Source: a virus (Duplodnaviria > Heunggongvirae > Uroviricota > Caudoviricetes). From it: a stretch of DNA of 64,000 nucleotides. Under the pieces are notes generated by a model. The model was not told the origin of the DNA, did not search any database, and saw nothing but the letters and a program-made list of their open reading frames with translations. Both the position numbers and the translations under genes were made by a program. The stretch is taken from IMG/VR virus record IMGVR_UViG_3300024268_000001; one strand, given 5' to 3'. This document shows positions 1 through 64,000 of the stretch, piece by piece (the first letter of the stretch is position 1; each line of letters starts with the position of its first letter).

Positions 1-404
1 CTGCCGTGCTCTATGCTGCTGAGTATTCTCGAGATACTTACCAGCATAGAGCACGGCAGTTTCGCCTTGAATAGTATCAACCATGTCTTTAATTCCAGCC
101 ATGAAAGCGGACTCATCAGATTCTTCAGTTTTTTCTATTTTTTCTTCGACATTGATATTCATCTTGTCATAGGCTTCGAACACAGCCTTATTAATCTTGT
201 CCGCAAGCGGCTTCTTAATAGGCTGGACGAAACAAAGCTCACGCTTGTTATTCACGTTCTTAGGGTAAATAACATAACGCTTGCCATAATAGTCCATCAA
301 TGTAAGGCCAGTAAGTAAGAGTTCGTGGTCAAGAATAACCTGACACTTGCCGAGCTTACCGTACTTCACATTATATGGATAAATTTTGACTTTTGTTACT
401 TCCA
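1..404 (-). CDS. SpoVG-like nucleic-acid-binding protein homolog (start at 404, 3' end runs off the left window edge)
   Basis: Minus-strand translation from ATG 402-404: MEVTKVKIYPYNVKYGKLGKCQVILDHELLLTGLTLMDYYGKRYVIYPKNVNNKRELCFVQPIKKPLADKINKAVFEAY... This follows the SpoVG pattern (MxVTxV, ..ITLDdEFvvhd.., ..YVaMPs.., ..i.hPI). The ORF is open to position 1. It is absent from the ORF track because it is incomplete. Confidence 0.5.
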
Positions 405-406
405 TA

Positions 407-862
407 TTATGGTAGATCCTTTCTGTACTCTTCAAGAGCTTCAATATCCTTGGAAACCTTCATCAGGTCAATTTCCTTAGCCACAGCTATGGAAATAATA
501 TCATTGAAGATACTCTGTACAGCCGGAACCGGTTCAACATCTGCAACCTTAATCATACGTTCTACAACTTCTGCAGGAGGAACCGGATGTTCATTAGTTA
601 CATTACCACTTCCGTCAACGAAATTCTTGAGGAAGTCATTGAGATAGAAAATCGCCTTACCGAGGTCCTGATACGGCGTAGCATGTTCAGGGTCAGTCTT
701 GGTCTTATCGAGGTAACGCATGGAATATTTCCATACATTTGCGCAGTCACAATCAAGATAGCGAGTAATCGTAATAGTTTCAATACCAGATGCGTTATTG
801 CAATAATGACTAGGATGATTAACGGCCTGGTCAATTTTCTTAAGCTGTTCTTCAGTATGCAT
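407..862 (-). CDS. conserved phage protein with NHPSHY motif (resembles the DUF3310 family)
   Basis: 151-aa ORF, overlaps the next gene by 4 nt. Contains 'AVNHPSHYC'. C-terminus is '...ALEEYRKDLP'. Confidence 0.5.
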   Translation of the reverse strand: MHTEEQLKKIDQAVNHPSHYCNNASGIETITITRYLDCDCANVWKYSMRYLDKTKTDPEHATPYQDLGKAIFYLNDFLKNFVDGSGNVTNEHPVPPAEVVERMIKVADVEPVPAVQSIFNDIISIAVAKEIDLMKVSKDIEALEEYRKDLP

Positions 863-877
863 TGTCTTTTACCTAAA

Positions 878-1276
878 TTATTTAAATGTTTCGTTTGTTT
901 TCAATGCTTTTAATATATTTTCTTGTAATTCATGAGACTTCGCAGCATGTTCAGAAAGCTTTTTATCGAATTCACGGTCCTCTTTGAGCTGCTTATTACG
1001 AGCAAGAGCTTGACTGATACGAATAGGAAGGAAAATTGCCATGAAATAACCGAATGCCATTGCAATATATGGTACAATGTCGGTCATAAAATACATTATT
1101 CCTTTCTTAAGTGTATCTCCAAACACACCAAATCCGCCTAAAACTAGGGTATAAACCAAGACCATAATAAGAGTACCGATAACCAGTCCCTTATTGGCCT
1201 TGATATTCACCCAAAAATTCTTAATTTTGGCAGGAAATTTAGACGTATTTTGATTAGATGTCTTCATTGTCTTCAA
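878..1276 (-). CDS. small membrane protein (2 predicted TM helices, coiled-coil C-terminus)
   Basis: Hydrophobic stretches LVIGTLIMVLVYTLVLGGFGVF and IVPYIAMAFGYFMAIFLPI. 3' overlap with the downstream ORF. Confidence 0.5.
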   Translation of the reverse strand: MKTMKTSNQNTSKFPAKIKNFWVNIKANKGLVIGTLIMVLVYTLVLGGFGVFGDTLKKGIMYFMTDIVPYIAMAFGYFMAIFLPIRISQALARNKQLKEDREFDKKLSEHAAKSHELQENILKALKTNETFK

Positions 1277-1583
1277 GAATTACTTCCACTGCAGAATCAG
1301 GAATCTGGTAATACTTCGTCTTAACGTAAGCACCCTTATCATTCTTTGCAGCGATATTGAGTTCGATTGCCTTCAAATCTGTAAAAATAATGCGGTCACC
1401 GACAGATACGGTGCACGGAATTCGAGAATCCGTAACGGCATTATACTTACCTGGGCCAACGGCAACAACTTCGCCATAAACAAGCTTACCCGAGCTATCA
1501 AGTTCCGGAATATAAATACCGCCTGCAGTCTTCGTATCACCGCTACGGCGCTTTACAAGCACATAGTTATCGTTCATCTTCAT
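1254..1583 (-). CDS. GroES-like co-chaperonin (Hsp10 fold; T4 gp31-type analog), copy 2
   Basis: Has the GroES-like features YVLVKR...AGGIYIP...GEVVAVGPG...VGDRIIF. It is a paralog of the upstream ORF. Confidence 0.65.
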   Translation of the reverse strand: MKMNDNYVLVKRRSGDTKTAGGIYIPELDSSGKLVYGEVVAVGPGKYNAVTDSRIPCTVSVGDRIIFTDLKAIELNIAAKNDKGAYVKTKYYQIPDSAVEVILEDNEDI

Positions 1584-1597
1584 AGTTAAATTTCCTT

Positions 1598-1927
1598 TTA
1601 CTTAATTTCTTCGTTATCGTCAAGAATGCAGGTACATTCGTTTTCGGCAACCTTGACCAACTTGAGCTTACTGACATTTCCCTGTTCATCCTTAACAGAA
1701 ACAGTTACTTCAGTTGTGACACCCGGATTATAAATCACACGGTCACCAACCTTGAGTTCAATCGGAGTAAGTTTCTTGGTAAACGGATTATACTTACCCG
1801 GTCCAAGTTTTACAACTGTACCGAGAGCCATAGGAATCGTTCCAATTCGGGGAATAAATAAGCCTCCGACAGTCATTTTGTCGAAAGGTTCCTCTTTTAC
1901 GAGTACGTTATTTTCTGTAGTTTTCAT
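1598..1927 (-). CDS. GroES-like co-chaperonin (Hsp10 fold), copy 1
   Basis: Has NVLVKEEPFDKMTVGGLFIP...GTVVKLGPGKYN...VGDRVIY...KLKLVKV. This is the classic GroES mobile-loop/beta-barrel pattern. Confidence 0.7.
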   Translation of the reverse strand: MKTTENNVLVKEEPFDKMTVGGLFIPRIGTIPMALGTVVKLGPGKYNPFTKKLTPIELKVGDRVIYNPGVTTEVTVSVKDEQGNVSKLKLVKVAENECTCILDDNEEIK

Positions 1928-1937
1928 CTCAGTTTCC

Positions 1938-2579
1938 TTAAATTTTAAATAGAAAGTCTTTCTTAGTGTATTTTGTGCTCTTATCGATGCACGAATTATT
2001 TATTAAAAACGTGTCACCGATTTCGCAAATGGACTTTTTCTTATCCTGTCCAAAATGCCAGATCTTTCCATTTACATTTAAATTCATTTTCCGTGGGTCA
2101 TAATAAGAAACAACGACGTCGGGAATAGATTCCGCAATTTTACGAAACCTATCAACTTCATCGTTGTACATCTCATTAATATCAGTGGTCCACCAATTCC
2201 ATCGTTTAATATTAACACTGGGGTCAATTCCAGTCGCTCCGCCAAAAACATGCTTATCAACCATAACTACTTGCCCATCTAACCTAATTGGCGAACAAAG
2301 TTTGCGCTGGAATGACCTCAGTGAATCTTTAACTTTTTCAAATTTCAAATCAAGCGGCATATCAGATTTCATATCACAGCCACCATAAACATACAGCACA
2401 TTTTTGTAGTGCTGTCCAAGATAAACCAGAAAACGCCTAGTCATCTCGTAATCTTCAGATATGCCGCTTATACACAATACATCAGCAGGGAGAAATTCTT
2501 CATCAAGTAGTTTCTTAAAATCAGCAAACATGTGCTTGCTGGGCTTAAGATTCAAATTATTGATGAAGAAACAATCCAT
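1938..2579 (-). CDS. hypothetical protein
   Basis: 213-aa ORF with consistent codon usage. No motif recognised. Confidence 0.5.
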   Translation of the reverse strand: MDCFFINNLNLKPSKHMFADFKKLLDEEFLPADVLCISGISEDYEMTRRFLVYLGQHYKNVLYVYGGCDMKSDMPLDLKFEKVKDSLRSFQRKLCSPIRLDGQVVMVDKHVFGGATGIDPSVNIKRWNWWTTDINEMYNDEVDRFRKIAESIPDVVVSYYDPRKMNLNVNGKIWHFGQDKKKSICEIGDTFLINNSCIDKSTKYTKKDFLFKI

Positions 2580-2757
2580 ACTTACTTAGTCCAGATAGTA
2601 GTCCACTTTCCACCGATAAACTGTTCAATCTTGACAACCGAACGAAGACGCGGATTCTTATAGGATTCCATGAGTTCTTCAGTATAGCAGTCAGAAGTAA
2701 ACGGTTCACCATACGGTGTACCAGTTTCGTCAACGTGATAACGAGTAATGCGCCACA

Positions 2758-3048
2758 TTAGGCCATAACCTCCTGTTGAAGTGTTCGATATAATGCAACC
2801 ATGTTACGGTCGAGTTCAGAACGCTTGTGCTTACCACGAAGAACCTTTTCAGCCATGAAACAAATAGTTGCTTCAGTCTGAGAAAGAGCTACGAGACTTG
2901 ACACAGCATAACGGGTATGTTCCGGTGAACGGATTTCCATACCTTCGAGCTGAACACGGTTACGGGTTTGTTCATTGCCGGTTGTGACCACATAGGCCTT
3001 ACCGGTCTTTCGATTCATTGCATAATTCATATTAATCTCCTCTATCAA
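2758..3048 (-). CDS. hypothetical protein
   Basis: 96-aa ORF. A further 58-aa ORF (about 2583-2759, minus strand) lies below the ORF-track length cutoff. Confidence 0.45.
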   Translation of the reverse strand: MIEEINMNYAMNRKTGKAYVVTTGNEQTRNRVQLEGMEIRSPEHTRYAVSSLVALSQTEATICFMAEKVLRGKHKRSELDRNMVALYRTLQQEVMA

Positions 3049-3121
3049 TTTTATCGATATTACAAATATAGTTAATCGCCTGTAAAAAATTGTTTAACAT
3101 AGGAAAAAGATTTGAGTTTTC

Positions 3122-3697
3122 TTACAGGGTTGATACGGGAAGCAATATGAGCTCATTTTTGAGAGAATACAACTTGGACATCATGTTTTTTACAAATGTA
3201 TGATGTTTATCCGAATTTTTGTCAAATATCGGATCTGTTGATTCTGTATAATTAACTATTCTACAAAGGTCACCGAGAGCCGCGTCAAATTTATTCAGAA
3301 CTTTGAAAAAGGTAAATAGCTTTTCAAAAGTAAACCAGCTCTTAAATTGAGAAATACTATCAAACCGCATGGTCTGATATTTATCGATGCCATCCTGGAA
3401 AAATTCTTGGTCAAAGTATTCATACATAGCCTTACGGCAAAGATTTTCCTCACCTTCAGTATAAAAACTTTGAATATAAGTATCGGCTACATAAACTATT
3501 CCGACTTTCTTATCATCAGTAACTGTAATTTTAATATCATGCACCCCGAAAGGTACGACAATACAGGTAGTATATACCTTAATAAGTGGAATCTGCCGTG
3601 TAGTATTATGTAGAGCAGTTTCCACTATTTCTGCTACTTCTTTATCAAATAGACCGTAGTCTAAATATTCAATTCTGTCTTTTTTAGTCATATACAC
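3122..3697 (-). CDS. hypothetical protein
   Basis: 191-aa ORF. No motif recognised. Confidence 0.5.
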   Translation of the reverse strand: MYMTKKDRIEYLDYGLFDKEVAEIVETALHNTTRQIPLIKVYTTCIVVPFGVHDIKITVTDDKKVGIVYVADTYIQSFYTEGEENLCRKAMYEYFDQEFFQDGIDKYQTMRFDSISQFKSWFTFEKLFTFFKVLNKFDAALGDLCRIVNYTESTDPIFDKNSDKHHTFVKNMMSKLYSLKNELILLPVSTL

Positions 3698-3773
3698 TTC
3701 AAAGTGTAATACATTGCATTACACTATCATAATATAGTAAAATGACGGGCTTTTGTAAACCCGCCATGCTACA

Positions 3774-4316
3774 TTATTTTAGTCTTTCAATTATCTTTTT
3801 GACAATTTCGTTATATCCGTCTTCAGTTCCGTCAGCAGTTTCATATTTCAGATTATTTGAATCCAAAAATTCCAATAATCTTCCATCGATTGCCCTAGCT
3901 TCTTCTTCAGTCTGGTTTCGACCGTTAGGATTATACTTCTTTGCACGCTTTACGAAAATATTAAAAGTATTTGGATATTTCTTTGCTTCATAAAGGCATA
4001 CATCCTGATACGGTTTTTCTTCGGTATACATAGCGCCCATTGCAATAGGACTATCTGTAACAATTACGTCAACCTTTCCGAGAAGTCTCGCAACTTTCAG
4101 GCATTGCTTACCGGTTACATATAACTGACAATACTTGAGCGGAAACTGATCATCTTGCCATACACGATCTTTCGCATATTCTGAAACATATTCACAATCA
4201 ACGCCAGCCATCTTAAGTTTCGCAAAAATATAAGCAGCTCCTGTCGACTTTCCCGAACCAGGACCCGCATAAAGATTAACCAATAGAGTATTACATGTTC
4301 TTTTCATAATTTTCAC
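3774..4316 (-). CDS. P-loop NTPase, putative nucleotide/polynucleotide kinase
   Basis: Walker A 'YAGPGSGKST' near the N-terminus. About 180 aa, the size of a small kinase. Upstream promoter-like 'aatatagtaaa' at about 4330. Confidence 0.55.
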   Translation of the reverse strand: MKIMKRTCNTLLVNLYAGPGSGKSTGAAYIFAKLKMAGVDCEYVSEYAKDRVWQDDQFPLKYCQLYVTGKQCLKVARLLGKVDVIVTDSPIAMGAMYTEEKPYQDVCLYEAKKYPNTFNIFVKRAKKYNPNGRNQTEEEARAIDGRLLEFLDSNNLKYETADGTEDGYNEIVKKIIERLK

Positions 4317-4412
4317 CTGTGATTACAAATATAGTAAATTTTTTATTGCCTATTGAAATGTTTATAAAAATCTGTATTTACAAAAACGCTTCAGTTTGCT
4401 ATATTTATTAAC

Positions 4413-5600
4413 ATGAAGATTGATTTATCGACTATCAAAAATGACCTCCTCACTTCTGGTATGAAACTCGCTTCCGCTATCGAAAGCAAGGGTTACGAAG
4501 CATATCTGGTTGGCGGTTGCGTTCGTGACATGGTTCGTTGGACTATTGGCCAATGTGGTTTTCCGGATATTCACGATATTGACATCAGCACGAACATGCC
4601 TATCGATGAACTTCAGAAAAACTTCAAAACTGCCAGTAACAATGGCGAAGCTCACGGCACTATTCTGGTTTTCCAGGACGGTGAGCCTTTTGAAGTGACT
4701 CAGTTCCGTACCGATGGCGCTTATACCGATGGTCGTCACCCGGATTCAATCAAGTTCGCCAAGACTTTCAAGGAAGACTGCTTACGCCGCGATTTTACTA
4801 TCAACGCAATGGGTCTTACCGGTCAGGGTGAAGTCATTGACTATTACGGTGGTATCGATGATGTTACGAACGGCATTATCCGAGCTGTCGGTAAGGCAGA
4901 AGACCGTTTTGCTGAAGATTATCTCAGAATTTTCCGCGGTGTTCGTTTCATGGTCAACTTCGACTATTCTTTGGCTGATAGTACCTATGAAGCGATGAAG
5001 ACAACCGTTGATACTTATACTTATAAGATTAACTCTCTGTCTTATCCTCGTATTCGTGATGAAATCAGCAAGGTCAAGAATCCTTCTAAGAATCTCGCTT
5101 TGTTTTTCACGACACTGTATCGTACCGGTATTCTGAAATACTTGGTTACTTTCGAAGATGTTGATATTCCGGGTCTGATTGCACGTTTAGAATCTGTAAA
5201 TCATCTCACTGCGGATAACATCTTTGCGGTTATCGCTTTCGGCGAATACGACGTAATGTTACATCGTCTTGCTGCTACTCGAGAAGATTCTCGTTTGCTC
5301 AAGTGGTATTATTACATGCTCAAGAAGCTGAAAGAACCTAACGAAAATACAAGCTGGGACACTATTGTTAAATTCGTCGAAGGTGATTACAAAACTCTCC
5401 TCGAACTGTCCAAGATTGTTCCTGCCTGGTATAACAGAATTCCTATCGCTTTGAAGCTTAAAAAGGATAAACCCGATTTACATGCTATCTCTGAAAGAGT
5501 TCAGAACGAATTTCATGTTAAACCAGGTCCTAAGTTCGGTGCAGCTGTTAGCTACCTGCTCGAAGAGGCTTACGAAGCAAAAGCAAGGCATCTTCAATAA
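4413..5600 (+). CDS. cca: tRNA nucleotidyltransferase (CCA-adding enzyme) / poly(A) polymerase family
   Basis: 'LVGGCVRDMV' (GGxVRD) followed by 'DIDIST'. These are the class II nucleotidyltransferase head-domain signatures. 395 aa. Confidence 0.8.
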   Translation: MKIDLSTIKNDLLTSGMKLASAIESKGYEAYLVGGCVRDMVRWTIGQCGFPDIHDIDISTNMPIDELQKNFKTASNNGEAHGTILVFQDGEPFEVTQFRTDGAYTDGRHPDSIKFAKTFKEDCLRRDFTINAMGLTGQGEVIDYYGGIDDVTNGIIRAVGKAEDRFAEDYLRIFRGVRFMVNFDYSLADSTYEAMKTTVDTYTYKINSLSYPRIRDEISKVKNPSKNLALFFTTLYRTGILKYLVTFEDVDIPGLIARLESVNHLTADNIFAVIAFGEYDVMLHRLAATREDSRLLKWYYYMLKKLKEPNENTSWDTIVKFVEGDYKTLLELSKIVPAWYNRIPIALKLKKDKPDLHAISERVQNEFHVKPGPKFGAAVSYLLEEAYEAKARHLQ

Positions 5601-5603
5601 AAA

Positions 5604-5632
5604 TAAACCCGGTTTTAAAAACCGGGTTTTCT
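5604..5632. terminator. bidirectional intrinsic terminator
   Basis: The sequence aaacccggtttt-aaaa-accgggttt forms a hairpin flanked by A/T runs. It lies between convergent genes (4413..5600 on plus, 5634..5882 on minus). Confidence 0.7.
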
Positions 5633-5633
5633 T

Positions 5634-5882
5634 TTACTTAGCGGTAGATTCCCAACTGAAAGTAATTGTGTTATTGTCTTCGTCCATTCGAAGGAACTTA
5701 AATTCAAATTCAGAGAATTCAATATCCTTACGTTTCATCGTGGGCGATTTTACTTGAACTTCAAGAACTGGCAAACAGCATTCTCGGAATCGTGTGATTT
5801 GACGAGATGCTCCAGGAGTTCCTTCAGCTTCATCTACAATAGAACATGCTTTAGTTTTCTTATTAACTCTTACAATAACCAT
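5634..5882 (-). CDS. hypothetical small protein
   Basis: 82-aa ORF packed directly against the downstream kinase gene. Confidence 0.4.
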   Translation of the reverse strand: MVIVRVNKKTKACSIVDEAEGTPGASRQITRFRECCLPVLEVQVKSPTMKRKDIEFSEFEFKFLRMDEDNNTITFSWESTAK

Positions 5883-6323
5883 TTAGATTCTCCGTTTAAT
5901 TTTAATTTCGTTTTCCAGATCCTTAAACTGTTCTTTCATGTATGCAACCTTATCTGGCGGTACATTATGAACATTTTGGAATTCGTTATCCATACGATAA
6001 ATCGTGACCTCAATGCCACGAGCTGCCGCCTCTTTCAAATACGGTTTCATATCCTTACGGGTTACAAAAGTATTTGCGACGATAACATACTGAATTCCGT
6101 CGTCTAATGCCTTAAACGCTCTTTCATAACAATTTTTATGGGCATAATAAATTCGTTTTTGGTCGAAATTATAATTACCCTTATCATCATACCAAAAATC
6201 GTCGGCCTCGAAGTGCTTGACTGTATAGCCCTGCTTTTCGAGGTCGGCTTTAAGCGCTTTGGCATAAGTAGACTTTCCGGATCCAGGGATTCCCCTGATA
6301 ATTATTAATGTCTGCTTTGCCAT
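5883..6323 (-). CDS. polynucleotide kinase-like P-loop kinase (kinase domain only)
   Basis: 'IIIRGIPGSGKSTYAK' Walker A at the N-terminus. 146 aa, like the kinase module of T4 Pnk / bacterial Pnkp. Adjacent to an RNA ligase-like gene and a metallophosphoesterase gene. Confidence 0.6.
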   Translation of the reverse strand: MAKQTLIIIRGIPGSGKSTYAKALKADLEKQGYTVKHFEADDFWYDDKGNYNFDQKRIYYAHKNCYERAFKALDDGIQYVIVANTFVTRKDMKPYLKEAAARGIEVTIYRMDNEFQNVHNVPPDKVAYMKEQFKDLENEIKIKRRI

Positions 6324-6514
6324 TTTTCTGATTTCCTATTCTGTGAACCGATATATTATCGCAACCAGTAGAACATTCAGTAAATAGAATTTAAAGAATA
6401 TTCCTAGGATTGTACGACAACATAAGTCTTTGCTTGTGGTTCCTATTGAAGATATGACTAAAAAGAAACATTCCAATAGGAACAACGCCGTTCCATATTC
6501 AAATATAGTTAAAA

Positions 6515-7783
6515 TCATTCTTCAATAGTCCTCTGCACGTTAGAAGGTTCCAATTTTTTGTGAACTGCACGCTTAACAGATGCATAATTAGTGATATTAC
6601 GATTAATGCACTTGATAGCCTGCATAATAGCCCCAATATCGCTCTTATAGTGCTCCAGAGCGTATTCGTAGCGAGAACGCTGGTCTTCGCAAGCCTTCAT
6701 GGTTTCGCGAGCCTCAGCGAGAACTTCTTCAGTACGTTCCTTAACCTGAATGCGGACACTTTCGGCGTATGCACGTAAATCAGGGAATTCTTCAGGAATA
6801 TACAGAACTTCATCATCTACAGGCTTGTAACCGTTAGTCTTGTCGACATGGGCATGGAAGAAATCCTTTTCACAGTCATACGCTACCCAGATATTCCACT
6901 CGCTGAGGCATTCGAATATCTTTGCGAGCTGGCACCATTCATCGGATTTAACCTTGACCTTGAATCCATATTCCGGGAAAGTTACAACATAACCTTCCTG
7001 AGACGAAGGAAGCTTGGTCGCAGTATTTCGAGCGTCATTGAAATTATCGTATTCATAGATTTCTGCCATCTTGATTTGCCAAGTATTGGCATAAGCGCTA
7101 AGTCCAATAATATGCTCTTCAGCACCAGTTTCATTGTCGATAACTGCCAAAAGAACAAGACCTTCAAAATCATAACGAATCGGGTGAAAATCTTCATTTG
7201 AAACAATTTCAAACAAATAAGTTTTCTTCGGATTCAAAGTTGCCGCATGAGGACCGCCGATATGCTGGTCAAACCAACGCTGTCCCCAAATTGCCTGGTC
7301 AGAATCGAAAGATCCACCGGTCTTCAACTGCCAATGCTTAAGATAAGGATTCCAGAATACAATACCTAAAGAACCGTCCACCTTTTCCATAGTCAGGAAA
7401 CGAATAGACTTGAGAATCTTTCGAATATCAATTTTCTTCTGGTACTTCATTACCTTTTTTGCAAGGTCGGTAAGTTCGCCAGTTTCGTTGTTAATCAATT
7501 CGCCATAGTTGAAGAATTTATCAAAAGGACGTGCTACAATTTCGCCGGTTTCAGAATCGAAAACAATACCACGAGCATTGAGAGTAATTTCATCCCAATC
7601 CGATGAATATACTGTTTCACGAGTATACTTGAAACCAACCAGCTTACCATACCAGTGAGCTGAAATACGTCCCTTCTTTGCTGCCTTCAAATACTTACGG
7701 AGTCTGTGCTTGTTCCGCAGTTTCCGGAGTAGGTTCTTCAGCCAAGTCATCATTTTTCTTTTCCACCTTTTTCTTAGGCTCAT
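6515..7783 (-). CDS. RNA ligase-like nucleotidyltransferase (Rnl1-type KxDG motif)
   Basis: 'FLTMEKVDGSLGIVFW' covalent nucleotidyltransferase motif I. 422 aa. The N-terminal 30 codons overlap ORF 7695..7970, so the true start is uncertain. Confidence 0.55.
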   Translation of the reverse strand: MSLRKRWKRKMMTWLKNLLRKLRNKHRLRKYLKAAKKGRISAHWYGKLVGFKYTRETVYSSDWDEITLNARGIVFDSETGEIVARPFDKFFNYGELINNETGELTDLAKKVMKYQKKIDIRKILKSIRFLTMEKVDGSLGIVFWNPYLKHWQLKTGGSFDSDQAIWGQRWFDQHIGGPHAATLNPKKTYLFEIVSNEDFHPIRYDFEGLVLLAVIDNETGAEEHIIGLSAYANTWQIKMAEIYEYDNFNDARNTATKLPSSQEGYVVTFPEYGFKVKVKSDEWCQLAKIFECLSEWNIWVAYDCEKDFFHAHVDKTNGYKPVDDEVLYIPEEFPDLRAYAESVRIQVKERTEEVLAEARETMKACEDQRSRYEYALEHYKSDIGAIMQAIKCINRNITNYASVKRAVHKKLEPSNVQRTIEE

Positions 7784-7970
7784 ACTTATGAGTCTTATCG
7801 AGTTCTACCGTTTCAATAGTACATCCAGCTTCATACTTTTCACGAATGAAACTTTCAAGTTCTCCGCGAACTTCAGTTTCCGTTTCGCCATAACGCTTAA
7901 AAACAAGCGGTCCTGGAATACCTTCAATTAAAACCAAGCACTTATAACGTTGTTTCATTATTTTTCCCAC
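7695..7970 (-). CDS. hypothetical small protein
   Basis: 91-aa ORF with an acidic low-complexity C-terminal tail. Overlaps the start region of the RNA ligase ORF. Confidence 0.4.
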   Translation of the reverse strand: MGKIMKQRYKCLVLIEGIPGPLVFKRYGETETEVRGELESFIREKYEAGCTIETVELDKTHKYEPKKKVEKKNDDLAEEPTPETAEQAQTP

Positions 7971-8650
7971 ATGGCATCGGTTTTGACCAGTTCATCAATG
8001 CTTACTGGACGATACCATGCTTCCCAGCTAACATTGTTTTCGACCATTTTGCCGTTATGGTTATCGACAACGCTAGTCTTGTTGAATTCATGCGTATGAC
8101 CATGAACGAGATAGTCAATAGGCTTACCTTCCGCAAGATACTGGTTCAATGCGGTCGGGTCACCAGTTGTACCGTCATGTTCATTAATCGTTTCATCATA
8201 ATTATAATGCTGCAACAGATAGTTCTTACCATTATACGTAAGGTAAATGTTATCCTTTACCATAGTAATGTTCGGAAACATAGTTTCCTTGACCGGATAG
8301 AGCTTCTTGAACAGAGCATAGTCATGATTACCACGAATCATATACATGTGCTTGAAATTCAACTTGTTCGTGTAATAATCGCCAAACACTTCAAGCAACT
8401 TGCTACCGGGAGTACCGAGAGTAAAATCACCGAGGAAAATGACAATATCATTCGGAGAAACAACAGAATTCCATTGCTTCACAATATCTTCATTCATTTC
8501 CTCGACGGTTACGTACTTTCGTGTACGGTCAAAATGATCCTCGTAACTCGTGCAGAGTTTACGATGATTAACGTGCAAGTCACTGACAATAAAAATCTTT
8601 TCGTTGTGTAATTCTAGTTCCATAATGCAAATATAATAAAAATAAGGCAT
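7958..8650 (-). CDS. calcineurin-like metallophosphoesterase (candidate 2',3'-phosphatase of the RNA-repair set)
   Basis: Metallophosphoesterase motifs 'IVSDLHVNH', 'GDFTLG', 'GNHDY' and 'HGHTHE'. A -10-like 'tatattt' lies 6 nt before the ATG, so the mRNA is possibly leaderless. Confidence 0.7.
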   Translation of the reverse strand: MPYFYYICIMELELHNEKIFIVSDLHVNHRKLCTSYEDHFDRTRKYVTVEEMNEDIVKQWNSVVSPNDIVIFLGDFTLGTPGSKLLEVFGDYYTNKLNFKHMYMIRGNHDYALFKKLYPVKETMFPNITMVKDNIYLTYNGKNYLLQHYNYDETINEHDGTTGDPTALNQYLAEGKPIDYLVHGHTHEFNKTSVVDNHNGKMVENNVSWEAWYRPVSIDELVKTDAMWEK

Positions 8651-8671
8651 TTTGTAAATGCCTTATTTTTT
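8644..8671. terminator. intrinsic terminator
   Basis: The sequence aaggcattttgtaaatgcctt forms a hairpin followed by attttttg. Confidence 0.65.
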
Positions 8672-8832
8672 GTCACCAGATTTTGGAAACCGGTAACAGA
8701 GCAATACTAATAAAATTGTTTCAAGAATTACATAGATTATCGAAAACTGAAGCTGTAACAATGAACAGAAAATGAACATTGTAAAGAACACTGATAAAAA
8801 CGTGTTAATAATGAATAATAACAGTTTTTCCA

Positions 8833-9039
8833 TTATTCCTCAACTTCTTCTACCAAATCCTTGATTTTTACAATTTTAGGTTTTTGACCATTCAATTCAA
8901 ACGCATGTGTATTGATATAGTCAGTACACTGTGCGGAAGAATCGAAAGTATATGCTGAGCGCGGATTTCTGGTGGTTCCCCAACCATTCCAATATTCTGA
9001 ATCAATCTTAAGAACGTAATAATATTTAAGCATAGCCAT
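8833..9039 (-). CDS. hypothetical small protein
   Basis: 68-aa ORF. Its start is 13 nt downstream of the NadM-like gene stop. Confidence 0.4.
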   Translation of the reverse strand: MAMLKYYYVLKIDSEYWNGWGTTRNPRSAYTFDSSAQCTDYINTHAFELNGQKPKIVKIKDLVEEVEE

Positions 9040-9051
9040 CTTTATATATGA

Positions 9052-10170
9052 TTACTTCTGCAGATAATCTTGAATAATCTTTTCATGATGGAAACCCATC
9101 TTCGGAAGATTACCGACACTGAACCATGCTGCATCCTTCGCATCGTCGCCGGCCTTAGCCATCTTCTTTTCCTTACCAGTAACCCTTACAGATACTGCTG
9201 TATCGATAATACGCAAGCGTGGGTCAAACATATGGCTATAGGTCTTAATCTGTTCGAACTTTTCAACTGGGAGGTTCAGAGACGTTTCTTCGCGGAATTC
9301 ACGCTGTGCTGCATGTTCCAAAGAAGCATCAGCCTTTTCAGGAAGTCCGGTTTCCTTATTGATATAATCAACCGGATTAAAGAATCCACCAGGAGTACAG
9401 AAGTAATTCATATACGGTGGTTTCCTACGGCGAATCAACAGAACTTCATCACCGGAAATACCGACAATATCAACCGTGTTTGCAAACTTTCCCCAACCCT
9501 GCTTCTTATAGTTTTCAATCCACTGCTTTTCAAGTTCAGTATAGTTGGTCGGATTCTGGTCATAAAGACTGTTTGTCTTAATCGGATTATCACGGTCATC
9601 CGTAAGTTCGCCTTCTTTTCGGATATATTCAAACACTGGCTTGCTAATCAGTGTCTTAACATCCTTATAGTGGCATTCCGGATTACGGTAGAAAATTTTA
9701 CGAGCTTCGCTACTGGAAATACCTTCAGTCTTAATACCCATGAGATAAGTACAATCATAACCGTACTTCGATTTCAATGCACCATCATTATCATCACGAG
9801 GAATAACCAAGAACTTATAGTTATTCAAAAGCTGATTACCGAACTTCCACTTTCCGTTAACCAAAGAATACCATTCGTCTTCGCCGATAACAATAGTAAT
9901 ATCCTTATCCTTGGTACCGAACTTATGGGAAATGAATTCATAAGTCCTGTTATTCTGAACGAGAATCGTAGGATTCAACTTTCGTGCAGTCATTGCGACC
10001 TTAACCATCGCGACACGTTCATCTACCGGAGTCTTATAATTCTTTTCGTCCGTATTGGAAACAAGAACATAAAGTTCATCGCCCTTACGAACCTTTTTGC
10101 TCACTGCCTTAATAATAGCTTCATGAGCGTGAGTAATCGGATCAAATGCACCACCAATCAAATACTTCAT
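9052..10170 (-). CDS. nadM: bifunctional NMN/NaMN adenylyltransferase - Nudix hydrolase (NadM-like)
   Basis: N-terminus 'GGAFDPITHAH' is the cytidylyltransferase (H/T)xGH motif. C-terminus carries the Nudix box 'LEHAAQREFREETSL'. Strong RBS 'aggaga' 6 nt upstream. Confidence 0.75.
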   Translation of the reverse strand: MKYLIGGAFDPITHAHEAIIKAVSKKVRKGDELYVLVSNTDEKNYKTPVDERVAMVKVAMTARKLNPTILVQNNRTYEFISHKFGTKDKDITIVIGEDEWYSLVNGKWKFGNQLLNNYKFLVIPRDDNDGALKSKYGYDCTYLMGIKTEGISSSEARKIFYRNPECHYKDVKTLISKPVFEYIRKEGELTDDRDNPIKTNSLYDQNPTNYTELEKQWIENYKKQGWGKFANTVDIVGISGDEVLLIRRRKPPYMNYFCTPGGFFNPVDYINKETGLPEKADASLEHAAQREFREETSLNLPVEKFEQIKTYSHMFDPRLRIIDTAVSVRVTGKEKKMAKAGDDAKDAAWFSVGNLPKMGFHHEKIIQDYLQK

Positions 10171-10172
10171 AA

Positions 10173-10565
10173 TTATCTCCTAATATTTCCACAAGATGTA
10201 TGAGCGTCACCCATAATATCGCCCTTGACTGTAATGTTTCCTGCATGGGTTTCAACATCACCTGAAACATCACCACCAATTTCGATATTACCTGCTGCAC
10301 TTTCAACATTACCCATGACGTCGCCAGAAACTGTAATGTTGTTTCCCTTACATACCTTATCTACGTCACCATAGACCGTAATGTTAATAACTTTATCTTT
10401 TACAGTAAAAGACTGATTACCAACAATAACAGTTTCACCCGAAATCTTAACAGAATCTGCGCAAATAGGTTCTTCAACCTTTTTACCGTTAATTTCAATA
10501 CTATCTGTGAGGCATAAACCTTTGAGAATATCTTCAGCCATAGTTTTCCTTATGTTTTTATACAA
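10173..10565 (-). CDS. bactofilin-like beta-helical repeat protein
   Basis: Repetitive 'NITVSGDVMGNVESAAGNIEIGGDVSGDVETHAGNITVKGDIMGD', i.e. a G-[DN]-[VI] periodicity typical of bactofilin/CcmA beta-helix. RBS 'aaggaaa'. Confidence 0.5.
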   Translation of the reverse strand: MYKNIRKTMAEDILKGLCLTDSIEINGKKVEEPICADSVKISGETVIVGNQSFTVKDKVINITVYGDVDKVCKGNNITVSGDVMGNVESAAGNIEIGGDVSGDVETHAGNITVKGDIMGDAHTSCGNIRR

Positions 10566-10577
10566 TATAGCAAAATT

Positions 10578-10596
10578 AAAGGGCTTTGTAAGCCCT
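10578..10596. terminator. intrinsic terminator hairpin
   Basis: Hairpin aagggctttgtaagccctt, with A/T runs on both sides. Confidence 0.6.
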
Positions 10597-10601
10597 TATA
10601 A

Positions 10602-10883
10602 TTATTTAATCGTATATGTTTGACCTTCGTACTCTACAACACGTTCTTTCTTAGGATTTTTAACTTCGACTGCGCACATCTTAAGAGAAAAACCACTTGT
10701 AGTTTCAGCTGTTACTTTTCGTCCAGCGTCATCATCTCGATATGCAAAGCAAGGACCCATACCAGTAATATCCGCTTTTTCATGGAGGTCGCTAAGAATC
10801 ATTATAGGAATCCCGAAAAAAAACAATCCCAAAATTAAAAACAAAACTGGAACTGTCCTATCTAATTTCCACATTATATCCAT
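10602..10883 (-). CDS. membrane protein (N-terminal TM)
   Basis: Hydrophobic segment 'VPVLFLILGLFFFGIPIMIL'. Confidence 0.45.
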   Translation of the reverse strand: MDIMWKLDRTVPVLFLILGLFFFGIPIMILSDLHEKADITGMGPCFAYRDDDAGRKVTAETTSGFSLKMCAVEVKNPKKERVVEYEGQTYTIK

Positions 10884-11293
10884 TATTTACCACCTTTAAT
10901 GAATGTTTCATATTTTGAAAGGGTATTACTGTCAATTTCCGGTTTTTTATGTGTGTGCACCAACCGATACAAAAAACAAGCAAATGTATACGGTGACTTT
11001 AAAATTGTTAAAATTAGTGCAAACAAATTATGTACTATTGCTATACCTGTAATAATTTCAGCTATTGCCAAACCTAGAAGTGCAGCACCGCTATTAATTA
11101 CAGACCATCCAAGATAGCATGCATACGAATGTTCATGCAAATAACAATTTTGTGCCGCACAAACAATTGTCTGGTTTTCATTGTACATTACAAAACAGGT
11201 TATAATGGATGCAATAATTATTGTTGGAAGCCAGTCAAAAAGAAACAGATTCAAGCTATCTGAATCGTTATCTGTCATATATTTCCAAGTCAT
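10883..11293 (-). CDS. multi-pass membrane protein
   Basis: Three or more hydrophobic segments (e.g. PTIIIASIITCFVMY, AALLGLAIAEIITGIAIV). ATGA overlap with the neighbouring gene. Confidence 0.5.
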   Translation of the reverse strand: MTWKYMTDNDSDSLNLFLFDWLPTIIIASIITCFVMYNENQTIVCAAQNCYLHEHSYACYLGWSVINSGAALLGLAIAEIITGIAIVHNLFALILTILKSPYTFACFLYRLVHTHKKPEIDSNTLSKYETFIKGGK

Positions 11294-11297
11294 TCAA

Positions 11298-11639
11298 TTA
11301 CCCCTTATGCTTAAAATATGTTCTGAACAACCATGGCGCTTTCTTAACCTTTTCGGCAAATTCTTCCATAGCTTTATATGCAAAAATTGCTCGATTATCG
11401 TCGTCAATCTTTACAGTATCTCCGTAATACAGTTCATTAAACAATGTGACAAAATCATCGGAATCCAAATACTTTCGAGTAGTATTATGTTTTTCATGAA
11501 TTTCGCCGAGAGTTTCGCGAACATGAACTGAACTGTTCTTGATAACCTGATTTGCCGCAAGATACTGGGCAAAATAAGCACCGATACCGATACCGATACC
11601 AATACTAACAATTACAAGTATTACAATAAAGACTCCCAT
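11298..11639 (-). CDS. membrane-anchored protein (N-terminal TM with GI repeats)
   Basis: N-terminus 'MGVFIVILVIVSIGIGIGIGAYFAQYLA'. Confidence 0.5.
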   Translation of the reverse strand: MGVFIVILVIVSIGIGIGIGAYFAQYLAANQVIKNSSVHVRETLGEIHEKHNTTRKYLDSDDFVTLFNELYYGDTVKIDDDNRAIFAYKAMEEFAEKVKKAPWLFRTYFKHKG

Positions 11640-11641
11640 AA

Positions 11642-12196
11642 TTACCCCTTCAGAATACCGGCGTGACGTGCCGCAGTAATTGTGGTCAAATCTGTTCCTT
11701 GTCCATCAGCAAAAGTAAGCTTCGTTGCGGAAAAAGAAACAGTATAATACGGATCCTGATTTGGCCTGCTGTTAGTCAACTCCAAAGCGCTGAGTCCACA
11801 AACCTTCACATTTTCATACTTGTACTGGCCCAAAGGCATATGCGGATTATGATTATAAATTTCAAGGGTAATCTTTGCGACTTCGTTTCCATTCTTCAAC
11901 AAATCAACCCAGAATGCGTAATCAACAATAGATGTACGCTTAAAGACGAGCTTAAAACTAAGGTTAGAAGAATCCGTAAATTCACGCATTGCATCAGATT
12001 CTCCCGGGTGACTTGCAGTAATTGCTGAACCTTGACTGGAATTAAGATGGTCGCTAAAATGACCACCCCATGCAGCAATCAAAGCATTATTGCTTGTAAA
12101 GCGAGATTCTGCATTTATATTGAAATCAAACTGTGCCTTTAAACCGTAACCGTCGGGATTTGCAACTTCTTTTTCAGGATAGACTTGATTGTTCAT
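11642..12196 (-). CDS. hypothetical protein
   Basis: 184-aa ORF. The promoter TTGACA-N18-TATATT and RBS 'aaaggaa' lie upstream at 12205-12250. Confidence 0.5.
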   Translation of the reverse strand: MNNQVYPEKEVANPDGYGLKAQFDFNINAESRFTSNNALIAAWGGHFSDHLNSSQGSAITASHPGESDAMREFTDSSNLSFKLVFKRTSIVDYAFWVDLLKNGNEVAKITLEIYNHNPHMPLGQYKYENVKVCGLSALELTNSRPNQDPYYTVSFSATKLTFADGQGTDLTTITAARHAGILKG

Positions 12197-12204
12197 ATTG
12201 GTTC

Positions 12205-12285
12205 CTTTTGTTTATGCATATAATATAGTAAAAATATTCATATTTGTCAACCTAAAAAATAAAAGGCTGACTTGCGTTAACCTTT
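12205..12285 (-). promoter_or_regulatory. sigma70-like promoter plus a degenerate copy of the conserved hairpin element
   Basis: Minus strand reads ggTTGACAaatatgaatatttttacTATATT. Upstream lies 'ggttaacgcaagtcagcc', a variant of the recurring GGTTGACGAAAGTCAGCC element. Confidence 0.5.
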
Positions 12286-12314
12286 TACCCTCACACATCC
12301 AATATTCTTTTTTC

Positions 12315-14243
12315 TTACTTCTTTGTTTCGGAGAACAAATCAATAAGAGTGTCCTTGCTCAACTGAGTCAAATCAAGTCCAACTTCAGAATCCTTATCGG
12401 AATCGTCAACAAATGTAAAGCCTGCTTTTTCAAGAATCGGCTTCAGGTTGACGAACGAACGACACTTATTCTTGAGGTTTTCAATATACACGTCTGCATA
12501 TTCATGATTTGGCACACGTCCACCACCTTGAGTAAGGTCCATGAGGAATACCTTATTGTCTACAATAAGTGCACACTGCTTTTCGCGTTCATTATCAACT
12601 GGAATGATAAATTCAGCGAGAACATTGTTCGGATCCACCTTTACATCCACACGCTGGCTATAATAAGCATCTTTCTTAAGCTTCTTCTCTTGACGAGCAA
12701 CGAAGAACTTAAACTGAGACTTAGGAGAACCATTGTACTGGTTTACCGATACCTTGCCATCAGGACACTTACAGTCAATGTAGAACAATTCTGTTGCTTC
12801 CGGACGAGCTGTAGTCATATCACCCGAGTAAATGATCTTATTCTCATGGTCCTTGTAACTTGCGTTCCAACCATAAGTACCTCCATTAATGTCATACATA
12901 TGAAGGTCAAAATCCTGGGTTCCCCATTCTCCACGCCAATAGATACCAACAACGTTGTGGTCGTCGGACATATCAACGGAAGTGCCAAACGGATAATTAC
13001 CGATGAAGTTCTTTTCAGAAGTCGGCATTGTCAGATTGACATGCTGAGGATAACGAACAGTACATGCCTTATCCTTGATAGACTTGACCAACGAATCTTC
13101 AAGAAGATTGTAGACAACCATCAAGTAGGAATTCAATTCCTGATTAGGCACCGGAGCATCCTTACGAACCCACATCTTGCCGTTACGAATTACATACATC
13201 TTTCCGCTAGCATTCTGGAGCTTAGCGAGAATACCCTGCATGAGCGTGACCTTCTTGAAATTGGTGATTTCACCCTTTGCAAGACGTTCACGAACTTCGT
13301 CCAGCTTCTTGTGTTCAGAAAGTACAGTTTCCCAGAAACCTGCAGTAAACGGCTTATGGTCAGTAACAGCCAAACGACGGATATGGTTAATAACCGAGGA
13401 GTTTGTCTTCTGTCCAACAACAACGGCCTTAAGCTTTGCTGCGGCCTTTCTGAAAGCTTCATTCTTGAAAACTGCCGGCTTACCGTCAACCTTTTGGTTC
13501 TTGAACGCTAAGAATAACGGCTTGAAACGATAGAAAATCGAAGCGAGAGCGTGTAGCTGCTCATCCGACAACTTCGTAAAGTCGACAGTTTCTGCCTTTT
13601 CCTTAATGGCCTTGATAGTCTTTCGGTCCTTGATAAGCATGGCGCTGCCAGTTGCCTTAAAGACGAAATAACGTAACATGTTGAACGGGTCCTTGCCGTA
13701 GATACCTGTTGCATCCATCAATGCTATGGAAGCTTCCTTATTCTTGATGGAATCGACGTCGAGTCCATAAGTATTGAAACGCTTATCTTGCGTAATGAAG
13801 TTCACAAGGACATTAATGGTTTCAGTTTCAAGGGCAATCCCGGACTGGAGCATCTTTACACAGCGTGTATAAATTTCCTCGTCAGTCGCAGGCATAATAA
13901 CCTTGAATGAATTGTACGGAATTTCTACGTCCGGAGCGTTGTTTGGAATATACGCATCGCCCGTATAATTTGTGCCATAAGTAGAGGCATAATGAAGAAG
14001 TTGATCTACCAACAGTTCAAAACGCGTCTTGGACGTAATGTCAGACCACTTAGCATAAAACGTCTTATTGTAATTGGTCTTAGCTTCAGCATTCACCCAG
14101 TCAAGGGCAAGCTTCGAGCAACAGTCGGGATGAATAATCCAACCATACTTTGCTGATTCTGCGTTAACCTCTTCAAAAGAGCGCTTAGAGTTACCTTCTG
14201 CCTTAGGCATGACATTGAACATTGTAATCAACTTAAGATTCAT
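12315..14243 (-). CDS. large hypothetical protein (642 aa)
   Basis: Long uninterrupted ORF with RBS 'gaggaaaaatt'. No motif recognised. Confidence 0.6.
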   Translation of the reverse strand: MNLKLITMFNVMPKAEGNSKRSFEEVNAESAKYGWIIHPDCCSKLALDWVNAEAKTNYNKTFYAKWSDITSKTRFELLVDQLLHYASTYGTNYTGDAYIPNNAPDVEIPYNSFKVIMPATDEEIYTRCVKMLQSGIALETETINVLVNFITQDKRFNTYGLDVDSIKNKEASIALMDATGIYGKDPFNMLRYFVFKATGSAMLIKDRKTIKAIKEKAETVDFTKLSDEQLHALASIFYRFKPLFLAFKNQKVDGKPAVFKNEAFRKAAAKLKAVVVGQKTNSSVINHIRRLAVTDHKPFTAGFWETVLSEHKKLDEVRERLAKGEITNFKKVTLMQGILAKLQNASGKMYVIRNGKMWVRKDAPVPNQELNSYLMVVYNLLEDSLVKSIKDKACTVRYPQHVNLTMPTSEKNFIGNYPFGTSVDMSDDHNVVGIYWRGEWGTQDFDLHMYDINGGTYGWNASYKDHENKIIYSGDMTTARPEATELFYIDCKCPDGKVSVNQYNGSPKSQFKFFVARQEKKLKKDAYYSQRVDVKVDPNNVLAEFIIPVDNEREKQCALIVDNKVFLMDLTQGGGRVPNHEYADVYIENLKNKCRSFVNLKPILEKAGFTFVDDSDKDSEVGLDLTQLSKDTLIDLFSETKK

Positions 14244-14590
14244 AATTTTTCCTCATTAAAAGTGTTAAAGCGAGAAGTAAGTATTTTGCCTAAATTATAA
14301 TGATATAGGAACATCCTTTGCTTTAACGGTGTTAAATATAGTAAATTGTTTGTGTTTTGTAAACCCTATTTTTAAAGGTTTTTTAATGCTTTTTTCCAAG
14401 CCTTTACTTTCTTCTTGGATTCTTTGCTCAGTTTTAATCCGAAAATATCCATTAGTGCATTGGCAGTATCAACACCTGCCAAACGACTTTCGAGTTCTTT
14501 CTTCTTTAACGAATTTTCCGTTTCCAATGAACTTCCCATACATGTATAATATAGCAAGTGTATTTTATTTTGTAAACCCCTAAATATAAA

Positions 14591-14622
14591 AAAGTAGAGC
14601 CGGTTGACTCTACTTTTAAATT
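14591..14622. terminator. intrinsic terminator
   Basis: Hairpin aagtagagccggttgactctactt. On the minus strand it is followed by ttttttatattt, downstream of the patatin gene. Confidence 0.65.
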
Positions 14623-14634
14623 AAAACCCGAATA

Positions 14635-15504
14635 TTATCGATTTTTTACAAAATCTAAAATATCCTTTTTAACTGATTCGTAGTAGTCATCCCAGATTTT
14701 CATAACTAAATTAATAGTTTTATCTGATACATCATCCATTTTTATCTTTTTTGTATAATTCGGAGATGCATTGAAAACATACTTATCGCCGAGAATGGCT
14801 TGTGCTTCATAAATTGGTGATTTTGAACTTCTTGCTACCCAATCTCCAATCATATATTCTGCCCATCCTAACAATGTTTTATTTCCATGTTCTGTATTTG
14901 GTGTATTCATTCCAGTATTAAAATTTAAAAGTTTAAGATTTCGATTGCCTTGTTTAAATTGACCAGCAATAACTATATCGGCAGGGTTATTTGCCCAACA
15001 GCCACCGTCCATATAAGAGTTTCCATCTTTTTCTATAACATCAAAATATGTAGGTGCTGCTGTTGATGTAAGTACAGCAAATGCCTTTGTTGTATCTTTA
15101 TCACCTAAATCCCACACTTTTTCTACAGAAGCACCATTCATAAATGTTGTTGTAATATAGATAGGTTTTTTCCAATCACTAACTTTACCTTTAAGTTTTT
15201 CTTCTAAAATTTTTTTAAGATTTGTATTATCATATGTTGGACACGTTGGTTTAAGTCGTTTATACCAGGAATTTTTTGTAAAAATTTTCTTTAAATTATC
15301 TTGGTATAATTTAAATATATCATGTGCACTCATACCTTCATTCATACATGCAGCAACTATTGAACCCGTAGAAGTACCAGTATATGCTGATACATAATCA
15401 CCTAATTTTTTACCTAGATCTTGTTCCAATCTGCACATAAATGCTAAAGGTCCCATAGCCAAGGCTCCACCACCTTCAATACTTAAACACAATTGTTTGC
15501 CCAT
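14635..15504 (-). CDS. patatin-like phospholipase
   Basis: Oxyanion-hole 'SIEGGGALAMG', nucleophile elbow 'GTSTG' and catalytic Asp motif 'YMDGGCWANNP'. Very AT-rich codon usage. RBS 'aggaga'. Confidence 0.8.
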   Translation of the reverse strand: MGKQLCLSIEGGGALAMGPLAFMCRLEQDLGKKLGDYVSAYTGTSTGSIVAACMNEGMSAHDIFKLYQDNLKKIFTKNSWYKRLKPTCPTYDNTNLKKILEEKLKGKVSDWKKPIYITTTFMNGASVEKVWDLGDKDTTKAFAVLTSTAAPTYFDVIEKDGNSYMDGGCWANNPADIVIAGQFKQGNRNLKLLNFNTGMNTPNTEHGNKTLLGWAEYMIGDWVARSSKSPIYEAQAILGDKYVFNASPNYTKKIKMDDVSDKTINLVMKIWDDYYESVKKDILDFVKNR

Positions 15505-15535
15505 AAAATTCTCCTAATATAATTTTATATTATAT

Positions 15536-16054
15536 TTATATAATTATATTATTCCGAATTTTTTCTATAAGTATATCCAACTCTTTTCTTTTTAAAATAA
15601 TAACATTATTTTTTATCATGCATTCTTGTTTTTCCAGTTGTAATTCTTTTGTAAATGGATTTATTAATTGATTATTATCATTAAAGAAAAAATCTCCTTT
15701 AACTTCATAAAATTTACCATTTATAATAAAATCTGGCTTATATTTATGTTCTTGTTCTTCTTTAATATAAGTAAACGTAATTTTTGGATGATATTCAAAC
15801 ACATTCTTACTGGACTGTAATGCTTCATATAATTCATATTCCCAGTGAGAATCGAAATATATATCATTATAATAAAAACCATATACTGTATGTGATTGTG
15901 TATTTGGATTTTGACCGGGATTTTTATAACCAGTTTTTTCATAATATGTTTGCTGACATTTAGCAAATGATTCAGGATTCGACCAATTATGGTAATACCC
16001 TGTTTTTCTAAAATATTCTTCAGAACGTTGTTTTAAATGTTCTGGATTTTTCAT
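15536..16054 (-). CDS. tandem-repeat protein (about 23-aa repeat 'xxYFxKTGYYHNWSNPES')
   Basis: Two repeat units follow the annotated ATG. A further 1.5 units continue in frame upstream to the TAA of the zinc-finger ORF at 16160. The true start or boundary is therefore uncertain. Confidence 0.5.
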   Translation of the reverse strand: MKNPEHLKQRSEEYFRKTGYYHNWSNPESFAKCQQTYYEKTGYKNPGQNPNTQSHTVYGFYYNDIYFDSHWEYELYEALQSSKNVFEYHPKITFTYIKEEQEHKYKPDFIINGKFYEVKGDFFFNDNNQLINPFTKELQLEKQECMIKNNVIILKRKELDILIEKIRNNIII

Positions 16055-16157
16055 ATTATGAGTATAACCAGTTTCTTTAAAATATGTATCTATACATTTT
16101 TGTCGTGAATCTGGATTAGACCAATTATGATAATATCCGGTTCTTTGAAAATATGTA
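15930..16157 (-). repeat. coding tandem repeat, about 69-bp units (about 3.5 copies)
   Basis: Repeated DNA 'ggattagaccaattatgataatatccggtt' / 'ggattcgaccaattatggtaataccctgtt'. Encoded units: TYFQRTGYYHNWSNPDSRQKCID, TYFKETGYTHNMKNPEHLKQRSEE, YFRKTGYYHNWSNPESFAKCQQ, TYYEKTGYKNPGQNPN. Confidence 0.7.
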
Positions 16158-16159
16158 TT

Positions 16160-16492
16160 TTATGTTCGAAGCCTAACATCTTGTTTCCATTCATCAGTAT
16201 GAGAATGCCATGTTTCTGATGCAGATAATTTTGCTTCTTCACTTTGTCTTGCACACAATGTACAACAATAACGTCTATAACCGTATGTAAAATTTATAAA
16301 TTTTGTTTCTTTACCACAATTTTTACAAATATTTTCATCAGGTTCTTTTAAATATTTATCATAATATTCACGAGAATGTATATTGTGCTTAACTAATAAA
16401 TGTGTAGAAATTCCCAATGATTTTATTTGTTTATGACAGAATTTACATTCTATTATATCATGTCTTACTATATTAAATTTACTTATACTCAT
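16160..16492 (-). CDS. zinc-finger / zinc-ribbon protein
   Basis: 'CKFCHKQIKSLGISTHLLVKH' is a C-x2-C-x12-H-x4-H (C2H2-like) finger. 'CKNCGK...YCCTLC' is a second Cys4 ribbon. The ORF ends with TAA, in frame with the downstream repeat ORF. Confidence 0.55.
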   Translation of the reverse strand: MSISKFNIVRHDIIECKFCHKQIKSLGISTHLLVKHNIHSREYYDKYLKEPDENICKNCGKETKFINFTYGYRRYCCTLCARQSEEAKLSASETWHSHTDEWKQDVRLRT

Positions 16493-16635
16493 TAAAAAAC
16501 TCCTACCTAATTCTTGCCCAATTAGATAGGAGATAATACGATAACGTATTTTTCAAATTTTTCTACTATTAAAAGGGCAAGTTTTAATAATACTTATATA
16601 GTATTTATAATATTTGCCCGTTTTATTTTGTAATA

Positions 16636-17115
16636 TTACGCTAAATTTTTCAATAATGCGGTTTCAATCTCGAAATCACTCATGGCCTTTTTATATTCAA
16701 AACTATCTTCATGTCCAGAAAGTCTCGAATATGGAACTCCCATAGAATCCCAGATTTTATGCTGCATAACTATCCAGCCATACGCAGCATAAAAATTTTC
16801 CCATCTATTAAGAAATTCAATCAGCTCATTTAGCTTAGATTTTGTCAGCCATTCCAACATTTTAAAGACATTATCTTTATAGTCAAAAATCATTATTGAA
16901 CATCTGTCTTTAATGGGCATAAGAGTACATGCGACCATAATTTCAAACTTTTCATCATCTTCGTACCAACTGAATTCAACCTCAAATCGATTATCCTTAT
17001 CGCGAAGACAAATACTATCATGGGTTTTAGAAGTATTTACCCTCATGTAATAATCATTCGGTTTAATCCGAAGAATATAGTTTTGAAAATGTTGGAATGT
17101 ATATGCTTCAGACAT
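16636..17115 (-). CDS. hypothetical protein
   Basis: 159-aa ORF in the AT-rich island. Confidence 0.5.
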   Translation of the reverse strand: MSEAYTFQHFQNYILRIKPNDYYMRVNTSKTHDSICLRDKDNRFEVEFSWYEDDEKFEIMVACTLMPIKDRCSIMIFDYKDNVFKMLEWLTKSKLNELIEFLNRWENFYAAYGWIVMQHKIWDSMGVPYSRLSGHEDSFEYKKAMSDFEIETALLKNLA

Positions 17116-17202
17116 TAATTCTTACCTAAAAGCTTATTAAAAGCATTTACAAGCTTACTGATTTCACCTTCATCGCTTGTAGGTTCATAATCAATACTTG
17201 TA

Positions 17203-17562
17203 TCATAAACCACGCGACGCTGAACTGGGGGCTTTCTTCATTTTTTCCTTATGTTCATTCATAAGTTTTTCAGCAAGTTCATATGACGGAATATAAGAAC
17301 CAACATCCCATGAAGCATCTTTTGAACAAATATGAGGTTTAGATTCTTCTTTCCAAATATGACTATCACGGTATCTTAAATATCGTTCCATATTATAGGT
17401 CAAGCGAAACCAATTCTTCGAACCGCTATTTATCTTACGATATTCAACAACAAACCATGACGGGTCTCTGTTTACAATACTTGGAGCAACATCAAAATCG
17501 AACGTCGGATATTCATATGTACCGAGTTCTATAATACGATATTCATAAAGCGATTTTTCCAT
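17203..17562 (-). CDS. hypothetical protein
   Basis: 119-aa ORF. ATGA-type junction with the ligase gene. Confidence 0.45.
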   Translation of the reverse strand: MEKSLYEYRIIELGTYEYPTFDFDVAPSIVNRDPSWFVVEYRKINSGSKNWFRLTYNMERYLRYRDSHIWKEESKPHICSKDASWDVGSYIPSYELAEKLMNEHKEKMKKAPSSASRGL

Positions 17563-18716
17563 TAGAACACATATCCTTCACGAGATTTACCGGTTGTAAC
17601 ATTACGCAAGATAGTCGGAATAATTTCACCAGCCTTCGTAATAATAACTTCATGACCGATTTCGATGCCCATATATTCAAGCATGTCAATATTGCACATA
17701 TTTGCACGCTGAACTGTAGTTCCGCAAAGTTCAACAGGTTCAACTACTGCAACCGGAGTCAAATTGCCATTCTTGATAGACCATTCAATGTTAATGAGCT
17801 TGGTCTGAGCAAGAGAATACTTCGGCTTGAGTGCAATCGAGAATTCCGGCAAATAATTGGTTTCAAGATCTTCATAATCAATCAAAGACGTCTTCCAAAC
17901 AAGACCGTCAATCTGATAATCACGTTCTTCATGCCAAATCTGGTCCATAAGAGCGACAGCCTTTTCACCGTTCATGGTTTTAAGGTCGTAAATCTTGTAG
18001 TCAACAACATCAAAACCCTGGTTTTTCATCCAATCAAGCATATCAGACTGAAGTCGGAAATGACGCTTGGTGTTAGAGGCATAGCGAGCTTCATAAACCT
18101 TGATATTAAGCTTTTCACAATCTGCACCGTCGAGATGCTTCATAATACCAGAAGCAGCATTTCGGCAGTTCTTATACTTCGGGAAATACTTTTCCTTAAC
18201 GGACTTGTAAAGCAAAATTTCGCCGCGAATAGTTCCTGTAAAATCCTTATCGACTTTCTTGACGAGACCATTCATCTTAAGAATATTATTGGTAATGTCG
18301 TCACCGTATGTACCATCACCACGGGTAGTACCCTGAACGAACTTTCCATCGACGTATTTAAGCGCAATAGAGCAGCCATCGAGCTTCAAAGGAGCAACGA
18401 CATATTCATGACCATTCATACGGCACTTATTGAACCAGACATCCATTTCTGGAGCCGTATTGGCCTTATTCTGAGAACCCATGATAATATCATGCTTGAC
18501 TTTTTCAAAACCTTCAGTATGGTCCTTACCAACTTCCTTCAAAACATCAGAATCAGGATATTTAGTCTTCAGTTCATCCCAGAGTGCATCAAATTCAATG
18601 TCGCTCATGATAGGAGAATCGGAATTATAATAGGCATCTTGTGCCTGACGGATTTTTGCTTCAAGTTCGTTCTTATTCATGTGATACAATATAGTAAAAA
18701 ATATAGGCTTTGTCAA
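17562..18716 (-). CDS. ligA: NAD-dependent DNA ligase (LigA adenylation + OB domains, short form without BRCT)
   Basis: N-terminal Ia-like 'DAYYNSDSPIMSDIEFDALWDEL'. Motif I 'PLKLDGCSIALKY'. 'TTRGDGTYGDDIT' matches LigA 'ATRGDGttGEDIT'. Confidence 0.8.
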   Translation of the reverse strand: MTKPIFFTILYHMNKNELEAKIRQAQDAYYNSDSPIMSDIEFDALWDELKTKYPDSDVLKEVGKDHTEGFEKVKHDIIMGSQNKANTAPEMDVWFNKCRMNGHEYVVAPLKLDGCSIALKYVDGKFVQGTTRGDGTYGDDITNNILKMNGLVKKVDKDFTGTIRGEILLYKSVKEKYFPKYKNCRNAASGIMKHLDGADCEKLNIKVYEARYASNTKRHFRLQSDMLDWMKNQGFDVVDYKIYDLKTMNGEKAVALMDQIWHEERDYQIDGLVWKTSLIDYEDLETNYLPEFSIALKPKYSLAQTKLINIEWSIKNGNLTPVAVVEPVELCGTTVQRANMCNIDMLEYMGIEIGHEVIITKAGEIIPTILRNVTTGKSREGYVF

Positions 18717-18735
18717 CCTATATTTTAGTTAAAGA
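18700..18735 (-). promoter_or_regulatory. sigma70-like promoter
   Basis: Minus strand reads ggTTGACAaagcctatattttttacTATATTgtatcacATG. Confidence 0.55.
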
Positions 18736-18984
18736 GTTAAGTATTATAAAATCATTCACAAATTGCATATTCTGAAATTTGTCATCGAGGTCATACTTTT
18801 TTCCATCCATTTCGACGATTATATCATGTATACCCATTAAATGTGAACTTACGTTATCTTTAACAACTATACCGCCAGCTCTATCATGATGAAGTGTCAT
18901 ACGAATAATTTTTTCAATATGACATTCAATATCTTCTTCATGTAGGCTTTTATATTTGAGTATTACCGGAATCATATTTATCAT
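18718..18984 (-). CDS. hypothetical small protein
   Basis: 88-aa ORF. Confidence 0.4.
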   Translation of the reverse strand: MINMIPVILKYKSLHEEDIECHIEKIIRMTLHHDRAGGIVVKDNVSSHLMGIHDIIVEMDGKKYDLDDKFQNMQFVNDFIILNSLTKI

Positions 18985-19360
18985 CTAATGCATGTTCGAT
19001 TTCATAAGCTTCCGTTTGATTCTTTACATACATTTGGGCTTTCTGAAAATCTTTTCCGTATTTTTGGTATAAATCGTAAAGCATATCTGTAGCGACATCC
19101 ATACCAGGATGTCTAGTATAAAACTCGTTCAATCTATAATTCGGTTTTAAATTAGTTTCAATGATATATGACATTCCGTGTTCCCACATATTTTCTATAC
19201 GAAAACCATTTCCAATCATTGCCTGTGCATATTCATACGCATGGTCACCAATCATTTTATGGTTTTCGACTATTTCTTTATAATAGCAACAACGCATTAC
19301 GTCAGTTACGTAATCTTTCCAGTCTTCTTTAGTTTTAAAATAATCTAAAAAACTAAGCAT
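18950..19360 (-). CDS. hypothetical protein
   Basis: 136-aa ORF. Confidence 0.45.
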   Translation of the reverse strand: MLSFLDYFKTKEDWKDYVTDVMRCCYYKEIVENHKMIGDHAYEYAQAMIGNGFRIENMWEHGMSYIIETNLKPNYRLNEFYTRHPGMDVATDMLYDLYQKYGKDFQKAQMYVKNQTEAYEIEHALDDKYDSGNTQI

Positions 19361-19361
19361 A

Positions 19362-19718
19362 TTATAAATTGTCCAAAGAATTTAATGTGTTAAAATACTC
19401 GATAAAAGCTCTTCGTTGGTCATCATCACGTAATTTAAATTTTTGAGTACCAATATAGACAGTTTTTGATATATCAATATTCTTTACATCAATTTGAGAC
19501 TTAGACTTTCGGCATTCACCCCAAATTTTATCACATTTACGTTTTGACGGTGGAGCCGGAGTAAAATAAAATCGACTTTTGAAATGAATTTCTAAAGACT
19601 TAGGTGAACCTGAACCAGCTAACTTTTCTCGCCATCGTCTAAATACATCATTCCAATCATATTCCCAGCTAATATCGGAAACCTTATAAATATGTCCATC
19701 TATTTTCAGCTCTACCAT
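19362..19718 (-). CDS. hypothetical protein
   Basis: 118-aa ORF. Confidence 0.45.
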   Translation of the reverse strand: MVELKIDGHIYKVSDISWEYDWNDVFRRWREKLAGSGSPKSLEIHFKSRFYFTPAPPSKRKCDKIWGECRKSKSQIDVKNIDISKTVYIGTQKFKLRDDDQRRAFIEYFNTLNSLDNL

Positions 19719-19719
19719 A

Positions 19720-20619
19720 TTAAAGTCCGGTTTGTCTTCCAGAGAAATTAACAGAACCTCTACCTTCTACTGTAAGGTAATCATCATAACTGCGCCATTC
19801 GTTTTCCTTTCCTGCATGACGAACGAAAGAAATATCACCAGTAAAATCCTTAATTACTGTAGCACACCAGTCTTTCTTCTTAAATTCTTCAACGGCATTC
19901 TTATCAAGCAACGGTTCATCAAGCGGATAAACACATACCATACCCGCATCTGCACAGAACTGTCCAATTTCTTCCTTTGTATCTAAATCGAATACAGTAC
20001 AAGACCAATCGCCATAAAGCGTATCAGTGCACATTCCAGACTTGATAGATTCAGCCTTGGAAACCCAATCATGGTCATCATTTACGATATAGCAAGGATC
20101 CGTGATAATAATATCCTTATGCTCGAAATGCATTGTTCTCGGATGTTTAATTTGATATTCTCGACGAAGAATAAATGCAATCAAATTCCAATAATCATGA
20201 GCAAATCCAAGTAATCGTTTCTTTCGCCATGTTTCAGCGGTATAATTTTTAGCTTTTTCTTTTGTACCGTCTGCACGGGTAATAAACATGTCATCATATT
20301 CCATATCATATGCAATATTCCAGTCAAGCTTTTGACACAGATTAGCCCTACGCTGGCATTCTTCATAACCGAGCTTATAGTGATATTTCTTGATATGTAA
20401 TTTCTTAAATTCAGAGCATTTAATTTTACGAAGTTCGTCATTTCGGTTAACCCAATAACGCATATTTTCTACTTCGCGCTTAGCTTTAAGAACCTCTTCA
20501 AGTTCTGCGCCTTTAAGCAAGCCCTTATCTGCCATACAGAACTTACACATAAAATTCTTAACATCCTTAACGCCTTTGGCACAATATTCGCCACCACATA
20601 CAATACACTTTGCTGTCAT
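19720..20619 (-). CDS. hypothetical protein with N-terminal Cys4 cluster
   Basis: N-terminus 'CIVCGGEYC...CKFC'. 299 aa. Promoter element at 20651-20680. Confidence 0.5.
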   Translation of the reverse strand: MTAKCIVCGGEYCAKGVKDVKNFMCKFCMADKGLLKGAELEEVLKAKREVENMRYWVNRNDELRKIKCSEFKKLHIKKYHYKLGYEECQRRANLCQKLDWNIAYDMEYDDMFITRADGTKEKAKNYTAETWRKKRLLGFAHDYWNLIAFILRREYQIKHPRTMHFEHKDIIITDPCYIVNDDHDWVSKAESIKSGMCTDTLYGDWSCTVFDLDTKEEIGQFCADAGMVCVYPLDEPLLDKNAVEEFKKKDWCATVIKDFTGDISFVRHAGKENEWRSYDDYLTVEGRGSVNFSGRQTGL

Positions 20620-20650
20620 TAAAAACTCCTTTTATAATTTTGTAATATAG

Positions 20651-20680
20651 AAAAAGGGGAGACTTTCGTCAACCCCTATA
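20651..20680 (-). promoter_or_regulatory. conserved promoter/hairpin element, copy 1
   Basis: Plus strand reads aaaaaggggaGACTTTCGTCAAcccctat. On the minus strand this gives GGTTGACGAAAGTC with flanking complementary A/G and C/T runs. Confidence 0.5.
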
Positions 20681-20881
20681 ATTCGGGTACATTCTGCAAG
20701 TGTCCCAAATATTTGCCTGTTCTTCATCTGACAAATAAATTGTCTGGTCTTCCGGAACTGACTTTCCTTCCAATCGATTCATAAATGAATTACGCATTTT
20801 TAAAATAGCATCTTGTCGTTCATCAATGCCATTGATACACATGTCGAATTTTTCAGCTAACTGTTGTGCTTTGGATTTCAT
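20669..20881 (-). CDS. hypothetical small protein
   Basis: 70-aa ORF. Its first ~12 nt overlap the conserved promoter/hairpin element at 20651-20680. Confidence 0.4.
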   Translation of the reverse strand: MKSKAQQLAEKFDMCINGIDERQDAILKMRNSFMNRLEGKSVPEDQTIYLSDEEQANIWDTCRMYPNYRG

Positions 20882-20893
20882 TCTTGTTCTCCA

Positions 20894-21322
20894 TTAATAA
20901 AGTTCTTTTGCAAAAAATTCTTTAGTAGCACTTTGCATAGCAACGGCTTTCCAATCCGATACAGTTTTGGTATTCATCCATTTATCCATATCATCAATCA
21001 TACATTGAGTTTTAGTCTTCAAACCAACAGACTTCAACAATTCACGTTGACGCCATTCATTAAAGTCTCGCTTTTTAGCATCTTGTTTTGCTCTGTATGC
21101 CAAAACCGCGGCTTCACCTTGTCTCTTTCGTCTTTCTCGTTTTTCTACACCAGTTTCCGTATCTGACAAAAGGTCATCGAATTCTTCAATCAGCTTTCCA
21201 AGCTTGTAATCTACACTATTTCGATAATCTTTTTGGAAAATGCATTCTAACATGCCTTGCATGTACAGAATAACAGCACCTATAAGAAGGACGCAAGCTG
21301 CAGAAATAATGATTGTTGCCAT
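20894..21322 (-). CDS. membrane protein (N-terminal TM)
   Basis: N-terminus 'MATIIISAACVLLIGAVILYM'. Confidence 0.5.
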   Translation of the reverse strand: MATIIISAACVLLIGAVILYMQGMLECIFQKDYRNSVDYKLGKLIEEFDDLLSDTETGVEKRERRKRQGEAAVLAYRAKQDAKKRDFNEWRQRELLKSVGLKTKTQCMIDDMDKWMNTKTVSDWKAVAMQSATKEFFAKELY

Positions 21323-21346
21323 GATGAACTCCTCTTGTTTATGTTC

Positions 21347-21386
21347 ATAATATAGAAAAAGGGCCGACTTTCGTCAACCCTTTATT
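21347..21386 (-). promoter_or_regulatory. conserved promoter/hairpin element, copy 2
   Basis: Plus strand reads cataatatagaaaaagggccGACTTTCGTCAAccctttatt. Confidence 0.5.
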
Positions 21387-21410
21387 ATTATAGGAGAAAA
21401 TATATACTTA

Positions 21411-23051
21411 TTAGCGACGACGGCGACGAGAAAGTTCAGCAATAACTGTCGGATCGTTCATCATGTCCGAAAGGCTACGTCCAATAGAAGTATTAGCTTC
21501 AGCCGGTTCCTTAGTCTTGTCAACATTCGGAGTTTCCGGACGAGCTTCAGCCTTAGGTTCATTTACGACTTCTGCTTCGGTCTTTTCAACCTTTGGAGCA
21601 CCGGAAACACCAGCGAGTCGGGCACCGAACATAGAACCGAGAACAGTCTTGAGGTCCATACCGAGAGAATCGGTCAAACCGCTAGAAATCTGAGTAAGCG
21701 TCTTGGTAATATCGCCGGTGAGCTTTGCAGTACCGCTTTCACCGTACATATTGATGTTACCAATCTTTTCCATCGGCTTAGCAACTGCACCAGCGATAGC
21801 CGGGAGCTGTTCGAAATACTTTTCAATAGTCTTGAGCTGCATTTCCTGACGAGCTGCATCACCATACTTCTTCATGGCTTCAGCCTTCTGGTCAAGAGCT
21901 GCTGCTTCTGCAAGACCCTTAGCCTTTACAGCATCAGCTTCAGCTTCACCCTTAGCCTTAGTAGCTGCAGCTTCAGCGAAAGCCTTTTCCTTATCAGCTT
22001 CAGCCTTGGCGATAATTGCCTTAGCTTGCTGCTGCTGGGTAAAGAGTGCTGCTTCAGCTTCCTTCTGCTGCTTATAAAGTTCAGCATCAGAACGCTGCAT
22101 CTGAGCCTGCTTATCGGCTTCAGCCTTCTTCTGAATTTCAGCTTCGAGTTCCTTCTGACGGACAGCTACCATGCGTTCACGAATTTCAATCTGCTTTTCC
22201 TGCTTTGCAACTTCTGCAGCTGCTGCAGTAATATTGATGGTCTTCTGCTGTTCCTGCTTCTGAATTTCATAAGCGGCATCAGCTTCGGCCTTCTTAGTAT
22301 CAGAAATTCGCTTAAGGTCAGCCTTCTTAACTTCGAGGTCGTTCTGCTTCTGAGCGATTTCAAGGTTTGCTGCAACCTGAGCATCGTTTGCTGTCTTCGC
22401 TGCTTCAGCCTGAGCAATCTTCACGTCACGTTCTGCATTTGCTCGAGAAATTGATGCAGCCTTCTGAATTGCTACAGCCTTATCAACACCGAGGTTTTCA
22501 ATTACCTTACCGTCGTCCGAGAAGTTCTGAATATTGAAGGTCTTAACGATAATACCGAGCTTTTCAAGATCTGGAATAGCATTTTCAAGAACCTTCTCAG
22601 AAACCTGCTTTCGGTCCGTAACCATGTCGACAAGATTCATCTGGCCGACAATCTCACGCATATTACCCTCAAGCACGTCAACAATCATCGCCTTAATCTG
22701 TTCAATCGGCTTATTGAGGAAGTTCTGGGCAGCTTTCTTAATTGCTTCAGGTTCATCAGAAATCTTTGCATTAACAACAGCGTCAACTGTTACATTAATG
22801 TAGTCCTTGGTCGGAACTGCCTGCTTAGTCTTGACGTCAATCGGAATCAACTTCAAGCTAAGAACGTCAGCACGTTCAAGGAACGGGATCTTGAAACCGG
22901 CATGCCCGATAATTGTTCGAAGCTGTCGGAAACCCGAAATAATAATTACTTCATCCGGCGCCGCCTTAATATAAGACGTAATGAAGAGGATAACGAGGAA
23001 AAGTACGAGCAGGCCGATACCCGCACCGATGAGGATATTTGAACTAAGCAT
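21411..23051 (-). CDS. flotillin-like SPFH/band-7 domain protein (YqiK-like)
   Basis: N-terminal TM. SPFH-like 'PDEVIIISGFRQLR...' region. Then a long Ala/Glu/Lys/Gln-rich coiled coil (AEAAKTANDAQVAANLEIAQKQNDLEV...). 546 aa. Confidence 0.75.
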   Translation of the reverse strand: MLSSNILIGAGIGLLVLFLVILFITSYIKAAPDEVIIISGFRQLRTIIGHAGFKIPFLERADVLSLKLIPIDVKTKQAVPTKDYINVTVDAVVNAKISDEPEAIKKAAQNFLNKPIEQIKAMIVDVLEGNMREIVGQMNLVDMVTDRKQVSEKVLENAIPDLEKLGIIVKTFNIQNFSDDGKVIENLGVDKAVAIQKAASISRANAERDVKIAQAEAAKTANDAQVAANLEIAQKQNDLEVKKADLKRISDTKKAEADAAYEIQKQEQQKTINITAAAAEVAKQEKQIEIRERMVAVRQKELEAEIQKKAEADKQAQMQRSDAELYKQQKEAEAALFTQQQQAKAIIAKAEADKEKAFAEAAATKAKGEAEADAVKAKGLAEAAALDQKAEAMKKYGDAARQEMQLKTIEKYFEQLPAIAGAVAKPMEKIGNINMYGESGTAKLTGDITKTLTQISSGLTDSLGMDLKTVLGSMFGARLAGVSGAPKVEKTEAEVVNEPKAEARPETPNVDKTKEPAEANTSIGRSLSDMMNDPTVIAELSRRRRR

Positions 23052-23090
23052 TTATGTTCCTTTTGTTATGTGTTTTTGTTTAGTTAAAAT

Positions 23091-23831
23091 CTAATCGTTC
23101 AGCCATGAGTTTTCCATTGCAATAAAGATACAACATATTACAATAATAACTATCGAGAAAATTATCCAGAAATACAATACTGTATGTTTCCAGCTAAAAT
23201 CCTCTACTGCTTGATCGATTTTTACATTGTCACGATATTCTGCATCATTCATTCGATGATTATCGATATTTGCATATACCGTTCCAGTAAAACTTAATGG
23301 GCGACAATAATAAACATATCGTTTATTATGTGCGAAATTGATTGTCTTTACATAATGACCGCTTGGCAATTCCGGAAACTGACCGTAGTAAAAGTCTTTC
23401 TTAATAAAATTAACTTTATCTACATTCCAGTCTTTTGCTCCATGATAGTCCCATGTCCAATAGACCTTAGTATGACAGCTACGTGTCTTTCCAGAACCAG
23501 TACAAACAAGCTTCGTATGCATCGTATAGACCTCGAGCACTCGATGGACTGACATATACTTACCTGGCAAACCGTCGTCTGTAACACTGCCTATCGCGGA
23601 AACAGTTCCGTATGCCAAAGTATGCCCAGCATTAGTATTGAATGCATATTGAAACTGTGTAGAATCGTTATCGATTTTCACAGCCTGATTGTACTTCGCA
23701 TTATGGTCATCTTGCCAAAGATCCATCCTATTACCTACGTAGAAACCTACTGCTAGGGAAATAAGAGCGAATACAAGCGCTACAATAACTTCACGCTGAG
23801 TTACTTCAATATTGGTATCACCAATATACAT
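23091..23831 (-). CDS. membrane protein (TM near both termini)
   Basis: 'VIVALVFALISLAVGFYV' near the N-terminus and 'VLYFWIIFSIVIIVICCIFIAM' near the C-terminus. Confidence 0.5.
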   Translation of the reverse strand: MYIGDTNIEVTQREVIVALVFALISLAVGFYVGNRMDLWQDDHNAKYNQAVKIDNDSTQFQYAFNTNAGHTLAYGTVSAIGSVTDDGLPGKYMSVHRVLEVYTMHTKLVCTGSGKTRSCHTKVYWTWDYHGAKDWNVDKVNFIKKDFYYGQFPELPSGHYVKTINFAHNKRYVYYCRPLSFTGTVYANIDNHRMNDAEYRDNVKIDQAVEDFSWKHTVLYFWIIFSIVIIVICCIFIAMENSWLND

Positions 23832-24388
23832 TAATTCTTTTCCTTAAGAAGTCCTGTGGGTGCGTCTACTGGCGCATTTGCAAATTCAAGAACCTTATAG
23901 TCCTTTTCCTGATAACCTAGAATACTCAAACAGATGTTTGACGGGAACATACGAACATGCTGATGATATTCGGTTACATTTTTATTATAATACTTACGAT
24001 GCGACGCAATTCGATTTTCAGTCATGGATAATTCATTCATGTACTGCTTATAATTTTCTATTGAACGCAATTCTGGATAACGTTCTACAACACCACGGAT
24101 ATATGCAGAAGCATTAACATTTCCGTTGCCTTCTGCTGGTGTACGAGCCTGTGATAGCTGTACCAAAACTTCGGCTTCATGCTTGTTATACGACATTACT
24201 GCTTCTGCCAAGTTAACAAGCAAGCCTGCACGTCGATTATATTCGGTGTTCAAATCGCTCAAAGAACTTTCAATGAGCAATTCCTTTGCGATTGCCTTAT
24301 TTTGTGAGCTTTGTACGCCAAACACTGTGGCGATAATCAATGCTACAATAATAGCAAGACTTGAAATTAAGACTGTTACGGGTTTCAT
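23831..24388 (-). CDS. lemA: LemA family protein
   Basis: N-terminal TM. 'EYNRRAGLLVNLAEAVMSYNKHEAEVLVQLSQAR' and 'TENRIASHRKYYNKNVTEYHQHVRMFPSNI' match the LemA family pattern. Confidence 0.65.
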   Translation of the reverse strand: MKPVTVLISSLAIIVALIIATVFGVQSSQNKAIAKELLIESSLSDLNTEYNRRAGLLVNLAEAVMSYNKHEAEVLVQLSQARTPAEGNGNVNASAYIRGVVERYPELRSIENYKQYMNELSMTENRIASHRKYYNKNVTEYHQHVRMFPSNICLSILGYQEKDYKVLEFANAPVDAPTGLLKEKN

Positions 24389-24400
24389 TGGTTTCTCCTA

Positions 24401-24913
24401 TTAGTTGTTATTTAAAAGCTTGGAAATGTCTTCAACGATCTTGGCTGTATCAAGTTCATTGACCGGCGGGTTATTTTTGCCTAAAAGTGTGTCTTCATTT
24501 CCTATATACTGGTAATCCCATGTAATAGACTTACCATCACTAGTTTCTAACATGGGAACAAGAACATGATAAATACCCTTATAGTTCTTATTCTTTTCAT
24601 TAAGCTGGTTTAAAATCTTATTTGCTGCGTTTTTAACAATTTTACTACGCATTTGAATACGGTCTGATTCAAATATCTTATTCAAAGAATCATTATAAGC
24701 CCAGAAACGTAATCTTTCATACCTAAACCATTCAACAACGTTAGGACCGTAATTTTCTCGCATATACGCTTCCATAGTCGGCGTAGTATCTGATTTTTCA
24801 GAAGTTCTTGAATTCAAAAGTTTTTCATAATGGTCAATATAAGCCTTAGCCGTAAGTCGATTGACCAAAACAGTCCATGCTACCAATAAACAAACAATAA
24901 TGACCGCTGCCAT
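24401..24913 (-). CDS. membrane-anchored protein
   Basis: N-terminus 'MAAVIIVCLLVAWTVLV'. RBS 'ggaga'. Downstream of promoter element copy 3. Confidence 0.5.
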   Translation of the reverse strand: MAAVIIVCLLVAWTVLVNRLTAKAYIDHYEKLLNSRTSEKSDTTPTMEAYMRENYGPNVVEWFRYERLRFWAYNDSLNKIFESDRIQMRSKIVKNAANKILNQLNEKNKNYKGIYHVLVPMLETSDGKSITWDYQYIGNEDTLLGKNNPPVNELDTAKIVEDISKLLNNN

Positions 24914-24943
24914 TTTAAATCTCCATGTTTACGTGGTAAATAT

Positions 24944-24977
24944 AAAAAAAGAGGTGACTTTCGTCAACCCCTTTTTA
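24944..24977 (-). promoter_or_regulatory. conserved promoter/hairpin element, copy 3
   Basis: Plus strand reads aaaaaaagaggtGACTTTCGTCAAcccctttttaat. On the minus strand this is TTGACG - N19 - TATATT, then RBS, then ATG. Confidence 0.55.
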
Positions 24978-24993
24978 ATAATTATTTACAGGC

Positions 24994-26304
24994 TTAGTCC
25001 TTAAATAGTGTATATCCTGCTTGTAAGAGAAGTTTCTTTGCTTCGTTGAAATCGTCGACATCAGAAATCTCTTCCTTATTTTTCCAGTATTCGGCTGTTT
25101 CCTTATCGAGCTGGTCAATCATGAATGTAGTGACTTCATCGAAAATCTTAAACAGCGTTCTTGTAGTATAGCCACGGTTGAATACAATCTTGAACTTATC
25201 GTAGAATTCCTGAATTGTACCGTCGAACGCACCCTTCTGACCGACATGGAACTTGCGGTTAAGCTGGTTCATGCAATACTTATAGCTTTCTACAACTTGT
25301 TTCTTGTCAACCTTACCAATCTTAGCCTTATCGACAGCACCATCTTCAGCGGCAACTGCTACAATCTTTCTAAGAACCGGAGTAGGAATCGAGAATCCAC
25401 CGAAGTTACCTTCAAAACTTCCGAAATAGCCGCCTTCATCATCATCATTGCTGAGATTACTGGAAGCGACACGGCGTTTTTCTTCAGCTTCAATCTGGTC
25501 AATATACTCTGGGTTATCAAGAGCTCTCATAATACGCTTTAATTCGCGGTCCAAAGCTGTTTCATCAGCGTTAATAACCTTACGGCCAAGCATTGCACCT
25601 ACAGTCTTTGCTACATAGAAGAATAGGCCCTTATTTCCGATAATACGTTCAGCATCCGGCATATTGAGAAGGTCTTCAAGTTTTTCAAGAACTGCTGTAC
25701 TGAGTGTATATTCCTTACCGTTCTTATGAGCACGGTGCCAATCCCAGAATTTGTCGATAGCACCTTCATAGCTGTTTTCAAAATCGTCGACAATATACGG
25801 AGCGAGCCAACGAGCAGCCTTTGAATAATCCTTTCCGAAAACTTCCTGAGCTTTTTCATGGTCATTCTTGAAAAGGTTAACAAGTTGCTGCATTGTCTTG
25901 TCTTGTGACGGGTCAAACGAAGAAAGATCCTTTCCTTCAGACTTGGCCTTGTAGTATGCCCAGAAAACATCAATCATATCGTCATATTTGTCTTTGTTTT
26001 CTTCGACATATGCCCAATCATCACCCAAATTAATATTATTCTTCTTTGCAATATCTTCGATTTTCCATTTCAAGTCAACTTTAGCGGTACTACCTTTCCA
26101 GAAGTTAATACCAAGCTTAGTTAACATATTTTCAGCGTCATCGCCATAATAACGTTCAATAAACTTGTAAACCTGGTTGGCTGTTACCTTTCCATTGTTT
26201 TCTGCAAAATCCTTAAGAATATAAAGGGCATTGGCAATGGAATCTCTTCCAAGAGTCCTATCAGAAGCTCTGGACATTTCATTAATAATATTCTTAAATC
26301 TCAT
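24994..26304 (-). CDS. hypothetical protein (436 aa)
   Basis: Long ORF. No motif recognised. Confidence 0.55.
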   Translation of the reverse strand: MRFKNIINEMSRASDRTLGRDSIANALYILKDFAENNGKVTANQVYKFIERYYGDDAENMLTKLGINFWKGSTAKVDLKWKIEDIAKKNNINLGDDWAYVEENKDKYDDMIDVFWAYYKAKSEGKDLSSFDPSQDKTMQQLVNLFKNDHEKAQEVFGKDYSKAARWLAPYIVDDFENSYEGAIDKFWDWHRAHKNGKEYTLSTAVLEKLEDLLNMPDAERIIGNKGLFFYVAKTVGAMLGRKVINADETALDRELKRIMRALDNPEYIDQIEAEEKRRVASSNLSNDDDEGGYFGSFEGNFGGFSIPTPVLRKIVAVAAEDGAVDKAKIGKVDKKQVVESYKYCMNQLNRKFHVGQKGAFDGTIQEFYDKFKIVFNRGYTTRTLFKIFDEVTTFMIDQLDKETAEYWKNKEEISDVDDFNEAKKLLLQAGYTLFKD

Positions 26305-26386
26305 AATAACCTCTATAACTATTTATAAAAGAAAGACTAGAACCCGAAAGTTCTAGTCTTGGATTAAATAGAGTAAATGAATAAAC

Positions 26387-27175
26387 TTACTTTTCGTAAC
26401 GTCCGCCAGTCTTCTGACGATTTACGTTTTCGATATTCTTATCACGATAGCACTTATAGATTTCAGCCGGTGTCATACCAAGATTTACGAAAATCTTCAC
26501 AAACTTGATAAACATCTTGTCACCGAGTTCCTGAATCTTAAGAGGATCTTCCTTCCATACATCGTAAGTCTTCCAATCCTTATAAGATGCACAATTCTGA
26601 TACAAGTCACCGACAGCGACAATAAAGTCGCCGATAAGATACTGAAGGCTATTGGAACCGATAGTACCGGTCTTAGTATCTTCGACTGCAATATCATAGA
26701 ACTTCTGAAGAGTCATCTTCGGACGATACTTAAGATAGAGCAACTGGTTATAAACGAAGTGTAATGCGTCAACTGCTTCAGCCTTACCTTCTGCGGTAAC
26801 TTCGAAATTGTCCTTTTCAAGCTGTTCCATGAGTTCGAACAATTCAGTGACTGTACTCATCATGAAATAACCTGAACGCTTTGCATTCTGATGGTTATCT
26901 TCCTTATTCGTCGGAGCAAGAGTACCACGCTTTGCAGCAAGAATATTTTGAAGTGCTTCCTGCATATTATACATGGTTTCAAGAGCTGTTGCTTCAATGT
27001 ATTCTTCTGGAAAATCCGGAAGCTTAATTTCAGAAGCCTTCAACTGTAACGGAAGCGGAACTGATTCTGCGAACTTCTTCGCTTCTTCTGCACGCTTTGC
27101 CAACTTTTCCTGAAGGACAACGAATTCATCCTTTTCTTCTTGTACGTTTCCGTACATTTCACCTGTACTAATCAT
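26387..27175 (-). CDS. hypothetical protein (262 aa)
   Basis: ORF with ATGA-type junction to the next gene. Confidence 0.5.
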   Translation of the reverse strand: MISTGEMYGNVQEEKDEFVVLQEKLAKRAEEAKKFAESVPLPLQLKASEIKLPDFPEEYIEATALETMYNMQEALQNILAAKRGTLAPTNKEDNHQNAKRSGYFMMSTVTELFELMEQLEKDNFEVTAEGKAEAVDALHFVYNQLLYLKYRPKMTLQKFYDIAVEDTKTGTIGSNSLQYLIGDFIVAVGDLYQNCASYKDWKTYDVWKEDPLKIQELGDKMFIKFVKIFVNLGMTPAEIYKCYRDKNIENVNRQKTGGRYEK

Positions 27176-27528
27176 TAGTTAACCTTTTCCTTTCGGCCCT
27201 TCTTTGCCGGACGAGTTTCAACTACTTCAGCCGGAACTTCGTTTCTATTCTCAAGAGATTCCAATAATTGCTTCTGCATTTTAATTGCATTGAGAATATT
27301 CTGAGATTCCTTGGTAAGAAGGTCTTGATTCAAGTTATATTCTTCTTCTGTAAGTCCCAAGAGATTCTTCAACACGAATTCCTGTGAAAGAACTGGAATA
27401 CATTCTCCACTTAAGCTAGGCATGAACGGTGCAAAAATTCCCAAAAGACCTGCAATCTTTTCTGAACGTTCGAAATCAAATTTCTTTGATTCTTTCTTTG
27501 TTGTTTTTGTTTTCTTTGTAGTTTTCAT
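27175..27528 (-). CDS. hypothetical protein with a Lys-rich N-terminus
   Basis: N-terminus 'MKTTKKTKTTKKESKK'. Promoter-like 'aatatagtaaata' upstream. Confidence 0.45.
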   Translation of the reverse strand: MKTTKKTKTTKKESKKFDFERSEKIAGLLGIFAPFMPSLSGECIPVLSQEFVLKNLLGLTEEEYNLNQDLLTKESQNILNAIKMQKQLLESLENRNEVPAEVVETRPAKKGRKEKVN

Positions 27529-27590
27529 AATATTGCAAATATAGTAAATATTTTTTAACCAATTTTATTTTGTCTTACAAACTTCTGAAA

Positions 27591-28688
27591 TTAAAGGATT
27601 TCAAAATACGGTGCATATTTTTCCATGACTTCAATAACCTTCTTGTAATCAATCTTATTAAGATTCTTCGGAAGGTCCATACCGCCCTTGTTAATCAAAT
27701 CGCCACAATTTGCAAAATAAAGAAGCTTCTTTTCTTCACGACAAATTGTTTCCTGCTGAATTACAAGATTAAATTCCTTCTTAGGAAGATACTTCTTGAA
27801 ATTGGAAATATACTTCGTATAAACAGACTTCAATTCTTCAGCATGTTCAGGATCCGTAGTTGCAGAAAGCATCAAAATACCGTTATTGACATATTCAATT
27901 ACTCCAGCACGAGACTGATATGCAAGACCACGCTTTTCTCGAATTTCATGATAAAGCGGAGAAGTCAACTTACCGTTAAGCATTTCAAGGGCAATGACTA
28001 CATACGGATAATCCTTCTTGGAAACCGGCTTCTTACAGATTGCAAAAACAGTTTCTTTTTCAGGAGCCGGAACAGGCATCAAGCTAACCTTATAATCCTT
28101 CTTCCAACGAAGCTTTGTTGTAATTTCAGGCATCTTGGTCAAGAACTTAACCTTTACGCCAGTTGTCTGGCGAGGGCCGACTTCAACAATACGAACAGGT
28201 TTGAAAAGTTCCTTAAAAAGCTTCTTAGCGTCTGCAAGAGTAAAATTCATAATATCTTCAGTCTTGCCAAGAACGAAATCGTTATTGAAATGTTGACGAA
28301 GCAGGTTATGAAGCTTACCTTCTACAGGACGGTTAAATGCATCCAAAATTTCCTGGTAAACAATCTTTTGTTCTTTTTCGAAAACTTCCTTTGTGACATA
28401 AGTATCGAAACCGGTAGTAACACGTTCAATAAGCAACTTCTTCCATTCCGGAGTAAGATACTTATCCATGCCAGTAAAATGAACTACGAGCAAATCTGTG
28501 CTTGTATAGGCATTAAAATCGATGTTATATTTCTGAAAGTCATCAAATTGGTCTTGAATAGTATTCGTAATCAAGTGTTCCATCAAATGATGACAACCAT
28601 GCTGACCATCTTTTTCATAACTAGAACCTGCCTGGAATACGATATACAAGCCAGTCTTCTTAAAAGATTTCTTCTTATAGATATACAT
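27591..28688 (-). CDS. M16 (pitrilysin/insulinase) family peptidase-like protein
   Basis: Inverted zinc motif HxxEH in 'GCHHLMEHL' near the N-terminus. 365 aa, the size of a single M16 domain pair. Confidence 0.6.
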   Translation of the reverse strand: MYIYKKKSFKKTGLYIVFQAGSSYEKDGQHGCHHLMEHLITNTIQDQFDDFQKYNIDFNAYTSTDLLVVHFTGMDKYLTPEWKKLLIERVTTGFDTYVTKEVFEKEQKIVYQEILDAFNRPVEGKLHNLLRQHFNNDFVLGKTEDIMNFTLADAKKLFKELFKPVRIVEVGPRQTTGVKVKFLTKMPEITTKLRWKKDYKVSLMPVPAPEKETVFAICKKPVSKKDYPYVVIALEMLNGKLTSPLYHEIREKRGLAYQSRAGVIEYVNNGILMLSATTDPEHAEELKSVYTKYISNFKKYLPKKEFNLVIQQETICREEKKLLYFANCGDLINKGGMDLPKNLNKIDYKKVIEVMEKYAPYFEIL

Positions 28689-28697
28689 TGTTTTTCC

Positions 28698-29192
28698 TTA
28701 TATTTTTTCAACCGTTACGCCATTTCGTTCAAGGAACTGAATTCCTTTAGACCCACGGTCATATTTGTTTACGTACATGACATTCTTGATACCTGCGGCA
28801 TAAATAAGTCTTGCACACGATTCACAAGGTTCATGAGAAATAACCATAGAAGCACCGGTTATATTCATTGTCCATTTCAAAGCATAGCCGAGACAGCTTT
28901 GCTCTGCATGGATTTCTTGTTCATTTGCGAATTCATGATGTTTAGCTCTCCATTCCATTTCTGGAACTTCCTTCCACTCTTCTTCCTTATTATCTCGCAG
29001 ATAAAACTTTCCGTTTTCAGATTTGAAAATTTCGTTACAGTTAATTTGTCCTGCTGGAGTACCATTGTAGCCACATGAAATAATACGGCCTTTTTCAACG
29101 AGCAATGCTGCAACTTTCATCCTAGAGCATTTACTAAGAGCTTGATATTCCTTAAGAACTGTTTTATAAAGATGTTTATATTTTAATTCCAT
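28698..29192 (-). CDS. dCMP deaminase (cytidine/deoxycytidylate deaminase zinc-binding family)
   Basis: 'HAEQSCL' and 'HEPCESCARLI' (H[AC]E...PCxxC). Confidence 0.8.
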   Translation of the reverse strand: MELKYKHLYKTVLKEYQALSKCSRMKVAALLVEKGRIISCGYNGTPAGQINCNEIFKSENGKFYLRDNKEEEWKEVPEMEWRAKHHEFANEQEIHAEQSCLGYALKWTMNITGASMVISHEPCESCARLIYAAGIKNVMYVNKYDRGSKGIQFLERNGVTVEKI

Positions 29193-29797
29193 AAAATAGT
29201 CCTCTTCGTAGAAAGAGTTTTAGAATAGTTTTTAATTTCAGAAAGATAGATTCTTACGAGTTGACTTTTATCCTTTATGATATTTCCATAATCATCTTCA
29301 TGACTTCCTTGAAATACTTGGCCACTCATAATTTTCATGTCAATTAAGCTAGAAATATATCCGCAATTCGGCATATATAATTCTGGCGAACCTTTATAAG
29401 CCAAAATTGATGGGATCTTTCTAAATTTGTTAACTGCATTTGTTGATTCGCCAGCGCGATTTCGAACCGTAATAGTAAGATACGATTCTGCAAATTCTCC
29501 TTGTGCAGTTTTAATTTGAACAGGAAAAGTGTTTGCCGTAAGTTTATTTACAACTACAGCATCTATTCCAGCTATATCCGCTTTTGACTTATTTTCCATT
29601 TGGACAATAGTAAAATATTTGTTATAAAGTAAATTCAAATTTTGTATAATAGATGCCTCATCGGCTAATCCATTAGCACGACCCTTATTGGTATTACCCA
29701 TATATAATTTCCTCATTAAATTGTTAAAAGAAAACAAAATAATAGGAAGTTTAATTCCTATTATTTTGCAATTAAGATTTAGAATATTTCTACCCAT
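29183..29797 (-). CDS. hypothetical protein
   Basis: 204-aa ORF. Confidence 0.45.
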   Translation of the reverse strand: MGRNILNLNCKIIGIKLPIILFSFNNLMRKLYMGNTNKGRANGLADEASIIQNLNLLYNKYFTIVQMENKSKADIAGIDAVVVNKLTANTFPVQIKTAQGEFAESYLTITVRNRAGESTNAVNKFRKIPSILAYKGSPELYMPNCGYISSLIDMKIMSGQVFQGSHEDDYGNIIKDKSQLVRIYLSEIKNYSKTLSTKRTILWN

Positions 29798-30408
29798 GCA
29801 CTCTGCGGAAGATGATTAACTGTAACATATGCCGTACATTTAATCGCTCCATTTCCAGCAGTTTTTTGAGCTGCAATATTCTTTATTTCTTTCTTCAACT
29901 TAGAGTCCGACATTGCATAGTCCCATGCAGCATCGGCATCAACTACGAACATTCTCGACCAATCCTTACTTACGCAAAGGTAAAGAGAAAATCCGTCATT
30001 TTGATGGAAATCATATAAAGAGGAGACGGGAATCGACCCAGCTACATAAGACGGAAGACCTTTACCAGTATCAACCATATCACAGGATGCTACTTTAAGA
30101 TCTACACGAAATCCGTTTTGATACCAGTCACCGTTTGTTCTATCGAAATCGGTAAATTCCCAGTTGTTCTTATCTTTAAGATGTTTGCTATACTTTACAA
30201 GATACTCAGGATTCTGAGTCTTATGCAAAATATTGATTTGCGGAGCAACCTTCTTAACGATGCTGATAAATCCCTGTTCTTCAGAATTTCCGTACGTATT
30301 CGGAATTACCGTAGGAGGATTTGCAATACATGCACCCTTAATTAAAGTTGAACTTCCATTAAACAATGTAGTAACGATGTTACCATTCATTTTATTACTT
30401 TGCGCCAA
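29779..30408 (-). CDS. hypothetical protein
   Basis: 209-aa ORF. Confidence 0.45.
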   Translation of the reverse strand: MAQSNKMNGNIVTTLFNGSSTLIKGACIANPPTVIPNTYGNSEEQGFISIVKKVAPQINILHKTQNPEYLVKYSKHLKDKNNWEFTDFDRTNGDWYQNGFRVDLKVASCDMVDTGKGLPSYVAGSIPVSSLYDFHQNDGFSLYLCVSKDWSRMFVVDADAAWDYAMSDSKLKKEIKNIAAQKTAGNGAIKCTAYVTVNHLPQSAWVEIF

Positions 30409-30505
30409 ACCACTTTTAGCGACTTCAAGATGAAAGAATGAGTTTATACCGTTATTGGTAGTTCGCTCACCCGAACGTAGTGGTAACGTTCGGTTAGATG
30501 AAACC

Positions 30506-31360
30506 TTACTTTATATTTTTTATTATATTGGTATATTCAATTAAATTGACCATTAAGAGCGAAATACCAGAATTCATAGCGAATTCATTAAACTTCTTTG
30601 CTCTCGGTTCAGGAACATATTCAAAAGAATTAACTACTCGTTTAATTGCTTCAGTATATTCCGTTGGTATATTTTCAAATGAAATAAGCTTAGAATTCAA
30701 CATGAACTTTTCAGTAAGTTGATTTTCTTCAAGCCATTTATCGAGCTCGCCAGAATTAACAATCTTTTCAGCAGTCTTAATTCCAACGCCTTTTTTAATT
30801 CCCGGAATATCATCGGATTTATCGCCTGTAATAATCTTGACAAGCAAATCTGTTTCCGGATTCAATGTACTTAAATACTGTTTTTTTATCCCGTCGTACT
30901 GGTGATAATTTGCGCAAACAAAAAGTTGCATAAAGTCTCTGTCAGAAGAAACATTATAGCATTCCCATTCAGGATGGGATTTGACAATAACCGAAATCTG
31001 GTCATCAGCTTCGGTCTTGGGTACATCTACGAAATAAATATTCGTACCTTCAAATGCAACCTTCAAGCGTTCGAGCAAATCACTCCATACTGCAAAAAAT
31101 GCGTCGAAATTAACGATTGACGCAGAACGCTTTGCGGCACGACTGGCTTTATAACCTTCAAAAATATCTTTACGCCAGCTACTTCCATCAATACAACAAA
31201 AAACCCTATTAGGATTAATTTCACTAATAGCCTTAAAGAATGATGAAAAGAATGTCGCCTTAAATAACATGAACTCCTTTTCTTCTGGTCCAGGAGTTTG
31301 CGCAAATAAGCAGCGCATAATCATGTTTGAAATATCGAGGGTCAATATCTTGTTGTTCAT
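30506..31360 (-). CDS. 5'-3' exonuclease / flap endonuclease (RNase H, T4 rnh-like)
   Basis: PIN-like N-terminus 'LDISNMIMRC'. H3TH motif 'ITGDKSDDIPGIKKGVGIKTAEKIV'. Confidence 0.75.
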   Translation of the reverse strand: MNNKILTLDISNMIMRCLFAQTPGPEEKEFMLFKATFFSSFFKAISEINPNRVFCCIDGSSWRKDIFEGYKASRAAKRSASIVNFDAFFAVWSDLLERLKVAFEGTNIYFVDVPKTEADDQISVIVKSHPEWECYNVSSDRDFMQLFVCANYHQYDGIKKQYLSTLNPETDLLVKIITGDKSDDIPGIKKGVGIKTAEKIVNSGELDKWLEENQLTEKFMLNSKLISFENIPTEYTEAIKRVVNSFEYVPEPRAKKFNEFAMNSGISLLMVNLIEYTNIIKNIK

Positions 31361-31401
31361 GTCCTCAAATATAGGTAAAAATAATTTTTTAGTTTTATGC
31401 T

Positions 31402-31893
31402 TTATGGCATTTTATCTGACTTTTTAACATGGCTCATTATGCAACGGCCAATAAAGCCTTCAATATCGCTGACATCGGTATCAATATAATAATATTCCTT
31501 TTTCAGCTCTTCAATACTTCCATAAAAATACTTCTTAATATAGCATTGAGTATTTACATCAACCATGGAATATCCAGAATTGTTGACAAAAGTATAATAA
31601 TTGAGCATTTCATTTCCGTTATAGTATTCGCGGACTTTGAATGCCTGACTTATAACACCTTCCGTATTTACCTTATTATACGTATTGGTATCGATTACAT
31701 ATTCATAAAGGTTTTGCTTCATGTCGATAACCGTTACCTTAGTTTTTGTAGCGGAAATCTTAGATTCAGTAGGCATTACTGCACAATACCGAATATCATC
31801 GACCGCAGTGCATATTGCATAGGTATTGAATGTCTTAGCCTGTGCGAAAATACAAACTACAGAAAAAAGAATAGGTAATACGAACTTAATCAT
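31402..31893 (-). CDS. secreted protein or lipoprotein (signal peptide)
   Basis: N-terminus 'MIKFVLPILFSVVCIFAQA'. Confidence 0.5.
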   Translation of the reverse strand: MIKFVLPILFSVVCIFAQAKTFNTYAICTAVDDIRYCAVMPTESKISATKTKVTVIDMKQNLYEYVIDTNTYNKVNTEGVISQAFKVREYYNGNEMLNYYTFVNNSGYSMVDVNTQCYIKKYFYGSIEELKKEYYYIDTDVSDIEGFIGRCIMSHVKKSDKMP

Positions 31894-32062
31894 ATTACCT
31901 AATATAGAAAAATATCGTAATTTTGTAAATAGTTAAATTAAAGCGAACATAACGATAATACCGCCAATCAATCCTACAAGGATAATAGTCGCTATTATCT
32001 TCAGCGCCAATTCTTCTATACCGCCGCCGAATAGATTTTTATCTTCGTCTTTTGTCATACAA

Positions 32063-32479
32063 TTAACCTGTTGTATAAAGCATTTTCTTATAGTCTAAAT
32101 AATTCTTAATAGTAAATCCAAGATTCTTAATATTCGTCAATGTTTCTTCGATAAAATCAAAGTAATACTTCTGTGTATCGTATTCTTTTACTGCTGCAAG
32201 ATATTTCGGATCCTTATAAATTTGGGATTCGATTTCTTTTGTAGTTCCCCAGCTCACATTATCGTTAAACTTATAATAATAATAGCATTCTCCATATATC
32301 TTATTCAAATTAACCTTGAGCTGAGATATAAGATACTTTTGTGTCGTATATAGTTTTGTCCATTTCTGAACAGTAGAAGGTAAAAGGTTATTTACTTGCA
32401 TTACCTGTTCAATATTGTCAGGCAATGCAGTATCTTCTTCAGCGTATTTCTTTAATGTCTCAAAATCTTCTACTTTCAT
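32063..32479 (-). CDS. hypothetical protein
   Basis: 138-aa ORF. A 44-aa single-TM ORF also sits at about 31930-32062 on the minus strand. Confidence 0.45.
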   Translation of the reverse strand: MKVEDFETLKKYAEEDTALPDNIEQVMQVNNLLPSTVQKWTKLYTTQKYLISQLKVNLNKIYGECYYYYKFNDNVSWGTTKEIESQIYKDPKYLAAVKEYDTQKYYFDFIEETLTNIKNLGFTIKNYLDYKKMLYTTG

Positions 32480-32987
32480 AACTTATCCTTAACAATTAAA
32501 TATAGCAAAACTGTAACAAATAGTTTACAACCTATATATAAAAGTTCTATGATTTTTAAAACGACAGAATATTTTATTTTTAGTTAAAAAAATTTTTACA
32601 AAAACTTTCTATTATTGTTTTCACATATTCAAGTCTGATTCCTCGGAACGAAAACCAATCCAATGGAATTATCGGTAGAGGGTCAGCCATTGAAAACTTC
32701 AGATACGGGTTTTCCAGAAATGAGCTGGAATATCGTTTTGAAATATACTCGGTAACAGCTAGTGAAAGTATCAGCGAAGTACAGATTAGCAATCTGCACG
32801 TTTAGCCGCCATGGTTTTAACGGATGTAGCCGAAGTACAGGATGACCGCCTCGTAAGCCGTTATGTAAATCCCTAAAGATTGACGATGAAGCTTTATACC
32901 AAAAGTGGAATAGTCATAGTCTGGAAGTTCCTTCTAGGCTTATGATCTCTGAATCGCATTACCCAAAAGATAGAACAGATAAAAATA

Positions 32988-33011
32988 AAACCTAGTTTAA
33001 CAACTAGGTTT
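32988..33011. terminator. intrinsic terminator
   Basis: Hairpin aaacctagtttaacaactaggttt. On the minus strand it is followed by ttttatttttat. Confidence 0.65.
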
Positions 33012-33028
33012 TAAAATTAAAGATATTT

Positions 33029-33181
33029 GAATTATTCTACTGATAAATCGATTTCATCAGAAAGTTCTTGTAATTCATCAAGCTCTTCTTCAGAATATTT
33101 CTTTTTCTTCTTATTCAAGACTGTTTCATCAATCTGAATCGAATCCAACTCGACGAAATTTTCTTCTGTATTATACATCAT
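33029..33181 (-). CDS. small acidic protein (50 aa)
   Basis: 'ggagaaatttATGATG' RBS plus start. Sequence MMYNTEENFVELDSIQIDETVLNKKKKKYSEEELDELQELSDEIDLSVE. Below the ORF-track cutoff. Confidence 0.35.
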
Positions 33182-33191
33182 AAATTTCTCC

Positions 33192-34076
33192 TTATTTTAA
33201 CTCACCGATAGGTTCTTCTTTTCTAATCATGCCCTTAGGGAATCTTGAATCTCTATAATATTTTGTCATATCCCTACTTGCACGAATATTAGTGAATTCT
33301 TCCGGTTTCAATGTTGGCCATTCTCTGGTCCATTTTCCTTTATAATAACTAGGTATACCAGCTTCGCTTGCAGATTTTCCATCCTTTATAGCATTTAGGA
33401 TTTTATTAAGCTGTGTGTTATTTTTAGAAATACAGAAATAGCAAGTTCCCAAAGGACCGCCTTCAACTTTTACAATAACGTTTTTAAGACAGAAATCAAC
33501 AACGTACTTTTTATCCATCATTGCAACGCCAGTTTCTGTATTTTGAACCGCATATCTTTCAATATTGCCAAGTTCTGGATATTTAAGCGACATTTCATCT
33601 GCTAATTGTTTCCAAACACCAGTATGAGCAGTTTCGGCAGTATTATTCAGAATCTGGCGATAACGTGTAATAGCACGATAGCTTAAAGCACGTCTAGCGG
33701 CATCCCATTCAGCTTCCGTAAAACCTACAACGCAGTCACGGTAATAGTGAAGCATTTCATGAACAAATGTATTTCTAAAAGCGGCAAAAGTACCACAAGC
33801 ATTGATATTAAGTTTAATTTCGACACCTTCAACTTTACTTTCGTAAACATTCGGTCTCGGTCTAAAATAGCCATGAACACTTGTACCCTTGAACCAGCCT
33901 AATGAAATCGGTTGAAGCTTACCTCCGAAGTAAGTATCGTTAAATTCATTAAAATACTTCTTTAACGCTGCGTCATTCTTTTCGAATTCTTCGCCGGTAT
34001 CTGGGTCTGTAAGCTTAAAGCTTTCGTCTAATAAAAATTCTTCATTTTCCATATTATATTTATGACAATTCTTCAA
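33192..34076 (-). CDS. putative zinc metallopeptidase (HExxH, SprT/zincin-like)
   Basis: Single HExxH motif in 'NTFVHEMLHYYRD'. No other zincin features checked. Confidence 0.4.
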   Translation of the reverse strand: MKNCHKYNMENEEFLLDESFKLTDPDTGEEFEKNDAALKKYFNEFNDTYFGGKLQPISLGWFKGTSVHGYFRPRPNVYESKVEGVEIKLNINACGTFAAFRNTFVHEMLHYYRDCVVGFTEAEWDAARRALSYRAITRYRQILNNTAETAHTGVWKQLADEMSLKYPELGNIERYAVQNTETGVAMMDKKYVVDFCLKNVIVKVEGGPLGTCYFCISKNNTQLNKILNAIKDGKSASEAGIPSYYKGKWTREWPTLKPEEFTNIRASRDMTKYYRDSRFPKGMIRKEEPIGELK

Positions 34077-34875
34077 CGAAGGTAATGAACTTCATCGGAA
34101 TGTTTTGGTTAGTAAAGCATGCACATGAAGACAATTCGTCATCGTCGTCGAATTCCGGATCTTTATGAACAGGCCAGTTTTCAGGAAGGTCGATTCTGTA
34201 CATATACATCTGCGGCATTGATTCATCATGGTCTTCTTCCCATTCAATGACTATCTGGCCGAACATAGACTGTGCGAGGTTGTACATTTCGTCATTAAGC
34301 TTATGCTGGGCTGTTCTTACGTTCGTGTCTATATCTATATCACCTCTGAGGATAAGGACCTTTAAAGCCATCTTACCGTTAATCATATAGATACGAGGAG
34401 GATAGTTGACCTTCATAGACTTCCTCTTACAACGAAGACCACCGGTTTTGACCAAATCATCCGGCGATGCACTGCTTATATGATAGAACTTCGTAAAATC
34501 GAGTTTTCCAAGGAACTTATTGAATGTAGCCATATATTCCTTGTTTTTGAAAAGCTCAAGTTCGTAATAAGGCTTTACATTATCGACATCTTCTCTTCCT
34601 TGGCGGAAAATAAGTTCATCTGTCGTATATTGTCCTTTAGAATTGACTAGAGAACAATCATCCCAACCGTTAGCGGCGAAAAACTTCGAAATTTCGTCGA
34701 CTTCAAGTCCTTTATCCGTTAAGGTTGAAATTGCGAACTTAACTTCCATGCCGTTCAAAATGAGACGCTTTGCACAGTCTTGTAATGGAATATGAAATCT
34801 TACTCTGAACTTCTTTACTAATTCAGGCAAATCTACAAATTTAAGCGATTCTGTCAAAATATTTAAAAGTCTCAT
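34060..34875 (-). CDS. hypothetical protein, paralog pair member A
   Basis: Its C-terminal region '...YRIDLPENWPVHKDPEFDDDDELSSCACFT' parallels the 34876..35598 product. Confidence 0.5.
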   Translation of the reverse strand: MRLLNILTESLKFVDLPELVKKFRVRFHIPLQDCAKRLILNGMEVKFAISTLTDKGLEVDEISKFFAANGWDDCSLVNSKGQYTTDELIFRQGREDVDNVKPYYELELFKNKEYMATFNKFLGKLDFTKFYHISSASPDDLVKTGGLRCKRKSMKVNYPPRIYMINGKMALKVLILRGDIDIDTNVRTAQHKLNDEMYNLAQSMFGQIVIEWEEDHDESMPQMYMYRIDLPENWPVHKDPEFDDDDELSSCACFTNQNIPMKFITFVEELS

Positions 34876-35598
34876 TTATTCTCCAATCATTTTCTTTAAC
34901 TTTTGAATTGTATCTGCATATTTATCATTAGAACTTACGAGTTCAATCCAAGAAGGGTCAATCTTATGCGTTGTAAAACAGGCACCAGTCGAAACTTCTT
35001 CTTCTAACTCTGTATATTCCGGGTCTTTATAAACTTTTACTGTATCTGGCAATCTTACAAGGTAAATATTCTTGCCATACGGTCTCATTGCTTCGATGAC
35101 ATAGTAAACATTGTCCCAAAATTCAAACTTATTCTTTGTATGTGCTGCAATTTCTTCGAGACTCCAAAGATATACACGAGCTTCGTTATAAATCGGACCA
35201 ACCTTTGTATCGTTAGGATGTTCGTCGTCCCAGCTGTTATACTTTGCCGGACGAAATCCAATCTTAGAAAATACTTCAATATTTCTATGTGCGGCACGAA
35301 GATATAAACCGTGGAATTTCTTGGCGAACTTGGAATCTGTCTTATATTCTGTTTTAGAATTTCTCAAAACCAATGACCAATCGCTATAGGCTCCGATTCT
35401 CCAGCCATAAGCGTCCAATAGTTCATCGAATTCTTTAACAGTGTATTTAATCTTGTCAAAAATGGAAGGATCCATTTCAATAACACCGTCGTTTTCGTCA
35501 AGGACATAATGTGCCACATCGATTCCTAGTTTTCCCTTTAGGAATCCAACCAACTGCTGTGGTGTTGTTGTATGTGTAAGAAATTCAACTAGACGCAT
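34876..35598 (-). CDS. hypothetical protein, paralog pair member B
   Basis: '...YLVRLPDTVKVYKDPEYTELEEEVSTGACFT' is homologous to the C-terminus of the neighbouring ORF. Confidence 0.5.
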   Translation of the reverse strand: MRLVEFLTHTTTPQQLVGFLKGKLGIDVAHYVLDENDGVIEMDPSIFDKIKYTVKEFDELLDAYGWRIGAYSDWSLVLRNSKTEYKTDSKFAKKFHGLYLRAAHRNIEVFSKIGFRPAKYNSWDDEHPNDTKVGPIYNEARVYLWSLEEIAAHTKNKFEFWDNVYYVIEAMRPYGKNIYLVRLPDTVKVYKDPEYTELEEEVSTGACFTTHKIDPSWIELVSSNDKYADTIQKLKKMIGE

Positions 35599-35900
35599 TC
35601 TTTACCTATAATCATCTTGACATTTTTCTCAATTTCATAAGTCAAAGTTTCTGGGACAATCGGAAGAACCTTTATTGTACTGTCGTCAATAACCATGGTA
35701 ACATGACTGTTTCCGAAAATATAGTAGAAGTTAATTTCAGTTCCGCATTCTTCAATCGAAAGTGAAAGTGCTTTCGTACTTTTATTTTCATTTGTTTTTG
35801 ACATTATAACGTTTCTATCTCGAATAGCCTTGTCCATATCGACAAAAACTTTCTTGACATTATCGTAATTGAGTGCTCGCCAGTTTATATTGTCGTTCAT
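35589..35900 (-). CDS. hypothetical small protein
   Basis: 103-aa ORF. Confidence 0.4.
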   Translation of the reverse strand: MNDNINWRALNYDNVKKVFVDMDKAIRDRNVIMSKTNENKSTKALSLSIEECGTEINFYYIFGNSHVTMVIDDSTIKVLPIVPETLTYEIEKNVKMIIGKECV

Positions 35901-35970
35901 ATCATATTTATAAGTATAAAAAGAGCATAGAACTTTTCATCTATGCTCTTAAACTTAAAATTTATAGTTG

Positions 35971-37122
35971 TTAGGCTACATTGTCTCGTTTTACGAAAAT
36001 GGTAAATCCAAGGAAACCAATAAAATAGAGAAGTGCCAAAACAAGATATAAAGTATTGTCAGTAAACAAGTTTCCAAGAATAGGTCCCGCAATTCCAGCA
36101 AATCCCCAGGCACTAAGCGTCATAGAGTGAACTGTAGAAAGACAACTATCTCCGAATCTCTTAGCAAGTAAACTTGGCAAACAACTGAATCCTCCGCCGT
36201 AGTTCCATTCAATCATCAAAATACCAGCTACAAGCAAAATCGGATTTTGTGTATAACACAAAAACGCACCAAGAATACCCAAACTTGCAACCCAATGATA
36301 AGCAGCCTTTCTACCAATCGAATCACTAGCCGTACTCATTCCAAATCGACCACCGACATTTGCAACAGCTGTAGCAGCCATAAGTGAAGCGATAGCAGTA
36401 TATCCAGCATTTAAAAACAGGCTCTTTTCCTGAGAAATAAGTGCAAGGCCGCATGTAATGTTGATAAAGAACATAAACCAAATCGAAATATATTCTTTAG
36501 TCAAAAATTTGGCCTTTATAAGAGTCTTATACGGAATAGCAGTATATTTTGTAGAAATATATGCAGGATTAGGTTTATATAGCCATGAAGAGAAACTCAT
36601 TACAACTAAGAAAATCAATCCCATGAGTAAGAATACAACTGGCAACGTAAAGGTTGCAAGCAAATACTCAATCATAGGAGCCGCAACGAACTTTCCCAAT
36701 CCGAAACCGGTAATAGCCAATCCGGAAGCGAGTCCTTTATGATTACTGAAGTTTGCAAGCAGCTGTTTAATTGGTGCCGTATAGCCTATGCCGGTACCGC
36801 AACCCATAAATGAACAGCCGATATAATAAAGTGGTAAAAATCCAGTATAGGTTGCAAACGAAAGTAGCAATAATCCTATTGCAAACAGAATTGTTGAAAC
36901 TATCGCCATTCGTTTCGGGAACATTTCAACGAATCTTCCGAAAACCGCAGCACCCATGCCAAGGAAGAAAATAATCAGAGTAAATCCAATATCAGCTGAG
37001 AATTTCGAAATATCAAAAGTCTCCATGATATTCTTGGCATATTGTGAATAGTTATAAACTGAACCTAAACTGACAGGTAACAAAATACCCGGAATTAAAA
37101 TATTGAGAAATCTATTTGTCAT
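35971..37122 (-). CDS. MFS-type transporter (about 12 TM)
   Basis: 383 aa. Hydrophobic helices are spaced regularly throughout (e.g. LNILIPGILLPVSLGSVY, GFTLIIFFLGMGAAVFG, LVLALLYFIGFLGFTIFV). Confidence 0.7.
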   Translation of the reverse strand: MTNRFLNILIPGILLPVSLGSVYNYSQYAKNIMETFDISKFSADIGFTLIIFFLGMGAAVFGRFVEMFPKRMAIVSTILFAIGLLLLSFATYTGFLPLYYIGCSFMGCGTGIGYTAPIKQLLANFSNHKGLASGLAITGFGLGKFVAAPMIEYLLATFTLPVVFLLMGLIFLVVMSFSSWLYKPNPAYISTKYTAIPYKTLIKAKFLTKEYISIWFMFFINITCGLALISQEKSLFLNAGYTAIASLMAATAVANVGGRFGMSTASDSIGRKAAYHWVASLGILGAFLCYTQNPILLVAGILMIEWNYGGGFSCLPSLLAKRFGDSCLSTVHSMTLSAWGFAGIAGPILGNLFTDNTLYLVLALLYFIGFLGFTIFVKRDNVA

Positions 37123-37123
37123 A

Positions 37124-37498
37124 TTAATTGAATGCCGTAGTAATAGGGTCTTTGAATACTTCCTTGAATTCGTGTTTGAGTTTCATATTGAAATGCCAAT
37201 ATGGGTCGAATAATGGATCCGTATTTTCAATCAATCCGATAGTATCAGATTCTTCCTTTGGAATGTCCCATGAAATATCAAATATTCCATTATCAAGAAC
37301 ATTTAAAGTAAACTTTATATTCGGACAAGTACCATCCCGGTCAAATATATGACCGAAAATACCAGCAATATCTTCAGTAATGAAATTGCTAGGTGGTTTG
37401 ATAAGTAATTTGTATACGCCTGTTCTGAATTTTATATTATTATCATCTATCTTGTCACGCCAAGTAGATGAATATGTTGAATCATATGTCATTTTCAC
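37124..37498 (-). CDS. hypothetical protein
   Basis: 124-aa ORF. Coupled to the methyltransferase C-fragment. Confidence 0.45.
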   Translation of the reverse strand: MKMTYDSTYSSTWRDKIDDNNIKFRTGVYKLLIKPPSNFITEDIAGIFGHIFDRDGTCPNIKFTLNVLDNGIFDISWDIPKEESDTIGLIENTDPLFDPYWHFNMKLKHEFKEVFKDPITTAFN

Positions 37499-38274
37499 CT
37501 CGTCTTATAACCAAAGGGCAACATTTCGTCCTTTATAAATTCTTTATATTTATACAGTCCGATTTCTTCAATTACCCAATTTTCATCGACGGGTTTAGTA
37601 AAGTCAAAAACAGGAATACAGTCATATTTCGTATGCTGATTAAACTTATAGAGGTAGTTTAAGAACATAGCAATATCAGTATTGCAATAATCTATAAAAT
37701 TTTTGCACTCATCTACCGTAGCAAATCCGATATACTGATTTTTGAGTTTTAAGGCACTTTCGGGGACGTTTTGAACTGGAGTATATCTTTCCTTGGACAA
37801 AAGCGTACACCAGTCCCAGGCTCGTCTATGGCCTCTTATATCGCTTAATTGGATATACCAGGTATTCTTCTTTCCCTGTTCGGTTCCAATAGTCTTTTTT
37901 CCAACCAGATATGCATCTACAATCTTCGTAATTTCCTTATATTTCTCAGGATCCGAAAATCTGTTAAATCGTAAATCATAGAGGTCAAGTTTCTTTTGGT
38001 CAAACTTGAAAATACCTACATCCGAGAAAAATTCAGCATCTTCAAACTTTGCATCACCGACAACGGTTTCAATACGGCTAAAAGACTCAAATCTTTCATT
38101 GAGAATTTCGATATGCTTATTGTTGATATTTTCCTTAATACGATGATTGTCTACAAAATCAGTAGGTACAAGCCAAACGGCGGAATCTGCGAATTTCTCA
38201 CATTCCGACATTACTTTTAAATAAAGCTTTTCGCCTTTACCGATATATGGTGGATTTCCGATTATTGTAAACAT
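37495..38274 (-). CDS. N6-adenine (or N4-C) DNA methyltransferase, C-terminal fragment (motif IV + target-recognition region)
   Basis: Begins 'MFTIIGNPPYIGKG', which is catalytic motif IV (NPPY). The rest is a TRD-like region. Confidence 0.7.
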   Translation of the reverse strand: MFTIIGNPPYIGKGEKLYLKVMSECEKFADSAVWLVPTDFVDNHRIKENINNKHIEILNERFESFSRIETVVGDAKFEDAEFFSDVGIFKFDQKKLDLYDLRFNRFSDPEKYKEITKIVDAYLVGKKTIGTEQGKKNTWYIQLSDIRGHRRAWDWCTLLSKERYTPVQNVPESALKLKNQYIGFATVDECKNFIDYCNTDIAMFLNYLYKFNQHTKYDCIPVFDFTKPVDENWVIEEIGLYKYKEFIKDEMLPFGYKTR

Positions 38275-38663
38275 AGAAGGTCACGTTCAGCTTGTAGATT
38301 AGAAATAACTTTTAAAAAATCTCCGTCGTTATTTATTGTAATGGTCCAATCCTTACCGCTAACTACGTCGCCGTGCAAAAATTTGACATCACAAGAACTC
38401 GGTTGAATACTGAAAACTTTATCATCATATTTTTCTTGACTTTCATAGATGGCTTTAAATTTCTTTGAACAAAAACCAACACCAGAATATAAATTCGGGG
38501 CTTTAAATAAACCATAACAACATGGCAATCTTCCAAGGTTACTACTATAGTCCTGGCTTGAGAAATAACAGACTCTATCTATTAAATCGGAAGTAACAGA
38601 ATGTTTAATTGTCTTATCATTTCGAACAATCGAGAATTTAATCTTTTTCTTAAACCAAAGCAA
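38262..38663 (-). CDS. small protein, member of a 3-gene paralog insert
   Basis: '...LHGDVVSGKDWTITINNDGDFLKVISNLQAERDLL'. Compare the 38650 and 38975 products. Confidence 0.5.
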   Translation of the reverse strand: MLWFKKKIKFSIVRNDKTIKHSVTSDLIDRVCYFSSQDYSSNLGRLPCCYGLFKAPNLYSGVGFCSKKFKAIYESQEKYDDKVFSIQPSSCDVKFLHGDVVSGKDWTITINNDGDFLKVISNLQAERDLLCLQ

Positions 38664-39045
38664 TTTCAGTCTCCAGGTTATAAATCAATTTTTCAAAACT
38701 AAATTGAGAATCTAATGTAATCGTCCAGTCATGGCATTTAACAGTATCGCCAAGCTTGAAACTCGCGCCACAATCATCAAGATTCTTATAGCTAGAGCCA
38801 AACATTACATCCTGATATTCTTCCGGGTACAATACCATGTATTTTGTAAATTCTTGATTATCATTAGTAAAACTTAATCGGGTATCGTCTTTTCGAGAAG
38901 AATTACAAAGGTAATATTTTCGTGTTTTACCGTTATGAACAATCTTTACTCTTAAAGTATTAGAACTATGTCTTCTACTGCAATACATATTCCATTTCCA
39001 AGTTGTTGAAGAGACGTTTAAAATCACCAGTAGTATTAAGTTCAA
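38650..39045 (-). CDS. small protein, member of a 3-gene paralog insert
   Basis: '...KLGDTVKCHDWTITLDSQFSFEKLIYNLETEIALV'. Confidence 0.5.
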   Translation of the reverse strand: MNLILLVILNVSSTTWKWNMYCSRRHSSNTLRVKIVHNGKTRKYYLCNSSRKDDTRLSFTNDNQEFTKYMVLYPEEYQDVMFGSSYKNLDDCGASFKLGDTVKCHDWTITLDSQFSFEKLIYNLETEIALV

Positions 39046-39433
39046 TAGTCCAGGTAGGAAATACTACCTTATCGCCACGTTTGAGAATATATGTTGCATC
39101 ACATGGATATACATGAGAACCATAATGTACACGTGTTTCAACTTCATCATGTTCAGACATATATCTTACACCAAATCCATAAATTTCTTCAGGTGTTGGA
39201 TTATGCAGCTGACCCATCGAAAGAATATCATAATATTGCGACATACTATCAAAACGTTGTGTCAAATCCGGCTTATATTTATCGCTGCTATAAATTGTAG
39301 TCTTAAACCAAGGCGCATATTCGAGACGACTTGAACGACCATTTCGAAAAACAGTAAATAAAACCGGTTTTTCATGTTTCACCGATTCTTTGGTTTCAGG
39401 CTCATCATAGATATGTTTATAATCTGTCAACAT
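38975..39433 (-). CDS. small protein, member of a 3-gene paralog insert
   Basis: '...LKRGDKVVFPTWTIELNTTGDFKRLFNNLEMEYVLQ'. Confidence 0.5.
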   Translation of the reverse strand: MLTDYKHIYDEPETKESVKHEKPVLFTVFRNGRSSRLEYAPWFKTTIYSSDKYKPDLTQRFDSMSQYYDILSMGQLHNPTPEEIYGFGVRYMSEHDEVETRVHYGSHVYPCDATYILKRGDKVVFPTWTIELNTTGDFKRLFNNLEMEYVLQ

Positions 39434-39879
39434 ACAAATTCCGCAAATCCGCTATTTTCAATTTTTGTTTCATCGACTTCTTCTTTAGGTTTCCAGTTTT
39501 CAAAATCCCACTTAAAGAAATCGGCACATACAATATTTTTGTTTACAATTTTACTGTATTTAGGTCCAACAATTTCAAGAATTCTTTGGACACACAAATC
39601 TCTGTTATCCTGCATTAATTCAACACCGTAAAGTGTCTTTACTGCATCTTCAACCGAAATTCCAGAAGCAAGACGTTTTTCAAGCATACGAACAAGGATG
39701 TTTCCGCTTCCCGCTGTAGGATCCAAAAATGTGGCTTTAGGGTCTTTCCATTTTTCTTCAGGAATTTTAGTAATCATTTGGTCAATAACTGCAAATGGTG
39801 TAAATACTTCACCGTTCTTGGTGATACGTTCTTTAGAACGTTGAATTCCATCATTAGTAGTAAATAACTCTTTAGACAT
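39427..39879 (-). CDS. DNA methyltransferase, N-terminal fragment (SAM-binding motifs X/I-III)
   Basis: 'GEVFTPFAVIDQMI' (motif X-like), 'FLDPTAGSGNIL' (motif I, FxGxG) and 'IVCADFF' (motif III). Ends 25 aa later, and the NPPY motif is missing. Confidence 0.7.
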   Translation of the reverse strand: MSKELFTTNDGIQRSKERITKNGEVFTPFAVIDQMITKIPEEKWKDPKATFLDPTAGSGNILVRMLEKRLASGISVEDAVKTLYGVELMQDNRDLCVQRILEIVGPKYSKIVNKNIVCADFFKWDFENWKPKEEVDETKIENSGFAEFVC

Positions 39880-39916
39880 AATTTAAATATAACAATTTTT
39901 CTTAATTTTGTAAGCG

Positions 39917-40699
39917 CTATCGTGATGCATAGCTTTCAGACCAGTCTTCTTTTTCGATAGCATGCATTTTTGCATATGAATCTTTACTGTCACCTTCAAA
40001 TTTAGCCAAATCACTTAGTAAATCACAGTTATGCATAATTGCTTTTGCGGTACATTCCTTAAATCTTCTAACATCATCACTGTTTTTAATTGAAAGTATG
40101 GCATTCAAGTTATAGAAAAAACAATCCATATCTTCTTTATCTGAATTTACTCTAATAGTCTGACATGTATGATAAAAACCTTTTGTTTTTCCAATAGAAT
40201 ATATACAATTTTTTATAATGTTTGCTCTGGCAGAATTTTTATTTACAAACATTTTTCCAAGTTCATAAGTATCAAAACTATATTCTAGTTCATAAAATCT
40301 ATATTCATATCTATATGTTTTAGGGTCATTTTTCAAATGATATTTTCCAACTCTTTTATTATATCTTGCACGTATATTTAAAATAACATCATTATCCGAA
40401 TGTTTTATATTGAAAATGATGGTAGAATATGGTATAATATCTGTAACTTCTTCAGGTTCAATTATAGAACCATTATATGTTACTGGTGCTTTATTAAATG
40501 CCGAAACATCATAACCGCATACTTCAATACCATATTTTTCAAACAGTTTAATAATCTGAAAAATTTCACCTTTTCTAGCTGTTATTTCTTTCTTTGTCTG
40601 TTTGATTTTATCAATAACTTTATTATACTGCTTGATGGGTTTATCAAGAAGTTTGTTAATATCGTTTCCAATTTTAATATCTAAATCTTTCATAATCAA
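39917..40699 (-). CDS. family-B protein (paralog of the 41096 and 42054 products)
   Basis: Shares the block 'D.FF.L...L.......RF...T.KA...N...L' with the 41096 and 42054 products. Confidence 0.5.
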   Translation of the reverse strand: MIMKDLDIKIGNDINKLLDKPIKQYNKVIDKIKQTKKEITARKGEIFQIIKLFEKYGIEVCGYDVSAFNKAPVTYNGSIIEPEEVTDIIPYSTIIFNIKHSDNDVILNIRARYNKRVGKYHLKNDPKTYRYEYRFYELEYSFDTYELGKMFVNKNSARANIIKNCIYSIGKTKGFYHTCQTIRVNSDKEDMDCFFYNLNAILSIKNSDDVRRFKECTAKAIMHNCDLLSDLAKFEGDSKDSYAKMHAIEKEDWSESYASR

Positions 40700-41094
40700 C
40701 CAGGCAAAACATCAAATGTTTGTTCAACAGCATGCATTTTTAAACGTAAATCGATTTTATAAAAATCAACCTCTCCATCATAGATAGCTTTCAAAAAGAT
40801 TTTAAGATCTTCTCTTTCCATCTTATTAAACCAGAACATATGCATATCATCGTTCGGTTTATTTCCATTATGGATTGACATAGCGCTACTGTGAAGTTTT
40901 ACGCACAACTGATGTCCTGGTAAATGATAATAAACCGAATGATAACCCTTTATAAATCCAAAAGTTTTCAAAAATGCATCCATAATATCACGTATATGGT
41001 CAGCAAACGCTGGAGCTTCATCCAGACATTGCATAAAATACGCAAGTTTCATCTCTTTTGGCATATCTGCAAAATTTGAAAGTTTAAATTTCAT
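40696..41094 (-). CDS. family-C small protein (paralog of the 41672 product), C-terminus '...VLPG'
   Basis: 132 aa. Ends 'FDVLPG'. Confidence 0.5.
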   Translation of the reverse strand: MKFKLSNFADMPKEMKLAYFMQCLDEAPAFADHIRDIMDAFLKTFGFIKGYHSVYYHLPGHQLCVKLHSSAMSIHNGNKPNDDMHMFWFNKMEREDLKIFLKAIYDGEVDFYKIDLRLKMHAVEQTFDVLPG

Positions 41095-41095
41095 A

Positions 41096-41668
41096 TTATT
41101 CGAGTTTGTTAATTGATTTTAACATCAATAAGTTTTGTTTTGCTGCCTTACATGTAAAATCTCTGTATCTGATAAAATCATCTTCAGTAGTTATTTCGGT
41201 TAATGCATCAATTAGCATAAAGAATGTATCTACCTTTTCTGGTTCGGTATCGGCAAAAATCTGAATGAACGGTGTTTCATTAGTAGCCCTAGCGTAATGA
41301 TATTTTATTGTATCTTTCTTAGCTACATATCCGCCTTTATGACGAATAGACAAATATAGACGACCATTTAATTCTTCTTTTTTAGAAGCAGAAACATTAT
41401 AATTTAAAACTACAGAATGTGTATTTTCTTTACGAATATGAATTGCTGCAAACTTATTATCATTAACTGCATCAATAGATGGTTCTATTACTTCATGGTA
41501 TATAATTTTATATCCTCTTGAAGTAATCATATTTTCAAGAATTTCTGCATCTTCTTTATTTTTCTCATATATAGAACGAAACCGGTTAATAGCCCGGTCG
41601 CGTAAATTATTATAATATTCTTTTATACGCTCAATATTGTCGTCTACTATATTTGAAAATTTACACAT
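41096..41668 (-). CDS. family-B protein
   Basis: 'DTFFMLIDALTEITTEDDFIRYRDFTCKAAKQNLLMLKSINKLE'. Confidence 0.5.
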   Translation of the reverse strand: MCKFSNIVDDNIERIKEYYNNLRDRAINRFRSIYEKNKEDAEILENMITSRGYKIIYHEVIEPSIDAVNDNKFAAIHIRKENTHSVVLNYNVSASKKEELNGRLYLSIRHKGGYVAKKDTIKYHYARATNETPFIQIFADTEPEKVDTFFMLIDALTEITTEDDFIRYRDFTCKAAKQNLLMLKSINKLE

Positions 41669-41671
41669 ATA

Positions 41672-42070
41672 TTACCCAGGTAATTTGTCGATTGCTTCTT
41701 TCACTTCGGCTTCTTTAATTGCTAAACAATACTTTCTGTAATATTCTAAAAAGTCTTCTTTAGATTCGTCATCTACATAATGCATTATAACCGCTGGAAG
41801 AAGAGTCATTTCATCACTGCAAATTTTAAAACTCTGCTCAAGATTTATTATCTCCAGCAATGTACAAAAATTATTAGTCTTTGCAGATTCAATAGCTGCA
41901 TTTTCCGGCGCAGTTACAACAATATTTCCATCAATGTAAAATTTTACTAATTCTTTATAAAGATTACTAACTTCACATGTAATAACTTTGCATTTGGCAA
42001 AATTTAAACACGTGTATTTATTAGTACCAGGTGAAGAATGTAGTAACAGCATATTAATCCAGCTTTTCAA
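41672..42070 (-). CDS. family-C small protein, C-terminus 'EAIDKLPG'
   Basis: 132 aa. Ends 'KEAEVKEAIDKLPG', the same tail as the 57-63 kb array. Confidence 0.5.
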   Translation of the reverse strand: MKSWINMLLLHSSPGTNKYTCLNFAKCKVITCEVSNLYKELVKFYIDGNIVVTAPENAAIESAKTNNFCTLLEIINLEQSFKICSDEMTLLPAVIMHYVDDESKEDFLEYYRKYCLAIKEAEVKEAIDKLPG

Positions 42071-42647
42071 TGCATTTCAATGTTTCCATATCTTGACGTG
42101 CCATATAGCATACGCCAGTTCTGTAACGTTCTGAATTCTGGTTTTTACGTACTTCTTCCAATTCGTTGAGCAAATTGAAGAAAATATCCTTCAATTCTTT
42201 CGGGCTGTCGACACGTACATGACAACGAGGACGTGCATTCATAGCGCTAATCATAACATTTCGCTGTGCTTCCCAATCATCGCTATATGCATTGTTGTAC
42301 ATGGTATCGTCGAATGTCGCACGCATAGTTACATAGTAACGGCCGGTTTTCTTCTTGTTGTTACTGGCCATATCGATATGGTGCTTAATTCCGTCTTTTC
42401 CCTTTTGAACAATAAACGGAACACGGTTTGATTCAAAATTGAAAACAGAAAAACCGATAATGGAATATCCATATTCAGCAAACATGGTTTCAAAATGCTT
42501 AAGCTGATTTTCATAGATCTCTTGGAGTTCTATGCTTCTACGACGCTTGGAGTCGATAGCATGCTTAATATGCTCGATTTGTTCAAGCATTTTGTTTTCG
42601 TCTTTTGTAACTGCGGCATTTACTGCTTCTAAGAAATTTTTATACAT
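42054..42647 (-). CDS. family-B protein
   Basis: 'DIFFNLLNELEEVRKNQNSERYRTGVCYMARQDMETLKCIEKLD'. A -10 hexamer lies 6 nt before the ATG. Confidence 0.5.
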   Translation of the reverse strand: MYKNFLEAVNAAVTKDENKMLEQIEHIKHAIDSKRRRSIELQEIYENQLKHFETMFAEYGYSIIGFSVFNFESNRVPFIVQKGKDGIKHHIDMASNNKKKTGRYYVTMRATFDDTMYNNAYSDDWEAQRNVMISAMNARPRCHVRVDSPKELKDIFFNLLNELEEVRKNQNSERYRTGVCYMARQDMETLKCIEKLD

Positions 42648-42661
42648 GACTATAATATAAT

Positions 42662-42690
42662 AAAAAGGCTGACTTTCGTCAACCTTTTTT
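42662..42690 (-). promoter_or_regulatory. conserved promoter/hairpin element, copy 4
   Basis: Plus strand reads aaaaaggctGACTTTCGTCAAcctttttt. On the minus strand this is GGTTGACgaaagtcagcctttttatTATATTatagtcATG. Confidence 0.55.
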
Positions 42691-42710
42691 ATTTTAACTA
42701 TTACAGTGTG

Positions 42711-44027
42711 TTAATCTTGTTTCAAAGTTACATTAATTTCATAACCCTTACCGTACTTATAGTTAGGAATATACTTAGTAATGAATTCTTCGAAATATTC
42801 CTTATTTTCCGGATAAGTAAGGTTATAAGTATTACCGTCCATATCTTCTTCAGCTAGGTCGTAATTCAATTCTTTACTACAGAACTTAGTCCAGTTTTCC
42901 GGAGTTCCTGTAATCTTGAGAGCCCAGGTTCTTTCGGAATATGTGGTAAAGTAAGTAATATAGTTGGAATTTTCACCATATGGACCATAGTGACCCCAGT
43001 CTGCAACCGGTTCTTCATCAACATCCTGAGAAACAGTAGCTTGTGTATGCTGTTCGGAAACATTCAAACCGAAATCGGCAAAGAAATCCTTGATAGCAGC
43101 AGTATCTACCCATGTCCAAGATTTACTAGAATCAAAATCGGCCTTTCTGTGAATCATACCAATGGTAGTGCTACCCATTTGTTGAGCATCCTTACCGAGT
43201 GCATTAGCTTCAGCACGTTTTTTCATAGCACGCTGAAGCATTTCCTTACGGGTTTCAGCAGTCTCCTTCGGAGCTTCTTCACCCTTCTTAGGTCTGTAAT
43301 CTTCAAGACCATAGGCCTTTGCATTCATGTGATATGTTCTACGGCCTTCCGGTGTACGATTGTCCGCAGCCTTTGTCGTTTCGTGCTTAATGTAAGTATT
43401 GACAATAAGAGTAATTTCGTTAGTTGCTTCGTTGAGAACCGCTTCATAGCCTAGACGCTTGAGGGTTTCAAGTGCTTCTTCAACTTTGTTTTTACCCTTA
43501 TCAGACTTCTTAGACTTAAACGCAAACCACTTGGACTTCTTGTTTTTCTTCTTACCTCCACAGCAGCAACTTTCGTTTTCGAGGTTCGTTTCTGGATCCA
43601 CATAGGAATCATCTTCGAGACCTGTTTGCTGTTCGTCCTGGACTGCCTGTTCTGGAGTACCGAACATCTTAACGAATTCATCATAAGAAGTTTCATTGAA
43701 CCATACCGGAATTTCAGTATCGTTCATTTCCGCCTTCCAAAGTTCATCGTCACCGTCAAACGGATAATTGAGGTCCTGTAAACCATTTACCGGCAATGCG
43801 TCATGCCAAAGAGTATACTGGTCATCTTTACCGCCGAGTGCTTCGTATTCTTCGAACCAATCATTACCGGTCTTTCCGGAATTATCACAAGAACCGTCAG
43901 CACAAGAACCGTCGCCGCATTCATTTATGAAATTATTGCGGAAAGCACGGAATTCATTCCTGAACTTGAATTCTGCAGGAAGTGAATCTAAATGTTGTTC
44001 ATCGTGAGAATACATTAACACCTCCAA
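42711..44027 (-). CDS. acidic, Cys-cluster-containing hypothetical protein (438 aa)
   Basis: 'CGDGSCADGSCDNSG' and 'SCCCGGKKKNKKSKW'. Confidence 0.5.
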   Translation of the reverse strand: MEVLMYSHDEQHLDSLPAEFKFRNEFRAFRNNFINECGDGSCADGSCDNSGKTGNDWFEEYEALGGKDDQYTLWHDALPVNGLQDLNYPFDGDDELWKAEMNDTEIPVWFNETSYDEFVKMFGTPEQAVQDEQQTGLEDDSYVDPETNLENESCCCGGKKKNKKSKWFAFKSKKSDKGKNKVEEALETLKRLGYEAVLNEATNEITLIVNTYIKHETTKAADNRTPEGRRTYHMNAKAYGLEDYRPKKGEEAPKETAETRKEMLQRAMKKRAEANALGKDAQQMGSTTIGMIHRKADFDSSKSWTWVDTAAIKDFFADFGLNVSEQHTQATVSQDVDEEPVADWGHYGPYGENSNYITYFTTYSERTWALKITGTPENWTKFCSKELNYDLAEEDMDGNTYNLTYPENKEYFEEFITKYIPNYKYGKGYEINVTLKQD

Positions 44028-44030
44028 AAA

Positions 44031-44408
44031 TTAAGCGGTGAAAGTATTCTTAGCGTTAGAAATGTCAACACCAATGTGACGGAAAAGGTCAACCATTGTA
44101 CCACCGGCAGTAAGACCGATTTTCTGGTCAACGAAGTTTTCGTACTTGGCCTTGGCGTCAATAGAATCGAACTGGTCTTCGGAAACGACCTGATTCTTAG
44201 CATAGTCGACAATAGCCTGAACGAGGTCCTGAGCAAGGTTCTTGAAACCTTCCTTAAGGTCACCATTCTTAACATACTGTGCAATCATGCTAGCGGCACC
44301 ACCCATCGGAGCTGCAGCAGGCTGAGCCTGAGGAGCAGCGGCAAGAGCAGCTTCTTCGTCGAGCTTCTGACGCATATAGGTCTTGAAATCTACATCTTTT
44401 AAATCCAT
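44031..44408 (-). CDS. hypothetical protein with an Ala/Pro/Gln-rich linker
   Basis: 125-aa ORF. 4-nt gap to the upstream gene. Confidence 0.45.
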   Translation of the reverse strand: MDLKDVDFKTYMRQKLDEEAALAAAPQAQPAAAPMGGAASMIAQYVKNGDLKEGFKNLAQDLVQAIVDYAKNQVVSEDQFDSIDAKAKYENFVDQKIGLTAGGTMVDLFRHIGVDISNAKNTFTA

Positions 44409-44434
44409 AATTGTTTCTCCTAATTTTTTATTAT

Positions 44435-44785
44435 TTATAGTTCCTTGGCCAGTTCCTTAACTGCGTCCTTGTATTTCTTGATAAGAATACGAGATTCCGC
44501 ACCGACTTCAAGCAAAGCCTGTCCAGCCTTAAAAATTCGCTTGTTTGCCTTCATCAATGTCTTGATTTTGCCCTTATTTTTACTTCCGGTAAGAGTGAAT
44601 GTTACTTCGCCTCCCTTAGAAACAGTAATAGAACCAATTTCTCCGGTTTCATCGGTACAAGTCATTGAATTGTCGACGATTTTAATCTTGGAGTCCCTAT
44701 AAAAACTGTACTTGAATCCAGCCTTTGTAAGAATATCCAAGATTTTGTTTAATTTTGGGTCAATTTCTTTAAAATCTCTAGTCAT
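44435..44785 (-). CDS. hypothetical protein
   Basis: 116-aa ORF. Confidence 0.45.
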   Translation of the reverse strand: MTRDFKEIDPKLNKILDILTKAGFKYSFYRDSKIKIVDNSMTCTDETGEIGSITVSKGGEVTFTLTGSKNKGKIKTLMKANKRIFKAGQALLEVGAESRILIKKYKDAVKELAKEL

Positions 44786-44802
44786 ATATTATTTATAGAA
44801 GG

Positions 44803-45318
44803 TTAGTAAAATTTGGCATTTTTATATACATAGAAATCGACGTCAAAATCGTCTCCTTCCTGACCATGTGCTTCACCAGTCTTTTCCTTTTTCCAAAATT
44901 TTTCATCTACTTCTGGAAAGAAAACGTCTGCTTCCGGGAATTCCTGATTTACTTCCGTAATATAGAGATAGTCTACACAGCCCGTATTCATCATCTGGCG
45001 ATATATTGTAGCTCCGCCTATAACAAATACTTCCGTCTCGTTTTTTGAGGCCACGTAGTCCATTGCGAGCTGTAAAGTGGGCTTTACGACACAACCTTCT
45101 GCCTTATATTCAGGATTGCTTGAAACTACTACATTTGTTCGATTCGGAAGAGCCTTGCCTATAGATTCAAAACAGCGACGGCCCATAATGACACAGTGTC
45201 CGCTGGTTAGTTCCTTGAAATGCTTCAAGTCAGATTTGATATGCCAAGGCATACAATTTTTGGAACTTATACCGATTTCGTTTTTAAGCCCCTTGGCAAC
45301 GATTAAACTAATTTTCAT
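44803..45318 (-). CDS. folA: dihydrofolate reductase
   Basis: 'MKISLIVAKGLKNEIG...MPWHIKSDLKHFKELTSGHCVIMGRRCFESIG...RTNVVVS'. Canonical DHFR N-terminal signature. Confidence 0.85.
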   Translation of the reverse strand: MKISLIVAKGLKNEIGISSKNCMPWHIKSDLKHFKELTSGHCVIMGRRCFESIGKALPNRTNVVVSSNPEYKAEGCVVKPTLQLAMDYVASKNETEVFVIGGATIYRQMMNTGCVDYLYITEVNQEFPEADVFFPEVDEKFWKKEKTGEAHGQEGDDFDVDFYVYKNAKFY

Positions 45319-45640
45319 ATTCTAGTCCTTCAAATTCAAGTTGTCGTTCTTTATACATTTTACGACTTTCACGAGTTTTAATTTTTCGTTTTTCTGTTTC
45401 TTTCATCTTAATATATTGATGAGCATTAACATGCCTGTAACAATACTTAAGACACTTACCCATTTTAATAAGCAGCAAATGACAGATATGATGTTCTTTC
45501 GGAGAAAGCTCGATTTTATTTTCTTTCTTGTTACTTCCGCCTTCAGACCTTGGAATTATGTGATGGTTTTCTATTTGTCCTATTAATAATCTGTTTTTTG
45601 CTCTTTCAATTATTCTATTATAGATTTTCTCGTAATCCAA
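45308..45640 (-). CDS. HNH endonuclease (putative homing endonuclease)
   Basis: 'HHIIPRSEGGSNKKENKIELSPKEHHICH'. Overlaps the DHFR gene by 11 nt. Confidence 0.65.
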   Translation of the reverse strand: MDYEKIYNRIIERAKNRLLIGQIENHHIIPRSEGGSNKKENKIELSPKEHHICHLLLIKMGKCLKYCYRHVNAHQYIKMKETEKRKIKTRESRKMYKERQLEFEGLEYEN

Positions 45641-45641
45641 A

Positions 45642-46103
45642 CTAATATCCTTTGTTGGAGGTTGTAGACAATTCTCTCAGAGCGTTCTTTTGAATGTCAT
45701 TCGACATAAAGAATTCTGACGGAATACCAAGTATTTCACCGATGTATTCGTTTTTAATTCGATAACAGCTTCTAACTCTCTCCTTTCTATACATTTTCAA
45801 GCCATAACCAATATTTGAATAACATCTATTGAGCTCATAGCCATTGAAAATAGTTGGAACGTCCTTATCCATAATATTCTTCATTTTCTGCATATTAACA
45901 AGTATCTTCATAACAATATCGGTATTGAAGTAATGAAAATTTATTCCAGCAAAATGCGGATCCATCGGAGGTGCAAAAGCACAGTAAATAACTGGCGATT
46001 TATCACTTCCGATAATATCTTTTGCCTGATAATTGAATGTATAAAAATAGCCAGCAATAACTTGACTGGTATATACAAGCGCTTCATTAGTATCAACTGC
46101 CAT
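45642..46103 (-). CDS. hypothetical protein
   Basis: 153-aa ORF. Confidence 0.45.
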   Translation of the reverse strand: MAVDTNEALVYTSQVIAGYFYTFNYQAKDIIGSDKSPVIYCAFAPPMDPHFAGINFHYFNTDIVMKILVNMQKMKNIMDKDVPTIFNGYELNRCYSNIGYGLKMYRKERVRSCYRIKNEYIGEILGIPSEFFMSNDIQKNALRELSTTSNKGY

Positions 46104-46147
46104 ACGTTATTTATGTTAATATAGCTTTATTTTAATAACAATAAACA

Positions 46148-46174
46148 AAAAACTCAGTAATAATACTGAGTTTT
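46148..46174. terminator. intrinsic terminator
   Basis: Hairpin aaaactcagtaataatactgagttttt, with U-runs in both orientations. Confidence 0.65.
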
Positions 46175-46198
46175 TGAATATAAAGGATTGTTTATCTA

Positions 46199-47065
46199 TT
46201 ACTTCTTAAGAGCAGCCTCACGAAGTTCCTTCTTAGCTTCTTCGATACGCTTTCTGATTTTTGCATTGATAGCAGTCATAATCGGATCAAAGAGTAAGTC
46301 AAAACGGGATTCGTTGAGCTTACCGATGAGGTAATCGCTCTTGGCGTTCAAGTAACGACCCTTACGATGCCAGTAGTTATAGGCTTCAGACTTAGTAGCG
46401 TCGTCTTCAGAAGTATCTTCTTCTTCAGCTTCGCCTTCGCCTTCGGAACCTTCTTCAGATTCACCTTCGCCTTCAGTACCTTCTTCGGATTCGCCTTCAC
46501 CACCTTCAGTACCTTCTTCGGATTCGCCTTCGCCTTCAGCACCGTTATCTTCGTCGCCGAGTTCAGCATCGCCGAAATCTTCAGTAGCAGCATCTTCGGA
46601 TTCGCCTTCACCTTCACCTTCAGAACCTTCGTCGTTATTGTTACCAAGGTTTTCTACCTTGTCAGACAAAGTTTGAATAGCGGTGGTAAGGGTGGTAAGA
46701 ATGTCCTTAAGTTCGGTAGTAACTCCGGATTCGTCTTCCTTAGAAGAACCGTCGTCTTCTTCACCTTCGCCCTTGAAATCTTCGAGGTTGTCGGAATTTT
46801 CTTCGCCTTCACCTTCAGTGCCTTCTGCATCAGAAGCAGATTCATCGTCAGAAGCACCTTCGCCTTCAGCACCTTCTTCTGGTTCTTCAGAAATATCGAG
46901 ATCTGAATTCTTTTCGTCCTCGTTAGAAAGTTCTTCGAGGTTTTCTTCACCAGTAGAATCGTCGGAAGTTACCGGCTTTTCTTCGTCACCATCCAAGAAA
47001 CCTTCGTTGAGGCCCTTCTTGTTGGCACGCTTCCATTCTTCAAAAATTTGCTGTTCGTTTTTCAT
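46199..47065 (-). CDS. highly acidic low-complexity protein with Gly/Glu-rich (GEGE/TEGE-type) tandem repeats
   Basis: 288 aa, more than 40% D/E. About 30-bp DNA tandem repeats at 46440-46560. Confidence 0.55.
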   Translation of the reverse strand: MKNEQQIFEEWKRANKKGLNEGFLDGDEEKPVTSDDSTGEENLEELSNEDEKNSDLDISEEPEEGAEGEGASDDESASDAEGTEGEGEENSDNLEDFKGEGEEDDGSSKEDESGVTTELKDILTTLTTAIQTLSDKVENLGNNNDEGSEGEGEGESEDAATEDFGDAELGDEDNGAEGEGESEEGTEGGEGESEEGTEGEGESEEGSEGEGEAEEEDTSEDDATKSEAYNYWHRKGRYLNAKSDYLIGKLNESRFDLLFDPIMTAINAKIRKRIEEAKKELREAALKK

Positions 47066-47125
47066 AATTTAAAATCCTCTATATTCTTATTTATAAAAAT
47101 TTTAAAAAGGCTCGTTTTTGCAAAA

Positions 47126-47530
47126 TTAAAGGGTATTTCTAAATGTTAACATTTCTGGAGAATTATACATTTCGTTAAATTTCTTGGTAAGTTCTACACA
47201 CTTCATGAAACTTGTCGTGTTATTTGTAATAATATCACGGAAATCCATGTAATATTCATCAAGAGTAGTCTTATAGTTCTTGCTGAGCTTGAACATATCC
47301 AGAACTGCTGCATTCTTAAATTCCTTCTTGAGCTGCTTGATAGTTGCCGGAGTCAAAGTCTTGATATAGCGTTCAACACAGTCAACTGCAACCTTAAGAA
47401 CAACATCAGCCTTAATTTCTTTCTTATCGGCACAAGTGATAAGACGTGGGCTAATGAGAGTGTAAATCAATGGATTGTTTTCCATCGAACTAAACTCTGC
47501 AGATTCATTCATTAAGTAGTCTCTTAACAT
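47126..47530 (-). CDS. hypothetical protein
   Basis: 134-aa ORF. Confidence 0.45.
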   Translation of the reverse strand: MLRDYLMNESAEFSSMENNPLIYTLISPRLITCADKKEIKADVVLKVAVDCVERYIKTLTPATIKQLKKEFKNAAVLDMFKLSKNYKTTLDEYYMDFRDIITNNTTSFMKCVELTKKFNEMYNSPEMLTFRNTL

Positions 47531-47877
47531 ATTATTTTTCCCTTCGAACTCTTATATTGGTATTTTGCCGCAATGCTAGCAAGCGACAAAGCCATTTGAT
47601 TCAATGTTTCCTTGATGTCTTTAATATCAGCCTTAACTGTGGATGTTTCATCTTTCAAATACGAAATATCCTTTTGCATCAATTCTTTTTCAATTTCTAA
47701 CTTATTAATTTTATCTTTGTACTTGTCATCAAGTGCCTGGATTTGAGACTCTCTCGAAGCACTTGTAGACTTACGTTGGAAGTAAATAACCAAATACACA
47801 AATGCACAACAAAAAATAGTAACCACTATAGCCAATGCGTTTCCTGAATCAATAATTTTTAAAACCAAATTCTCCAT
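47524..47877 (-). CDS. membrane-anchored coiled-coil protein
   Basis: N-terminal TM 'ALAIVVTIFCCAFVYLVIYF', then a coiled coil. Confidence 0.45.
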   Translation of the reverse strand: MENLVLKIIDSGNALAIVVTIFCCAFVYLVIYFQRKSTSASRESQIQALDDKYKDKINKLEIEKELMQKDISYLKDETSTVKADIKDIKETLNQMALSLASIAAKYQYKSSKGKIIC

Positions 47878-47892
47878 AATGCGAACCTCCTT

Positions 47893-48672
47893 TTAATTAT
47901 TTATTTTATTTTTTAAAGCGTTCACATCTTGTTTTAGAACCGTATTTTCGTTCTTAAGTGCATCAATTTCAATCTGTAATTCATGAACTTTATTGTATAA
48001 AGTTTGAATAGATGCGAAATTATCACTAAGTGCAGAAAATACCTGGTCACATTCTTTATTAGTTACGAGAGTCCATGGATAACTAGCCTCGTCTAATGGA
48101 TTTCCAGAACCAGCATATGTAACATCTAAAACTTTATCTATTGCAATTCTTGCATTAGGCGAAAGTCTTAATACGTTATTTCTAGTTCCGTTTCCAGCAA
48201 AATAGTTTGGATCTGCATAAACAGCACTAAGATGTGCGCTAGCTGCAGAACAATATTCCTTTTGGTCAACTTTAGCAGAAATAGCAGAAAGTTGCTCATA
48301 AATGTTTGGAACATATTGCGCAGAAGACCACATTTCATAGTTGTCACCAACAATCAATGCAGCCGAAACCATTTCAGAAAGACCAGATAAAGCGGTTAAT
48401 CCACTAAGAGCCCCAATATCGAGCTGTGCAAAGGCACTAACTGCAGAAATTGTATTCCACATGTCAATATCTTGATATGTCACACAAACACATTCATCAG
48501 CAGAAGGCGGACAACAAGGCATATTCCAAGGAACTAGCGCAGCTGGTTCAGAATCATTCCAATGATGCCAATATCTATAATGCGGCCAGTCAGGATGAAC
48601 GTGCGGACCTGGCCAATCCGGGCCGTATGGACTCGGATAATGTGGTGGAAATGGTGGATAACCGTTATTCAT
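47893..48672 (-). CDS. Pro/His/Trp-rich protein with C-terminal coiled coil
   Basis: 'YPPFPPHYPSPYGPDWPGPHVHPDWPHYRYWHHW'. Heptad-like C-terminus. Confidence 0.5.
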   Translation of the reverse strand: MNNGYPPFPPHYPSPYGPDWPGPHVHPDWPHYRYWHHWNDSEPAALVPWNMPCCPPSADECVCVTYQDIDMWNTISAVSAFAQLDIGALSGLTALSGLSEMVSAALIVGDNYEMWSSAQYVPNIYEQLSAISAKVDQKEYCSAASAHLSAVYADPNYFAGNGTRNNVLRLSPNARIAIDKVLDVTYAGSGNPLDEASYPWTLVTNKECDQVFSALSDNFASIQTLYNKVHELQIEIDALKNENTVLKQDVNALKNKINN

Positions 48673-48692
48673 ATTATATTTATAAATTTTGA

Positions 48693-48715
48693 AAACACCC
48701 TGATTTTGGGTGTTT
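48693..48715. terminator. intrinsic terminator hairpin
   Basis: The sequence aaacaccc-tgattttg-ggtgttt forms a hairpin. Confidence 0.5.
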
Positions 48716-48741
48716 CAAAACTTTTTATATAAATTATTCTA

Positions 48742-49152
48742 TTAAAGATACCTAGAAGCAATGTCCATAGAATAATCAAATGCTGTCTTCTTTGGCTGTT
48801 CTTCAGCAGGAGCAGGAGCCGGAGCAGCAGATGTTTCTGTGCCAGTCGGAGCCGGAGCTGGATTTGCTTCAGGAGCCGCAGGAGCAGCAGGAGCCGGAGC
48901 AGGATTTGCTTTAGGTGCAGGAGCAGCGGCCGGTTTTGTTTCCGGAGTAGCAGCCGGAGCCGGAGCTTCAGCAGGCTTAGCGGCAGGAGCCGGTTCATCA
49001 GCCTTACGAACATTATAACCAGCAGCCATTGCGATATTGCGAGCCTGTTCTACTTCATCCTTCGGGAGTTCAACGGTATAACCGCTGTTGCGAACAATAC
49101 GCTTTGCTCTAATAATATCTTCAACACTGTAATCACTCATATTTTTCCTCAC
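48742..49152 (-). CDS. protein with a Pro/Ala-rich low-complexity linker
   Basis: 'EPAPAAKPAEAPAPAATPETKPAAAPAPKANPAPAPAAPAAP'. Local GC spike. Confidence 0.5.
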   Translation of the reverse strand: MRKNMSDYSVEDIIRAKRIVRNSGYTVELPKDEVEQARNIAMAAGYNVRKADEPAPAAKPAEAPAPAATPETKPAAAPAPKANPAPAPAAPAAPEANPAPAPTGTETSAAPAPAPAEEQPKKTAFDYSMDIASRYL

Positions 49153-49179
49153 TATGTTTTAATTGTTATAACTTATTTA

Positions 49180-50589
49180 TTAAATTTTTGCGGTGCCATA
49201 TTTCTTGGCAGTATCATCATTCTTTGCCCAGGCATTTAATGTTCTCCAAATCTTTTCACAACGTTTTGCGATTTGGGAATCCGGTTCTTGAATGATTTTA
49301 ATTGCAGTCTGAGTAACAGAAAGGAATTCACCAGTTTCCTTATCATAAAGAACTGAATTACTTCCTGTATCATCACTGAAATATTCAACTTCAATAGGTT
49401 CTTCAAGTCTATCAGGGTAAATCTGAACTAAGTCACAACCCTGTCTCATATATACATTTCCTTCTGCGTCGACTTCAAGACCATCTGCAAGTTCATCAGT
49501 TGTAAATAACTGATTATTAACGGATCTGTCTCTATTCCATGCAGCTTGAATTGCATCTTTCTTTTGAGAATAATATTGAACCATTTTGTTCTTTTTCCAG
49601 GTTTCTTTACTTGTAAGTTTAGTCCAGCTAAACTTACCGTCTTCAGTAGTCACATCGGACCAAGAAATTCCGCCCGGGAAAATATTTTTAGAAAGGTCAA
49701 ATGCATTATTTGCCTTGCTTAATTCTGTCGGATTAACCAGAACATCACACATCGTATCAATGTCATTTATACAGTCATTGATTGTCGACGTACTTCCTTC
49801 GATTGCACCATAAGTGCTATTTTTATATTCCGGGTCAACATACCAAGTATCTCCGCTCTTCGTAATGTGCATTGTGGCGCATGCATTAGCATAATAATTA
49901 CTGGAAGTTGCGATAGAAGCACATGTTTCATCGGAATCAATAACGCAGTTAAACAAACCTTCGATTTTGTTAAGATAATCGACAATACCTGTACTGAAAG
50001 TCCATTCAAGGAACTGTTCCAAGAATTTTTTAATAGATTCAATTTTCTTGTTTACTAATTCACGATTGACAAGAAGTTGTTTTTTGAGACCCAATAAAAT
50101 TTGCTTAATAGTTTCAACACCGAAACTAAATGTAAAACCGTAATTACAAACCGTTTTCTGGAATGTTTGAATATCTGAAAGAATTTCACGAATATTATTA
50201 AATAAATCCGCATTTACAAAATTATCTTTACATTGCTTTGTAAACCATTTATCCAACTGTTTAAAAAGTAAGGAACTTGGGTCAAGAAGTTCATTAACGA
50301 AAGTCAAGCAGTCGAAAAGACGGTTACACCAGATATTATGTCCAGCACTGTCTTGAGCTGACGGATCATATATCATATCCGCCAGTTTCTTTTGATATAG
50401 TCGCACCGCATCTACAGCGGTTTCAATTAACTTTGCAACTGTATAATTCCATAAGGTAATAAGAGACTGAGCCAAAGCTTCAATCTTTTCGAGCATACCT
50501 TTTGCCATTTCCTGATATGCTTCAATAGCACCGCAAATGACCTGAAAGGTTCCGTAAATATATGTACATATTAAAGATGTAACGCTCAT
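49180..50589 (-). CDS. hypothetical protein (469 aa)
   Basis: Long ORF. No motif recognised. Confidence 0.55.
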   Translation of the reverse strand: MSVTSLICTYIYGTFQVICGAIEAYQEMAKGMLEKIEALAQSLITLWNYTVAKLIETAVDAVRLYQKKLADMIYDPSAQDSAGHNIWCNRLFDCLTFVNELLDPSSLLFKQLDKWFTKQCKDNFVNADLFNNIREILSDIQTFQKTVCNYGFTFSFGVETIKQILLGLKKQLLVNRELVNKKIESIKKFLEQFLEWTFSTGIVDYLNKIEGLFNCVIDSDETCASIATSSNYYANACATMHITKSGDTWYVDPEYKNSTYGAIEGSTSTINDCINDIDTMCDVLVNPTELSKANNAFDLSKNIFPGGISWSDVTTEDGKFSWTKLTSKETWKKNKMVQYYSQKKDAIQAAWNRDRSVNNQLFTTDELADGLEVDAEGNVYMRQGCDLVQIYPDRLEEPIEVEYFSDDTGSNSVLYDKETGEFLSVTQTAIKIIQEPDSQIAKRCEKIWRTLNAWAKNDDTAKKYGTAKI

Positions 50590-50615
50590 TATTATCCTTG
50601 TTGTAGTATATATAG

Positions 50616-51167
50616 TTATTTATCTTCTAAGTTCTGTAACTGCAATTCGATAGTTTCGTAATCGAATGTGCAAGCAAAAGTACAAATATCCGAAGTACCA
50701 TATTCAAGAGAGACATTTTGAAGGTTAGTCAAAATTGCATGCTTGAATTTCATCTTTGACTGAATCTTATTGTCATTGTTTAACGAAACGATTTCAATGG
50801 CGTCGATACAGTCCATACGTAAAAGTTCTTCGCCTTTAAGGCTCTTCTTTCCGCAAGTTTCACCATGACGCATAGCGTCAATCCAACAATAGAAATAATA
50901 AAAATTCTTTAACTCTTCATCAAGCTTGAATTCGACAGTAATAGACTGGAGTTCACGAGCACCAATCGGATTCGGGTGCAACTGACGTTCATGCATATAC
51001 ATGGAAGTAAGCATGGGAATAGACAAATCCGGAATACTGACCGAGCGAACATAGTTGTCAAGAATATGAGTATCTAAGTCGATACCTGTAAAATTAACAA
51101 GATTCGAGAATCGCACCACGAATTTGTTTTTATTAAAATCATTAATACTGGTTGTAATTCCTGCCAT
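50616..51167 (-). CDS. hypothetical protein
   Basis: 183-aa ORF. Confidence 0.5.
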   Translation of the reverse strand: MAGITTSINDFNKNKFVVRFSNLVNFTGIDLDTHILDNYVRSVSIPDLSIPMLTSMYMHERQLHPNPIGARELQSITVEFKLDEELKNFYYFYCWIDAMRHGETCGKKSLKGEELLRMDCIDAIEIVSLNNDNKIQSKMKFKHAILTNLQNVSLEYGTSDICTFACTFDYETIELQLQNLEDK

Positions 51168-51199
51168 AATTATCCTCTGATTATATTTATAAACGAAAA

Positions 51200-51227
51200 A
51201 ATCACCCCTCCAGGAAGGGTGATTTTT
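51200..51227. terminator. intrinsic terminator
   Basis: The sequence atcaccc-ctccaggaa-gggtgat forms a hairpin, followed by ttttt. Confidence 0.65.
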
Positions 51228-51242
51228 GGAAATGAATAAAAA

Positions 51243-51947
51243 TTACTTATTACTTACAGAAGTATCAACCTTGGAAGTATTTGCGAAGTTGTAAATAAAT
51301 CCGTATGGTGCTTTCTTCTTAATAAGCGTTGTTAAGCGGCTAATAAACTTCTTAAAGAAATTTTCTCCTGCTCCAGAAATAGTCAACTTAATGAAGTCTT
51401 GTTTTTCATCGCCTTCGATTAAATCAACGTTTATTTTAACAGGATTGTCTTCCTTATCAAGATTTTCCAAATAATTATCGGAAATTACCTGAATTGCTTC
51501 CTTAAGATTCTGTTCGATTTTTTGAACAACAACGCCCCTAAGTTTTTCATTAGAGAAATCAAAACCAGTTTCTTTTTCGGCTTCAAGAATAATACTATCC
51601 AAATCTAAACCAAAAGCTTCAGAAACATTAATTTCGATAAGTTTGATGTTGGAAAAACTTTTAATCTTATTGATAATTTCAGTATATTTTTTATTTGCAC
51701 CAGCCTTATCAAATTCGCCTTCCGGTGTCTGCATATTACCAAGGGATTCAATAGCTTGCTTAATATTTGACTTATTGATAGCAACTTTATAGACAAAATT
51801 ACGGCTGTTCATTTCCTTAACTTTGTCCTGCTTATCCTGTTCGTCTTTTTCTGCCTGTGCAATGTCGAATTTATCTTTTGCAATCTTTGCAACACGATCG
51901 AAAAGTTTTTGTGCTTTAAAAACGGATGCTTCAAATAAATTTGTCAT
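51243..51947 (-). CDS. hypothetical protein
   Basis: 234-aa ORF. Confidence 0.5.
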   Translation of the reverse strand: MTNLFEASVFKAQKLFDRVAKIAKDKFDIAQAEKDEQDKQDKVKEMNSRNFVYKVAINKSNIKQAIESLGNMQTPEGEFDKAGANKKYTEIINKIKSFSNIKLIEINVSEAFGLDLDSIILEAEKETGFDFSNEKLRGVVVQKIEQNLKEAIQVISDNYLENLDKEDNPVKINVDLIEGDEKQDFIKLTISGAGENFFKKFISRLTTLIKKKAPYGFIYNFANTSKVDTSVSNK

Positions 51948-53047
51948 TATGCTTCTCCTCGATTCATGTTCTTCTTAATAATCATTGTGTTAACCTTGAC
52001 TTCCTTCGGTTCACCGAATTCGCCAATGATATTTTCATCATCGATTTCATCAAGGAAGTTCTGACAGTCGGCAACAGTTTCGAAATTCAAGAACACATTG
52101 CCCTTCTGAGAACCACGACCATACAAGAAGTGACCAACGTCTTCAGCTTTCTTATTGATTGCTGCAAAGAGTTTATTAAGTTCTTCGCCGATACCAGACA
52201 AGTCGATATTCGGATTTTCTTTACGCTTTGCTTCGATAAATTCTTCAATATCACTATCGGAAAGCTTCCAAACAATACGTCCAATCTTTCTATCGTTACC
52301 ATAGCGGTTATTCTTTACTGCATCCATAATTTCATCTTTGATTTTGTCAAAGATAACTTCGGAACTCTTGTCAGTAAACTTAGCCTTTTCAATGGTCTTA
52401 CTCTGCTTCCAACCGCGGTTTTCACTTTCAACCTTGTCGTAAACAATTCCCTTACGGCGAGTACATTTTTCAATTTTAATCATCGCCTTAAGAGTATCTT
52501 CCGAAACTTCAAGAATCTTCTGTTCGAACAACTTTTCATTCATGAAATCTTCAGCATGGTCCTTGGAATCATAATACATGTACAAATGACCGTCCTGAAC
52601 CCAAGAATACTTATAGCCCTTGATAGCGTCAGTGTAAAGTTTTTCGTCTTCATCACTTCCGGGATTAGTATCTGGACTATCGTATTTTGTATTGGCACCA
52701 CGAGCAAATCCGACAATTTTATCGATTGTGCTATTGACTGTATCTGTAATAGTCTTTATAATTTCAGTCTTAGCATTGTCAATATCGTCGCTGTTTTTGC
52801 TGTCCTTAAGTGTCATAGCACACTTTTCGATAAGGCCTTGACGGAAATTACGATTACTGAAATCGAAATTCAAACGCCAAAGTTCAATCTTTTCATCCGA
52901 AAGATTACCGGTAAGGTGCTTCTTTGTATTATGCCAGCTTTTCTTAAAAATATCACCAATGCCTTCGTCAAGCTGAAGGTCGTAGGTATAATTACCCTTT
53001 AGCTTTTCTTTCGCTAAATACTGTGAAAATGTTGTATCTTTATTCAT
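51947..53047 (-). CDS. hypothetical protein (366 aa)
   Basis: ATGA overlap with the downstream gene. Confidence 0.55.
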   Translation of the reverse strand: MNKDTTFSQYLAKEKLKGNYTYDLQLDEGIGDIFKKSWHNTKKHLTGNLSDEKIELWRLNFDFSNRNFRQGLIEKCAMTLKDSKNSDDIDNAKTEIIKTITDTVNSTIDKIVGFARGANTKYDSPDTNPGSDEDEKLYTDAIKGYKYSWVQDGHLYMYYDSKDHAEDFMNEKLFEQKILEVSEDTLKAMIKIEKCTRRKGIVYDKVESENRGWKQSKTIEKAKFTDKSSEVIFDKIKDEIMDAVKNNRYGNDRKIGRIVWKLSDSDIEEFIEAKRKENPNIDLSGIGEELNKLFAAINKKAEDVGHFLYGRGSQKGNVFLNFETVADCQNFLDEIDDENIIGEFGEPKEVKVNTMIIKKNMNRGEA

Positions 53048-53079
53048 TCCGGAATTCCTTTTAAAATCTTTTATATTAT

Positions 53080-53442
53080 TTATAAAGATTCAAAAGTTTC
53101 GAGATCCTTGGCGAAATGCTTACGGTTAGCCTTAATCCAGGATTTTATATCCTGAAGTGCCCTGTGCATATCGTTCCAATCGATAGTTGTACCCTTTGGG
53201 ACATCCTCTTCACGAATATCCATAGCCCAATTACCGGAATTGAACCTAAATGTATGATTATCAAGACTATCAGAAATACGGTCACACTCTTCAAGAGCCC
53301 AATCCGGGTATCTCTTGACAGTATCGACACAAAGTTTCAGAAGTGGGTTAAAAGTCGGCATCTGAAGGATGTTTTCCATAGTTCTAAAGCCAGTGAACTT
53401 TGCAATAGTGTAAAATCTTAGAATTTGTACAATCGGTCTCAT
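53080..53442 (-). CDS. hypothetical protein
   Basis: 120-aa ORF. Confidence 0.45.
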   Translation of the reverse strand: MRPIVQILRFYTIAKFTGFRTMENILQMPTFNPLLKLCVDTVKRYPDWALEECDRISDSLDNHTFRFNSGNWAMDIREEDVPKGTTIDWNDMHRALQDIKSWIKANRKHFAKDLETFESL

Positions 53443-53469
53443 TTTAATTTCTCCTATAAAAATAAATGA

Positions 53470-53493
53470 AAGCCTAATTTGAAAATTAGGCTT
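53470..53493. terminator. intrinsic terminator
   Basis: Hairpin aagcctaatttgaaaattaggctt. Confidence 0.6.
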
Positions 53494-53524
53494 CTTTAAC
53501 GTTATGTCTTATTATATATGAAAA

Positions 53525-54217
53525 TTAATCCTGGATTTTTGTCGCTGTAAAGTTATGTTTTTTGAGGACCAAAAGAGCTTCTTCCAGATTTTTATCCATT
53601 TCTTCGGATTTGTCTTCTTGTTCTGGTTGTTCCTTAGTTTCTTCTTCCTTTTCTTCAGCAATTGGACTGTCTACAGGCATTATATAAGTAATAGCCTCAT
53701 CCCAAGACATACCCTTATATTTTGAATCTGGTTCAAAATATGTGGACTGATTTTCTTTACCAAGGTCTGCACGATAAACGAGCTTCGCACCGTCGGCATA
53801 TTCAAGGAAGTTGTTTCCGTCGACTAACTTACCCTTTCCAATAACACCGTTAGTGACCTTTGCATTTGCAACATCTTCAACATCGGATTTCATTCCAGCT
53901 GCAAACTGCTTAAATCTTCCAAGAATTTCTTCAGCCTTTTCGATACCTGCCGTTATACGAGAATTGATAGCTGACATATTCGGAGATTCCTTTGCGTTTC
54001 CAGAAGTATTAAGGAAAAGGACTGCCGCGACGATAGTGCTCAAGAGAATCTGTGTAAGATTGTTATCTACATTAGAATTCTGAATTTCCTGTTTAATATC
54101 ACCGGCATCAGACATAAGCTGTTCTTTTTCGTTTTCGGTTTTTGCGCCTTTTGCAAAATTTACAAATGTCTTAACCTTGTTAAATAGATTGTCTAGTTTC
54201 TGTGCTTCGTTAATCAT
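53525..54217 (-). CDS. hypothetical protein (230 aa)
   Basis: ORF with an acidic C-terminal region. Confidence 0.5.
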   Translation of the reverse strand: MINEAQKLDNLFNKVKTFVNFAKGAKTENEKEQLMSDAGDIKQEIQNSNVDNNLTQILLSTIVAAVLFLNTSGNAKESPNMSAINSRITAGIEKAEEILGRFKQFAAGMKSDVEDVANAKVTNGVIGKGKLVDGNNFLEYADGAKLVYRADLGKENQSTYFEPDSKYKGMSWDEAITYIMPVDSPIAEEKEEETKEQPEQEDKSEEMDKNLEEALLVLKKHNFTATKIQD

Positions 54218-54237
54218 ATCTTATTTATAAATATCGC

Positions 54238-54519
54238 ATGGATATTATTTTGGTGAATAAAAAATATGGTTACGAATCAAAGATCCCGTTTCCGTTAGTA
54301 GAACCGGTTAGACTTTGGGAAAACACTGCAATGATTTTAAACGGCGGTAAAAAGAACTATAGTATATGGGCATCGGATTTTGAAGATTTGAACCTTATTC
54401 TTCCAAATAATACAAAATTAGTTCTTAAAGATTTTAAAAATGTAAAGGAACTATATGATTATATAGTTCCTATCCTAAACAACGAAGAAAACAAATTTGT
54501 ACTTGAAAACTATATTTAA
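54238..54519 (+). CDS. hypothetical small protein
   Basis: 93-aa plus-strand ORF convergent with the downstream minus-strand gene. Confidence 0.4.
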   Translation: MDIILVNKKYGYESKIPFPLVEPVRLWENTAMILNGGKKNYSIWASDFEDLNLILPNNTKLVLKDFKNVKELYDYIVPILNNEENKFVLENYI

Positions 54520-54917
54520 AGTTCGTCAAGCTTATTCATGGTTTTTGCGAATTCAAGATTATCCTTTATAATATCGTGAAAACCAGAAACACTGTCATTA
54601 AATTCGTAATCATTTATTCCGTATTTCAATTTAAGTTCTTTATAATCATTTTTCGTTTTATCGGTTAACACGAATATCATAAATTGACTGGTAAGATAAA
54701 AACGATTATTTAATAGTAAAATTTCACGTCCACTTACTTGTAATATCTCATTGACGTTTTCTTCATTGACAGCAAGTGCCTGAAAATAAACCGTAGGCTT
54801 ATCTTTATATGAATACGTAATATATGGAACTTCTGAAATTACGTTCGTAATGTCAACGGCCGTTTTACCATTGACTACTGCTGTACTAACACGATGTTTA
54901 TGAAATTTTAAACCCAT
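54516..54917 (-). CDS. small protein with a '...MNKLDEL' tail (family-related)
   Basis: Start taken at the internal ATG 54915-54917, 1 nt downstream of the stop of the upstream gene (stop at 54919-54921, then a, then ATG). Confidence 0.45.
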   Translation of the reverse strand: MGLKFHKHRVSTAVVNGKTAVDITNVISEVPYITYSYKDKPTVYFQALAVNEENVNEILQVSGREILLLNNRFYLTSQFMIFVLTDKTKNDYKELKLKYGINDYEFNDSVSGFHDIIKDNLEFAKTMNKLDEL

Positions 54918-54918
54918 T

Positions 54919-55230
54919 TTAAAGCTTCTCGATAGCATTATTAGTTCTAAATTTTTCGACAGCGACGGTAAACTTATCATAATTTTCCTTATTATAAAGG
55001 TCCCCGTATTTTGTACCATTCAGAATAACACAATCATTCTTGTTCTTGGTTATCATATACCACGATTTGGTATTATTCATTTGGTCTACTTTAATTTGAA
55101 TAACACCACCTTTTACGATTAAACTCGTAATATCGGTGAATTCCACACGTTTTTGTGAATAACGACCCGTACTTATAAATAGTTCATTTTTCATATTATA
55201 TAATATAACAAACTTAATCCAGTTTGTCAA
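54919..55230 (-). CDS. small protein with a '...NNAIEKL' tail (family-related)
   Basis: The ORF-track start at 55230 is a TTG, inside a TTGACA hexamer. The likely ATG start is at 55194, preceded by TTGACA-N17-TATATT. Confidence 0.45.
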   Translation of the reverse strand: MTNWIKFVILYNMKNELFISTGRYSQKRVEFTDITSLIVKGGVIQIKVDQMNNTKSWYMITKNKNDCVILNGTKYGDLYNKENYDKFTVAVEKFRTNNAIEKL

Positions 55231-55528
55231 TAGCTTTTTCTACGTTATATTTTTCAATATACGGCGAAATCAGGTCTATAAATTCATGTATAGGTTTTGT
55301 TTTGTCAAAATGTATGCTAATATCATTATACATGAAATAGGCTTCAGCTTCTATATCGTTTGGGTCTATCATAATAGATATTCTTTGATGAGTAAATTCA
55401 TCTTCATAACAACAGCCCAAATAACCGTCTGCGTCATTAGCATATATCAATTCTCCGACACTCCACATAACCCGGTGGTTTCTATTAATCATACGTAATT
55501 TTATAGTAGGCGGTCTCTGCATACTCAT
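55214..55528 (-). CDS. small protein with a '...VEKAIDKLD' tail (family-related)
   Basis: A promoter TTTACA-N17-TATATT abuts the ATG, so the mRNA is possibly leaderless. Confidence 0.45.
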   Translation of the reverse strand: MSMQRPPTIKLRMINRNHRVMWSVGELIYANDADGYLGCCYEDEFTHQRISIMIDPNDIEAEAYFMYNDISIHFDKTKPIHEFIDLISPYIEKYNVEKAIDKLD

Positions 55529-55561
55529 AATATAGTAATTCAGTTCTTATTTGTAAACCCG

Positions 55562-55590
55562 TTGACGGTTTTAAAATATTTTGCTATATT
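55562..55590 (+). promoter_or_regulatory. sigma70-like promoter (TTGACG-N17-TATATT), 6 nt before the ATG
   Basis: Sequence cccGTTGACggttttaaaatattttgcTATATTattagcATG. A divergent promoter for the minus-strand block lies immediately to the left. Confidence 0.55.
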
Positions 55591-55596
55591 ATTAGC

Positions 55597-55923
55597 ATGA
55601 CAAAACCTAAGATTTTAATCTATCATTTTTCGTATGACCCAGAAGAGTTCGATATTGATAGGTTTAATGATTTCGTTATCAGAGAGAATTTGTCAACGGG
55701 TACAGCTTTAGCTGTACCGTTGACTTCTCCAAAATTACGTAGTATTAGGAACAGAATTGCATTTATTCCGCAAAGTCATTTTAATCATAAAGATGTATAT
55801 TTTATGATAGATGACGTAAAATATGAGTTTCCCGGTAAACCGCTTCATGAAATTTATAAAACAATGTCAGAAGCAATATATGAAAAAATAGTAGAATATA
55901 AGCTTTCGGTGTTAAATGGCTAA
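55597..55923 (+). CDS. small protein (family-related, plus-strand block gene 1)
   Basis: 108 aa. C-terminus '...EAIYEKIVEYKLSVLNG'. Confidence 0.5.
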   Translation: MTKPKILIYHFSYDPEEFDIDRFNDFVIRENLSTGTALAVPLTSPKLRSIRNRIAFIPQSHFNHKDVYFMIDDVKYEFPGKPLHEIYKTMSEAIYEKIVEYKLSVLNG

Positions 55924-56257
55924 TATAGTAGCGTTTAGATATACAGAAAAATACAAGCCACTTTTAGGTGGTAAAGAAATCCCAGTAAGTCAAATGAATT
56001 TCAATGACGAAATTCATGCATATTCCAATTTATATAAAGGATATACAACAGTCGCTTTTTGCGGTATAAAGAAATGGGCCGAGGCTGAATATACTCTTTA
56101 TTATTATGTCAAATGGTTTGCTACTGAAGAGATAAGATTGAGCTGGGACGATAATTGCTATGTCATTTATGATGGTGTCAAATATACTACTGTAGAAAAA
56201 CTGTATGCCGCGATAGAAAATAAGAAAAATCTAGCAATACTTGATACTTACCTATAA
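55916..56257 (+). CDS. small protein (family-related, '...KLYAAIENKKNLAILDTYL')
   Basis: 113 aa. 8-nt overlap with the upstream gene. Confidence 0.5.
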   Translation: MANIVAFRYTEKYKPLLGGKEIPVSQMNFNDEIHAYSNLYKGYTTVAFCGIKKWAEAEYTLYYYVKWFATEEIRLSWDDNCYVIYDGVKYTTVEKLYAAIENKKNLAILDTYL

Positions 56258-56260
56258 AAA

Positions 56261-56284
56261 ATGACGGACCGCCAGATCCGTCAT
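56261..56284. terminator. intrinsic terminator hairpin
   Basis: Hairpin atgacggaccgccagatccgtcat, with a T-run on the minus strand. Confidence 0.55.
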
Positions 56285-56335
56285 GAATTATCATATTGTT
56301 GAAACGTGTTCGACAAAGAACCAATATGATAAAAT

Positions 56336-56914
56336 TTAAATTGCGTCAGTACCAGAACGATTTTCGATAATCTTGAAGATTGCTTCAAGCTTCGGTTTTA
56401 AAGTTTCCTCTGCCTCGTCGAAATCTTCAGCCATATACGGAATCATTTCCTTGATGGCTTCTGTAACTTTAGCACGGATAGAATCCTCTTTTTCTATAAC
56501 TTCTGTTTCGCCCCAACCTGGGTCATAGGTTCCGAAATCACGTCCATCCCAGCTTGGTTCTTCGCCAGTATAGCGAACTTCGACTTCGATTGAATTACCG
56601 TCACCGCCTGTAGAATCATACTGCTCATCGAAATCCTTAACAAAACCAGGAAGGATCTCTTCGATTTTGGCGACTTCTTCCTTTGTAACGCCCAAGCGAC
56701 AAGTCAAATCAAAAGACTTCTTAAGCGGATTACCATGATAATCCAGCAATTTATCAATATAGATAGGAACTTTTACTGTGTCATCATTATAATGTTCACA
56801 GACATATCCGTTATTTTCCAAAATAATCAAAGATTCGCTTACTTTCATTATAACCTCATTTTTATTATTTATAGCATTGACGAAAAGTGAATCTCTTGCT
56901 ATATTTAGTAACAT
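56336..56914 (-). CDS. hypothetical acidic protein (192 aa)
   Basis: Lone minus-strand ORF between the two plus-strand blocks. Confidence 0.5.
   Translation of the reverse strand: MLLNIARDSLFVNAINNKNEVIMKVSESLIILENNGYVCEHYNDDTVKVPIYIDKLLDYHGNPLKKSFDLTCRLGVTKEEVAKIEEILPGFVKDFDEQYDSTGGDGNSIEVEVRYTGEEPSWDGRDFGTYDPGWGETEVIEKEDSIRAKVTEAIKEMIPYMAEDFDEAEETLKPKLEAIFKIIENRSGTDAI
56877..56905 (+). promoter_or_regulatory. sigma70-like promoter (TTGACG-N17-TATATT) for the array operon
   Basis: Sequence caTTGACGaaaagtgaatctcttgcTATATTtagtaacATG. The -35 region resembles the conserved GTTGACGAAAGT element. Confidence 0.55.
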
Positions 56915-57194
56915 GACACGAAATACGCAAAATACAATTTCAACTATCTGGATTTTTCTTGCATCATTCGTATTTACCTTTATGGTAGGCTGGATTGTTT
57001 ATGAAATGATTGAAAAATCTCCAGATATTGATTATACGAAGAGTTATAGTGTCGAAGAAGTACAGAAGCTTGTTGATGAAAAAGTTACTAATGTAACCTG
57101 TGGAGTAATCAATAATGAAATTCTGTGTATCTATACTAATCACAAAACTTCTCGTAATCCGGTATTTTGTACTGTTAAATGGAATGGTAAATAA
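56913..57194 (+). CDS. small membrane protein (1 TM), first gene of the array operon
   Basis: 'TISTIWIFLASFVFTFMVGWIVY'. The ORF-track start at 56877 is the TTG of the -35 hexamer. The ATG at 56913 is preferred. Confidence 0.5.
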   Translation: MTRNTQNTISTIWIFLASFVFTFMVGWIVYEMIEKSPDIDYTKSYSVEEVQKLVDEKVTNVTCGVINNEILCIYTNHKTSRNPVFCTVKWNGK

Positions 57195-57203
57195 AGGAAA
57201 ATC

Positions 57204-57491
57204 ATGGTACCTCTCAAATATACAATCGGAATTCTGGCAATTTATGTAGCCTTGTTCATAATTCTTGGTTTTATAAGTCTGCCGACACTTTTATTGGTGT
57301 TAGGTATAATGTTCGTTATTTCGACAATTATCTATGTTGTCATACTCATTGAAGAAAGGATTTGGACATATTCGCTTATCTGGGACAATCTTATTGGATA
57401 TGCCGCAATGGCCTACGGTATCGTATTCTTCCTTCTTCCGATTATCGTCCTTAATTGCATCGAAGACAGAATAGAACGTAACGAAAGATGA
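57204..57491 (+). CDS. small membrane protein (3 TM)
   Basis: 'IGILAIYVALFIILGFISLPTLLLVLGIMFVISTIIYVVILI' and 'GYAAMAYGIVFFLLPIIVL'. Confidence 0.55.
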   Translation: MVPLKYTIGILAIYVALFIILGFISLPTLLLVLGIMFVISTIIYVVILIEERIWTYSLIWDNLIGYAAMAYGIVFFLLPIIVLNCIEDRIERNER

Positions 57492-57492
57492 T

Positions 57493-57822
57493 ATGATTAA
57501 TGTTATTTTTACAAATGACGGATATACACAACAACATGATGTTGCTGAAATTGATAACGTCAATATAGACGAACATCCTAGTTTTGTAGAAGCATGTGAG
57601 CAAAAAGACATCGTTAATAATACCATGATAACTCTTACATGGAGATCTTCAGATTATCATGGATTATATGTTTTAAAGCTTGGAACATTTCCGCTTTATA
57701 AGGCATATTTAGAAATTGACGGAAAGAAATATATGTATACCGACATAATGAAAAATATTGAAAAATTCAAAGCCAGGATTGAACAGGAAAAAGTTAAACT
57801 TGCATTGGAGACATTAGCATGA
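57493..57822 (+). CDS. array family member 1 (conserved C-terminal helix)
   Basis: Ends '...YTDIMKNIEKFKARIEQEKVKLALETLA'. Its stop overlaps the next ATG. Confidence 0.6.
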   Translation: MINVIFTNDGYTQQHDVAEIDNVNIDEHPSFVEACEQKDIVNNTMITLTWRSSDYHGLYVLKLGTFPLYKAYLEIDGKKYMYTDIMKNIEKFKARIEQEKVKLALETLA

Positions 57823-58106
57823 TTAAGTTTACACTTGATGGTAGAAACTATGAAATCGAATCCATGCAAGATTTTTCTCTTTGGGTTCATTACGAATCAA
57901 AACATAGAAAACGAGAAAACTATATTAAAGCAGAAGTACGTCCTGTAGGTTATGAAGCACATCATGTTTTTGAACTGAGAAACGAAGATAGTATACAGAT
58001 TGACGATAAAAAGTTTGACCTTCCATATATTTGTGAACATTTTGATTTGATTAAATCTAAAATTTTACATAATCTTGAACTTAAATGCCTGGATAATTTA
58101 GCATGA
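57819..58106 (+). CDS. array family member 2
   Basis: Starts MIKF. Ends '...ICEHFDLIKSKILHNLELKCLDNLA'. Confidence 0.6.
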   Translation: MIKFTLDGRNYEIESMQDFSLWVHYESKHRKRENYIKAEVRPVGYEAHHVFELRNEDSIQIDDKKFDLPYICEHFDLIKSKILHNLELKCLDNLA

Positions 58107-58387
58107 TTAAACTTATTAGAGAATATCATTATTCGCGTTCAGATGACCATTATGTAGTAAAGCAACTGTTTGGTTTTGAAAAATCTAGTAATGGCATAAG
58201 TCTTTTCTTTGAAGACCAAATGGGAAAAAACCAAATGATAAATACAGCCGATACAGAAAAAACAGAAACAAAACTGTATATAAACGACATTCTTTATACA
58301 AACAAAGATATTATGTGGAAATTTGATAAAATTTCTGCACTGTTAACTCAAGATATAAATTTGACAGCTATTGAGTCTCTTCCATAG
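58103..58387 (+). CDS. array family member 3
   Basis: Starts MIKL. Ends '...KDIMWKFDKISALLTQDINLTAIESLP'. Confidence 0.6.
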   Translation: MIKLIREYHYSRSDDHYVVKQLFGFEKSSNGISLFFEDQMGKNQMINTADTEKTETKLYINDILYTNKDIMWKFDKISALLTQDINLTAIESLP

Positions 58388-58395
58388 AGGAATAT

Positions 58396-58764
58396 ATGGA
58401 TTTTGAAAAAATAAAGAAAAATGAATGTTTTTCGAAACAGATGATTCTGGATAATCCAAATCAGCCATATATTTTTAGATATGATAAATGGGATAATTAT
58501 GACCTGATTATACCAATAGAAACCAATGATTCTACTACCCATATACTTGGTGCGGTTTTCCATTATGAAGATGAAAATACATATTTATACAACGGTTGTT
58601 CTTATATAAATCTTCTCGGTGTAAATCTTAAGAGTATGAAATTGTTTACTCCGCAAAAAGAAATCGAATATGATGCATCTGTTGATGATTATCATGATTT
58701 TAGAGATAAAGTTATTATGGTGTTAAATCAATTCGAATCCATAGAGGCCGTGGATAGATTATGA
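58396..58764 (+). CDS. array family member 4
   Basis: Ends '...FRDKVIMVLNQFESIEAVDRL'. ATGA junction. Confidence 0.6.
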   Translation: MDFEKIKKNECFSKQMILDNPNQPYIFRYDKWDNYDLIIPIETNDSTTHILGAVFHYEDENTYLYNGCSYINLLGVNLKSMKLFTPQKEIEYDASVDDYHDFRDKVIMVLNQFESIEAVDRL

Positions 58765-59108
58765 AGTTCATTGTAAAAATCGGTAATAATATAGCCATAA
58801 CATATGAGATGATAGCTCTCGAAGGCATATTTATCGAAAGGCCGAGTACTAAATTTACAAATTCACAACAGGACATGATTGATTACAAAACAATCTATAT
58901 CCATTTTCATTATTCAAAGAGAAACAACCGCGAAGTACATGCCAATATAACTATGCCTATTGGTGAATTTCTTGACGGTAATAAAATGATGTATATAGAT
59001 GCTGGAAAAGAACAGATTTATTACAAAGATATTGTTGCAAATCCGGCAAAAGCAGCAGTCAGGATAAATAACCTCATTTTACTTGATACTATCGAGGCTT
59101 TGCCATAA
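58761..59108 (+). CDS. array family member 5
   Basis: Ends '...YYKDIVANPAKAAVRINNLILLDTIEALP'. Confidence 0.6.
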   Translation: MKFIVKIGNNIAITYEMIALEGIFIERPSTKFTNSQQDMIDYKTIYIHFHYSKRNNREVHANITMPIGEFLDGNKMMYIDAGKEQIYYKDIVANPAKAAVRINNLILLDTIEALP

Positions 59109-59118
59109 CAGTATTACT

Positions 59119-59406
59119 ATGTTAATAGAGCTTTATCCAAATAAAAAATATAGAGTGCCATCTAAAATTAAGCACGTCAATAAAATTGTTGCCGAAAAAA
59201 CGGAACCTCTTTCATTTATTGATTTTATAGATACAGATGATAAACCGCATATCATGGTTATCGGTACAGAATCTATAATAGTAGTTGACTATGGACCGGT
59301 TGAATTACCTTTAATATTTAGTTATAAAGATATATTAGAAAATCCGGAAGCTATTACAGCAAAACTACATAATTTAGAAAACGAAGCTGTACTTGACAGA
59401 TTATAG
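59119..59406 (+). CDS. array family member 6
   Basis: Start taken at ATG 59119 (MLIELYP...). Ends '...YKDILENPEAITAKLHNLENEAVLDRL'. Confidence 0.55.
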   Translation: MLIELYPNKKYRVPSKIKHVNKIVAEKTEPLSFIDFIDTDDKPHIMVIGTESIIVVDYGPVELPLIFSYKDILENPEAITAKLHNLENEAVLDRL

Positions 59407-59409
59407 CCA

Positions 59410-59438
59410 TTGACAAAAATGAGATTTTTTGCTATATT
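59410..59438 (+). promoter_or_regulatory. internal sigma70-like promoter (TTGACA-N17-TATATT)
   Basis: Sequence ccaTTGACAaaaatgagattttttgcTATATTaaaaccATG. Confidence 0.5.
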
Positions 59439-59444
59439 AAAACC

Positions 59445-59762
59445 ATGATTAGACTTATCATGGAATCAAAACCTCATGAACAATGGGAACAGCATAGGCA
59501 GTTTAAAGTAAAATCTGCCGTTCTTATTAAGCAAAAAACTCATAGTCAATATGAGTCGGATTTGATTGTCCAATATACGTCGTTTAATAATAGTTCTTAT
59601 AATAGTTATGGATTTGAAGCTCAATTTGAAAAAGAAACGCATAGATTATTGCTTGAAATCGGCGGCGAAGTTTACGGGCATGATGATTTGATTAAAAACG
59701 TCGATAAGTATAATGCATTGCTGGAAAACGAAGCTATAAAAGAAGCAATAGACAGATTATGA
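59445..59762 (+). CDS. array family member 7
   Basis: Starts MIRL. Ends '...HDDLIKNVDKYNALLENEAIKEAIDRL'. Confidence 0.6.
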   Translation: MIRLIMESKPHEQWEQHRQFKVKSAVLIKQKTHSQYESDLIVQYTSFNNSSYNSYGFEAQFEKETHRLLLEIGGEVYGHDDLIKNVDKYNALLENEAIKEAIDRL

Positions 59763-60055
59763 TTCGAATAATATACAGACAATATAATGAAAAAACCAAG
59801 AAATGGGAAATGAATTTAGCATTTCCCGTTTATCAAGCGGAATTGTCTGTTAATACTAATAAATTAATCGATATTAAATATAAAAATTATTACGGTCATG
59901 ATTTCTTAACAACATTCAAGAATTCTAATGATACACAGATGACGCTTGAATTTGATGATGAAGAATATAGTATTCTTGATATGATTAATAATTTTGATAA
60001 AGTAAAGTCAAAAGTTTATAACGAATACCTACATGATATTTTGGAAGCATTATGA
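59759..60055 (+). CDS. array family member 8
   Basis: Starts MIRI. Ends '...ILDMINNFDKVKSKVYNEYLHDILEAL'. Confidence 0.6.
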   Translation: MIRIIYRQYNEKTKKWEMNLAFPVYQAELSVNTNKLIDIKYKNYYGHDFLTTFKNSNDTQMTLEFDDEEYSILDMINNFDKVKSKVYNEYLHDILEAL

Positions 60056-60390
60056 TTAAAGTTGTCAGAAAAATGACATATGATAATGAACCCACGACCA
60101 CGACATTTTATGTTCTTGGTCCTTATGTTTTTCGTACAGTAGTAAGTTCTAGACAATATATTTGTTTAGGCTATACTGATATTAAAAGAGAAATTAAAGA
60201 GCCGTATGAACATAAACCAAATTATTTTATTTTAGGAATTGTTACCAATTCCTCAGGTAAAAATTATAATACATGGCTTGAAACAGACGCTGGCACGTTT
60301 ACTGACCAATATATAGATAAACATCTGGATAAAGTCAACGCTATATTGACTCAGGAATCCAACAAAGAAATTCTTGATTGCCTACCATGA
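60052..60390 (+). CDS. array family member 9
   Basis: Starts MIKV. Ends '...DKHLDKVNAILTQESNKEILDCLP'. Confidence 0.6.
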   Translation: MIKVVRKMTYDNEPTTTTFYVLGPYVFRTVVSSRQYICLGYTDIKREIKEPYEHKPNYFILGIVTNSSGKNYNTWLETDAGTFTDQYIDKHLDKVNAILTQESNKEILDCLP

Positions 60391-60686
60391 TTAGTGTGAC
60401 CCAATATAAGAAAGATAATACGTTCCATTCAAAAGTGGATTTGCCGACCTATACTAATAAAAATTGGAATCCTTATTTAAGTAATAATCCGTATCATCAA
60501 TATAGGCTTTATATAGCATATGTTTCGCCAGTAGGTAGACTTGAATCCGTATATCTGGATCCTCGAAGTATATTAAGAATCGGCGACCAAACATATGATT
60601 TTAATTATATGCAAAAAAATATGGACCGTATCAATACGTTGATAGAACAGGAAATAACTCGAGAAGCTATAGAGAAACTGCCATGA
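60387..60686 (+). CDS. array family member 10
   Basis: Start at the ATGA overlap (MISVTQY...). Ends '...NMDRINTLIEQEITREAIEKLP'. Confidence 0.6.
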   Translation: MISVTQYKKDNTFHSKVDLPTYTNKNWNPYLSNNPYHQYRLYIAYVSPVGRLESVYLDPRSILRIGDQTYDFNYMQKNMDRINTLIEQEITREAIEKLP

Positions 60687-61003
60687 TTAAACTTGCTATT
60701 TATCATTTAGACGAAGGTATAGACGCTAAAATAATAGAATGGGGAGAAATACAAGAAATCGGTTATGGCGATTTTTATTTTTGTTATAGAGTGAATAATG
60801 GAAATCATCCGCAATATATCTATTTAACAAATACTGAACATAGATATGTTTCAGTTTTTATTAACGAAAAAGAATATATTATTACAAATCCTCACAGCCC
60901 ATCTGGACCCACAATTAGCCGACTTTTAAAAATTAAAGATAAAATTAATGCTTTAATAGTACAAGAAAATATTAAAACTGCAATCGATTCTTTGCCGGGG
61001 TAA
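60683..61003 (+). CDS. array family member 11
   Basis: Starts MIKL. Ends '...IKDKINALIVQENIKTAIDSLPG'. Confidence 0.6.
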   Translation: MIKLAIYHLDEGIDAKIIEWGEIQEIGYGDFYFCYRVNNGNHPQYIYLTNTEHRYVSVFINEKEYIITNPHSPSGPTISRLLKIKDKINALIVQENIKTAIDSLPG

Positions 61004-61005
61004 TA

Positions 61006-61353
61006 ATGGTTGAAATTATAACAAAACGACATACCAATTCAAAAGATTATATCAATCGTAAAGTTTCTGGGCTTTATTTAACTGCTAGAGATGAATATTC
61101 AGATGGCCAAATAGATAAAATGAACGGTATCGTAGTAACTGCAACATTTAAATATGTTGATAATGACCAAAAGAGTTATTCATGGATTCTTGGGCATTTT
61201 AAATATTGGACAGGTACAGCAATTCATAATTATACTAATTATATTAAAGTAGGTAAACTAAGTTTTTGGTATAAAGATATAATTGAAAATGTTGATAGAA
61301 TCAATGCACTCATTCAGCAAGAATATTTAAAAGACGCATTGGAGAAATTATAA
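61006..61353 (+). CDS. array family member 12
   Basis: Ends '...YKDIIENVDRINALIQQEYLKDALEKL'. Confidence 0.6.
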   Translation: MVEIITKRHTNSKDYINRKVSGLYLTARDEYSDGQIDKMNGIVVTATFKYVDNDQKSYSWILGHFKYWTGTAIHNYTNYIKVGKLSFWYKDIIENVDRINALIQQEYLKDALEKL

Positions 61354-61739
61354 TGAGCGAAAACTTGATATACATGGAATATATGGGAAGTCAACATGTA
61401 TTTGTTCCAGATAATGAAATAGTTAAGTGTATTGAAAAGAGTTCTGACATTACGGATATATATTTGCCTGGAAAATTTTATAATTTATCTAATAACAAAA
61501 AGTGGTTAGTTTATGACCCTCTTTTAATAGGTACTGAGCTATATTTAAATATATGGCGTGATTGGACATACCATGACGGTTCATTTGAAATAAAATTTGT
61601 TCATAAATCGGCAGATGATGATGACCTGTATGCTAAAATTAGAGATGCTAACAAAAAAGAATTTCTTATCTGCATTAACAAACTGTATATTCATTATAAG
61701 AATAAAGAAACTTTGGATATTATAGAAAAACTACCATGA
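61353..61739 (+). CDS. array family member 13
   Basis: 128 aa. Ends '...KNKETLDIIEKLP'. Confidence 0.55.
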   Translation: MSENLIYMEYMGSQHVFVPDNEIVKCIEKSSDITDIYLPGKFYNLSNNKKWLVYDPLLIGTELYLNIWRDWTYHDGSFEIKFVHKSADDDDLYAKIRDANKKEFLICINKLYIHYKNKETLDIIEKLP

Positions 61740-62020
61740 TTGTACTTTACGACGGTTTTACAAGATTACGTGCTCGAAATGTAACTGTTACGGCATTACA
61801 TGATAATGCGCCGGATCCAAGATATTTTTATAAAGTTGATTTTTATGACATAGGAAATCTTCATAAAGATTCTTTTACTATTTCCATTTATGACGCTGAT
61901 GCATATATTCAAATTAATAATACCAAATATACTTATTGTGACTTGGAACATGATTTATCCAATATACAAGTAGAATTGGAAAAAGAAAATATTTTACATG
62001 CGATTGAGAATTTACCATGA
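61736..62020 (+). CDS. array family member 14
   Basis: Starts MIVL. Ends '...DLSNIQVELEKENILHAIENLP'. Confidence 0.6.
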   Translation: MIVLYDGFTRLRARNVTVTALHDNAPDPRYFYKVDFYDIGNLHKDSFTISIYDADAYIQINNTKYTYCDLEHDLSNIQVELEKENILHAIENLP

Positions 62021-62298
62021 TTAAAGTTTATCATAAAGGTAATAAAATATCAATTTCTGAAATTACTAAGTTTGAAAAGTATCTTGAGGTTGATACTGGT
62101 AAATATTATTTTGAAGTTAAATATTTTCCTGAACGTTCGTATGTACAGTCGAGCTGTATTTTTTCAGAATCTAAACAGTTTAACTATATTGAAATTAACA
62201 GAGAACGATTTAACTATAAAAAGATGCTTGCACATTTTGAAAAAGTAAAAGCACTTATAGAACAAGAAAAAATCGTAAAAGCTATTGATGCATTATAA
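62017..62298 (+). CDS. array family member 15
   Basis: Starts MIKV. Ends '...MLAHFEKVKALIEQEKIVKAIDAL'. Confidence 0.6.
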   Translation: MIKVYHKGNKISISEITKFEKYLEVDTGKYYFEVKYFPERSYVQSSCIFSESKQFNYIEINRERFNYKKMLAHFEKVKALIEQEKIVKAIDAL

Positions 62299-62302
62299 GG
62301 GT

Positions 62303-62330
62303 TGACAATTACTTTATCGTTTACTATATT
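62303..62330 (+). promoter_or_regulatory. near-consensus sigma70 promoter (TTGACA-N16-TATATT)
   Basis: Sequence ggGTTGACAattactttatcgtttacTATATT, followed by RBS 'aaaggaacaatc' and ATG 62357. Confidence 0.6.
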
Positions 62331-62356
62331 AACGGTATAAACAAAAAGGAACAATC

Positions 62357-62800
62357 ATGTTTAAAGTAATTTATACCAAGGCTGTTGATGGAAACGGACG
62401 TTATGCATATGTCGGTGGCGACAAGATGACATATGAATATGCGGACGTACCTGATGAAGAAACTTTCCAAAAGCTTAAGAACGAAATTGTCGAAGAACTT
62501 AAGAAGGAAGATTCCCCGCTTGTAAAGGCTTCGTTCTATAACGAAAAGGGAGTTCCTTTTGAAATCAGTTTCGACGATATTAACGAAGAAGATGAATATT
62601 GTCTCATCGATACTGTCAATAACATGACGCTTAAGAAGCTTGAAGAACGTACCGACGGTATGACCAAGGGACAATGGGAACTGTTTAACGGTTCTTATGA
62701 CGATAACCTTAAGATTCCGGAAGATCTTGCCGAAGCGGATGAAAATTCTGACCCGCTTTATGATTATCTTAAGAGCGTTGGACCGACACTTTTGAAGTAA
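62357..62800 (+). CDS. strongly acidic protein (147 aa), unrelated to the array family
   Basis: About 30% D/E. Higher GC than flanking genes. Has its own promoter and RBS. Confidence 0.6.
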   Translation: MFKVIYTKAVDGNGRYAYVGGDKMTYEYADVPDEETFQKLKNEIVEELKKEDSPLVKASFYNEKGVPFEISFDDINEEDEYCLIDTVNNMTLKKLEERTDGMTKGQWELFNGSYDDNLKIPEDLAEADENSDPLYDYLKSVGPTLLK

Positions 62801-62812
62801 GGAGAAACTACC

Positions 62813-63112
62813 ATGATTCATGTATATGACAACTGTAAACTATATACCAATGTTATAAATCCAAAGCTGGAATATGTTACAGACAGTATCTGGCCGCCTT
62901 ATAATCCCTATTTCTGGATAACTTTCAAGGAAAGCCCTAATGCACAATTTAATAGGGTAGACTTCCGAGATTTCACTGAGGAAATGAATAACAATTATAT
63001 CGAAATCAATAACCAGCGATTCAAATATAAAGATATAAAAGAAAACCTGGAATATATCCAAGCCCTAATCGAAAACGATATTAACCAGGAAGCTATCGAG
63101 TCCCTCCCATGA
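62813..63112 (+). CDS. array family member 16
   Basis: Ends '...YKDIKENLEYIQALIENDINQEAIESLP'. Confidence 0.6.
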   Translation: MIHVYDNCKLYTNVINPKLEYVTDSIWPPYNPYFWITFKESPNAQFNRVDFRDFTEEMNNNYIEINNQRFKYKDIKENLEYIQALIENDINQEAIESLP

Positions 63113-63399
63113 TTGAAGTCTACGATACAAATAATAAAAAATCAGAAGTAATAGAAGTCATAAGGCTGGATAAACTGACTGACAAATGCGTTAAACCTCC
63201 CTATGTCTATTTTTCTCTAATGTATAAAGACTCTTCTAACCAGAAGGGCTTTACTATATTCTCTATAGGCAGTTCTGAAAATTACCTGTCTATTAACGGA
63301 AGAAAATTCAAATATAAAGATATGATAGAAAAAGAGGGCCTCATAGACGCCCTCCTTACCCAAGAAGAAACCCTTGAAACACTAAATAAGCTACCCTAG
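63109..63399 (+). CDS. array family member 17
   Basis: Starts MIEV. Ends '...YKDMIEKEGLIDALLTQEETLETLNKLP'. Elevated GC. Confidence 0.6.
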   Translation: MIEVYDTNNKKSEVIEVIRLDKLTDKCVKPPYVYFSLMYKDSSNQKGFTIFSIGSSENYLSINGRKFKYKDMIEKEGLIDALLTQEETLETLNKLP

Positions 63400-63713
63400 A
63401 GCTTCTTTAGGGCCCTTTCTATATCATACTTGTTAAATATACTATAGGCATTTTCGGGGTGCCTTATGGCCTTCTTCATGATTGCCATGGGTATGTTCTT
63501 AAACTGGAACGCCAACATCTCATTAGTAGTCCCGATACAGACAGCCTGCTCTTCTTCTATATTCCGAAAATATACGGTAGGGGTAGAATCATAAATGTAC
63601 AGACATACCGAAAATCCGTCCTTCCGGTAATCTACAGGATAGGGCTCGTATGTGCTCATAGGGACATATCCACATCTAACCACCAAATCGCGAACCTTCT
63701 TAAGCGGATCCAT
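63396..63713 (-). CDS. family-related small protein on the minus strand ('...KYDIERALKKL')
   Basis: 105 aa, convergent with the array. Elevated GC. Confidence 0.5.
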   Translation of the reverse strand: MDPLKKVRDLVVRCGYVPMSTYEPYPVDYRKDGFSVCLYIYDSTPTVYFRNIEEEQAVCIGTTNEMLAFQFKNIPMAIMKKAIRHPENAYSIFNKYDIERALKKL

Positions 63714-64000
63714 TATCCCAATACCTCCAAAGCCTTTTCTGTCTCATATTTGTGAAAATCAAAAGTCAGCCTCTTGAATTCCTCAGGGTCGTCTATACAT
63801 ACATTGGTTTCGATATACCCCCTGTACATCTTCCCGTTCCAGATAATAAACTCGTAATCGGTAATATAGTAAAGCCCCTCCCATACGTCTTCGAAAATTT
63901 CGTGGACATATGTGAATCCTACGGCTCGCCTTTCCAAATCAATATCGGTAATATCTACAAATTCCCTAACGGCATTCTTGGAATGATAATGCGGGGTAAT
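63713..64000 (-). CDS. family-related small protein ('...YETEKALEVLG'), 5' end beyond the window
   Basis: The ORF-track start at 63937 is a TTG. The reading frame stays open to position 64000. Confidence 0.45.
   Translation of the reverse strand: MTPHYHSKNAVREFVDITDIDLERRAVGFTYVHEIFEDVWEGLYYITDYEFIIWNGKMYRGYIETNVCIDDPEEFKRLTFDFHKYETEKALEVLG

Follow-up and report, generated by a model that had tools for sequence, protein, structure and literature searches.

Part of the 64,000-nt stretch of phage DNA analysed here (the window) probably encodes an RNA heal-and-seal operon and, under shared regulation, a CCA-adding enzyme. Observed were the family assignments of the genes, the intact catalytic motifs, the operon-like layout, a promoter motif common to both units, and the fusions and recurring linkage of these genes in relatives. 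An earlier note on this DNA had described a dispersed five-gene repair toolkit. Its five open reading frames were all found where it had placed them, and the CCA-adding enzyme, a kinase, a ligase and a metallophosphoesterase (MPE) were retained as members, with the gene at 3774-4316 left outside. Nor is the set dispersed, as it consists of one operon-like block plus a convergent CCA gene. The features of the locus are as follows.

3774-4316, minus strand: thymidylate/deoxynucleoside-kinase-like P-loop protein, a neighbouring gene; start probably ATG 4307
4377-4405, plus strand: second copy of the promoter-like motif, 8 nt 5' of the CCA ATG
4413-5600, plus strand: class II CCA-adding tRNA nucleotidyltransferase, 395 aa, without HD domain
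5605-5629, no strand assigned: bidirectional intrinsic-terminator hairpin between orf82 (minus) and the CCA gene (plus)
5634-5882, minus strand: orf82, small conserved protein, last gene of the unit
5883-6323, minus strand: stand-alone P-loop kinase of the polynucleotide-kinase clade (N4BP2-like), 146 aa
6336-6518, minus strand: orf60, small hydrophobic protein, its ATG overlapping the ligase TGA (ATGA)
6515-7753, minus strand: Rnl1-family ATP-dependent RNA ligase, 412 aa from M11 at 7753, the probable true start (the open reading frame reaches 7783)
7695-7958, minus strand: orf87, small conserved protein, its start overlapping the MPE stop
7958-8623, minus strand: MPE of the AQ1665-type subfamily, about 221 aa, true start probably 8623 (the open reading frame reaches 8650)
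8630-8658, minus strand: promoter-like motif TTTACAAAA-N14-TATATT, directly upstream of the MPE start codon (8623)

The MPE, orf87, ligase, orf60, kinase and orf82 genes are tightly packed and co-directional, with overlapping or abutting junctions (about 59 nt are common to the end of orf87 and the start of the ligase), and form one operon-like unit running from the promoter motif at 8630-8658 to the bidirectional terminator at 5605-5629. This hairpin, with an 11-bp stem and T-runs on both strands, also serves the convergent CCA gene. The promoter-like motif is phage specific, six exact copies being present in the window versus 0.01 expected, and its class is shared by the MPE unit and the CCA gene. 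Both the copy 5' of the MPE, whose -35 part falls within a hairpin at 8638-8670, and that upstream of the CCA gene are kept in the relative L001, the former at the equivalent place. The three small ORFs are conserved in relatives: orf87 in L001/L003/L011, L009 and L032-L035, orf60 (at the protein level) in L001/L003/L011 and L009, and orf82 in L001/L003/L011 and L017-L019. No Pfam or PHROG match was obtained for orf87, and no Pfam match for orf82.

The KxDG protein that the earlier note had called RNA-ligase-like matched RNA_lig_T4_1 (PF09511, 6e-17; 62.7 bits versus a cutoff of 28.3) and, over its full length, PHROG 562 (1.6e-45). When the family profile was compared with the PDB, the only significant match was T4 Rnl1 (2c5u, 2.7e-13), with none to DNA ligases or capping enzymes, the two groups named beforehand as the alternative affiliations. 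Throughout the family, no variation is seen at the residues aligned to T4 R54, K75, F77, K99, K119, E159, E227, G228, K240 and K242. Judged by sequence, the window ligase is a member of the T4 Rnl1 family with all catalytic residues. Its C-terminal domain showed no alignment to the tRNA-specificity domain of T4 Rnl1 in PDB and NCBIfam searches, and specificity of the enzyme for tRNA is therefore putative. Joining of DNA is covered by a separately encoded NAD-dependent DNA ligase (17562-18716).

The Pnk-type assignment of the kinase at 5883-6323 was borne out by AAA_33 and KTI12 matches (Pfam) and by the family profile, which in the PDB matched PSTK (7e-11), T4 Pnk (3e-9), Pnkp1 (2.7e-8), Mucorales RNA 5'-OH kinases (9drz, 4e-8; 9d8a, 4e-7) and the CthPnkp kinase (1e-6), the matches, mammalian PNKP included, spanning 7e-11 to 3e-6. 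The protein thus groups with polynucleotide and tRNA kinases and not, as had been raised as a possibility, with dNMP kinases; nicotinamide riboside kinase was matched at the P-loop level only (0.02). Comparison with a human N4BP2L1 sequence gave 99.9% in hhalign. D41 is invariant and aligns with the general base D35 of T4 Pnk; counterparts of T4 Pnk R38 and R126 are absent. We infer that the product is an RNA 5'-OH kinase. RNA 5'-OH kinase activity has been proven for stand-alone Mucorales kinases of similar size (PMC11571804).

The MPE matched Metallophos (3.7e-14, Pfam) and PHROG 547 (3.5e-33), and its five metal-binding motifs (DxH, GD, GNHD, H and GHxH) are all invariant, as expected of the calcineurin-type phosphoesterase described earlier. 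The likeness to Pnkp drawn at the same time did not hold: the best PDB match of the family profile was 1xm7 (1e-22), also the top Foldseek match of the AF2 model (pLDDT 95.7), and the CthPnkp phosphatase (4j6o) was marginal (6e-3). The MPE belongs to the Aquifex AQ1665 (1xm7) family, not to the lambda-phosphatase/Pnkp type. As this family is uncharacterised, the end-healing role, that of a 2',3'-cyclic phosphodiesterase and 3'-phosphatase, is a putative one. In seven homologue clusters (P0180-P0184 and P0186; P0183 probably) the MPE is fused at the N terminus of a kinase; the P0180 fusion shares 61% identity with the window MPE and 51% with the window kinase.

For the CCA-adding enzyme all searches agreed with the class II assignment already made from GGxVRD: the PolyA_pol head domain (PF01743, 1.7e-29, Pfam) with LVGGCVRD, PHROG 2244 (3.2e-51), the NCBIfam CCA model PRK13299 (219.8 bits, versus 112.8 bits for PcnB) and, as the nearest solved structures, the CCA-adding enzymes of Planococcus (6ibp, 4e-43) and Bacillus (1miv, 9e-38). 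The GGxVRD, DxD, RRD and EDxxRxxRxxRF motifs are present and the flexible loop is undeleted. A tRNA scan of the window found no tRNA genes, in line with the earlier reading, and scanning 32 related loci gave none in 31 of them.

Linkage was counted over 14 lineages, each with a ligase that shares 34% identity or more with that of the window. The kinase family lies within 5 kb of the ligase and on the same strand in seven of them, the window MPE subfamily within 10 kb in six and the CCA enzyme within 3 kb in four, counts that are inflated because related megaphages have inherited their synteny. Clusters of the kinase-MPE-ligase and ligase-CCA kinds reappear in several lineages, whose ligases share about 40% identity with that of the window. 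The order kinase-x-MPE-x-ligase is found in L023, L025 and L027; ligase and CCA genes adjoin in L007 and L017-L019, with neither kinase nor MPE nearby. The MPE-kinase fusions and the recurrence of linkage across lineages indicate that the grouping is more than chance and, together with the operon structure, support a heal-and-seal pathway.

The substrate of this pathway would be RNA, most plausibly tRNA, cut by a metal-independent host nuclease to leave 2',3'-cyclic-phosphate and 5'-OH ends. The MPE would open the cyclic end and then remove the 3' phosphate, the PNK-clade kinase would phosphorylate the 5'-OH, and the Rnl1-family ligase, via a Lys-AMP intermediate, would reseal the resulting 3'-OH/5'-PO4 nick. 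The class II CCA-adding enzyme may rebuild damaged tRNA 3' ends.

The product of 3774-4316 had been counted as a second repair kinase, and a kit of all five genes with two polynucleotide kinases would follow from this. An AAA_28-like gene does recur 4 to 9 kb from the ligase-CCA pair in the L007 and L017-L019 lineage. However, the protein gave a weak AAA_28 match (29.6 bits), PHROG 2107 labels it 'thymidylate kinase', its family profile best matched a deoxynucleoside kinase (6e-4), and its fold (AF2 and Foldseek) is nearest to those of thymidylate kinases and of the kinase domain of NadR. Fusions to guanylate kinase or ADP-ribosylglycohydrolase occur in the family, and the gene is a transcription unit of its own, divergent from the CCA gene. 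On its fold and profile it was rejected as a repair-set member; it is probably a nucleotide-metabolism gene of the small-molecule kinase type, and a five-gene kit is very improbable.

Two other explanations concern the remaining genes. These might be unrelated auxiliary genes that merely share an early region or one for nucleotide metabolism, with the CCA enzyme maturing phage tRNAs without encoded CCA from elsewhere in the ~420-kb genome, the kinase and MPE processing DNA ends in a PNKP-like manner for the NAD-dependent DNA ligase, and the Rnl1 homologue acting as a tail-fibre attachment factor like T4 gp63. The region does hold that ligase, a dUTPase, a 5'-3' exonuclease and the TMK-like kinase; PNK-clade kinases often accept DNA too (PMC11571804), PHROG 562 carries a tail-fibre annotation, and many tRNAs are usual in genomes of such size (PMC7824862). 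Against this stand the tight operon with overlapping junctions, the promoter class common to the CCA gene, the MPE-kinase fusions, the recurrence of kinase-MPE-ligase clusters in shuffled order in distant lineages, the absence of structural genes nearby and that of tRNA genes noted above, and co-location of unrelated genes appears unlikely. It is quite improbable that the MPE, with or without the kinase, works with NMNAT-Nudix in an NAD+/ADP-ribose or cyclic-nucleotide module, and not as an RNA end healer. Such a module would degrade defence signals or salvage NAD+. An NMNAT-Nudix gene does lie ~400 nt from the window MPE, directly beside an MPE-kinase fusion in L009 (with no ligase within reach) and near the ligase in L016, L020/L022, L026 and L036; phage calcineurin-like phosphodiesterases acting on nucleotide signals are known, and NAD+ salvage genes of jumbo phages have also been described as counter-defence (PMC7824862). 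But the kinase family is closest to polynucleotide and tRNA kinases, the window MPE shares a transcription unit with the ligase and kinase, which has a promoter of its own and is separate from NMNAT-Nudix, and the clusters of L023, L025 and L027 are without NMNAT.

The heal-and-seal reading has precedents. The Pnkp and Rnl1 (gp63) of phage T4 repair tRNA, countering the anticodon nuclease PrrC. As in T4, the window has a ligase of the Rnl1 family with its catalytic residues conserved and a kinase of the PNK clade in which the catalytic Asp has its equivalent, and the same kind of 2',3'-cyclic-phosphate/5'-OH break would be healed and then sealed. Unlike T4 Pnkp, the 146-aa N4BP2-like kinase stands alone without a HAD phosphatase domain, the 3' ends would be healed by a distinct metallophosphoesterase, and a CCA-adding enzyme is added. 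The ligase is ~25-30% identical to its nearest isolated-phage homologues and scores 47 bits with the NCBIfam T4 RnlA equivalog (cutoff, 242 bits). In the Pnkp/Hen1 system of Clostridium thermocellum, Pnkp carries kinase, metallophosphoesterase and ligase in one polypeptide. The same three chemistries are proposed here, 3' ends again being healed by a binuclear metallophosphoesterase, and among relatives of the window genes two of these modules occur fused. However, the window enzymes are on separate polypeptides, the fusion order in relatives is MPE-kinase versus kinase-MPE, the MPE is of the AQ1665 subfamily and not the lambda-phosphatase type, and the ligase is an Rnl1 and not a Pnkp ligase domain. 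A search for a Hen1-like methyltransferase, suggested by the earlier note, found none among the window ORFs scanned. Separately encoded small healing and sealing proteins are also found in Mucorales (RNA kinase and ligase; Ghosh et al. 2024, PMC11571804), but those kinases are GTP specific, the ligase is of the Trl1 and not the Rnl1 type, and the eukaryotic Mucorales/fungal Trl1 system works in tRNA splicing, for which a 2'-PO4 junction and Tpt1 are required.

Jumbo phages combine Rnl1/Rnl2 ligases, PNK kinases and phosphoesterases (Iyer, Anantharaman, Krishnan, Burroughs and Aravind 2021, PMC7824862); their RNA-repair sets include CCA-adding and calcineurin-like enzymes, the former being the second most common end-restoring nucleotidyltransferase. 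Unlike the phages of that survey, the window lineage consists of uncultivated, rumen-type megaphages with contigs of about 400 kb, and no near relative was found in INPHARED. Apparently undescribed before, in the literature covered, are the layout of the operon, its promoter motif, the fusions of MPE and kinase, and the three small ORFs embedded in it. A counter-defence purpose, the mending of tRNAs cut by host defences, is plausible and agrees with the literature. RNA-repair kits of this sort have been described before, in T4 and other jumbo phages, and the novelty, a modest one, is that an AQ1665-type MPE and an N4BP2-like kinase would replace the HAD-type Pnkp of T4.

The genes for RNA repair, which the earlier note had described as dispersed, turned out to form a six-gene block on the minus strand and a convergent gene for a CCA-adding enzyme, with a common terminator and the same promoter motif.

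Genes and regulatory features of the repair locus (window coordinates)
7958-8650 (-), metallophosphoesterase (MPE)
7695-7958 (-), small ORF orf87
6515-7783 (-), RNA ligase of the Rnl1 family
6336-6518 (-), small ORF orf60
5883-6323 (-), kinase
5634-5882 (-), small ORF orf82
5605-5629, bidirectional terminator hairpin with an 11-bp stem, ending both the six-gene unit and the convergent CCA gene
4413-5600 (+), CCA-adding enzyme
8630-8658 (-), promoter-like motif
4377-4405 (+), promoter-like motif
3731-3759 (-), promoter-like motif
14335-14363 (-), promoter-like motif
14548-14576 (-), promoter-like motif
31901-31929 (-), promoter-like motif

A motif search found six copies of TTTACAAAA-N12-15-TATATT in the window, compared with 0.01 expected, and we regard it as a putative phage-specific promoter-like motif. 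The copy at 8630-8658 lies immediately 5' of an MPE ATG at 8623, and the MPE thus likely starts there and not at 8650. It is followed on the minus strand by the genes for the MPE, orf87, the ligase, orf60, the kinase and orf82, with all junctions overlapping or abutting: the start of orf87 and the MPE stop have one base in common, the orf60 start and the ligase stop overlap as ATGA, and the kinase gene and orf82 are adjacent. The copy at 4377-4405 precedes the ATG of the CCA gene by 8 nt. In L001, a related locus whose ligase is 86% identical, the two copies are retained at the same positions. Two terminator-like hairpins, at 3742-3767 and 8638-8670, contain the -35 part of the motif in their loop and 3' arm and so form terminator-promoter composites.

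At the protein level, relatives retain all three small ORFs, and no family assignment was found for any of them; orf60 is strongly hydrophobic. In the related locus L009 (1835-2219) the homologues of orf87 and orf60 stand side by side without an intervening ligase, from which it seems that the gene for the ligase has been inserted or lost at this point.

Searches of the PDB with the single sequences of the ligase, the kinase, the MPE and the AAA_28-type protein encoded at 3774-4316 (-) were uninformative, and family profiles were needed. The ligase, already read as RNA ligase-like from its motif I, passed the Pfam Rnl1 cutoff (PF09511, 62.7 bits; curated cutoff, 28.3) and matched PHROG 562 over nearly its full length (1.6e-45). 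T4 Rnl1 was the sole PDB match of the profile built from 24 family members (2.7e-13). A grouping with DNA ligases or capping enzymes, the outcome that would have spoken against the first reading, therefore fails, since neither family appeared among the PDB matches of the profile at E<=0.01; a separate NAD-dependent DNA ligase gene is located at 17562-18716. Residues R61, K79, F81, K124/D126, K144, E182, E253/G254 and K267/K269 are invariant in the 24 members, among them the counterparts of T4 R54, K75, F77, K99, K119, E159, E227, G228, K240 and K242. Nucleotidyltransferase motifs I (KxDG), III, IV (EG) and V (KxK) are all present, and the Rnl1-specific essential residues Arg54, Lys75, Phe77 and Lys119 are matched. 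The NCBIfam equivalog model for T4 RnlA (TIGR02308) gave 47.1 bits, under its cutoff of 242. By these sequence criteria the protein is a distant member of the T4 Rnl1 family, with no orthologue-level match to RnlA. Its alignments to PDB and NCBIfam entries end at about residues 265 to 293, and in those searches the C-terminal domain gave no alignment to the T4 tRNA-specificity domain; the PHROG 562 alignment reaches residue 399. A look-up of the exact ligase sequence returned no record.

The kinase belongs to AAA_33/KTI12. The PDB matches of its family profile included PSTK (7e-11), T4 Pnk (3e-9), Pnkp1 (2.7e-8), the stand-alone RNA 5'-OH kinases (KIN) of Mucorales (4e-8), the CthPnkp kinase domain and mammalian PNKP (3e-6). 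Adenylate-type kinases matched over the P-loop only, and thymidylate kinases were absent from the profile matches, which bears out the original Pnk-type call over a dNMP kinase. In the Walker A motif G-S-G-K-S-T, G14, G16 and K17 show no variation, and S15 and T19 almost none; D41, which is also invariant, aligns with the general base D35 of T4 Pnk. The positions of T4 Pnk Arg38 and Arg126 are occupied by an aromatic residue and Gln, and, whereas T4 Pnkp carries a C-terminal HAD (DxDxT) 3'-phosphatase domain, the window protein (146 aa) consists of the kinase only. The motif pattern RGIPGSGKST..EADxF..GxYxF..AH..C..VANT..NVHNVP resembles that of the N4BP2/N4BP2L1 kinase; an hhalign comparison with what we take to be the human N4BP2L1 sequence gave 99.9% probability, and is used as a lead only. 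The N4BP2/NONU-1 kinase has been assigned to the PNK clade in the literature. The window kinase falls in the polynucleotide-kinase clade (T4 Pnk, PNKP, Trl1-KIN, PSTK and N4BP2) and is predicted to be a 5'-OH RNA kinase.

For its part, the MPE retains all five calcineurin-type signature motifs (DxH, GD, GNH(D/E), H and GHxH), invariant throughout its family as D15, H17, G65-D66, G98-N99-H100-D101, H139, H174-G175-H176 and H178, and its designation as a calcineurin-type phosphoesterase stands. Its nearest relative is Aquifex AQ1665 (1xm7), both with the family profile (1e-22) and as the top Foldseek match of the model. In the literature searched, nothing relevant to the function of AQ1665/1xm7 and no characterised member of the subfamily was found. 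We place the MPE in an AQ1665-like subfamily of calcineurin-like metallophosphoesterases and, by analogy, predict it to be a 2',3'-cyclic phosphodiesterase/3'-phosphatase. Seven clusters of MPE homologues (357 to 365 aa) carry a kinase domain at the C terminus; in one of these fusions (P0180) identity reaches 61% to the window MPE and 51% to the window kinase. No other piece of evidence speaks as strongly for joint action of the two proteins as this Rosetta-stone fusion.

The product of the convergent gene contains the PolyA_pol head domain (PF01743, 103 bits) and matched the Planococcus CCA-adding enzyme 6ibp at 4e-43, in agreement with the class II enzyme first proposed from GGxVRD. The alignment to 6ibp is gap-free across GGxVRD, DxD, the flexible loop, motif B (RRD) and motif D (EDxxRxxRxxRF), so that the loop, which is needed for A addition, is undeleted. 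On the PRK13299 CCA model it scored 219.8 bits (curated cutoff, 290), versus 112.8 for PcnB and 43.5 for the A-adding model. This sequence evidence makes it a probable CCA-adding enzyme of class II. The only tRNA genes in the window and 32 related loci were two for tRNA-Ser, both in one locus (L028).

The fifth gene, at 3774-4316 (-), had been counted into the repair kit as a second small kinase, a role that its relatives do not favor. The best match of its family profile was the deoxynucleoside kinase 2jas (6e-4), and a high-confidence model had Foldseek matches to TMK (1e-6) and the NadR kinase domain (7e-6, fifth). G22, K23, S24, D88, P90, R124 and R133 are invariant and S89 nearly so, covering the P-loop, DS(P) and the LID arginines. 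The family is large, with some members fused to guanylate kinase or ADP-ribosylglycohydrolase; one homologue (P0242) is interrupted by an intein with Hint and LAGLIDADG domains. A second polynucleotide kinase was rejected on the TMK/dNK-like fold, and we treat the product as a nucleotide-metabolism neighbor with a predicted thymidylate/deoxynucleoside-kinase-like fold; it may be a nicotinamide-riboside kinase, with NadR only fifth in the fold search. A kit of five genes that includes this one is accordingly very improbable.

To assess linkage, 64 fetched loci were searched with HMMs of the window families and grouped by ligase identity, giving 14 lineages in which the ligase shares 34% identity or more with that of the window. 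Of these 14, 7 have a same-strand member of the kinase family no more than 5 kb away, 6 have a member of the MPE subfamily within 10 kb, and 4 have the CCA enzyme within 3 kb. In a genome of 400 kb, a single-copy gene would fall by chance within 10 kb of another, on one side or the other, with a probability of about 5%. These counts are inflated by inherited synteny, since the lineages are related. Gene orders are shuffled (kinase-x-MPE-x-ligase in L023, L025 and L027, Pfam-confirmed for L023; ligase-x-kinase in L005 and L014; ligase followed directly by CCA in L007 and L017 to L019), which speaks partly against pure inheritance. Among the lineages compared, all four enzymes occur together only in that of the window.

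About 400 nt upstream of the operon, at 9052-10170 (-), lies a bifunctional NMNAT (CTP_transf_like)-Nudix gene of NAD+ salvage. In six lineages (L009, L016, L020, L022, L026 and L036) the same combination recurs no more than about 5 kb from the ligase or from an MPE-kinase fusion; in L009 it adjoins the fusion, with no ligase nearby. NAD+ and RNA repair may be functionally connected, or the genes may make up an island of counter-defence. Synteny with the repair and NAD genes is seen for a conserved protein of about 640 aa (642 aa in the window).

Positions of the gene for the ~640-aa protein
window 12315-14243 (-)
L001 3757-5673
L009 7987-9930

In the window its gene has the same promoter motif 5', and in L009 it immediately precedes the gene for the MPE-kinase fusion. 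The protein had no Pfam or PHROG match, and a Ro/TROVE-like or DUF2828 identity was rejected for want of similarity. A 528-aa DUF2828 plus DUF7788 protein is encoded in L034 (11670-13256), about 500 nt 3' of the Rnl1 ligase, and also occurs across the L031 to L035 lineage, another of megaphages; an accessory role in RNA repair is possible.

The window (G+C, ∼36%) is coded nearly all on the minus strand, and megablast of 3700-8700 found no near match among the 50,697 deposited phage genomes of INPHARED. Its genes have close homologues on metagenomic contigs (180 to 424 kb) that also carry DNA polymerase B, UvsX, Cpn10, ClpP and IF1-like genes, and it is therefore taken as a fragment of an uncultivated megaphage. 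The Rfam scan yielded a single hit, a full-length cow-rumen-2 RNA (RF02947) at 32773-32877 (+), scoring 102.8 bits (gathering score, 66) and located on the plus strand within the minus-strand gene block. This match suggests a rumen-type habitat or origin, and that megaphages carry this orphan RNA motif. Two Cpn10/GroES-like genes in tandem (1254-1583 and 1598-1927, both -) are kept in L001 and in a further related locus, L003. Genes for a patatin-like phospholipase, SPFH/flotillin, LemA and an MFS transporter (14635-15504, 21411-23051, 23831-24388 and 35971-37122, all -) make up an unusual membrane-related auxiliary set.

The most likely reading of the locus is a heal-and-seal pathway joined by a CCA enzyme. 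A host nuclease would leave 2',3'-cyclic-phosphate and 5'-OH ends, which the MPE would convert to 3'-OH and the kinase to 5'-PO4 for sealing of the nick by the Rnl1 ligase, while the CCA enzyme would rebuild damaged 3' ends. Its observed basis is family membership, catalytic motifs, operon layout, a common promoter class, the fusions and the linkage. We infer the tRNA substrate, the MPE chemistry and the counter-defence purpose from the T4 pair Pnkp and Rnl1, from the Pnkp of bacteria and from a survey of jumbo phages (PMC7824862). The enzymes could instead serve independent functions, the CCA enzyme in tRNA maturation, the kinase and MPE in DNA end processing and the Rnl1 homologue in tail-fibre attachment; we consider this unlikely. 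Less probable still is a role of the MPE in an NAD+ or nucleotide-signal module with NMNAT-Nudix, which draws on the recurrence of that gene near repair genes in six lineages.

Healing and sealing of tRNA by phages has been known since T4. In the bacterial Pnkp/Hen1 system, kinase, lambda-phosphatase-type MPE and ligase are one polypeptide accompanied by Hen1, whereas the window has separate genes; its MPE matched the CthPnkp phosphatase (4j6o) at 6e-3 only, a marginal likeness to CthPnkp/lambda phosphatase, and neither Hen1 or any other methyltransferase nor RtcB, Tpt1, 2H, RlaP or Thg1 was found among about 45 window ORFs scanned. Jumbo phages combining Rnl1/Rnl2 ligases, PNK kinases and phosphoesterases were described by Iyer et al. 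in 2021 (PMC7824862), the phosphoesterases being calcineurin-like in a few of the phages; the survey also covers CCA-adding enzymes and counts NAD+ salvage among the counter-defence functions. On phage CCA enzymes as counter-defence, our literature search found nothing beyond that survey. The gain is therefore incremental, the concept being already established. Locally new would be the pairing or fusion of an AQ1665-type MPE with a kinase like that of N4BP2, the layout of the operon and its promoters, and the small ORFs embedded in it.

With a probability that we put slightly short of even, the AQ1665-type MPE and the N4BP2-like kinase form a new end-healing pair that replaces T4 Pnkp in a large clade of rumen/gut megaphages and, with Rnl1, three small operon proteins (one membrane-like) and a co-regulated CCA enzyme, restores the tRNA anticodon loop and 3' end after host attack. 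If true, this would assign the AQ1665 MPE family its first function, and it offers a testable function for the structural-genomics orphan 1xm7. The kinase domain of animal N4BP2/NONU-1 would also gain a prokaryotic-virus counterpart. Should the operon act in the way proposed, the T4 tRNA-repair paradigm would extend to uncultivated megaphages with a different end-healing solution, and their hosts would be predicted to deploy defences that cleave tRNAs and damage tRNA 3' ends.

Follow-up and report, generated by a model that had tools for sequence, protein, structure and literature searches.

Which route of NAD+ synthesis is served by the two-domain enzyme encoded at 9052..10170 of this phage DNA, and to which adenylyltransferase family does its N-terminal half belong? 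An earlier, sequence-only reading of the window (the whole stretch of DNA analysed, 64,000 nucleotides in length) placed here an adenylyltransferase–Nudix fusion of pyridine-nucleotide metabolism, classed it as 'NadM/NatV type' and suggested NadV (NAMPT) and PRPP synthetase as its partners.

The fusion gene and its family

The gene is complete and encodes a protein of 372 aa:

9052..10170, minus strand: NadD-type adenylyltransferase/Nudix fusion gene, ATG-started ORF, stop codon 9052-9054

Two Pfam domains, both above the gathering score, cover most of the product: CTP_transf_like at residues 4-158 (E 3e-12) and NUDIX at residues 230-368 (E 8e-12). The AlphaFold2 model has a mean pLDDT of 90, and the match to PHROG 395 is colinear. 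These domains, together with the conservation of the family, bear out the fusion proposed earlier; the two motifs quoted for it, GGAFDPITHAH and REFREETSL, are found at residues 6-16 and 290-298. The identical protein sequence occurs in 45 collection blocks, one of which is a 428,078-bp scaffold whose stretch from roughly 12 to 76 kb the window represents. The identical two-domain architecture is seen in more than 300 homologues. At E<=1e-3 the matches number 12,533 representative proteins, and 59 of these remain at E<=1e-30. H16, W108, S153, R157, R290, E291, E294 and E295 are invariant in the family alignment; such constancy of the catalytic residues marks the ORF as a conserved gene rather than one that arose by chance.

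The phage is uncultured, and a megablast search of the gene region against GenBank phages gave no match. The NadD–Nudix fusion family appears to be phage-restricted. A scan of GTDB genomes with close peptides of the protein returned zero matches, and a diverse-alignment scan of 185,579 species genomes found only three full-length matches, all on MAG contigs.

The N-terminal adenylyltransferase domain

The features of the N-terminal half are as follows:

9601..10170, minus strand: predicted NadD-type nucleotidyltransferase domain (residues ~1-190), TIGR00482 71.8 bits, model positions 1-191 of 194
10123..10155, minus strand: GGAFDPITHAH, (T/H)xxH nucleotidyltransferase signature, T13-x-x-H16 (residues 6-16), H16 invariant
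9844..9885, minus strand: GEDEW...GKW, NadD-family pyridine-nucleotide-site block (residues 96-109), G96, D98 and W108 invariant
9697..9717, minus strand: ISSSEAR, second ATP-binding motif SxxxxR (residues 152-158), S153 and R157 invariant, S152 conserved

The archaeal/NadM NMNAT model TIGR01527 scores only 14.5 bits against the protein, over 60 residues, compared with 71.8 bits for the NadD model TIGR00482. The latter value lies below the curated equivalog cutoff of 112.45 bits, as do the 60-94 bits of the relatives; on these scores, the domain is a divergent NadD relative, short of a certified equivalog. Its profile matches NadD structures end-to-end at 1e-10 to 1e-8 (2h29, with E 1.9e-10; 5llt, 3dv2 and 1kam), with residues 4-190 aligned to residues 6-188 of 2h29. 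Human NMNAT1 is matched at 1e-5; the NadM, archaeal and NadR types give E values of at least 0.28, those of archaeal/NadM NMNATs being 0.3-0.9 over 60 residues, and there is no match to 2qjo or 2qjt at E<=1. A Foldseek superposition of the domain on NadD 2h2a has a TM score of 0.75 and an rmsd of 3.0 Å.

All three NadD signature motifs, (H/T)xGH, GxDxxxxLxxW and ISSTxxR, are present and conserved in the fusion family. The first takes the form T13xxH16, the Thr variant with Ala replacing Gly; the Thr variant is family-wide (T13 is at least 90% conserved), in contrast to the HxxH found in phage B23, whose NadM is a genuine one. The GEDEW...GKW block aligns with VIGTDQYNQL--EKW of Staphylococcus aureus NadD and has no counterpart in the B23 NadM-Nudix; ISSSEAR aligns with the ISSTxxR motif of NadD 2h29. 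The replacement of the first motif histidine by threonine is also seen in PPAT.

Synechococcus phage B23 gp46, a NadM-Nudix encoded beside NAMPT, served as a control. Its full-length score on the NadM-Nudix model is 351 bits, against 19 bits for NadD; the window's protein shows the inverse, with 46 bits on NadM-Nudix (Nudix half only) and 72 bits on NadD. Because of this control and the profile scores, the adenylyltransferase domain is classified here as NadD-type, not NadM-type. The 'NadM/NatV' label therefore fails for this domain (72 bits for TIGR00482 against 14.5 for NadM, the opposite of B23) and holds for the linker and Nudix half (hhalign probability 99.7%).

Two other identities for the domain were rejected. 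PPAT aligns over the first ~60 residues only, and NadD end-to-end, including the GxDxW block. Glycerol-3-phosphate cytidylyltransferase (GCT/TagD), which the sequence-only reading had named as the kind of enzyme whose closer alignment would count against its proposal, is absent from the matches; the best alignment is to NMN/NaMN adenylyltransferases.

The linker and the Nudix domain

The C-terminal half contains the following features:

9487..9600, minus strand: inter-domain linker (residues ~191-228) with the LYxQN...E..F/W.ENYK motif common to NadM-Nudix (hhalign; 2qjo alignment)
9055..9486, minus strand: Nudix domain (residues ~229-372) of the NadM-Nudix/NrtR (ADP-ribose-binding) clade (Pfam NUDIX; PRK05379 models)
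9331..9378, minus strand: subclade-specific insertion of ~13-16 residues (NPVDYINKETGLPEKA) in the Nudix loop, predicted β-hairpin (alignment and AF2)
9277..9303, minus strand: REFREETSL, catalytic REx2EE core of the Nudix box (residues 290-298), R290, E291, E294 and E295 invariant in all members examined

Profile and structure comparison shows homology of the linker and Nudix half with the ADP-ribose-binding Nudix domains of NadM-Nudix and NrtR proteins. The hhalign probability of 99.7% was obtained with the family profile against B23 gp46, EKQWIENYKK of the former being paired with ERRFVENYKK of the latter, and 2qjo aligns to residues 167-371. The alignment of the PRK05379 models is confined to residues ~185-370, with scores of 38-46 bits (best 45.9), below their cutoffs of 354-449 bits. 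The structures closest to the Nudix domain are 2fml, 2qjo, 2qjt, NrtR 3gz8 (ADPR complex) and AraR 5bs6; NudC is among the weaker fold matches. In NrtR regulators, the REx2EE core is degenerate.

The AF2 model places short strands at residues 269-270 and 277-278 of the Nudix-loop insertion. Members with at least 49% identity (that of the window and those of loci L010 and L007) have the insertion; more distant, operon-embedded members and the B23 NadM-Nudix lack it. Given this insertion and the non-canonical spacing of the Nudix box, the substrate of the Nudix domain is uncertain.

Operons of related phages

Relatives 28-61% identical to the window's protein provide the pathway context. In related huge phages, homologues of the fusion gene lie in same-strand clusters with genes for PncB, a PncA-like isochorismatase and NadE. 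The order is fusion, PncB, isochorismatase, NadE at locus L021 (8832-12590, from IMGVR_UViG_3300028914_000054) and PncB, fusion, isochorismatase, NadE at locus L041; NadD-type fusion genes clustered with pncB and nadE occur at both of these loci and at L061, L067, L077, L078, L121 and L131, and a PncB/PncA/NadE/fusion cluster is also found on a 266-kb MAG contig. The relatives' PncB proteins exceed curated cutoffs (451 bits against 379; 385 against 270), as does NadE (172 against 64). Among 68 PncB loci taken with 3-kb flanks, 42 have a same-strand fusion homologue and 33 have PncA. The operon-embedded fusions carry the same NadD plus NadM-Nudix signature as the protein of the window. Judged by homology, the clusters of PncB, PncA-like protein, fusion and NadE are a complete Preiss–Handler operon. 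NAMPT was found in none of the ~30 fusion-bearing loci examined.

These neighbours bear directly on the alternative closest to the earlier label, that the protein is a NadM/NatV-type NMN adenylyltransferase–ADPR pyrophosphatase of NAMPT-dependent amidated salvage, as in NARP2 of Vibrio phage KVP40. It would share with that system the two-domain order, the homologous linker and Nudix half and the colinear PHROG 395 match; some NadD-family enzymes accept NMN, and NAMPT could be encoded elsewhere, about 74 of the ~428 kb of the genome having been inspected. This alternative is nonetheless unlikely: the N-terminal domain is of NadD rather than NadM type by the B23 gp46 control, NAMPT is absent from the window as well as from the ~30 loci, and the relatives' fusion genes are linked to PncB, PncA and NadE instead. 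KVP40-type Nampt and Nmnat, moreover, normally occur together (94% of phages with this Nampt also encode an Nmnat homologue; Osterman et al.), yet NAMPT was not found here.

Surroundings of the gene in this phage

The ~77 ORFs of the 64-kb window were screened by Pfam along with 10 kb beyond its left edge, in all ~74 of ~428 kb. Neither stretch yielded PncA, PncB, NadE, NAMPT (NadV), Prs or PnuC, so that the two partners suggested earlier, NadV and PRPP synthetase, are missing from this region. PncB-alignment scans of IMG/VR and JGI yielded no PncB contig attributable to this phage. The fusion gene stands alone in this phage, at least within about 74 kb. Two other genes of the window are relevant:

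17562..18716, minus strand: NAD-dependent DNA ligase, N-terminal piece (Ia, adenylation and OB), TIGR00575 281 bits, model positions 1-382 of 652
3774..4316, minus strand: AAA_28 P-loop protein, Pfam AAA_28 29.6 bits against a cutoff of 27

The ligase had been described as LigA-type, and the type is right, given the TIGR00575 score and a translation with the KLDG adenylation motif and the YY...SDxEFD motif of a recognisable NMN-binding Ia segment. Pfam finds Nlig-Ia (weakly), the adenylation domain and the OB domain. It is not a full LigA: the protein corresponds to the N-terminal 60% only, the Zn-finger, HhH and BRCT modules being absent. Relatives encode the C-terminal HhH/BRCT piece separately, in a gene that was not found in the 64-kb window. 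Translation of the ligase probably begins not at the listed TTG but at an ATG 12 codons further downstream, as gene calling at locus L001 gives a length of 372 aa. The ligase is presumed to be an NAD+ consumer and is physically unlinked to the fusion gene.

The AAA_28 gene, on the same strand as the fusion gene and ~5 kb downstream of it, is conserved only in L003, a syntenic sibling. Its product might be a ribosylnicotinamide-kinase-like partner of the fusion; the two would then make a split route resembling NARP3, in which an NR kinase supplies NMN for conversion to NAD+. In keeping with such a route, the Pfam family includes the NadR RNK domain and is matched above the gathering score. The protein has no NCBIfam match, though, and its PDB matches are weak ones to RecA P-loops, with no NadR or NRK structure; its single-sequence AF2 model is unusable (pLDDT 55). 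The gene does not adjoin the fusion gene in any other lineage, it sits inside an RNA-repair-like cluster and may encode a polynucleotide or nucleoside kinase, and there is no PnuC in the region screened. These points make the split route improbable. The MFS transporter of the window is of the lactate/oxalate-formate type and was therefore rejected as a candidate NR importer.

The cluster just mentioned, comprising RNA ligase, kinase, phosphatase and CCA-adding genes, adjoins the fusion gene in this phage; the 64 kb contain no tRNA genes. A role other than NAD synthesis, with the Nudix domain degrading ADPR-derived defence signals or NAD-capped RNA or sensing ADPR without catalysis, in the manner of NrtR, and the N-terminal domain acting on another substrate (PPAT- or FMNAT-like), would accord with this neighbourhood, the PPAT-like TxxH motif, the closeness to NrtR-type ADPR-binding domains and the NudC fold match, but it is hardly likely in view of the short PPAT alignment beside an end-to-end NadD one, a REx2EE core that is intact, unlike that of NrtR regulators, and a neighbourhood that is not conserved across lineages, whereas the PncB/PncA/NadE linkage is.

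Proposed function

The fusion protein is probably a NaMN (possibly also NMN) adenylyltransferase and ADP-ribose pyrophosphatase of the NAD metabolism of a huge gut phage (~428 kb), with the pathway context extrapolated to this phage from the operons of its relatives. The N-terminal domain would most likely convert NaMN and ATP to NaAD and PPi, with NMN as a possible second substrate. Within the NadD family, some enzymes are specific for NaMN and others have dual specificity, taking NMN as well, and the sequence of this one does not reveal its preference. NadE is needed in Preiss–Handler biochemistry only when the product of the adenylyltransferase is NaAD; its presence in the relatives' operons indirectly favours NaMN as the substrate. 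The Nudix domain, which would have come with the linker from the NadM-Nudix/NrtR lineage, would most likely hydrolyse ADP-ribose to AMP and ribose-5-phosphate.

In the relatives' operons, the PncA-like amidase would convert nicotinamide to nicotinate, PncB would join nicotinate and PRPP into NaMN, the fusion would convert NaMN to NaAD, and NadE would complete NAD+. Ribose-5-phosphate from the Nudix half could be turned into PRPP by a PRPP synthetase, presumably that of the host. With entry through PncA and PncB and ribose-5-phosphate from the Nudix domain, both products of NADases, nicotinamide and ADP-ribose, would thus be recyclable. The lone fusion of this phage would depend on partners encoded by unlinked phage genes or on the PncA, PncB and NadE of the host. 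Raised or restored NAD+ would serve phage consumers such as the LigA-type ligase and may act against NAD-depleting defences.

Relation to known systems

The NadM-Nudix proteins (Synechocystis slr0787, 2qjo; Francisella 2qjt/2r5w; KVP40 NatV; B23 gp46) resemble the fusion in domain order, linker motif and Nudix domain and are its top two-domain fold match; ADPR pyrophosphatase chemistry and a role in NAD recycling are presumed to be common to both. The adenylyltransferases differ, that of the fusion belonging to the NadD/eukaryotic-NMNAT family and that of NadM-Nudix to the archaeal NadM family; the fusion has TxxH in place of HxxH and a GxDEW...W block, which NadM lacks. The partners of its relatives are PncB, PncA and NadE, not NadV, and its subclade carries the extra hairpin in the Nudix loop. 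Bacterial NadD proteins (S. aureus 2h29, B. anthracis 3dv2, B. subtilis 1kam) match residues 1-190 in sequence and fold from end to end and share the ISSSxxR and GxDxxxxLxxW motifs; the relatives' partners PncB and NadE fit the Preiss–Handler role. NadD, however, has a single domain and a length of about 190-210 aa; the fusion adds the Nudix domain and the His-to-Thr change in the first motif.

The idea that a phage may rebuild NAD+ as a counter-defence, raised in the sequence-only reading, is established as a concept. NARP1-3, which comprise Adps and Namat, Nampt and Nmnat, and PnuC and NadR, respectively, were shown experimentally to rebuild NAD+ against NAD-depleting defence (bioRxiv 10.1101/2024.02.11.579819 for NARP1/2; PMC13464706 for NARP3); none runs the deamidated PncA/PncB/NadD/NadE route. 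We tentatively raise the possibility that the NadD–Nudix fusion, PncA, PncB and NadE form a fourth, phage-specific Preiss–Handler NAD+ reconstitution pathway ('NARP4'), with the fusion as a phage-born, horizontally exchanged chimera. NAD+ would be rebuilt from nicotinamide, by PncA and PncB, and from ADP-ribose, by way of the fused Nudix domain, ribose-5-phosphate and PRPP, and huge phages of gut Bacteroidota-type hosts might so escape Thoeris, SIR2 and DSR-type NAD depletion. The chimera would have arisen when a NadD domain was joined to the linker and Nudix half of an ancestral NadM-Nudix, and would since have been exchanged horizontally among huge phages.

NAD-jumbo phages, huge gut and rumen phages with nadD, pncB-nadD-nadE clusters and LigA, have been described (Li et al. 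2024, Microbiome, PMC11662467); nadD was annotated there at the KEGG level, and the Nudix domain and nicotinamidase go unmentioned. The presence of nadD, pncB and nadE in jumbo phages is therefore already published, which, with the solitary state of the fusion gene in this phage, tempers the value of the finding; no description seems to exist of the NadD–Nudix chimera or of the PncA link. Rebuilding of NAD+ by phages has lately come to be seen as a general means of countering bacterial immunity that depletes NAD; to the three routes shown experimentally, the family would add a deamidated one in huge gut and rumen phages. The family also indicates that adenylyltransferases of two different families have been paired with an ADP-ribose hydrolase, an argument that the coupling of ADPR recycling to adenylylation is itself under selection. 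In practice, the family presents an annotation trap: CTP_transf_like plus NUDIX looks like NadM/NatV and prompts a search for NadV, while the partners encoded by the relatives are PncA, PncB and NadE.

The adenylyltransferase–Nudix gene and its family

The sequence-only reading described a fusion enzyme of NAD metabolism. The ORF with both quoted motifs and both domains is borne out by the ORF listing, Pfam and conserved homologues, and the NAD theme by the domain families and by gene linkage in relatives.

9052..10170, minus strand: fusion ORF, ATG start, 372 codons (ORF listing)
Residues 6–16: GGAFDPITHAH (translation)
Residues 290–298: REFREETSL (translation)
Residues 4–158: cytidylyltransferase-like domain (Pfam, E 3e-12, above gathering score)
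Residues 230–368: NUDIX domain (Pfam, E 8e-12, above gathering score)

The two-domain architecture is kept in more than 300 homologues; in an exhaustive HMMER search, 59 representative clusters matched the fusion at E ≤ 1e-30, many over the whole length. Many metagenomic contigs carry an identical protein, among them scaffolds of 224,850 and 428,078 bp. AlphaFold2 models the protein with confidence (pLDDT 90, pTM 0.85). A near-full-length plus-strand ORF opposite the gene (9070–10203) gives spurious tblastn matches; similar antisense ORFs cover other minus-strand genes (17652–18728, 27570–29078, 51926–53002 and 12189–13511) and are probably a codon-usage effect, not genes.

The fusion in locus L002 (IMGVR_UViG_3300037455_000543, 10001–11125), which belongs to a much more distant phage and has a PncA-like gene about 10 kb away, is 83% identical to the window copy. 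The flanking genes are only 24–48% identical to their window counterparts, which suggests that the fusion has been exchanged horizontally among huge-phage lineages.

The N-terminal domain

In NCBIfam, the N-terminal domain matches the NadD model TIGR00482 best (71.8 bits, positions 1–191 of 194 of the model); against the archaeal/NadM-type NMNAT model it reaches 14.5 bits across 60 residues, and the NadM-Nudix models (PRK05379) cover only residues ~185–370 of the fusion. The control NadM-Nudix protein, gp46 of Synechococcus phage B23, whose gene lies two genes away from a NAMPT, shows the inverse pattern: PRK05379 351 bits over the full length, archaeal NMNAT 47 bits and NadD 19 bits. This inversion and the two fusion scores speak against a NadM/NatV identity for the domain.

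Two profiles were run against all PDB sequences, one of the whole family (alignment A1) and one of the N-domain only (A3). NadD structures align end-to-end (2h29, 1.9e-10; 5llt, 2.6e-9; also 3dv2, 2qtr and 1kam), human NMNAT1 follows at 1.5e-5, and archaeal NMNATs (1f9a, 1m8f) and NadR match no better than at E 0.3–0.9. No NadM-Nudix chain matched the N-domain-only profile. Better alignment to other cytidylyltransferases, which the sequence-only reading named as its own refutation, was not found: the PPAT alignment is restricted to the first ~60 residues, and glycerol-3-phosphate cytidylyltransferase is absent from the PDB matches. In Foldseek, the whole model retrieves two-domain NadM-Nudix structures at the top, but with an RMSD of ~16 Å; the N-domain alone superposes best on NadD 2h2a (TM 0.75, RMSD 3.0 Å).

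The linker and Nudix half

An hhalign comparison of the family profile with B23 gp46 gave 99.7% probability and aligned the linker motif EKQWIENYKK of the family with ERRFVENYKK of gp46; the linker and Nudix domain are, judging by these alignments, clearly homologous to NadM-Nudix. The earlier ‘NadM/NatV type’ assignment thus stands for this half and fails for the catalytic N-terminal domain, which is NadD-type by TIGR00482, PDB, Foldseek and the B23 control. A chimera is the description that fits the protein best: an adenylyltransferase of NadD type joined to the linker and Nudix half of NadM-Nudix. It differs from gp46 in its N-terminal domain and in carrying TxxH as its first motif, a variant that is family-wide.

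The structures nearest to the Nudix half are 2fml, 2qjo, 2qjt, the NrtR–ADP-ribose complex 3gz8 and AraR 5bs6, which places it in the ADP-ribose-binding Nudix clade. The invariance of R290, E291, E294 and E295 in the family makes catalysis likely, rather than the purely sensory role of NrtR. A 13–16-residue insertion in the Nudix loop, predicted to be a hairpin, occurs in members at least 49% identical to the window protein and is missing in more distant members and in NadM-Nudix.

In L133, a cellular locus from a Bacteroidales MAG, a stand-alone Nudix gene related to the C-terminal domain (6001–6372, plus strand) adjoins a NadD-like gene (6742–7314, minus strand); such a pair could be the cellular source of both halves.

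Pathway partners in related phages

A relative with 57% identity, on a contig of 399 kb, encodes an isochorismatase-family protein and an NAPRTase 7–9 kb downstream of the fusion. The NAPRTase is a genuine PncB, exceeding its cutoffs (451 bits versus 379, and 385 versus 270). PncB loci were taken from IMG/VR and JGI metagenomes and their gene content was tabulated by tblastn, which revealed tight clusters on one strand, as in two of the loci:

L021, same strand: fusion, PncB, isochorismatase, NAD synthase
L041, same strand: PncB, fusion, isochorismatase, NAD synthase

Counting 3-kb flanks only, 42 of the 68 PncB loci contain a fusion homologue and 33 a PncA-like gene. NadE of the relatives scores 172 bits, where the curated cutoff is 64; for one PncA-like protein, nicotinamidase/pyrazinamidase is the top NCBIfam and PDB match, with a score below cutoff. 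The operon-embedded fusions carry the same NadD and NadM-Nudix signature. In related huge phages, the fusion is part of a complete PncA/PncB/NadD-Nudix/NadE operon, a cluster that recurs on a 266-kb contig assigned to a MAG. A scan of 185,579 species genomes found the full-length fusion on only three contigs, all MAG, so it looks phage-restricted; the remaining matches were to the Nudix domain alone, mostly in Bacteroidales.

In the Preiss–Handler (nicotinic-acid) route, NadE is required only when the adenylyltransferase product is NaAD. Its presence in the operon argues that the N-terminal domain of the family uses NaMN, in keeping with NadD ancestry. The best-supported mechanism would combine an NaMN (possibly also NMN) adenylyltransferase with a C-terminal ADP-ribose pyrophosphatase. 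A Preiss–Handler-type fourth NAD+ reconstitution pathway (NARP), recycling both NADase products, is proposed tentatively. NARP1 consists of Adps and Namat, NARP2 of Nampt and Nmnat, as in KVP40 (both in bioRxiv 10.1101/2024.02.11.579819), and NARP3 of PnuC-like and NadR-like proteins (PMC13464706); no phage ‘NARP4’ was found in the searchable literature. The occurrence of nadD, pncB and nadE in jumbo phages is already published: 174 gut ‘NAD-jumbo phages’ include pncB-nadD-nadE clusters, the main clade having Bacteroidota hosts (Li et al. 2024, PMC11662467). The text of that paper mentions neither a Nudix domain nor a nicotinamidase.

The fusion neighbourhood in this phage

The source is a huge uncultured phage of gut/rumen type. 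No near-identical GenBank phage was found; homologues of the fusion come from IMG/VR viral contigs (415–424 kb) and from metagenome contigs whose lengths cluster at ~400–460 kb. The window and flank encode family-B DNA polymerase, UvsX, UvsY, flap endonuclease, dUTPase, DHFR, dCMP deaminase, ClpP and two Cpn10.

The partners expected earlier, NadV (NAMPT) and PRPP synthetase, did not appear: screening of ~77 window ORFs revealed no NAMPT/NAPRTase, PRPP synthetase, PnuC or NAD synthase, nor did the 10 kb past the left window edge or permissive tblastn. The PncA, PncB and NadE known from relatives were likewise not found within the window plus 10 kb, about 74 kb of a genome of ~428 kb. Instead, an RNA-repair-like cluster (4413–8650) lies directly downstream of the fusion in the window and in its syntenic sibling L003; ARAGORN found no tRNA genes in the whole 64 kb.

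7958–8650: metallophosphatase
6515–7783: T4 Rnl1-type RNA ligase
5883–6323: AAA_33/KTI12-like kinase
4413–5600, plus strand: CCA-adding enzyme

Alternatively, an AAA_28 P-loop protein (3774–4316, minus strand), which also counts among the cluster genes in the window and L003, could be an NR kinase forming a split NARP3-like route with the fusion. The NadR ribosylnicotinamide kinase domain belongs to Pfam family AAA_28, but the match is marginal, just above the Pfam cutoff, nothing else points to NR kinase, and the single-sequence structure model is unusable.

The ligase and other window genes

The LigA-type ligase (17562..18716, minus strand; TIGR00575, 281 bits) has KLDG as well as an identifiable Ia NMN-binding segment, which makes NAD dependence plausible, as read earlier. 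Unlike full LigA, it spans only model positions 1–382 of 652 (Ia, adenylation and OB). In relatives, the HhH/BRCT C-terminal part is a separate gene of 258–271 aa covering positions 391–652 (e.g. 12075–12851 in locus L010); no such piece was found in the window. Phages commonly carry LigA-type ligases, with 552 matching GenBank records; NAD-dependent ligases occur in >50% of NAD-jumbo phages, and their coexistence with NAD synthesis genes in jumbo phages is already known (PMC11662467).

The window also holds cargo unusual for a phage:

1254–1927, 21411–23051, 14635–15504 and 27591–28688, all minus strand: two tandem Cpn10 (GroES-like), SPFH/flotillin, patatin-like phospholipase and M16 (insulinase-type) peptidase
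35971–37122, minus strand: MFS transporter, an unusual auxiliary gene; best match SfMCT, an L-lactate transporter model (204 bits, below cutoff), also the oxalate/formate antiporter family

The coding strand and GC skew flip at ~56 kb, and about 20 plus-strand ORFs in a row, all similar in size (about 93–128 aa), occupy ~55600–63400.

What the first reader, a model, noticed from the sequence alone, without database searches (positions are those of the whole stretch)
14590..17200. AT-rich moron-like island: zinc finger - tandem-repeat protein - patatin-like phospholipase operon
GC drops sharply in this region. It is bounded by a terminator (14591-14622) and a promoter-like region (16500-16630). 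It encodes a C2H2/Cys4 zinc protein, a protein built of about 23-aa 'YFxKTGYYHNWSNPES' repeats, and a canonical patatin (GGGxxxG, GTSTG, DGGxxxNNP). Patatin-like lipases are effectors in bacterial anti-phage systems (e.g. CBASS CapV) and toxins. A phage-borne copy with its own regulators could act in lysis, superinfection exclusion, or as a decoy or anti-defence factor. The compositional deviation suggests recent horizontal acquisition.
Basis: partly seen in the sequence, partly recalled or inferred. Interest (0 to 1): 0.7.

Follow-up and report, generated by a model that had tools for sequence, protein, structure and literature searches.

The report
Homing endonuclease beside a phage lipase
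The AT-rich "island" is a 1.1-kb selfish homing-endonuclease gene, now broken by one stop codon, inserted just upstream of a lipase gene that this group of large rumen phages has long carried and probably took from Fibrobacter; it is not a three-gene lipase operon.

Summary
All genes here are on the minus strand. The "zinc-finger protein" (16160-16492) and the "repeat protein" (15536-16054) are one 318-codon reading frame, cut by a single in-frame TAA (16160-16162). Intact homologs at 95-99% identity have CAA (Gln) there.

The joined protein is a DUF7487-type free-standing homing endonuclease. It has two zinc fingers, four 23-aa repeats and a T7-endonuclease-I-like nuclease with all catalytic residues.

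With its structured leader, this cassette (~15505-16655) is absent from syntenic relatives. It is ~95% identical in an unrelated GC-rich phage, again directly upstream of patatin. It is the only compositionally deviant part (GC 0.25, GC3 0.11).

The patatin gene (14635-15504) is resident. It holds the same position in relatives that lack the cassette, and its 3-mer composition is ordinary. Ser45 and Asp166 are invariant in 93 homologs.

Its closest solved relatives are the CBASS lipases CapV and CapE (TM 0.84-0.86). However, it scores below the CBASS equivalog cut-off, lacks the GGGx[R/K]G basic residue and has no cyclase partner. Its nearest cellular relatives are chromosomal Fibrobacter genes.

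Verdict: an ordinary mobile element next to an unstudied, mildly interesting phage lipase family.

The parts
14590..17115 (-). Whole stretch covered by this report: terminator, patatin gene, endonuclease cassette and the resident 159-aa gene
14590..14617 (-). Intrinsic-terminator-like hairpin (12-bp stem followed by a T-run), 18 nt after the patatin stop codon
14635..15504 (-). Patatin-like Ser-Asp lipase, 289 aa. Motifs: GGG at 11-13, G43-T-S45-T-G47, D166-G-G. A resident, syntenic gene.
15511..15540 (-). 5' region of patatin supplied by the cassette. TATAAATA (15533-15540), which resembles a T4 late promoter, overlaps the endonuclease stop codon. The Shine-Dalgarno sequence AGGAG lies at 15511-15515.
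15536..16492 (-). Free-standing homing-endonuclease gene (DUF7487 type), 318 codons. Zn fingers at residues 16-36 and 56-80; nuclease motifs E218, P-D254, E263-x-K265.
16160..16162 (-). In-frame TAA at codon 111. Intact relatives have CAA (Gln) here, so this is a single C-to-T change.
15893..16159 (-). Four tandem 23-aa (69-nt) repeats of the form TYFxxTGYxHNxxNPxxxxKxxx. Presumed DNA-binding modules of the endonuclease.
   Evidence: family D5
16493..16635 (-). Conserved leader of the endonuclease gene, with three hairpins and TATAAATA at 16602-16609. 98% identical among copies, and 93-97% identical upstream of an unrelated HNH-like ORF in L005.
16500..16532 (-). 13-bp hairpin followed by T6. 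Its 3' arm contains the Shine-Dalgarno sequence (AGGAG) of the endonuclease gene, 7 nt before the ATG. It looks like a terminator or a ribosome-binding-site trap.
16636..17115 (-). Resident 159-aa gene of unknown function, syntenic in relatives. The cassette is inserted just after its stop codon, and a remnant of it travels with the cassette in L001-L003.

Best explanation
The window is part of a large T4-like phage from rumen or gut samples, probably infecting Fibrobacter.

Shown:
- The AT-rich stretch is a free-standing homing-endonuclease cassette of about 1.15 kb: a structured leader plus a 318-codon gene encoding two zinc fingers, four 23-aa repeats and a T7-endonuclease-I-like PD-(D/E)XK nuclease.
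- It sits between a resident 159-aa gene and a resident patatin gene.
- It replaces the native ~42-nt spacer and supplies a new 5' region for patatin, with a TATAAATA late-promoter-like motif and a Shine-Dalgarno sequence.
- This copy carries a CAA-to-TAA nonsense change at codon 111.

Inferred:
- In mixed infections the enzyme would cut endonuclease-less genomes in or near the conserved patatin region, and repair would copy the cassette in ('intronless homing').
- The nonsense change was recent, so this copy most likely no longer makes a nuclease.
- The hairpin that holds the Shine-Dalgarno sequence and ends in a T-run keeps endonuclease expression low.
- Patatin itself is a stand-alone cytoplasmic Ser45/Asp166 acyl hydrolase inherited within this phage clade and derived from a chromosomal Fibrobacter lipase. 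It is probably made late and hydrolyses host membrane lipids, helping lysis or release or remodelling lipids. This last step is a low-confidence guess.
For: One gene, not two:
- Both parts are in the same frame with a single TAA between them.
- The joined frame passes the Pfam DUF7487 gathering score (35.3 against 27) with the match spanning the stop.
- PHROG 3339 'homing endonuclease', E = 6e-14.
- Intact 318-aa homologs exist at 99% and 95% identity, with Gln at the stop position.
- dN/dS is 0.06-0.11 and the stop is a single transition.
- The four T7 endonuclease I catalytic residues are present.

Insertion and mobility:
- L008-L010 are syntenic at 75-84% DNA identity and lack window 15499-16634.
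- L001-L003 carry the cassette at 90-100% identity with sharp edges on both sides. That phage has GC about 0.5, a ligase only 55% identical in protein and a patatin only 76% identical.
- L001-L003 also keep a remnant of the 159-aa gene at the cassette edge.
- DUF7487-type genes abut patatin in three independent arrangements.
- The cassette is the lowest-GC gene in the window and is deviant by 3-mers.

Regulation:
- Hairpins in the leader.
- 11 of 14 same-strand TATAAATA motifs lie 5-50 nt upstream of the start of an ORF of at least 100 aa.
- A UvsY homolog is present in the window.
- T4 precedents for all of these features are reviewed in PMC2988022.

Patatin:
- Syntenic and widespread: 394 homolog clusters and 44 IMG/VR loci, many on contigs of 200-430 kb.
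- The catalytic dyad is invariant in 93 sequences.
- Homologs at 43-53% identity occur in about 33 Fibrobacter species, in housekeeping contexts.
- In the tree, the phage sequences apart from two divergent IMG/VR outliers (L055, L060) form one clade beside the Fibrobacter clades.
Against: - No cleavage site or homing event has been observed. Mobility is inferred only from comparing genomes.
- Whether the TAA is a true mutation, a minority variant or an assembly error cannot be checked without reads.
- The late-promoter reading rests on motif position only.
- In T4 the late promoter lies inside the hairpin that traps the ribosome-binding site. Here it lies about 70 nt upstream, so the regulatory logic may differ.
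- The role of patatin is a guess. There is no lysis gene next to it, no conserved partner gene and no signal peptide. The missing Arg/Lys in the GGGx[R/K]G motif may mean the substrate is not a phospholipid.
- The host assignment rests on homologs in MAGs and on one neighbour-joining tree rooted at its midpoint.
Confidence: 0.78

Rival explanations
1. The region is a moron-like operon acquired as one unit, in which a zinc-finger protein and a repeat protein regulate or partner a patatin toxin or effector.
For: - All the ORFs are co-oriented, and the region is closed by a terminator.
- GC is low across 15-17 kb.
- The endonuclease and patatin are also adjacent in L001-L004.
Against: - The two 'regulators' are one frame split by a stop, with intact 318-aa homologs elsewhere.
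- The joined protein has a nuclease domain with a complete catalytic set.
- Patatin occupies the same syntenic slot without the endonuclease in L008-L010 and L005.
- In L001 the cassette is 95% identical but patatin is only 76% identical and GC-rich.
- Patatin composition is ordinary.
- No partner gene is conserved across 60 loci.
Confidence: 0.04
2. The TAA is not a real inactivating mutation. It could be a sequencing or assembly error, a minority allele, or a leaky stop, and the phage makes a full-length active endonuclease.
For: - It is a single-base difference from intact copies.
- The rest of the gene shows strong purifying selection, with 14 synonymous against 5 non-synonymous codon differences to L004.
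- The catalytic residues downstream of the stop are intact.
Against: - TAA is used as the real stop of both this gene and patatin.
- There are no tRNA or suppressor genes in the window.
- ORFs tile the strand under the standard code.
- Three of the five non-synonymous differences to L004 cluster within 11 codons of the stop, which looks more like real local change than a single miscall.
- Decay of fixed homing-endonuclease genes is expected from what is known of these elements.
Confidence: 0.15
3. The phage patatin works like a CBASS CapV effector or as a decoy of one. Either it is a lipase switched on by a cyclic nucleotide, used by the phage for timed lysis or to exclude competing phages, or it soaks up host cGAMP as an anti-CBASS device.
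For: - The best sequence and fold matches are CapV and CapE: PDB E = 1e-13, PADLOC CBASS effector model E = 1e-39 over nearly the full length, TM 0.84-0.86.
- K129 and D135, which align with the cGAMP contacts K149 and D159 of AbCapV, are invariant. They lie in the most conserved block, NGxSVEKVWDLGD.
Against: - The score is below the NCBIfam CBASS_lipase cut-off (115.7 against 200).
- The F147 loop is 5 residues shorter, and the C-terminal half, which carries the other ligand contacts, shows no detectable sequence similarity to CapV.
- No cyclase was found among the 85 other ORFs in the window.
- No neighbour gene is conserved in phage or Fibrobacter loci. The Fibrobacter homologs sit among housekeeping genes.
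- An intact catalytic dyad argues against a pure sponge.
- Plant patatin is almost as close in fold (TM 0.78-0.80).
Confidence: 0.1
4. The truncated 110-aa zinc-finger product has been kept because it is useful. It could bind DNA at the former target site or at the leader, acting as a repressor or as protection against related endonucleases.
For: - The N-terminal ORF keeps its start codon, Shine-Dalgarno sequence and both zinc motifs.
- T4 I-TevI also acts as an autorepressor (PMC2988022).
Against: - No other copy with this truncation was found. The relatives P0001-P0003 are full length.
- The mutation looks very recent.
- The DNA-binding repeats lie downstream of the stop.
Confidence: 0.05

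Closest known systems
Free-standing homing endonucleases of T4-like phages (seg and mob genes; 'intronless homing')
   Same: - A small AT-rich gene inserted between conserved genes.
- Present or absent among close relatives.
- Nearly identical copies in divergent genomes.
- A promoter for the downstream gene embedded at its end.
- A hairpin over its own ribosome-binding site.
- A late-promoter-like motif.
- Decay by a nonsense mutation.
   Basis: review PMC2988022.
   Different: - The nuclease is neither GIY-YIG nor HNH. It is a T7-endonuclease-I-like PD-(D/E)XK domain fused to two zinc fingers and four 23-aa repeats (Pfam DUF7487, for which no paper was found).
- The late-promoter motif lies upstream of the hairpin that traps the ribosome-binding site, not inside it.
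- The target site is unknown.
T7 endonuclease I (PDB 1m0d, 1fzr) / Pfam Phage_endo_I
   Same: The catalytic core aligns (E = 3e-4), with E218, D254, E263 and K265 matching E20, D55, E65 and K67 (the T7 residue numbers are from my own knowledge).
   Different: - Only about 55 residues align, and the score is below the Pfam gathering threshold (23-25 bits against 29.1).
- T7 endonuclease I resolves DNA junctions and has no zinc-finger or repeat domain.
CBASS phospholipase effectors CapV and CapE (PDB 8zr9, 9kh6, 9iom)
   Same: - Patatin fold with a Ser-Asp dyad.
- Best fold match (TM 0.84-0.86, 21-23% identity) and best profile match (PADLOC E = 1e-39).
- Cytoplasmic, with no signal peptide.
- Equivalents of the ligand contacts K149 and D159 are conserved.
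   Different: - 289 aa, against 320-364 aa.
- Lacks the Arg/Lys of the GGGx[R/K]G motif.
- Below the NCBIfam equivalog cut-off.
- The F147 loop is shortened.
- No CD-NTase or other CBASS gene nearby in the phage or in Fibrobacter.
Chromosomal patatin-like protein of Fibrobacter species (uncharacterised)
   Same: - 43-53% identity over the full length and the same length.
- The same GGGALGIG, GTSTG, NGxSVEKVWD and DGG motifs.
- In the tree, the phage sequences apart from two divergent IMG/VR outliers (L055, L060) form a clade beside the Fibrobacter clades.
   Different: - The Fibrobacter copies are cellular genes set among housekeeping genes: a sugar transporter, an LpxL-like acyltransferase, SecA and Ile-tRNA synthetase.
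- Their function is also unknown.
Patatin genes of Wolbachia phage WO
   Same: These are the only patatin hits in 50,697 deposited phage records.
   Different: - Only 25-28% identity.
- They lie in a temperate phage's eukaryotic association module, which is a different clade and context.

Membership tests
Patatin-like phospholipase (Pfam PF01734) | Score above the Pfam gathering threshold | tested here: met
   72.8 bits against a cut-off of 27.7; E = 5.4e-20; residues 7-178
Patatin-like phospholipase (Pfam PF01734) | G-x-S-x-G nucleophile motif and D-G-[A/G] catalytic Asp, conserved on alignment | tested here: met
   G43-T-S45-T-G47 and D166-G-G are invariant in 59 phage and 34 Fibrobacter sequences
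Patatin-like phospholipase (Pfam PF01734) | G-G-G-x-[K/R]-G oxyanion and phosphate-binding motif | tested here: not met
   GGG is present, but the basic residue is absent: GGGALAMG here and GGGALGIG in the family. The motif definition is from PMC12480259.
Patatin-like phospholipase (Pfam PF01734) | Patatin alpha/beta fold | tested here: met
   AF2 model with pLDDT 90.9. Foldseek TM 0.78-0.86 to CapV, CapE and plant patatin.
CBASS effector CapV/CapE | Score above the curated equivalog cut-off (NCBIfam NF041079 CBASS_lipase) | tested here: not met
   115.7 bits against a cut-off of 200, although the PADLOC CBASS phospholipase effector model gives E = 1e-39
CBASS effector CapV/CapE | Encoded next to a CD-NTase (cyclase) in one operon | tested here: not met
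   - No cyclase family was listed among the 85 other window ORFs: all 10 PADLOC families were shown, and 25 of 31 Pfam families.
- No neighbour is conserved in 60 phage loci.
- Neighbours in Fibrobacter are housekeeping genes.
- The PADLOC scan of 142 neighbour proteins listed only the top 25 families, none of them a cyclase. A rare single case is therefore not excluded.
CBASS effector CapV/CapE | Conserved cyclic-dinucleotide contact residues (AbCapV F147, K149, D159, E207, R279) | tested here: inconclusive
   K149 and D159 align with the invariant K129 and D135. The F147 loop is 5 residues shorter. E207 and R279 could not be aligned, because the C-terminal profile finds no CapV.
CBASS effector CapV/CapE | Activation and filament formation on binding a cyclic nucleotide | not testable with these tools
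   Needs biochemistry
Free-standing homing endonuclease (DUF7487 / PD-(D/E)XK type) | Family profile match and a complete nuclease catalytic motif | tested here: met
   - DUF7487 at 35.3 bits against a cut-off of 27 for the joined frame.
- PHROG 3339, E = 6e-14.
- E218, P-D254 and E263-x-K265 are conserved and align with T7 endonuclease I.
Free-standing homing endonuclease (DUF7487 / PD-(D/E)XK type) | Present or absent at one locus among close relatives, and near-identical copies in unrelated genomes | tested here: met
   - Absent from the syntenic L008-L010.
- Present at 98% identity in L004.
- Present at about 95% identity in L001-L003, whose ligase is 55% identical in protein.
Free-standing homing endonuclease (DUF7487 / PD-(D/E)XK type) | Intact open reading frame in this genome | tested here: not met
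   In-frame TAA at codon 111, window 16160-16162
Free-standing homing endonuclease (DUF7487 / PD-(D/E)XK type) | Site-specific cleavage of the endonuclease-less allele, and biased inheritance in mixed infections | not testable with these tools
   Needs enzyme assays and mixed infections
Phage moron | A self-contained transcription unit that is absent from related phages and compositionally foreign | tested here: not met
   - True only for the endonuclease cassette.
- Patatin is syntenic in relatives and is not deviant by 3-mers (30% of windows are at least as deviant), though its GC3 of 0.176 is third lowest of 75 genes.

The most novel reading that the evidence does not exclude
The phage patatin, and the Fibrobacter chromosomal enzyme it descends from, may be a cyclase-less offshoot of the CapV lipases that is still controlled by a ligand. 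The invariant NGxSVEKVWDLGD block coincides with CapV's cGAMP-contact loop and would be the sensor. Large rumen phages would then use the enzyme late in infection as a signal-timed membrane-disrupting factor, either for lysis or to counter or exploit host cyclic-nucleotide immunity. Separately, a conserved ~120-nt structured leader shared by two unrelated endonuclease types (DUF7487 and HNH-like) may be a portable expression-control module for selfish nucleases.
Probability: 0.12. Interest if true: 0.75.

Novelty: new member of a known kind. Interest (0 to 1): 0.35.

Why it matters
- It corrects an attractive but wrong reading. There is no three-gene 'lipase operon'. There is a selfish endonuclease parked beside a conserved gene, which is the usual pattern in T4-like phages.
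- It assigns a likely biological role to Pfam DUF7487, as a zinc-finger, repeat and T7-endonuclease-I-like homing endonuclease. It also identifies an intact copy (P0001) and an empty-site sequence (L008) that could be tested directly.
- It reveals an unstudied lipase family that is conserved in many large (100-430 kb) rumen phages. The family is derived from Fibrobacter and is structurally closest to CBASS effectors. That gives a host clue for these uncultured phages and a candidate late-acting factor that works on membranes.

Tried and rejected
- Megablast of 14000-17600 and of 10000-22000 against 50,697 phage records found nothing. This phage lineage has no close deposited relative.
- An Rfam scan of the region found only a chance snoRNA hit at E = 0.49.
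- I looked for further copies of the endonuclease leader. There are none elsewhere in the window, and among 99 loci it appears only in L001-L005.
- Co-conversion of patatin together with the cassette is rejected for L001. Identity drops from about 95% to 60-75% just inside patatin, and that allele is GC-rich.
- I looked for a conserved partner gene of patatin and found none.
- The C-terminal half of the patatin profile was searched against the PDB to align CapV ligand contacts. There was no CapV hit.
- Stop-codon recoding (TAA read as Gln) is rejected. TAA ends both genes, there are no tRNAs, and ORFs tile normally.
- Other low-GC genes (39917-40699, 41096-41668 and others) were tested as possible further endonucleases. 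None had a Pfam hit.
- The literature search found no paper on DUF7487, on patatin encoded by jumbo phages (four papers hold both words, none about that), or on Fibrobacter jumbo phages.


Full report
**Observation**

All credible ORFs between 12 and 20 kb lie on the minus strand. GC drops to 0.28 in 15001-17000, against 0.36 for the whole window. The minus-strand sequence gives this order:
- a 159-aa ORF (17115-16636)
- a 143-nt non-coding stretch
- a 110-aa ORF with C-x2-C...H-x4-H and C-x2-C...C-x3-C motifs (16492-16160)
- a 172-aa ORF (16054-15536)
- a 289-aa patatin ORF (15504-14635)
- a hairpin with a T-run at 14617-14590

However, 16492 and 16054 are in the same phase. Translating 16495-15533 gives one 318-codon frame with a single internal TAA at 16160-16162. 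The 23-aa repeats (TYFxxTGYxHNxxNPxxxxKxxx, four units, 69-nt period; family D5) begin right after that stop, upstream of the ATG the ORF finder used.

**What the upstream "two proteins" are**

- With Gln in place of the stop, the joined frame passes the Pfam DUF7487 gathering threshold (35.3 bits against 27). The match covers residues 64-163, so it spans the stop.
- It also matches PHROG 3339 "homing endonuclease" (E = 6e-14, residues 36-150) and PHROG 945 "endonuclease".
- A search of 5.8 billion proteins found intact 318-aa homologs at 99% (P0001) and 95% (P0002) identity, and a 319-aa homolog at 61% (P0003).
- At the stop position these homologs have Q, Q and K. At the DNA level the difference from the intact copies is CAA to TAA.
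- Invariant columns include the four Cys of the second zinc motif, and S215, E218, P253-D254-F255 and K265.
- A profile of the family aligns with T7 endonuclease I (1m0d, E = 3e-4). E218, D254, E263 and K265 fall on the catalytic Glu, Asp, Glu and Lys of that enzyme (the T7 residue roles are from my own knowledge).
- dN/dS is 0.06 against L004 and 0.10 against L001. The gene was therefore under purifying selection until very recently, and the nonsense change is young.
- No usable ribosome-binding site precedes the internal ATG at 16054 (read directly from the sequence).

**It is an insertion, and it moves**

- The look-up of encoding contigs returned L008-L010 (contigs of 20-149 kb). These align with window 5147-27157 at 75-84% DNA identity.
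- Their gene order is ligase, 148 aa, 159 aa, patatin, 234 aa, 638 aa. Homology runs up to the stop of the 159-aa gene (window 16635) and resumes at the patatin start (15498).
- Window 15499-16634 is therefore extra. In L008 a 42-nt spacer stands in its place.
- L004 is a close relative: 94% identical in the 159-aa gene, 98% in the endonuclease and 97% in patatin. It has the same layout with an intact endonuclease.
- L001-L003 come from a very different phage. Locus GC is 0.46 with flanks around 0.5, the ligase is 55% identical in protein, and patatin is 76% identical with GC 0.495.
- They nevertheless carry the cassette at 90-100% identity from about window 16655 to 15505, with sharp drops on both sides. 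In L001 it forms a GC 0.22-0.30 trough.
- At the upstream edge of the cassette, L001-L003 retain two fragments of the window-type 159-aa gene. The element therefore reached that phage from a donor organised like this window.
- An HMM of the family finds further DUF7487-type genes directly abutting patatin in two other arrangements. One is a 234-aa version immediately downstream in L008-L010 and L018. The other is a 533-aa version immediately downstream in L056-L058.
- Conserved patatin is thus a recurrent landing place for this endonuclease family. This is the pattern described for the free-standing seg and mob endonucleases of T4, called "intronless homing", where the cleavage site lies in a nearby conserved gene (PMC2988022).

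**Composition, tested formally**

| Feature | GC | GC3 | Rank or deviation |
|---|---|---|---|
| Endonuclease gene | 0.249 | 0.11 | lowest of 75 genes; z about -2.7 against 900-1100-nt windows; 5% of windows as deviant by 3-mers |
| Patatin | 0.316 | 0.176 | GC z about -1; GC3 third lowest of 75; 30% of windows as deviant by 3-mers |
| 159-aa gene | 0.327 | 0.306 | 28% of windows as deviant by 3-mers |

**Regulatory anatomy**

- The 143-nt leader folds into three hairpins (MFE -35.8 kcal/mol, z = -4.7).
- The third hairpin (16532-16500, 13 bp, followed by T6) contains the gene's AGGAG in its 3' arm, 7 nt before the ATG.
- The leader is 98% identical among all endonuclease copies, which is more conserved than the coding sequence.
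- It is also 93-97% identical over 119-138 nt directly upstream of a different ORF in L005. That 319-aa protein has an HNH-like H-H...N...H motif by eye but no Pfam hit.
- TATAAATA, the T4 late-promoter consensus (my own knowledge), occurs 14 times on the gene strand. Eleven of these lie 5-50 nt upstream of the start of an ORF of at least 100 aa.
- The window encodes a UvsY homolog, and related contigs encode a T4-type portal protein.
- One TATAAATA lies in the leader (16602-16609). Another overlaps the endonuclease stop codon (15533-15540), 29 nt before the patatin ATG, and is followed by AGGAG.
- The cassette therefore supplies patatin's 5' region. The same junction is present in L001 and L004.
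- Relatives without the endonuclease (L008, L005, L017, L050) have their own TATAAATA in a small hairpin 24-34 nt upstream of patatin.
- Promoters for the downstream gene embedded in the endonuclease cassette, and hairpins over the endonuclease's ribosome-binding site, are both documented for T-even endonucleases (PMC2988022).
- In T4 the late promoter lies inside such a hairpin. Here it does not, so I infer only that the hairpin and T-run keep endonuclease expression low.

**The patatin**

- It matches Pfam PF01734 at E = 5e-20.
- 394 homolog clusters were found, the listed ones at 56-99% identity and about 289 aa long.
- There are 44 loci in IMG/VR, many on contigs of 200-420 kb. There are further contigs of 359 and 431 kb, the 359-kb one with a T4-type portal gene nearby.
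- Deposited phage genomes hold only distant (25-28%) homologs, in Wolbachia phage WO.
- S45 and D166 are invariant in 59 phage and 34 Fibrobacter sequences, as are K129 and D135. The glycine-rich motif is GGGALGIG, without the Arg/Lys of GGGx[K/R]G.
- An AlphaFold model (pLDDT 90.9) best matches the CBASS lipases: 9kh6 (TM 0.86), AbCapV 8zr9 (0.84) and CapE (0.77-0.79). Plant patatin follows at 0.78-0.80, with PlpD at 0.64 and ExoU and VipD at 0.4-0.5.
- Sequence searches agree. The best PDB hits are all CBASS lipases (1e-13 to 3e-6), and the PADLOC CBASS phospholipase effector model gives E = 1e-39 over residues 7-284.
- Membership of the CapV family nevertheless fails on several tests:
  - NCBIfam CBASS_lipase scores 115.7 bits against a cut-off of 200.
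  - No cyclase was found among the 85 other window ORFs.
  - No neighbour gene is conserved across 60 phage loci.
- For the cGAMP contacts of AbCapV (F147, K149, D159, E207, R279; PMC12480259), the result is mixed. K149 and D159 align with the invariant K129 and D135. The F147 loop is five residues shorter. The C-terminal half could not be aligned by sequence.

**Origin and host**

- A scan of one genome per GTDB species found the family at 43-53% identity in about 33 Fibrobacter species representatives, on contigs up to 650 kb.
- It also found closer copies (56-77%) on contigs binned to various rumen MAGs, which are probably phage contigs.
- In Fibrobacter the gene sits among housekeeping genes. 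The neighbours vary and include a GH8 hydrolase, a polysaccharide deacetylase, a sugar transporter, Ile-tRNA synthetase, SecA and a GH5 cellulase. In six loci there is an LpxL-like acyltransferase. None is a cyclase.
- In a neighbour-joining tree of 93 sequences, all phage sequences apart from two divergent IMG/VR outliers (L055, L060) form one clade beside two Fibrobacter clades.
- Patatin GC usually tracks its own genome, from 0.32 to 0.55.
- The simplest reading is an old capture of a Fibrobacter lipase by phages of that host, followed by vertical descent and some exchange among phages.

**Mechanism and confidence**

- Shown: one endonuclease gene with a premature stop; its presence or absence across relatives and its near-identity across unrelated phages; its boundaries; the residency and conservation of patatin.
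- Inferred with good support: homing as the mode of spread; recent inactivation of this copy.
- Inferred weakly: control of expression by the hairpin and T-run; late expression of patatin.
- Guess: patatin hydrolyses host membrane lipids late in infection, for lysis or release or for lipid remodelling.
Each is given with its odds in the rival list.

**Novelty and score**

Free-standing homing endonucleases next to conserved phage genes are well known. This one adds a poorly described nuclease architecture (DUF7487) and a shared portable leader. The patatin family is unstudied, widespread in rumen megaphage-sized genomes and CapV-like in fold, but nothing here shows an unusual mechanism. I score interest at 0.35 and file it as a new member of a known kind.

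Noticed in passing
window 16493-16635; L005:4172-4308: The ~120-140-nt structured leader of the DUF7487 endonuclease is 93-97% identical upstream of an unrelated 319-aa ORF in another phage. That ORF has an HNH-like motif by eye but no Pfam hit, and sits right after the ligase gene. The leader is more conserved than the endonuclease coding sequence, and may be a portable control module for selfish nucleases.
   Followed up: partly
window minus strand: 26320, 35905, 44432, 44790, 47088, 48677, 51184, 53077, 54222 and others: TATAAATA (the T4 late-promoter consensus) lies 5-30 nt upstream of many gene starts, concentrated in 44-54 kb. There are 18 matches against 9.9 expected, 14 of them on the gene strand. 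Together with a UvsY homolog at 32063-32479, this suggests T4-like late transcription.
   Followed up: partly
window 3726-3762, 12218-12286, 14330-14366, 14543-14579, 18684-18720, 20622-20685, 21327-21390, 24917-24980, 42632-42695, 55525-55561: A repeated intergenic motif reads, on the gene strand, as TTGAC(G/A) or TTTACA, then about 17 nt, then TATA(T/A)T. It is often preceded by a GC-rich hairpin, so it looks like terminator-plus-promoter units. Two copies lie just downstream of the patatin terminator, ahead of a 61-aa ORF and the 642-aa gene.
   Followed up: no
L008:10982-11686 (also L009, L010, L018); L056:4899-6500 (also L057, L058): Two other DUF7487-type genes sit immediately downstream of patatin in other phages. 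One is a 234-aa form whose C-terminus looks like a Vsr/DUF559-type nuclease by eye. The other is a 533-aa form. An 81-nt stretch of the 234-aa gene is 80% identical to the zinc-finger region of the window's endonuclease (16290-16369).
   Followed up: partly
L005:7982-9253: An IS605-type TnpB (OrfB_IS605, Cas12f-like TNB) gene lies on the opposite strand, two genes upstream of patatin, in a 45-kb phage contig.
   Followed up: no
window 46199-47065: A 288-aa ORF is built of degenerate ~30-nt repeats. On the plus strand they read TTCGCCTTCACCTTC..., which on the gene strand encodes Glu/Gly-rich acidic repeats. It is among the most 3-mer-deviant parts of the window.
   Followed up: no
window 39917-42070: A second low-GC block (GC 0.27-0.31, GC3 0.17-0.23) holds four ORFs of 132-260 aa with no Pfam hit. 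It could be another recent acquisition.
   Followed up: partly
window 35971-37122: There is a strong positive AT skew (+0.24) over one 383-aa minus-strand ORF. This would fit a T-rich, hydrophobic membrane protein. One window ORF matched Pfam MFS_1, but I did not establish which one. An MFS_1 gene also lies 3.4 kb from patatin in L011-L013, and a sugar transporter abuts the Fibrobacter patatin.
   Followed up: no
window ~55600-61800: The coding strand switches to plus, with a run of small ORFs (100-130 aa), and the GC and AT skews change sign. This marks a divergent transcription module.
   Followed up: no
window, whole: The phage encodes membrane-associated proteins of host type (LemA, Band 7/flotillin, MFS transporter), two Cpn10 homologs and an M16 peptidase. 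One ORF matches a PADLOC CARF/PD-DExK/AAA model at E = 1e-10; I did not identify which ORF.
   Followed up: no
L071:4040-4936 and five other Fibrobacter loci: In six Fibrobacter species the patatin homolog is directly preceded, on the opposite strand, by an LpxL-like lipid A or lysophospholipid acyltransferase gene. This hints at a deacylation and reacylation role in membrane lipids.
   Followed up: no
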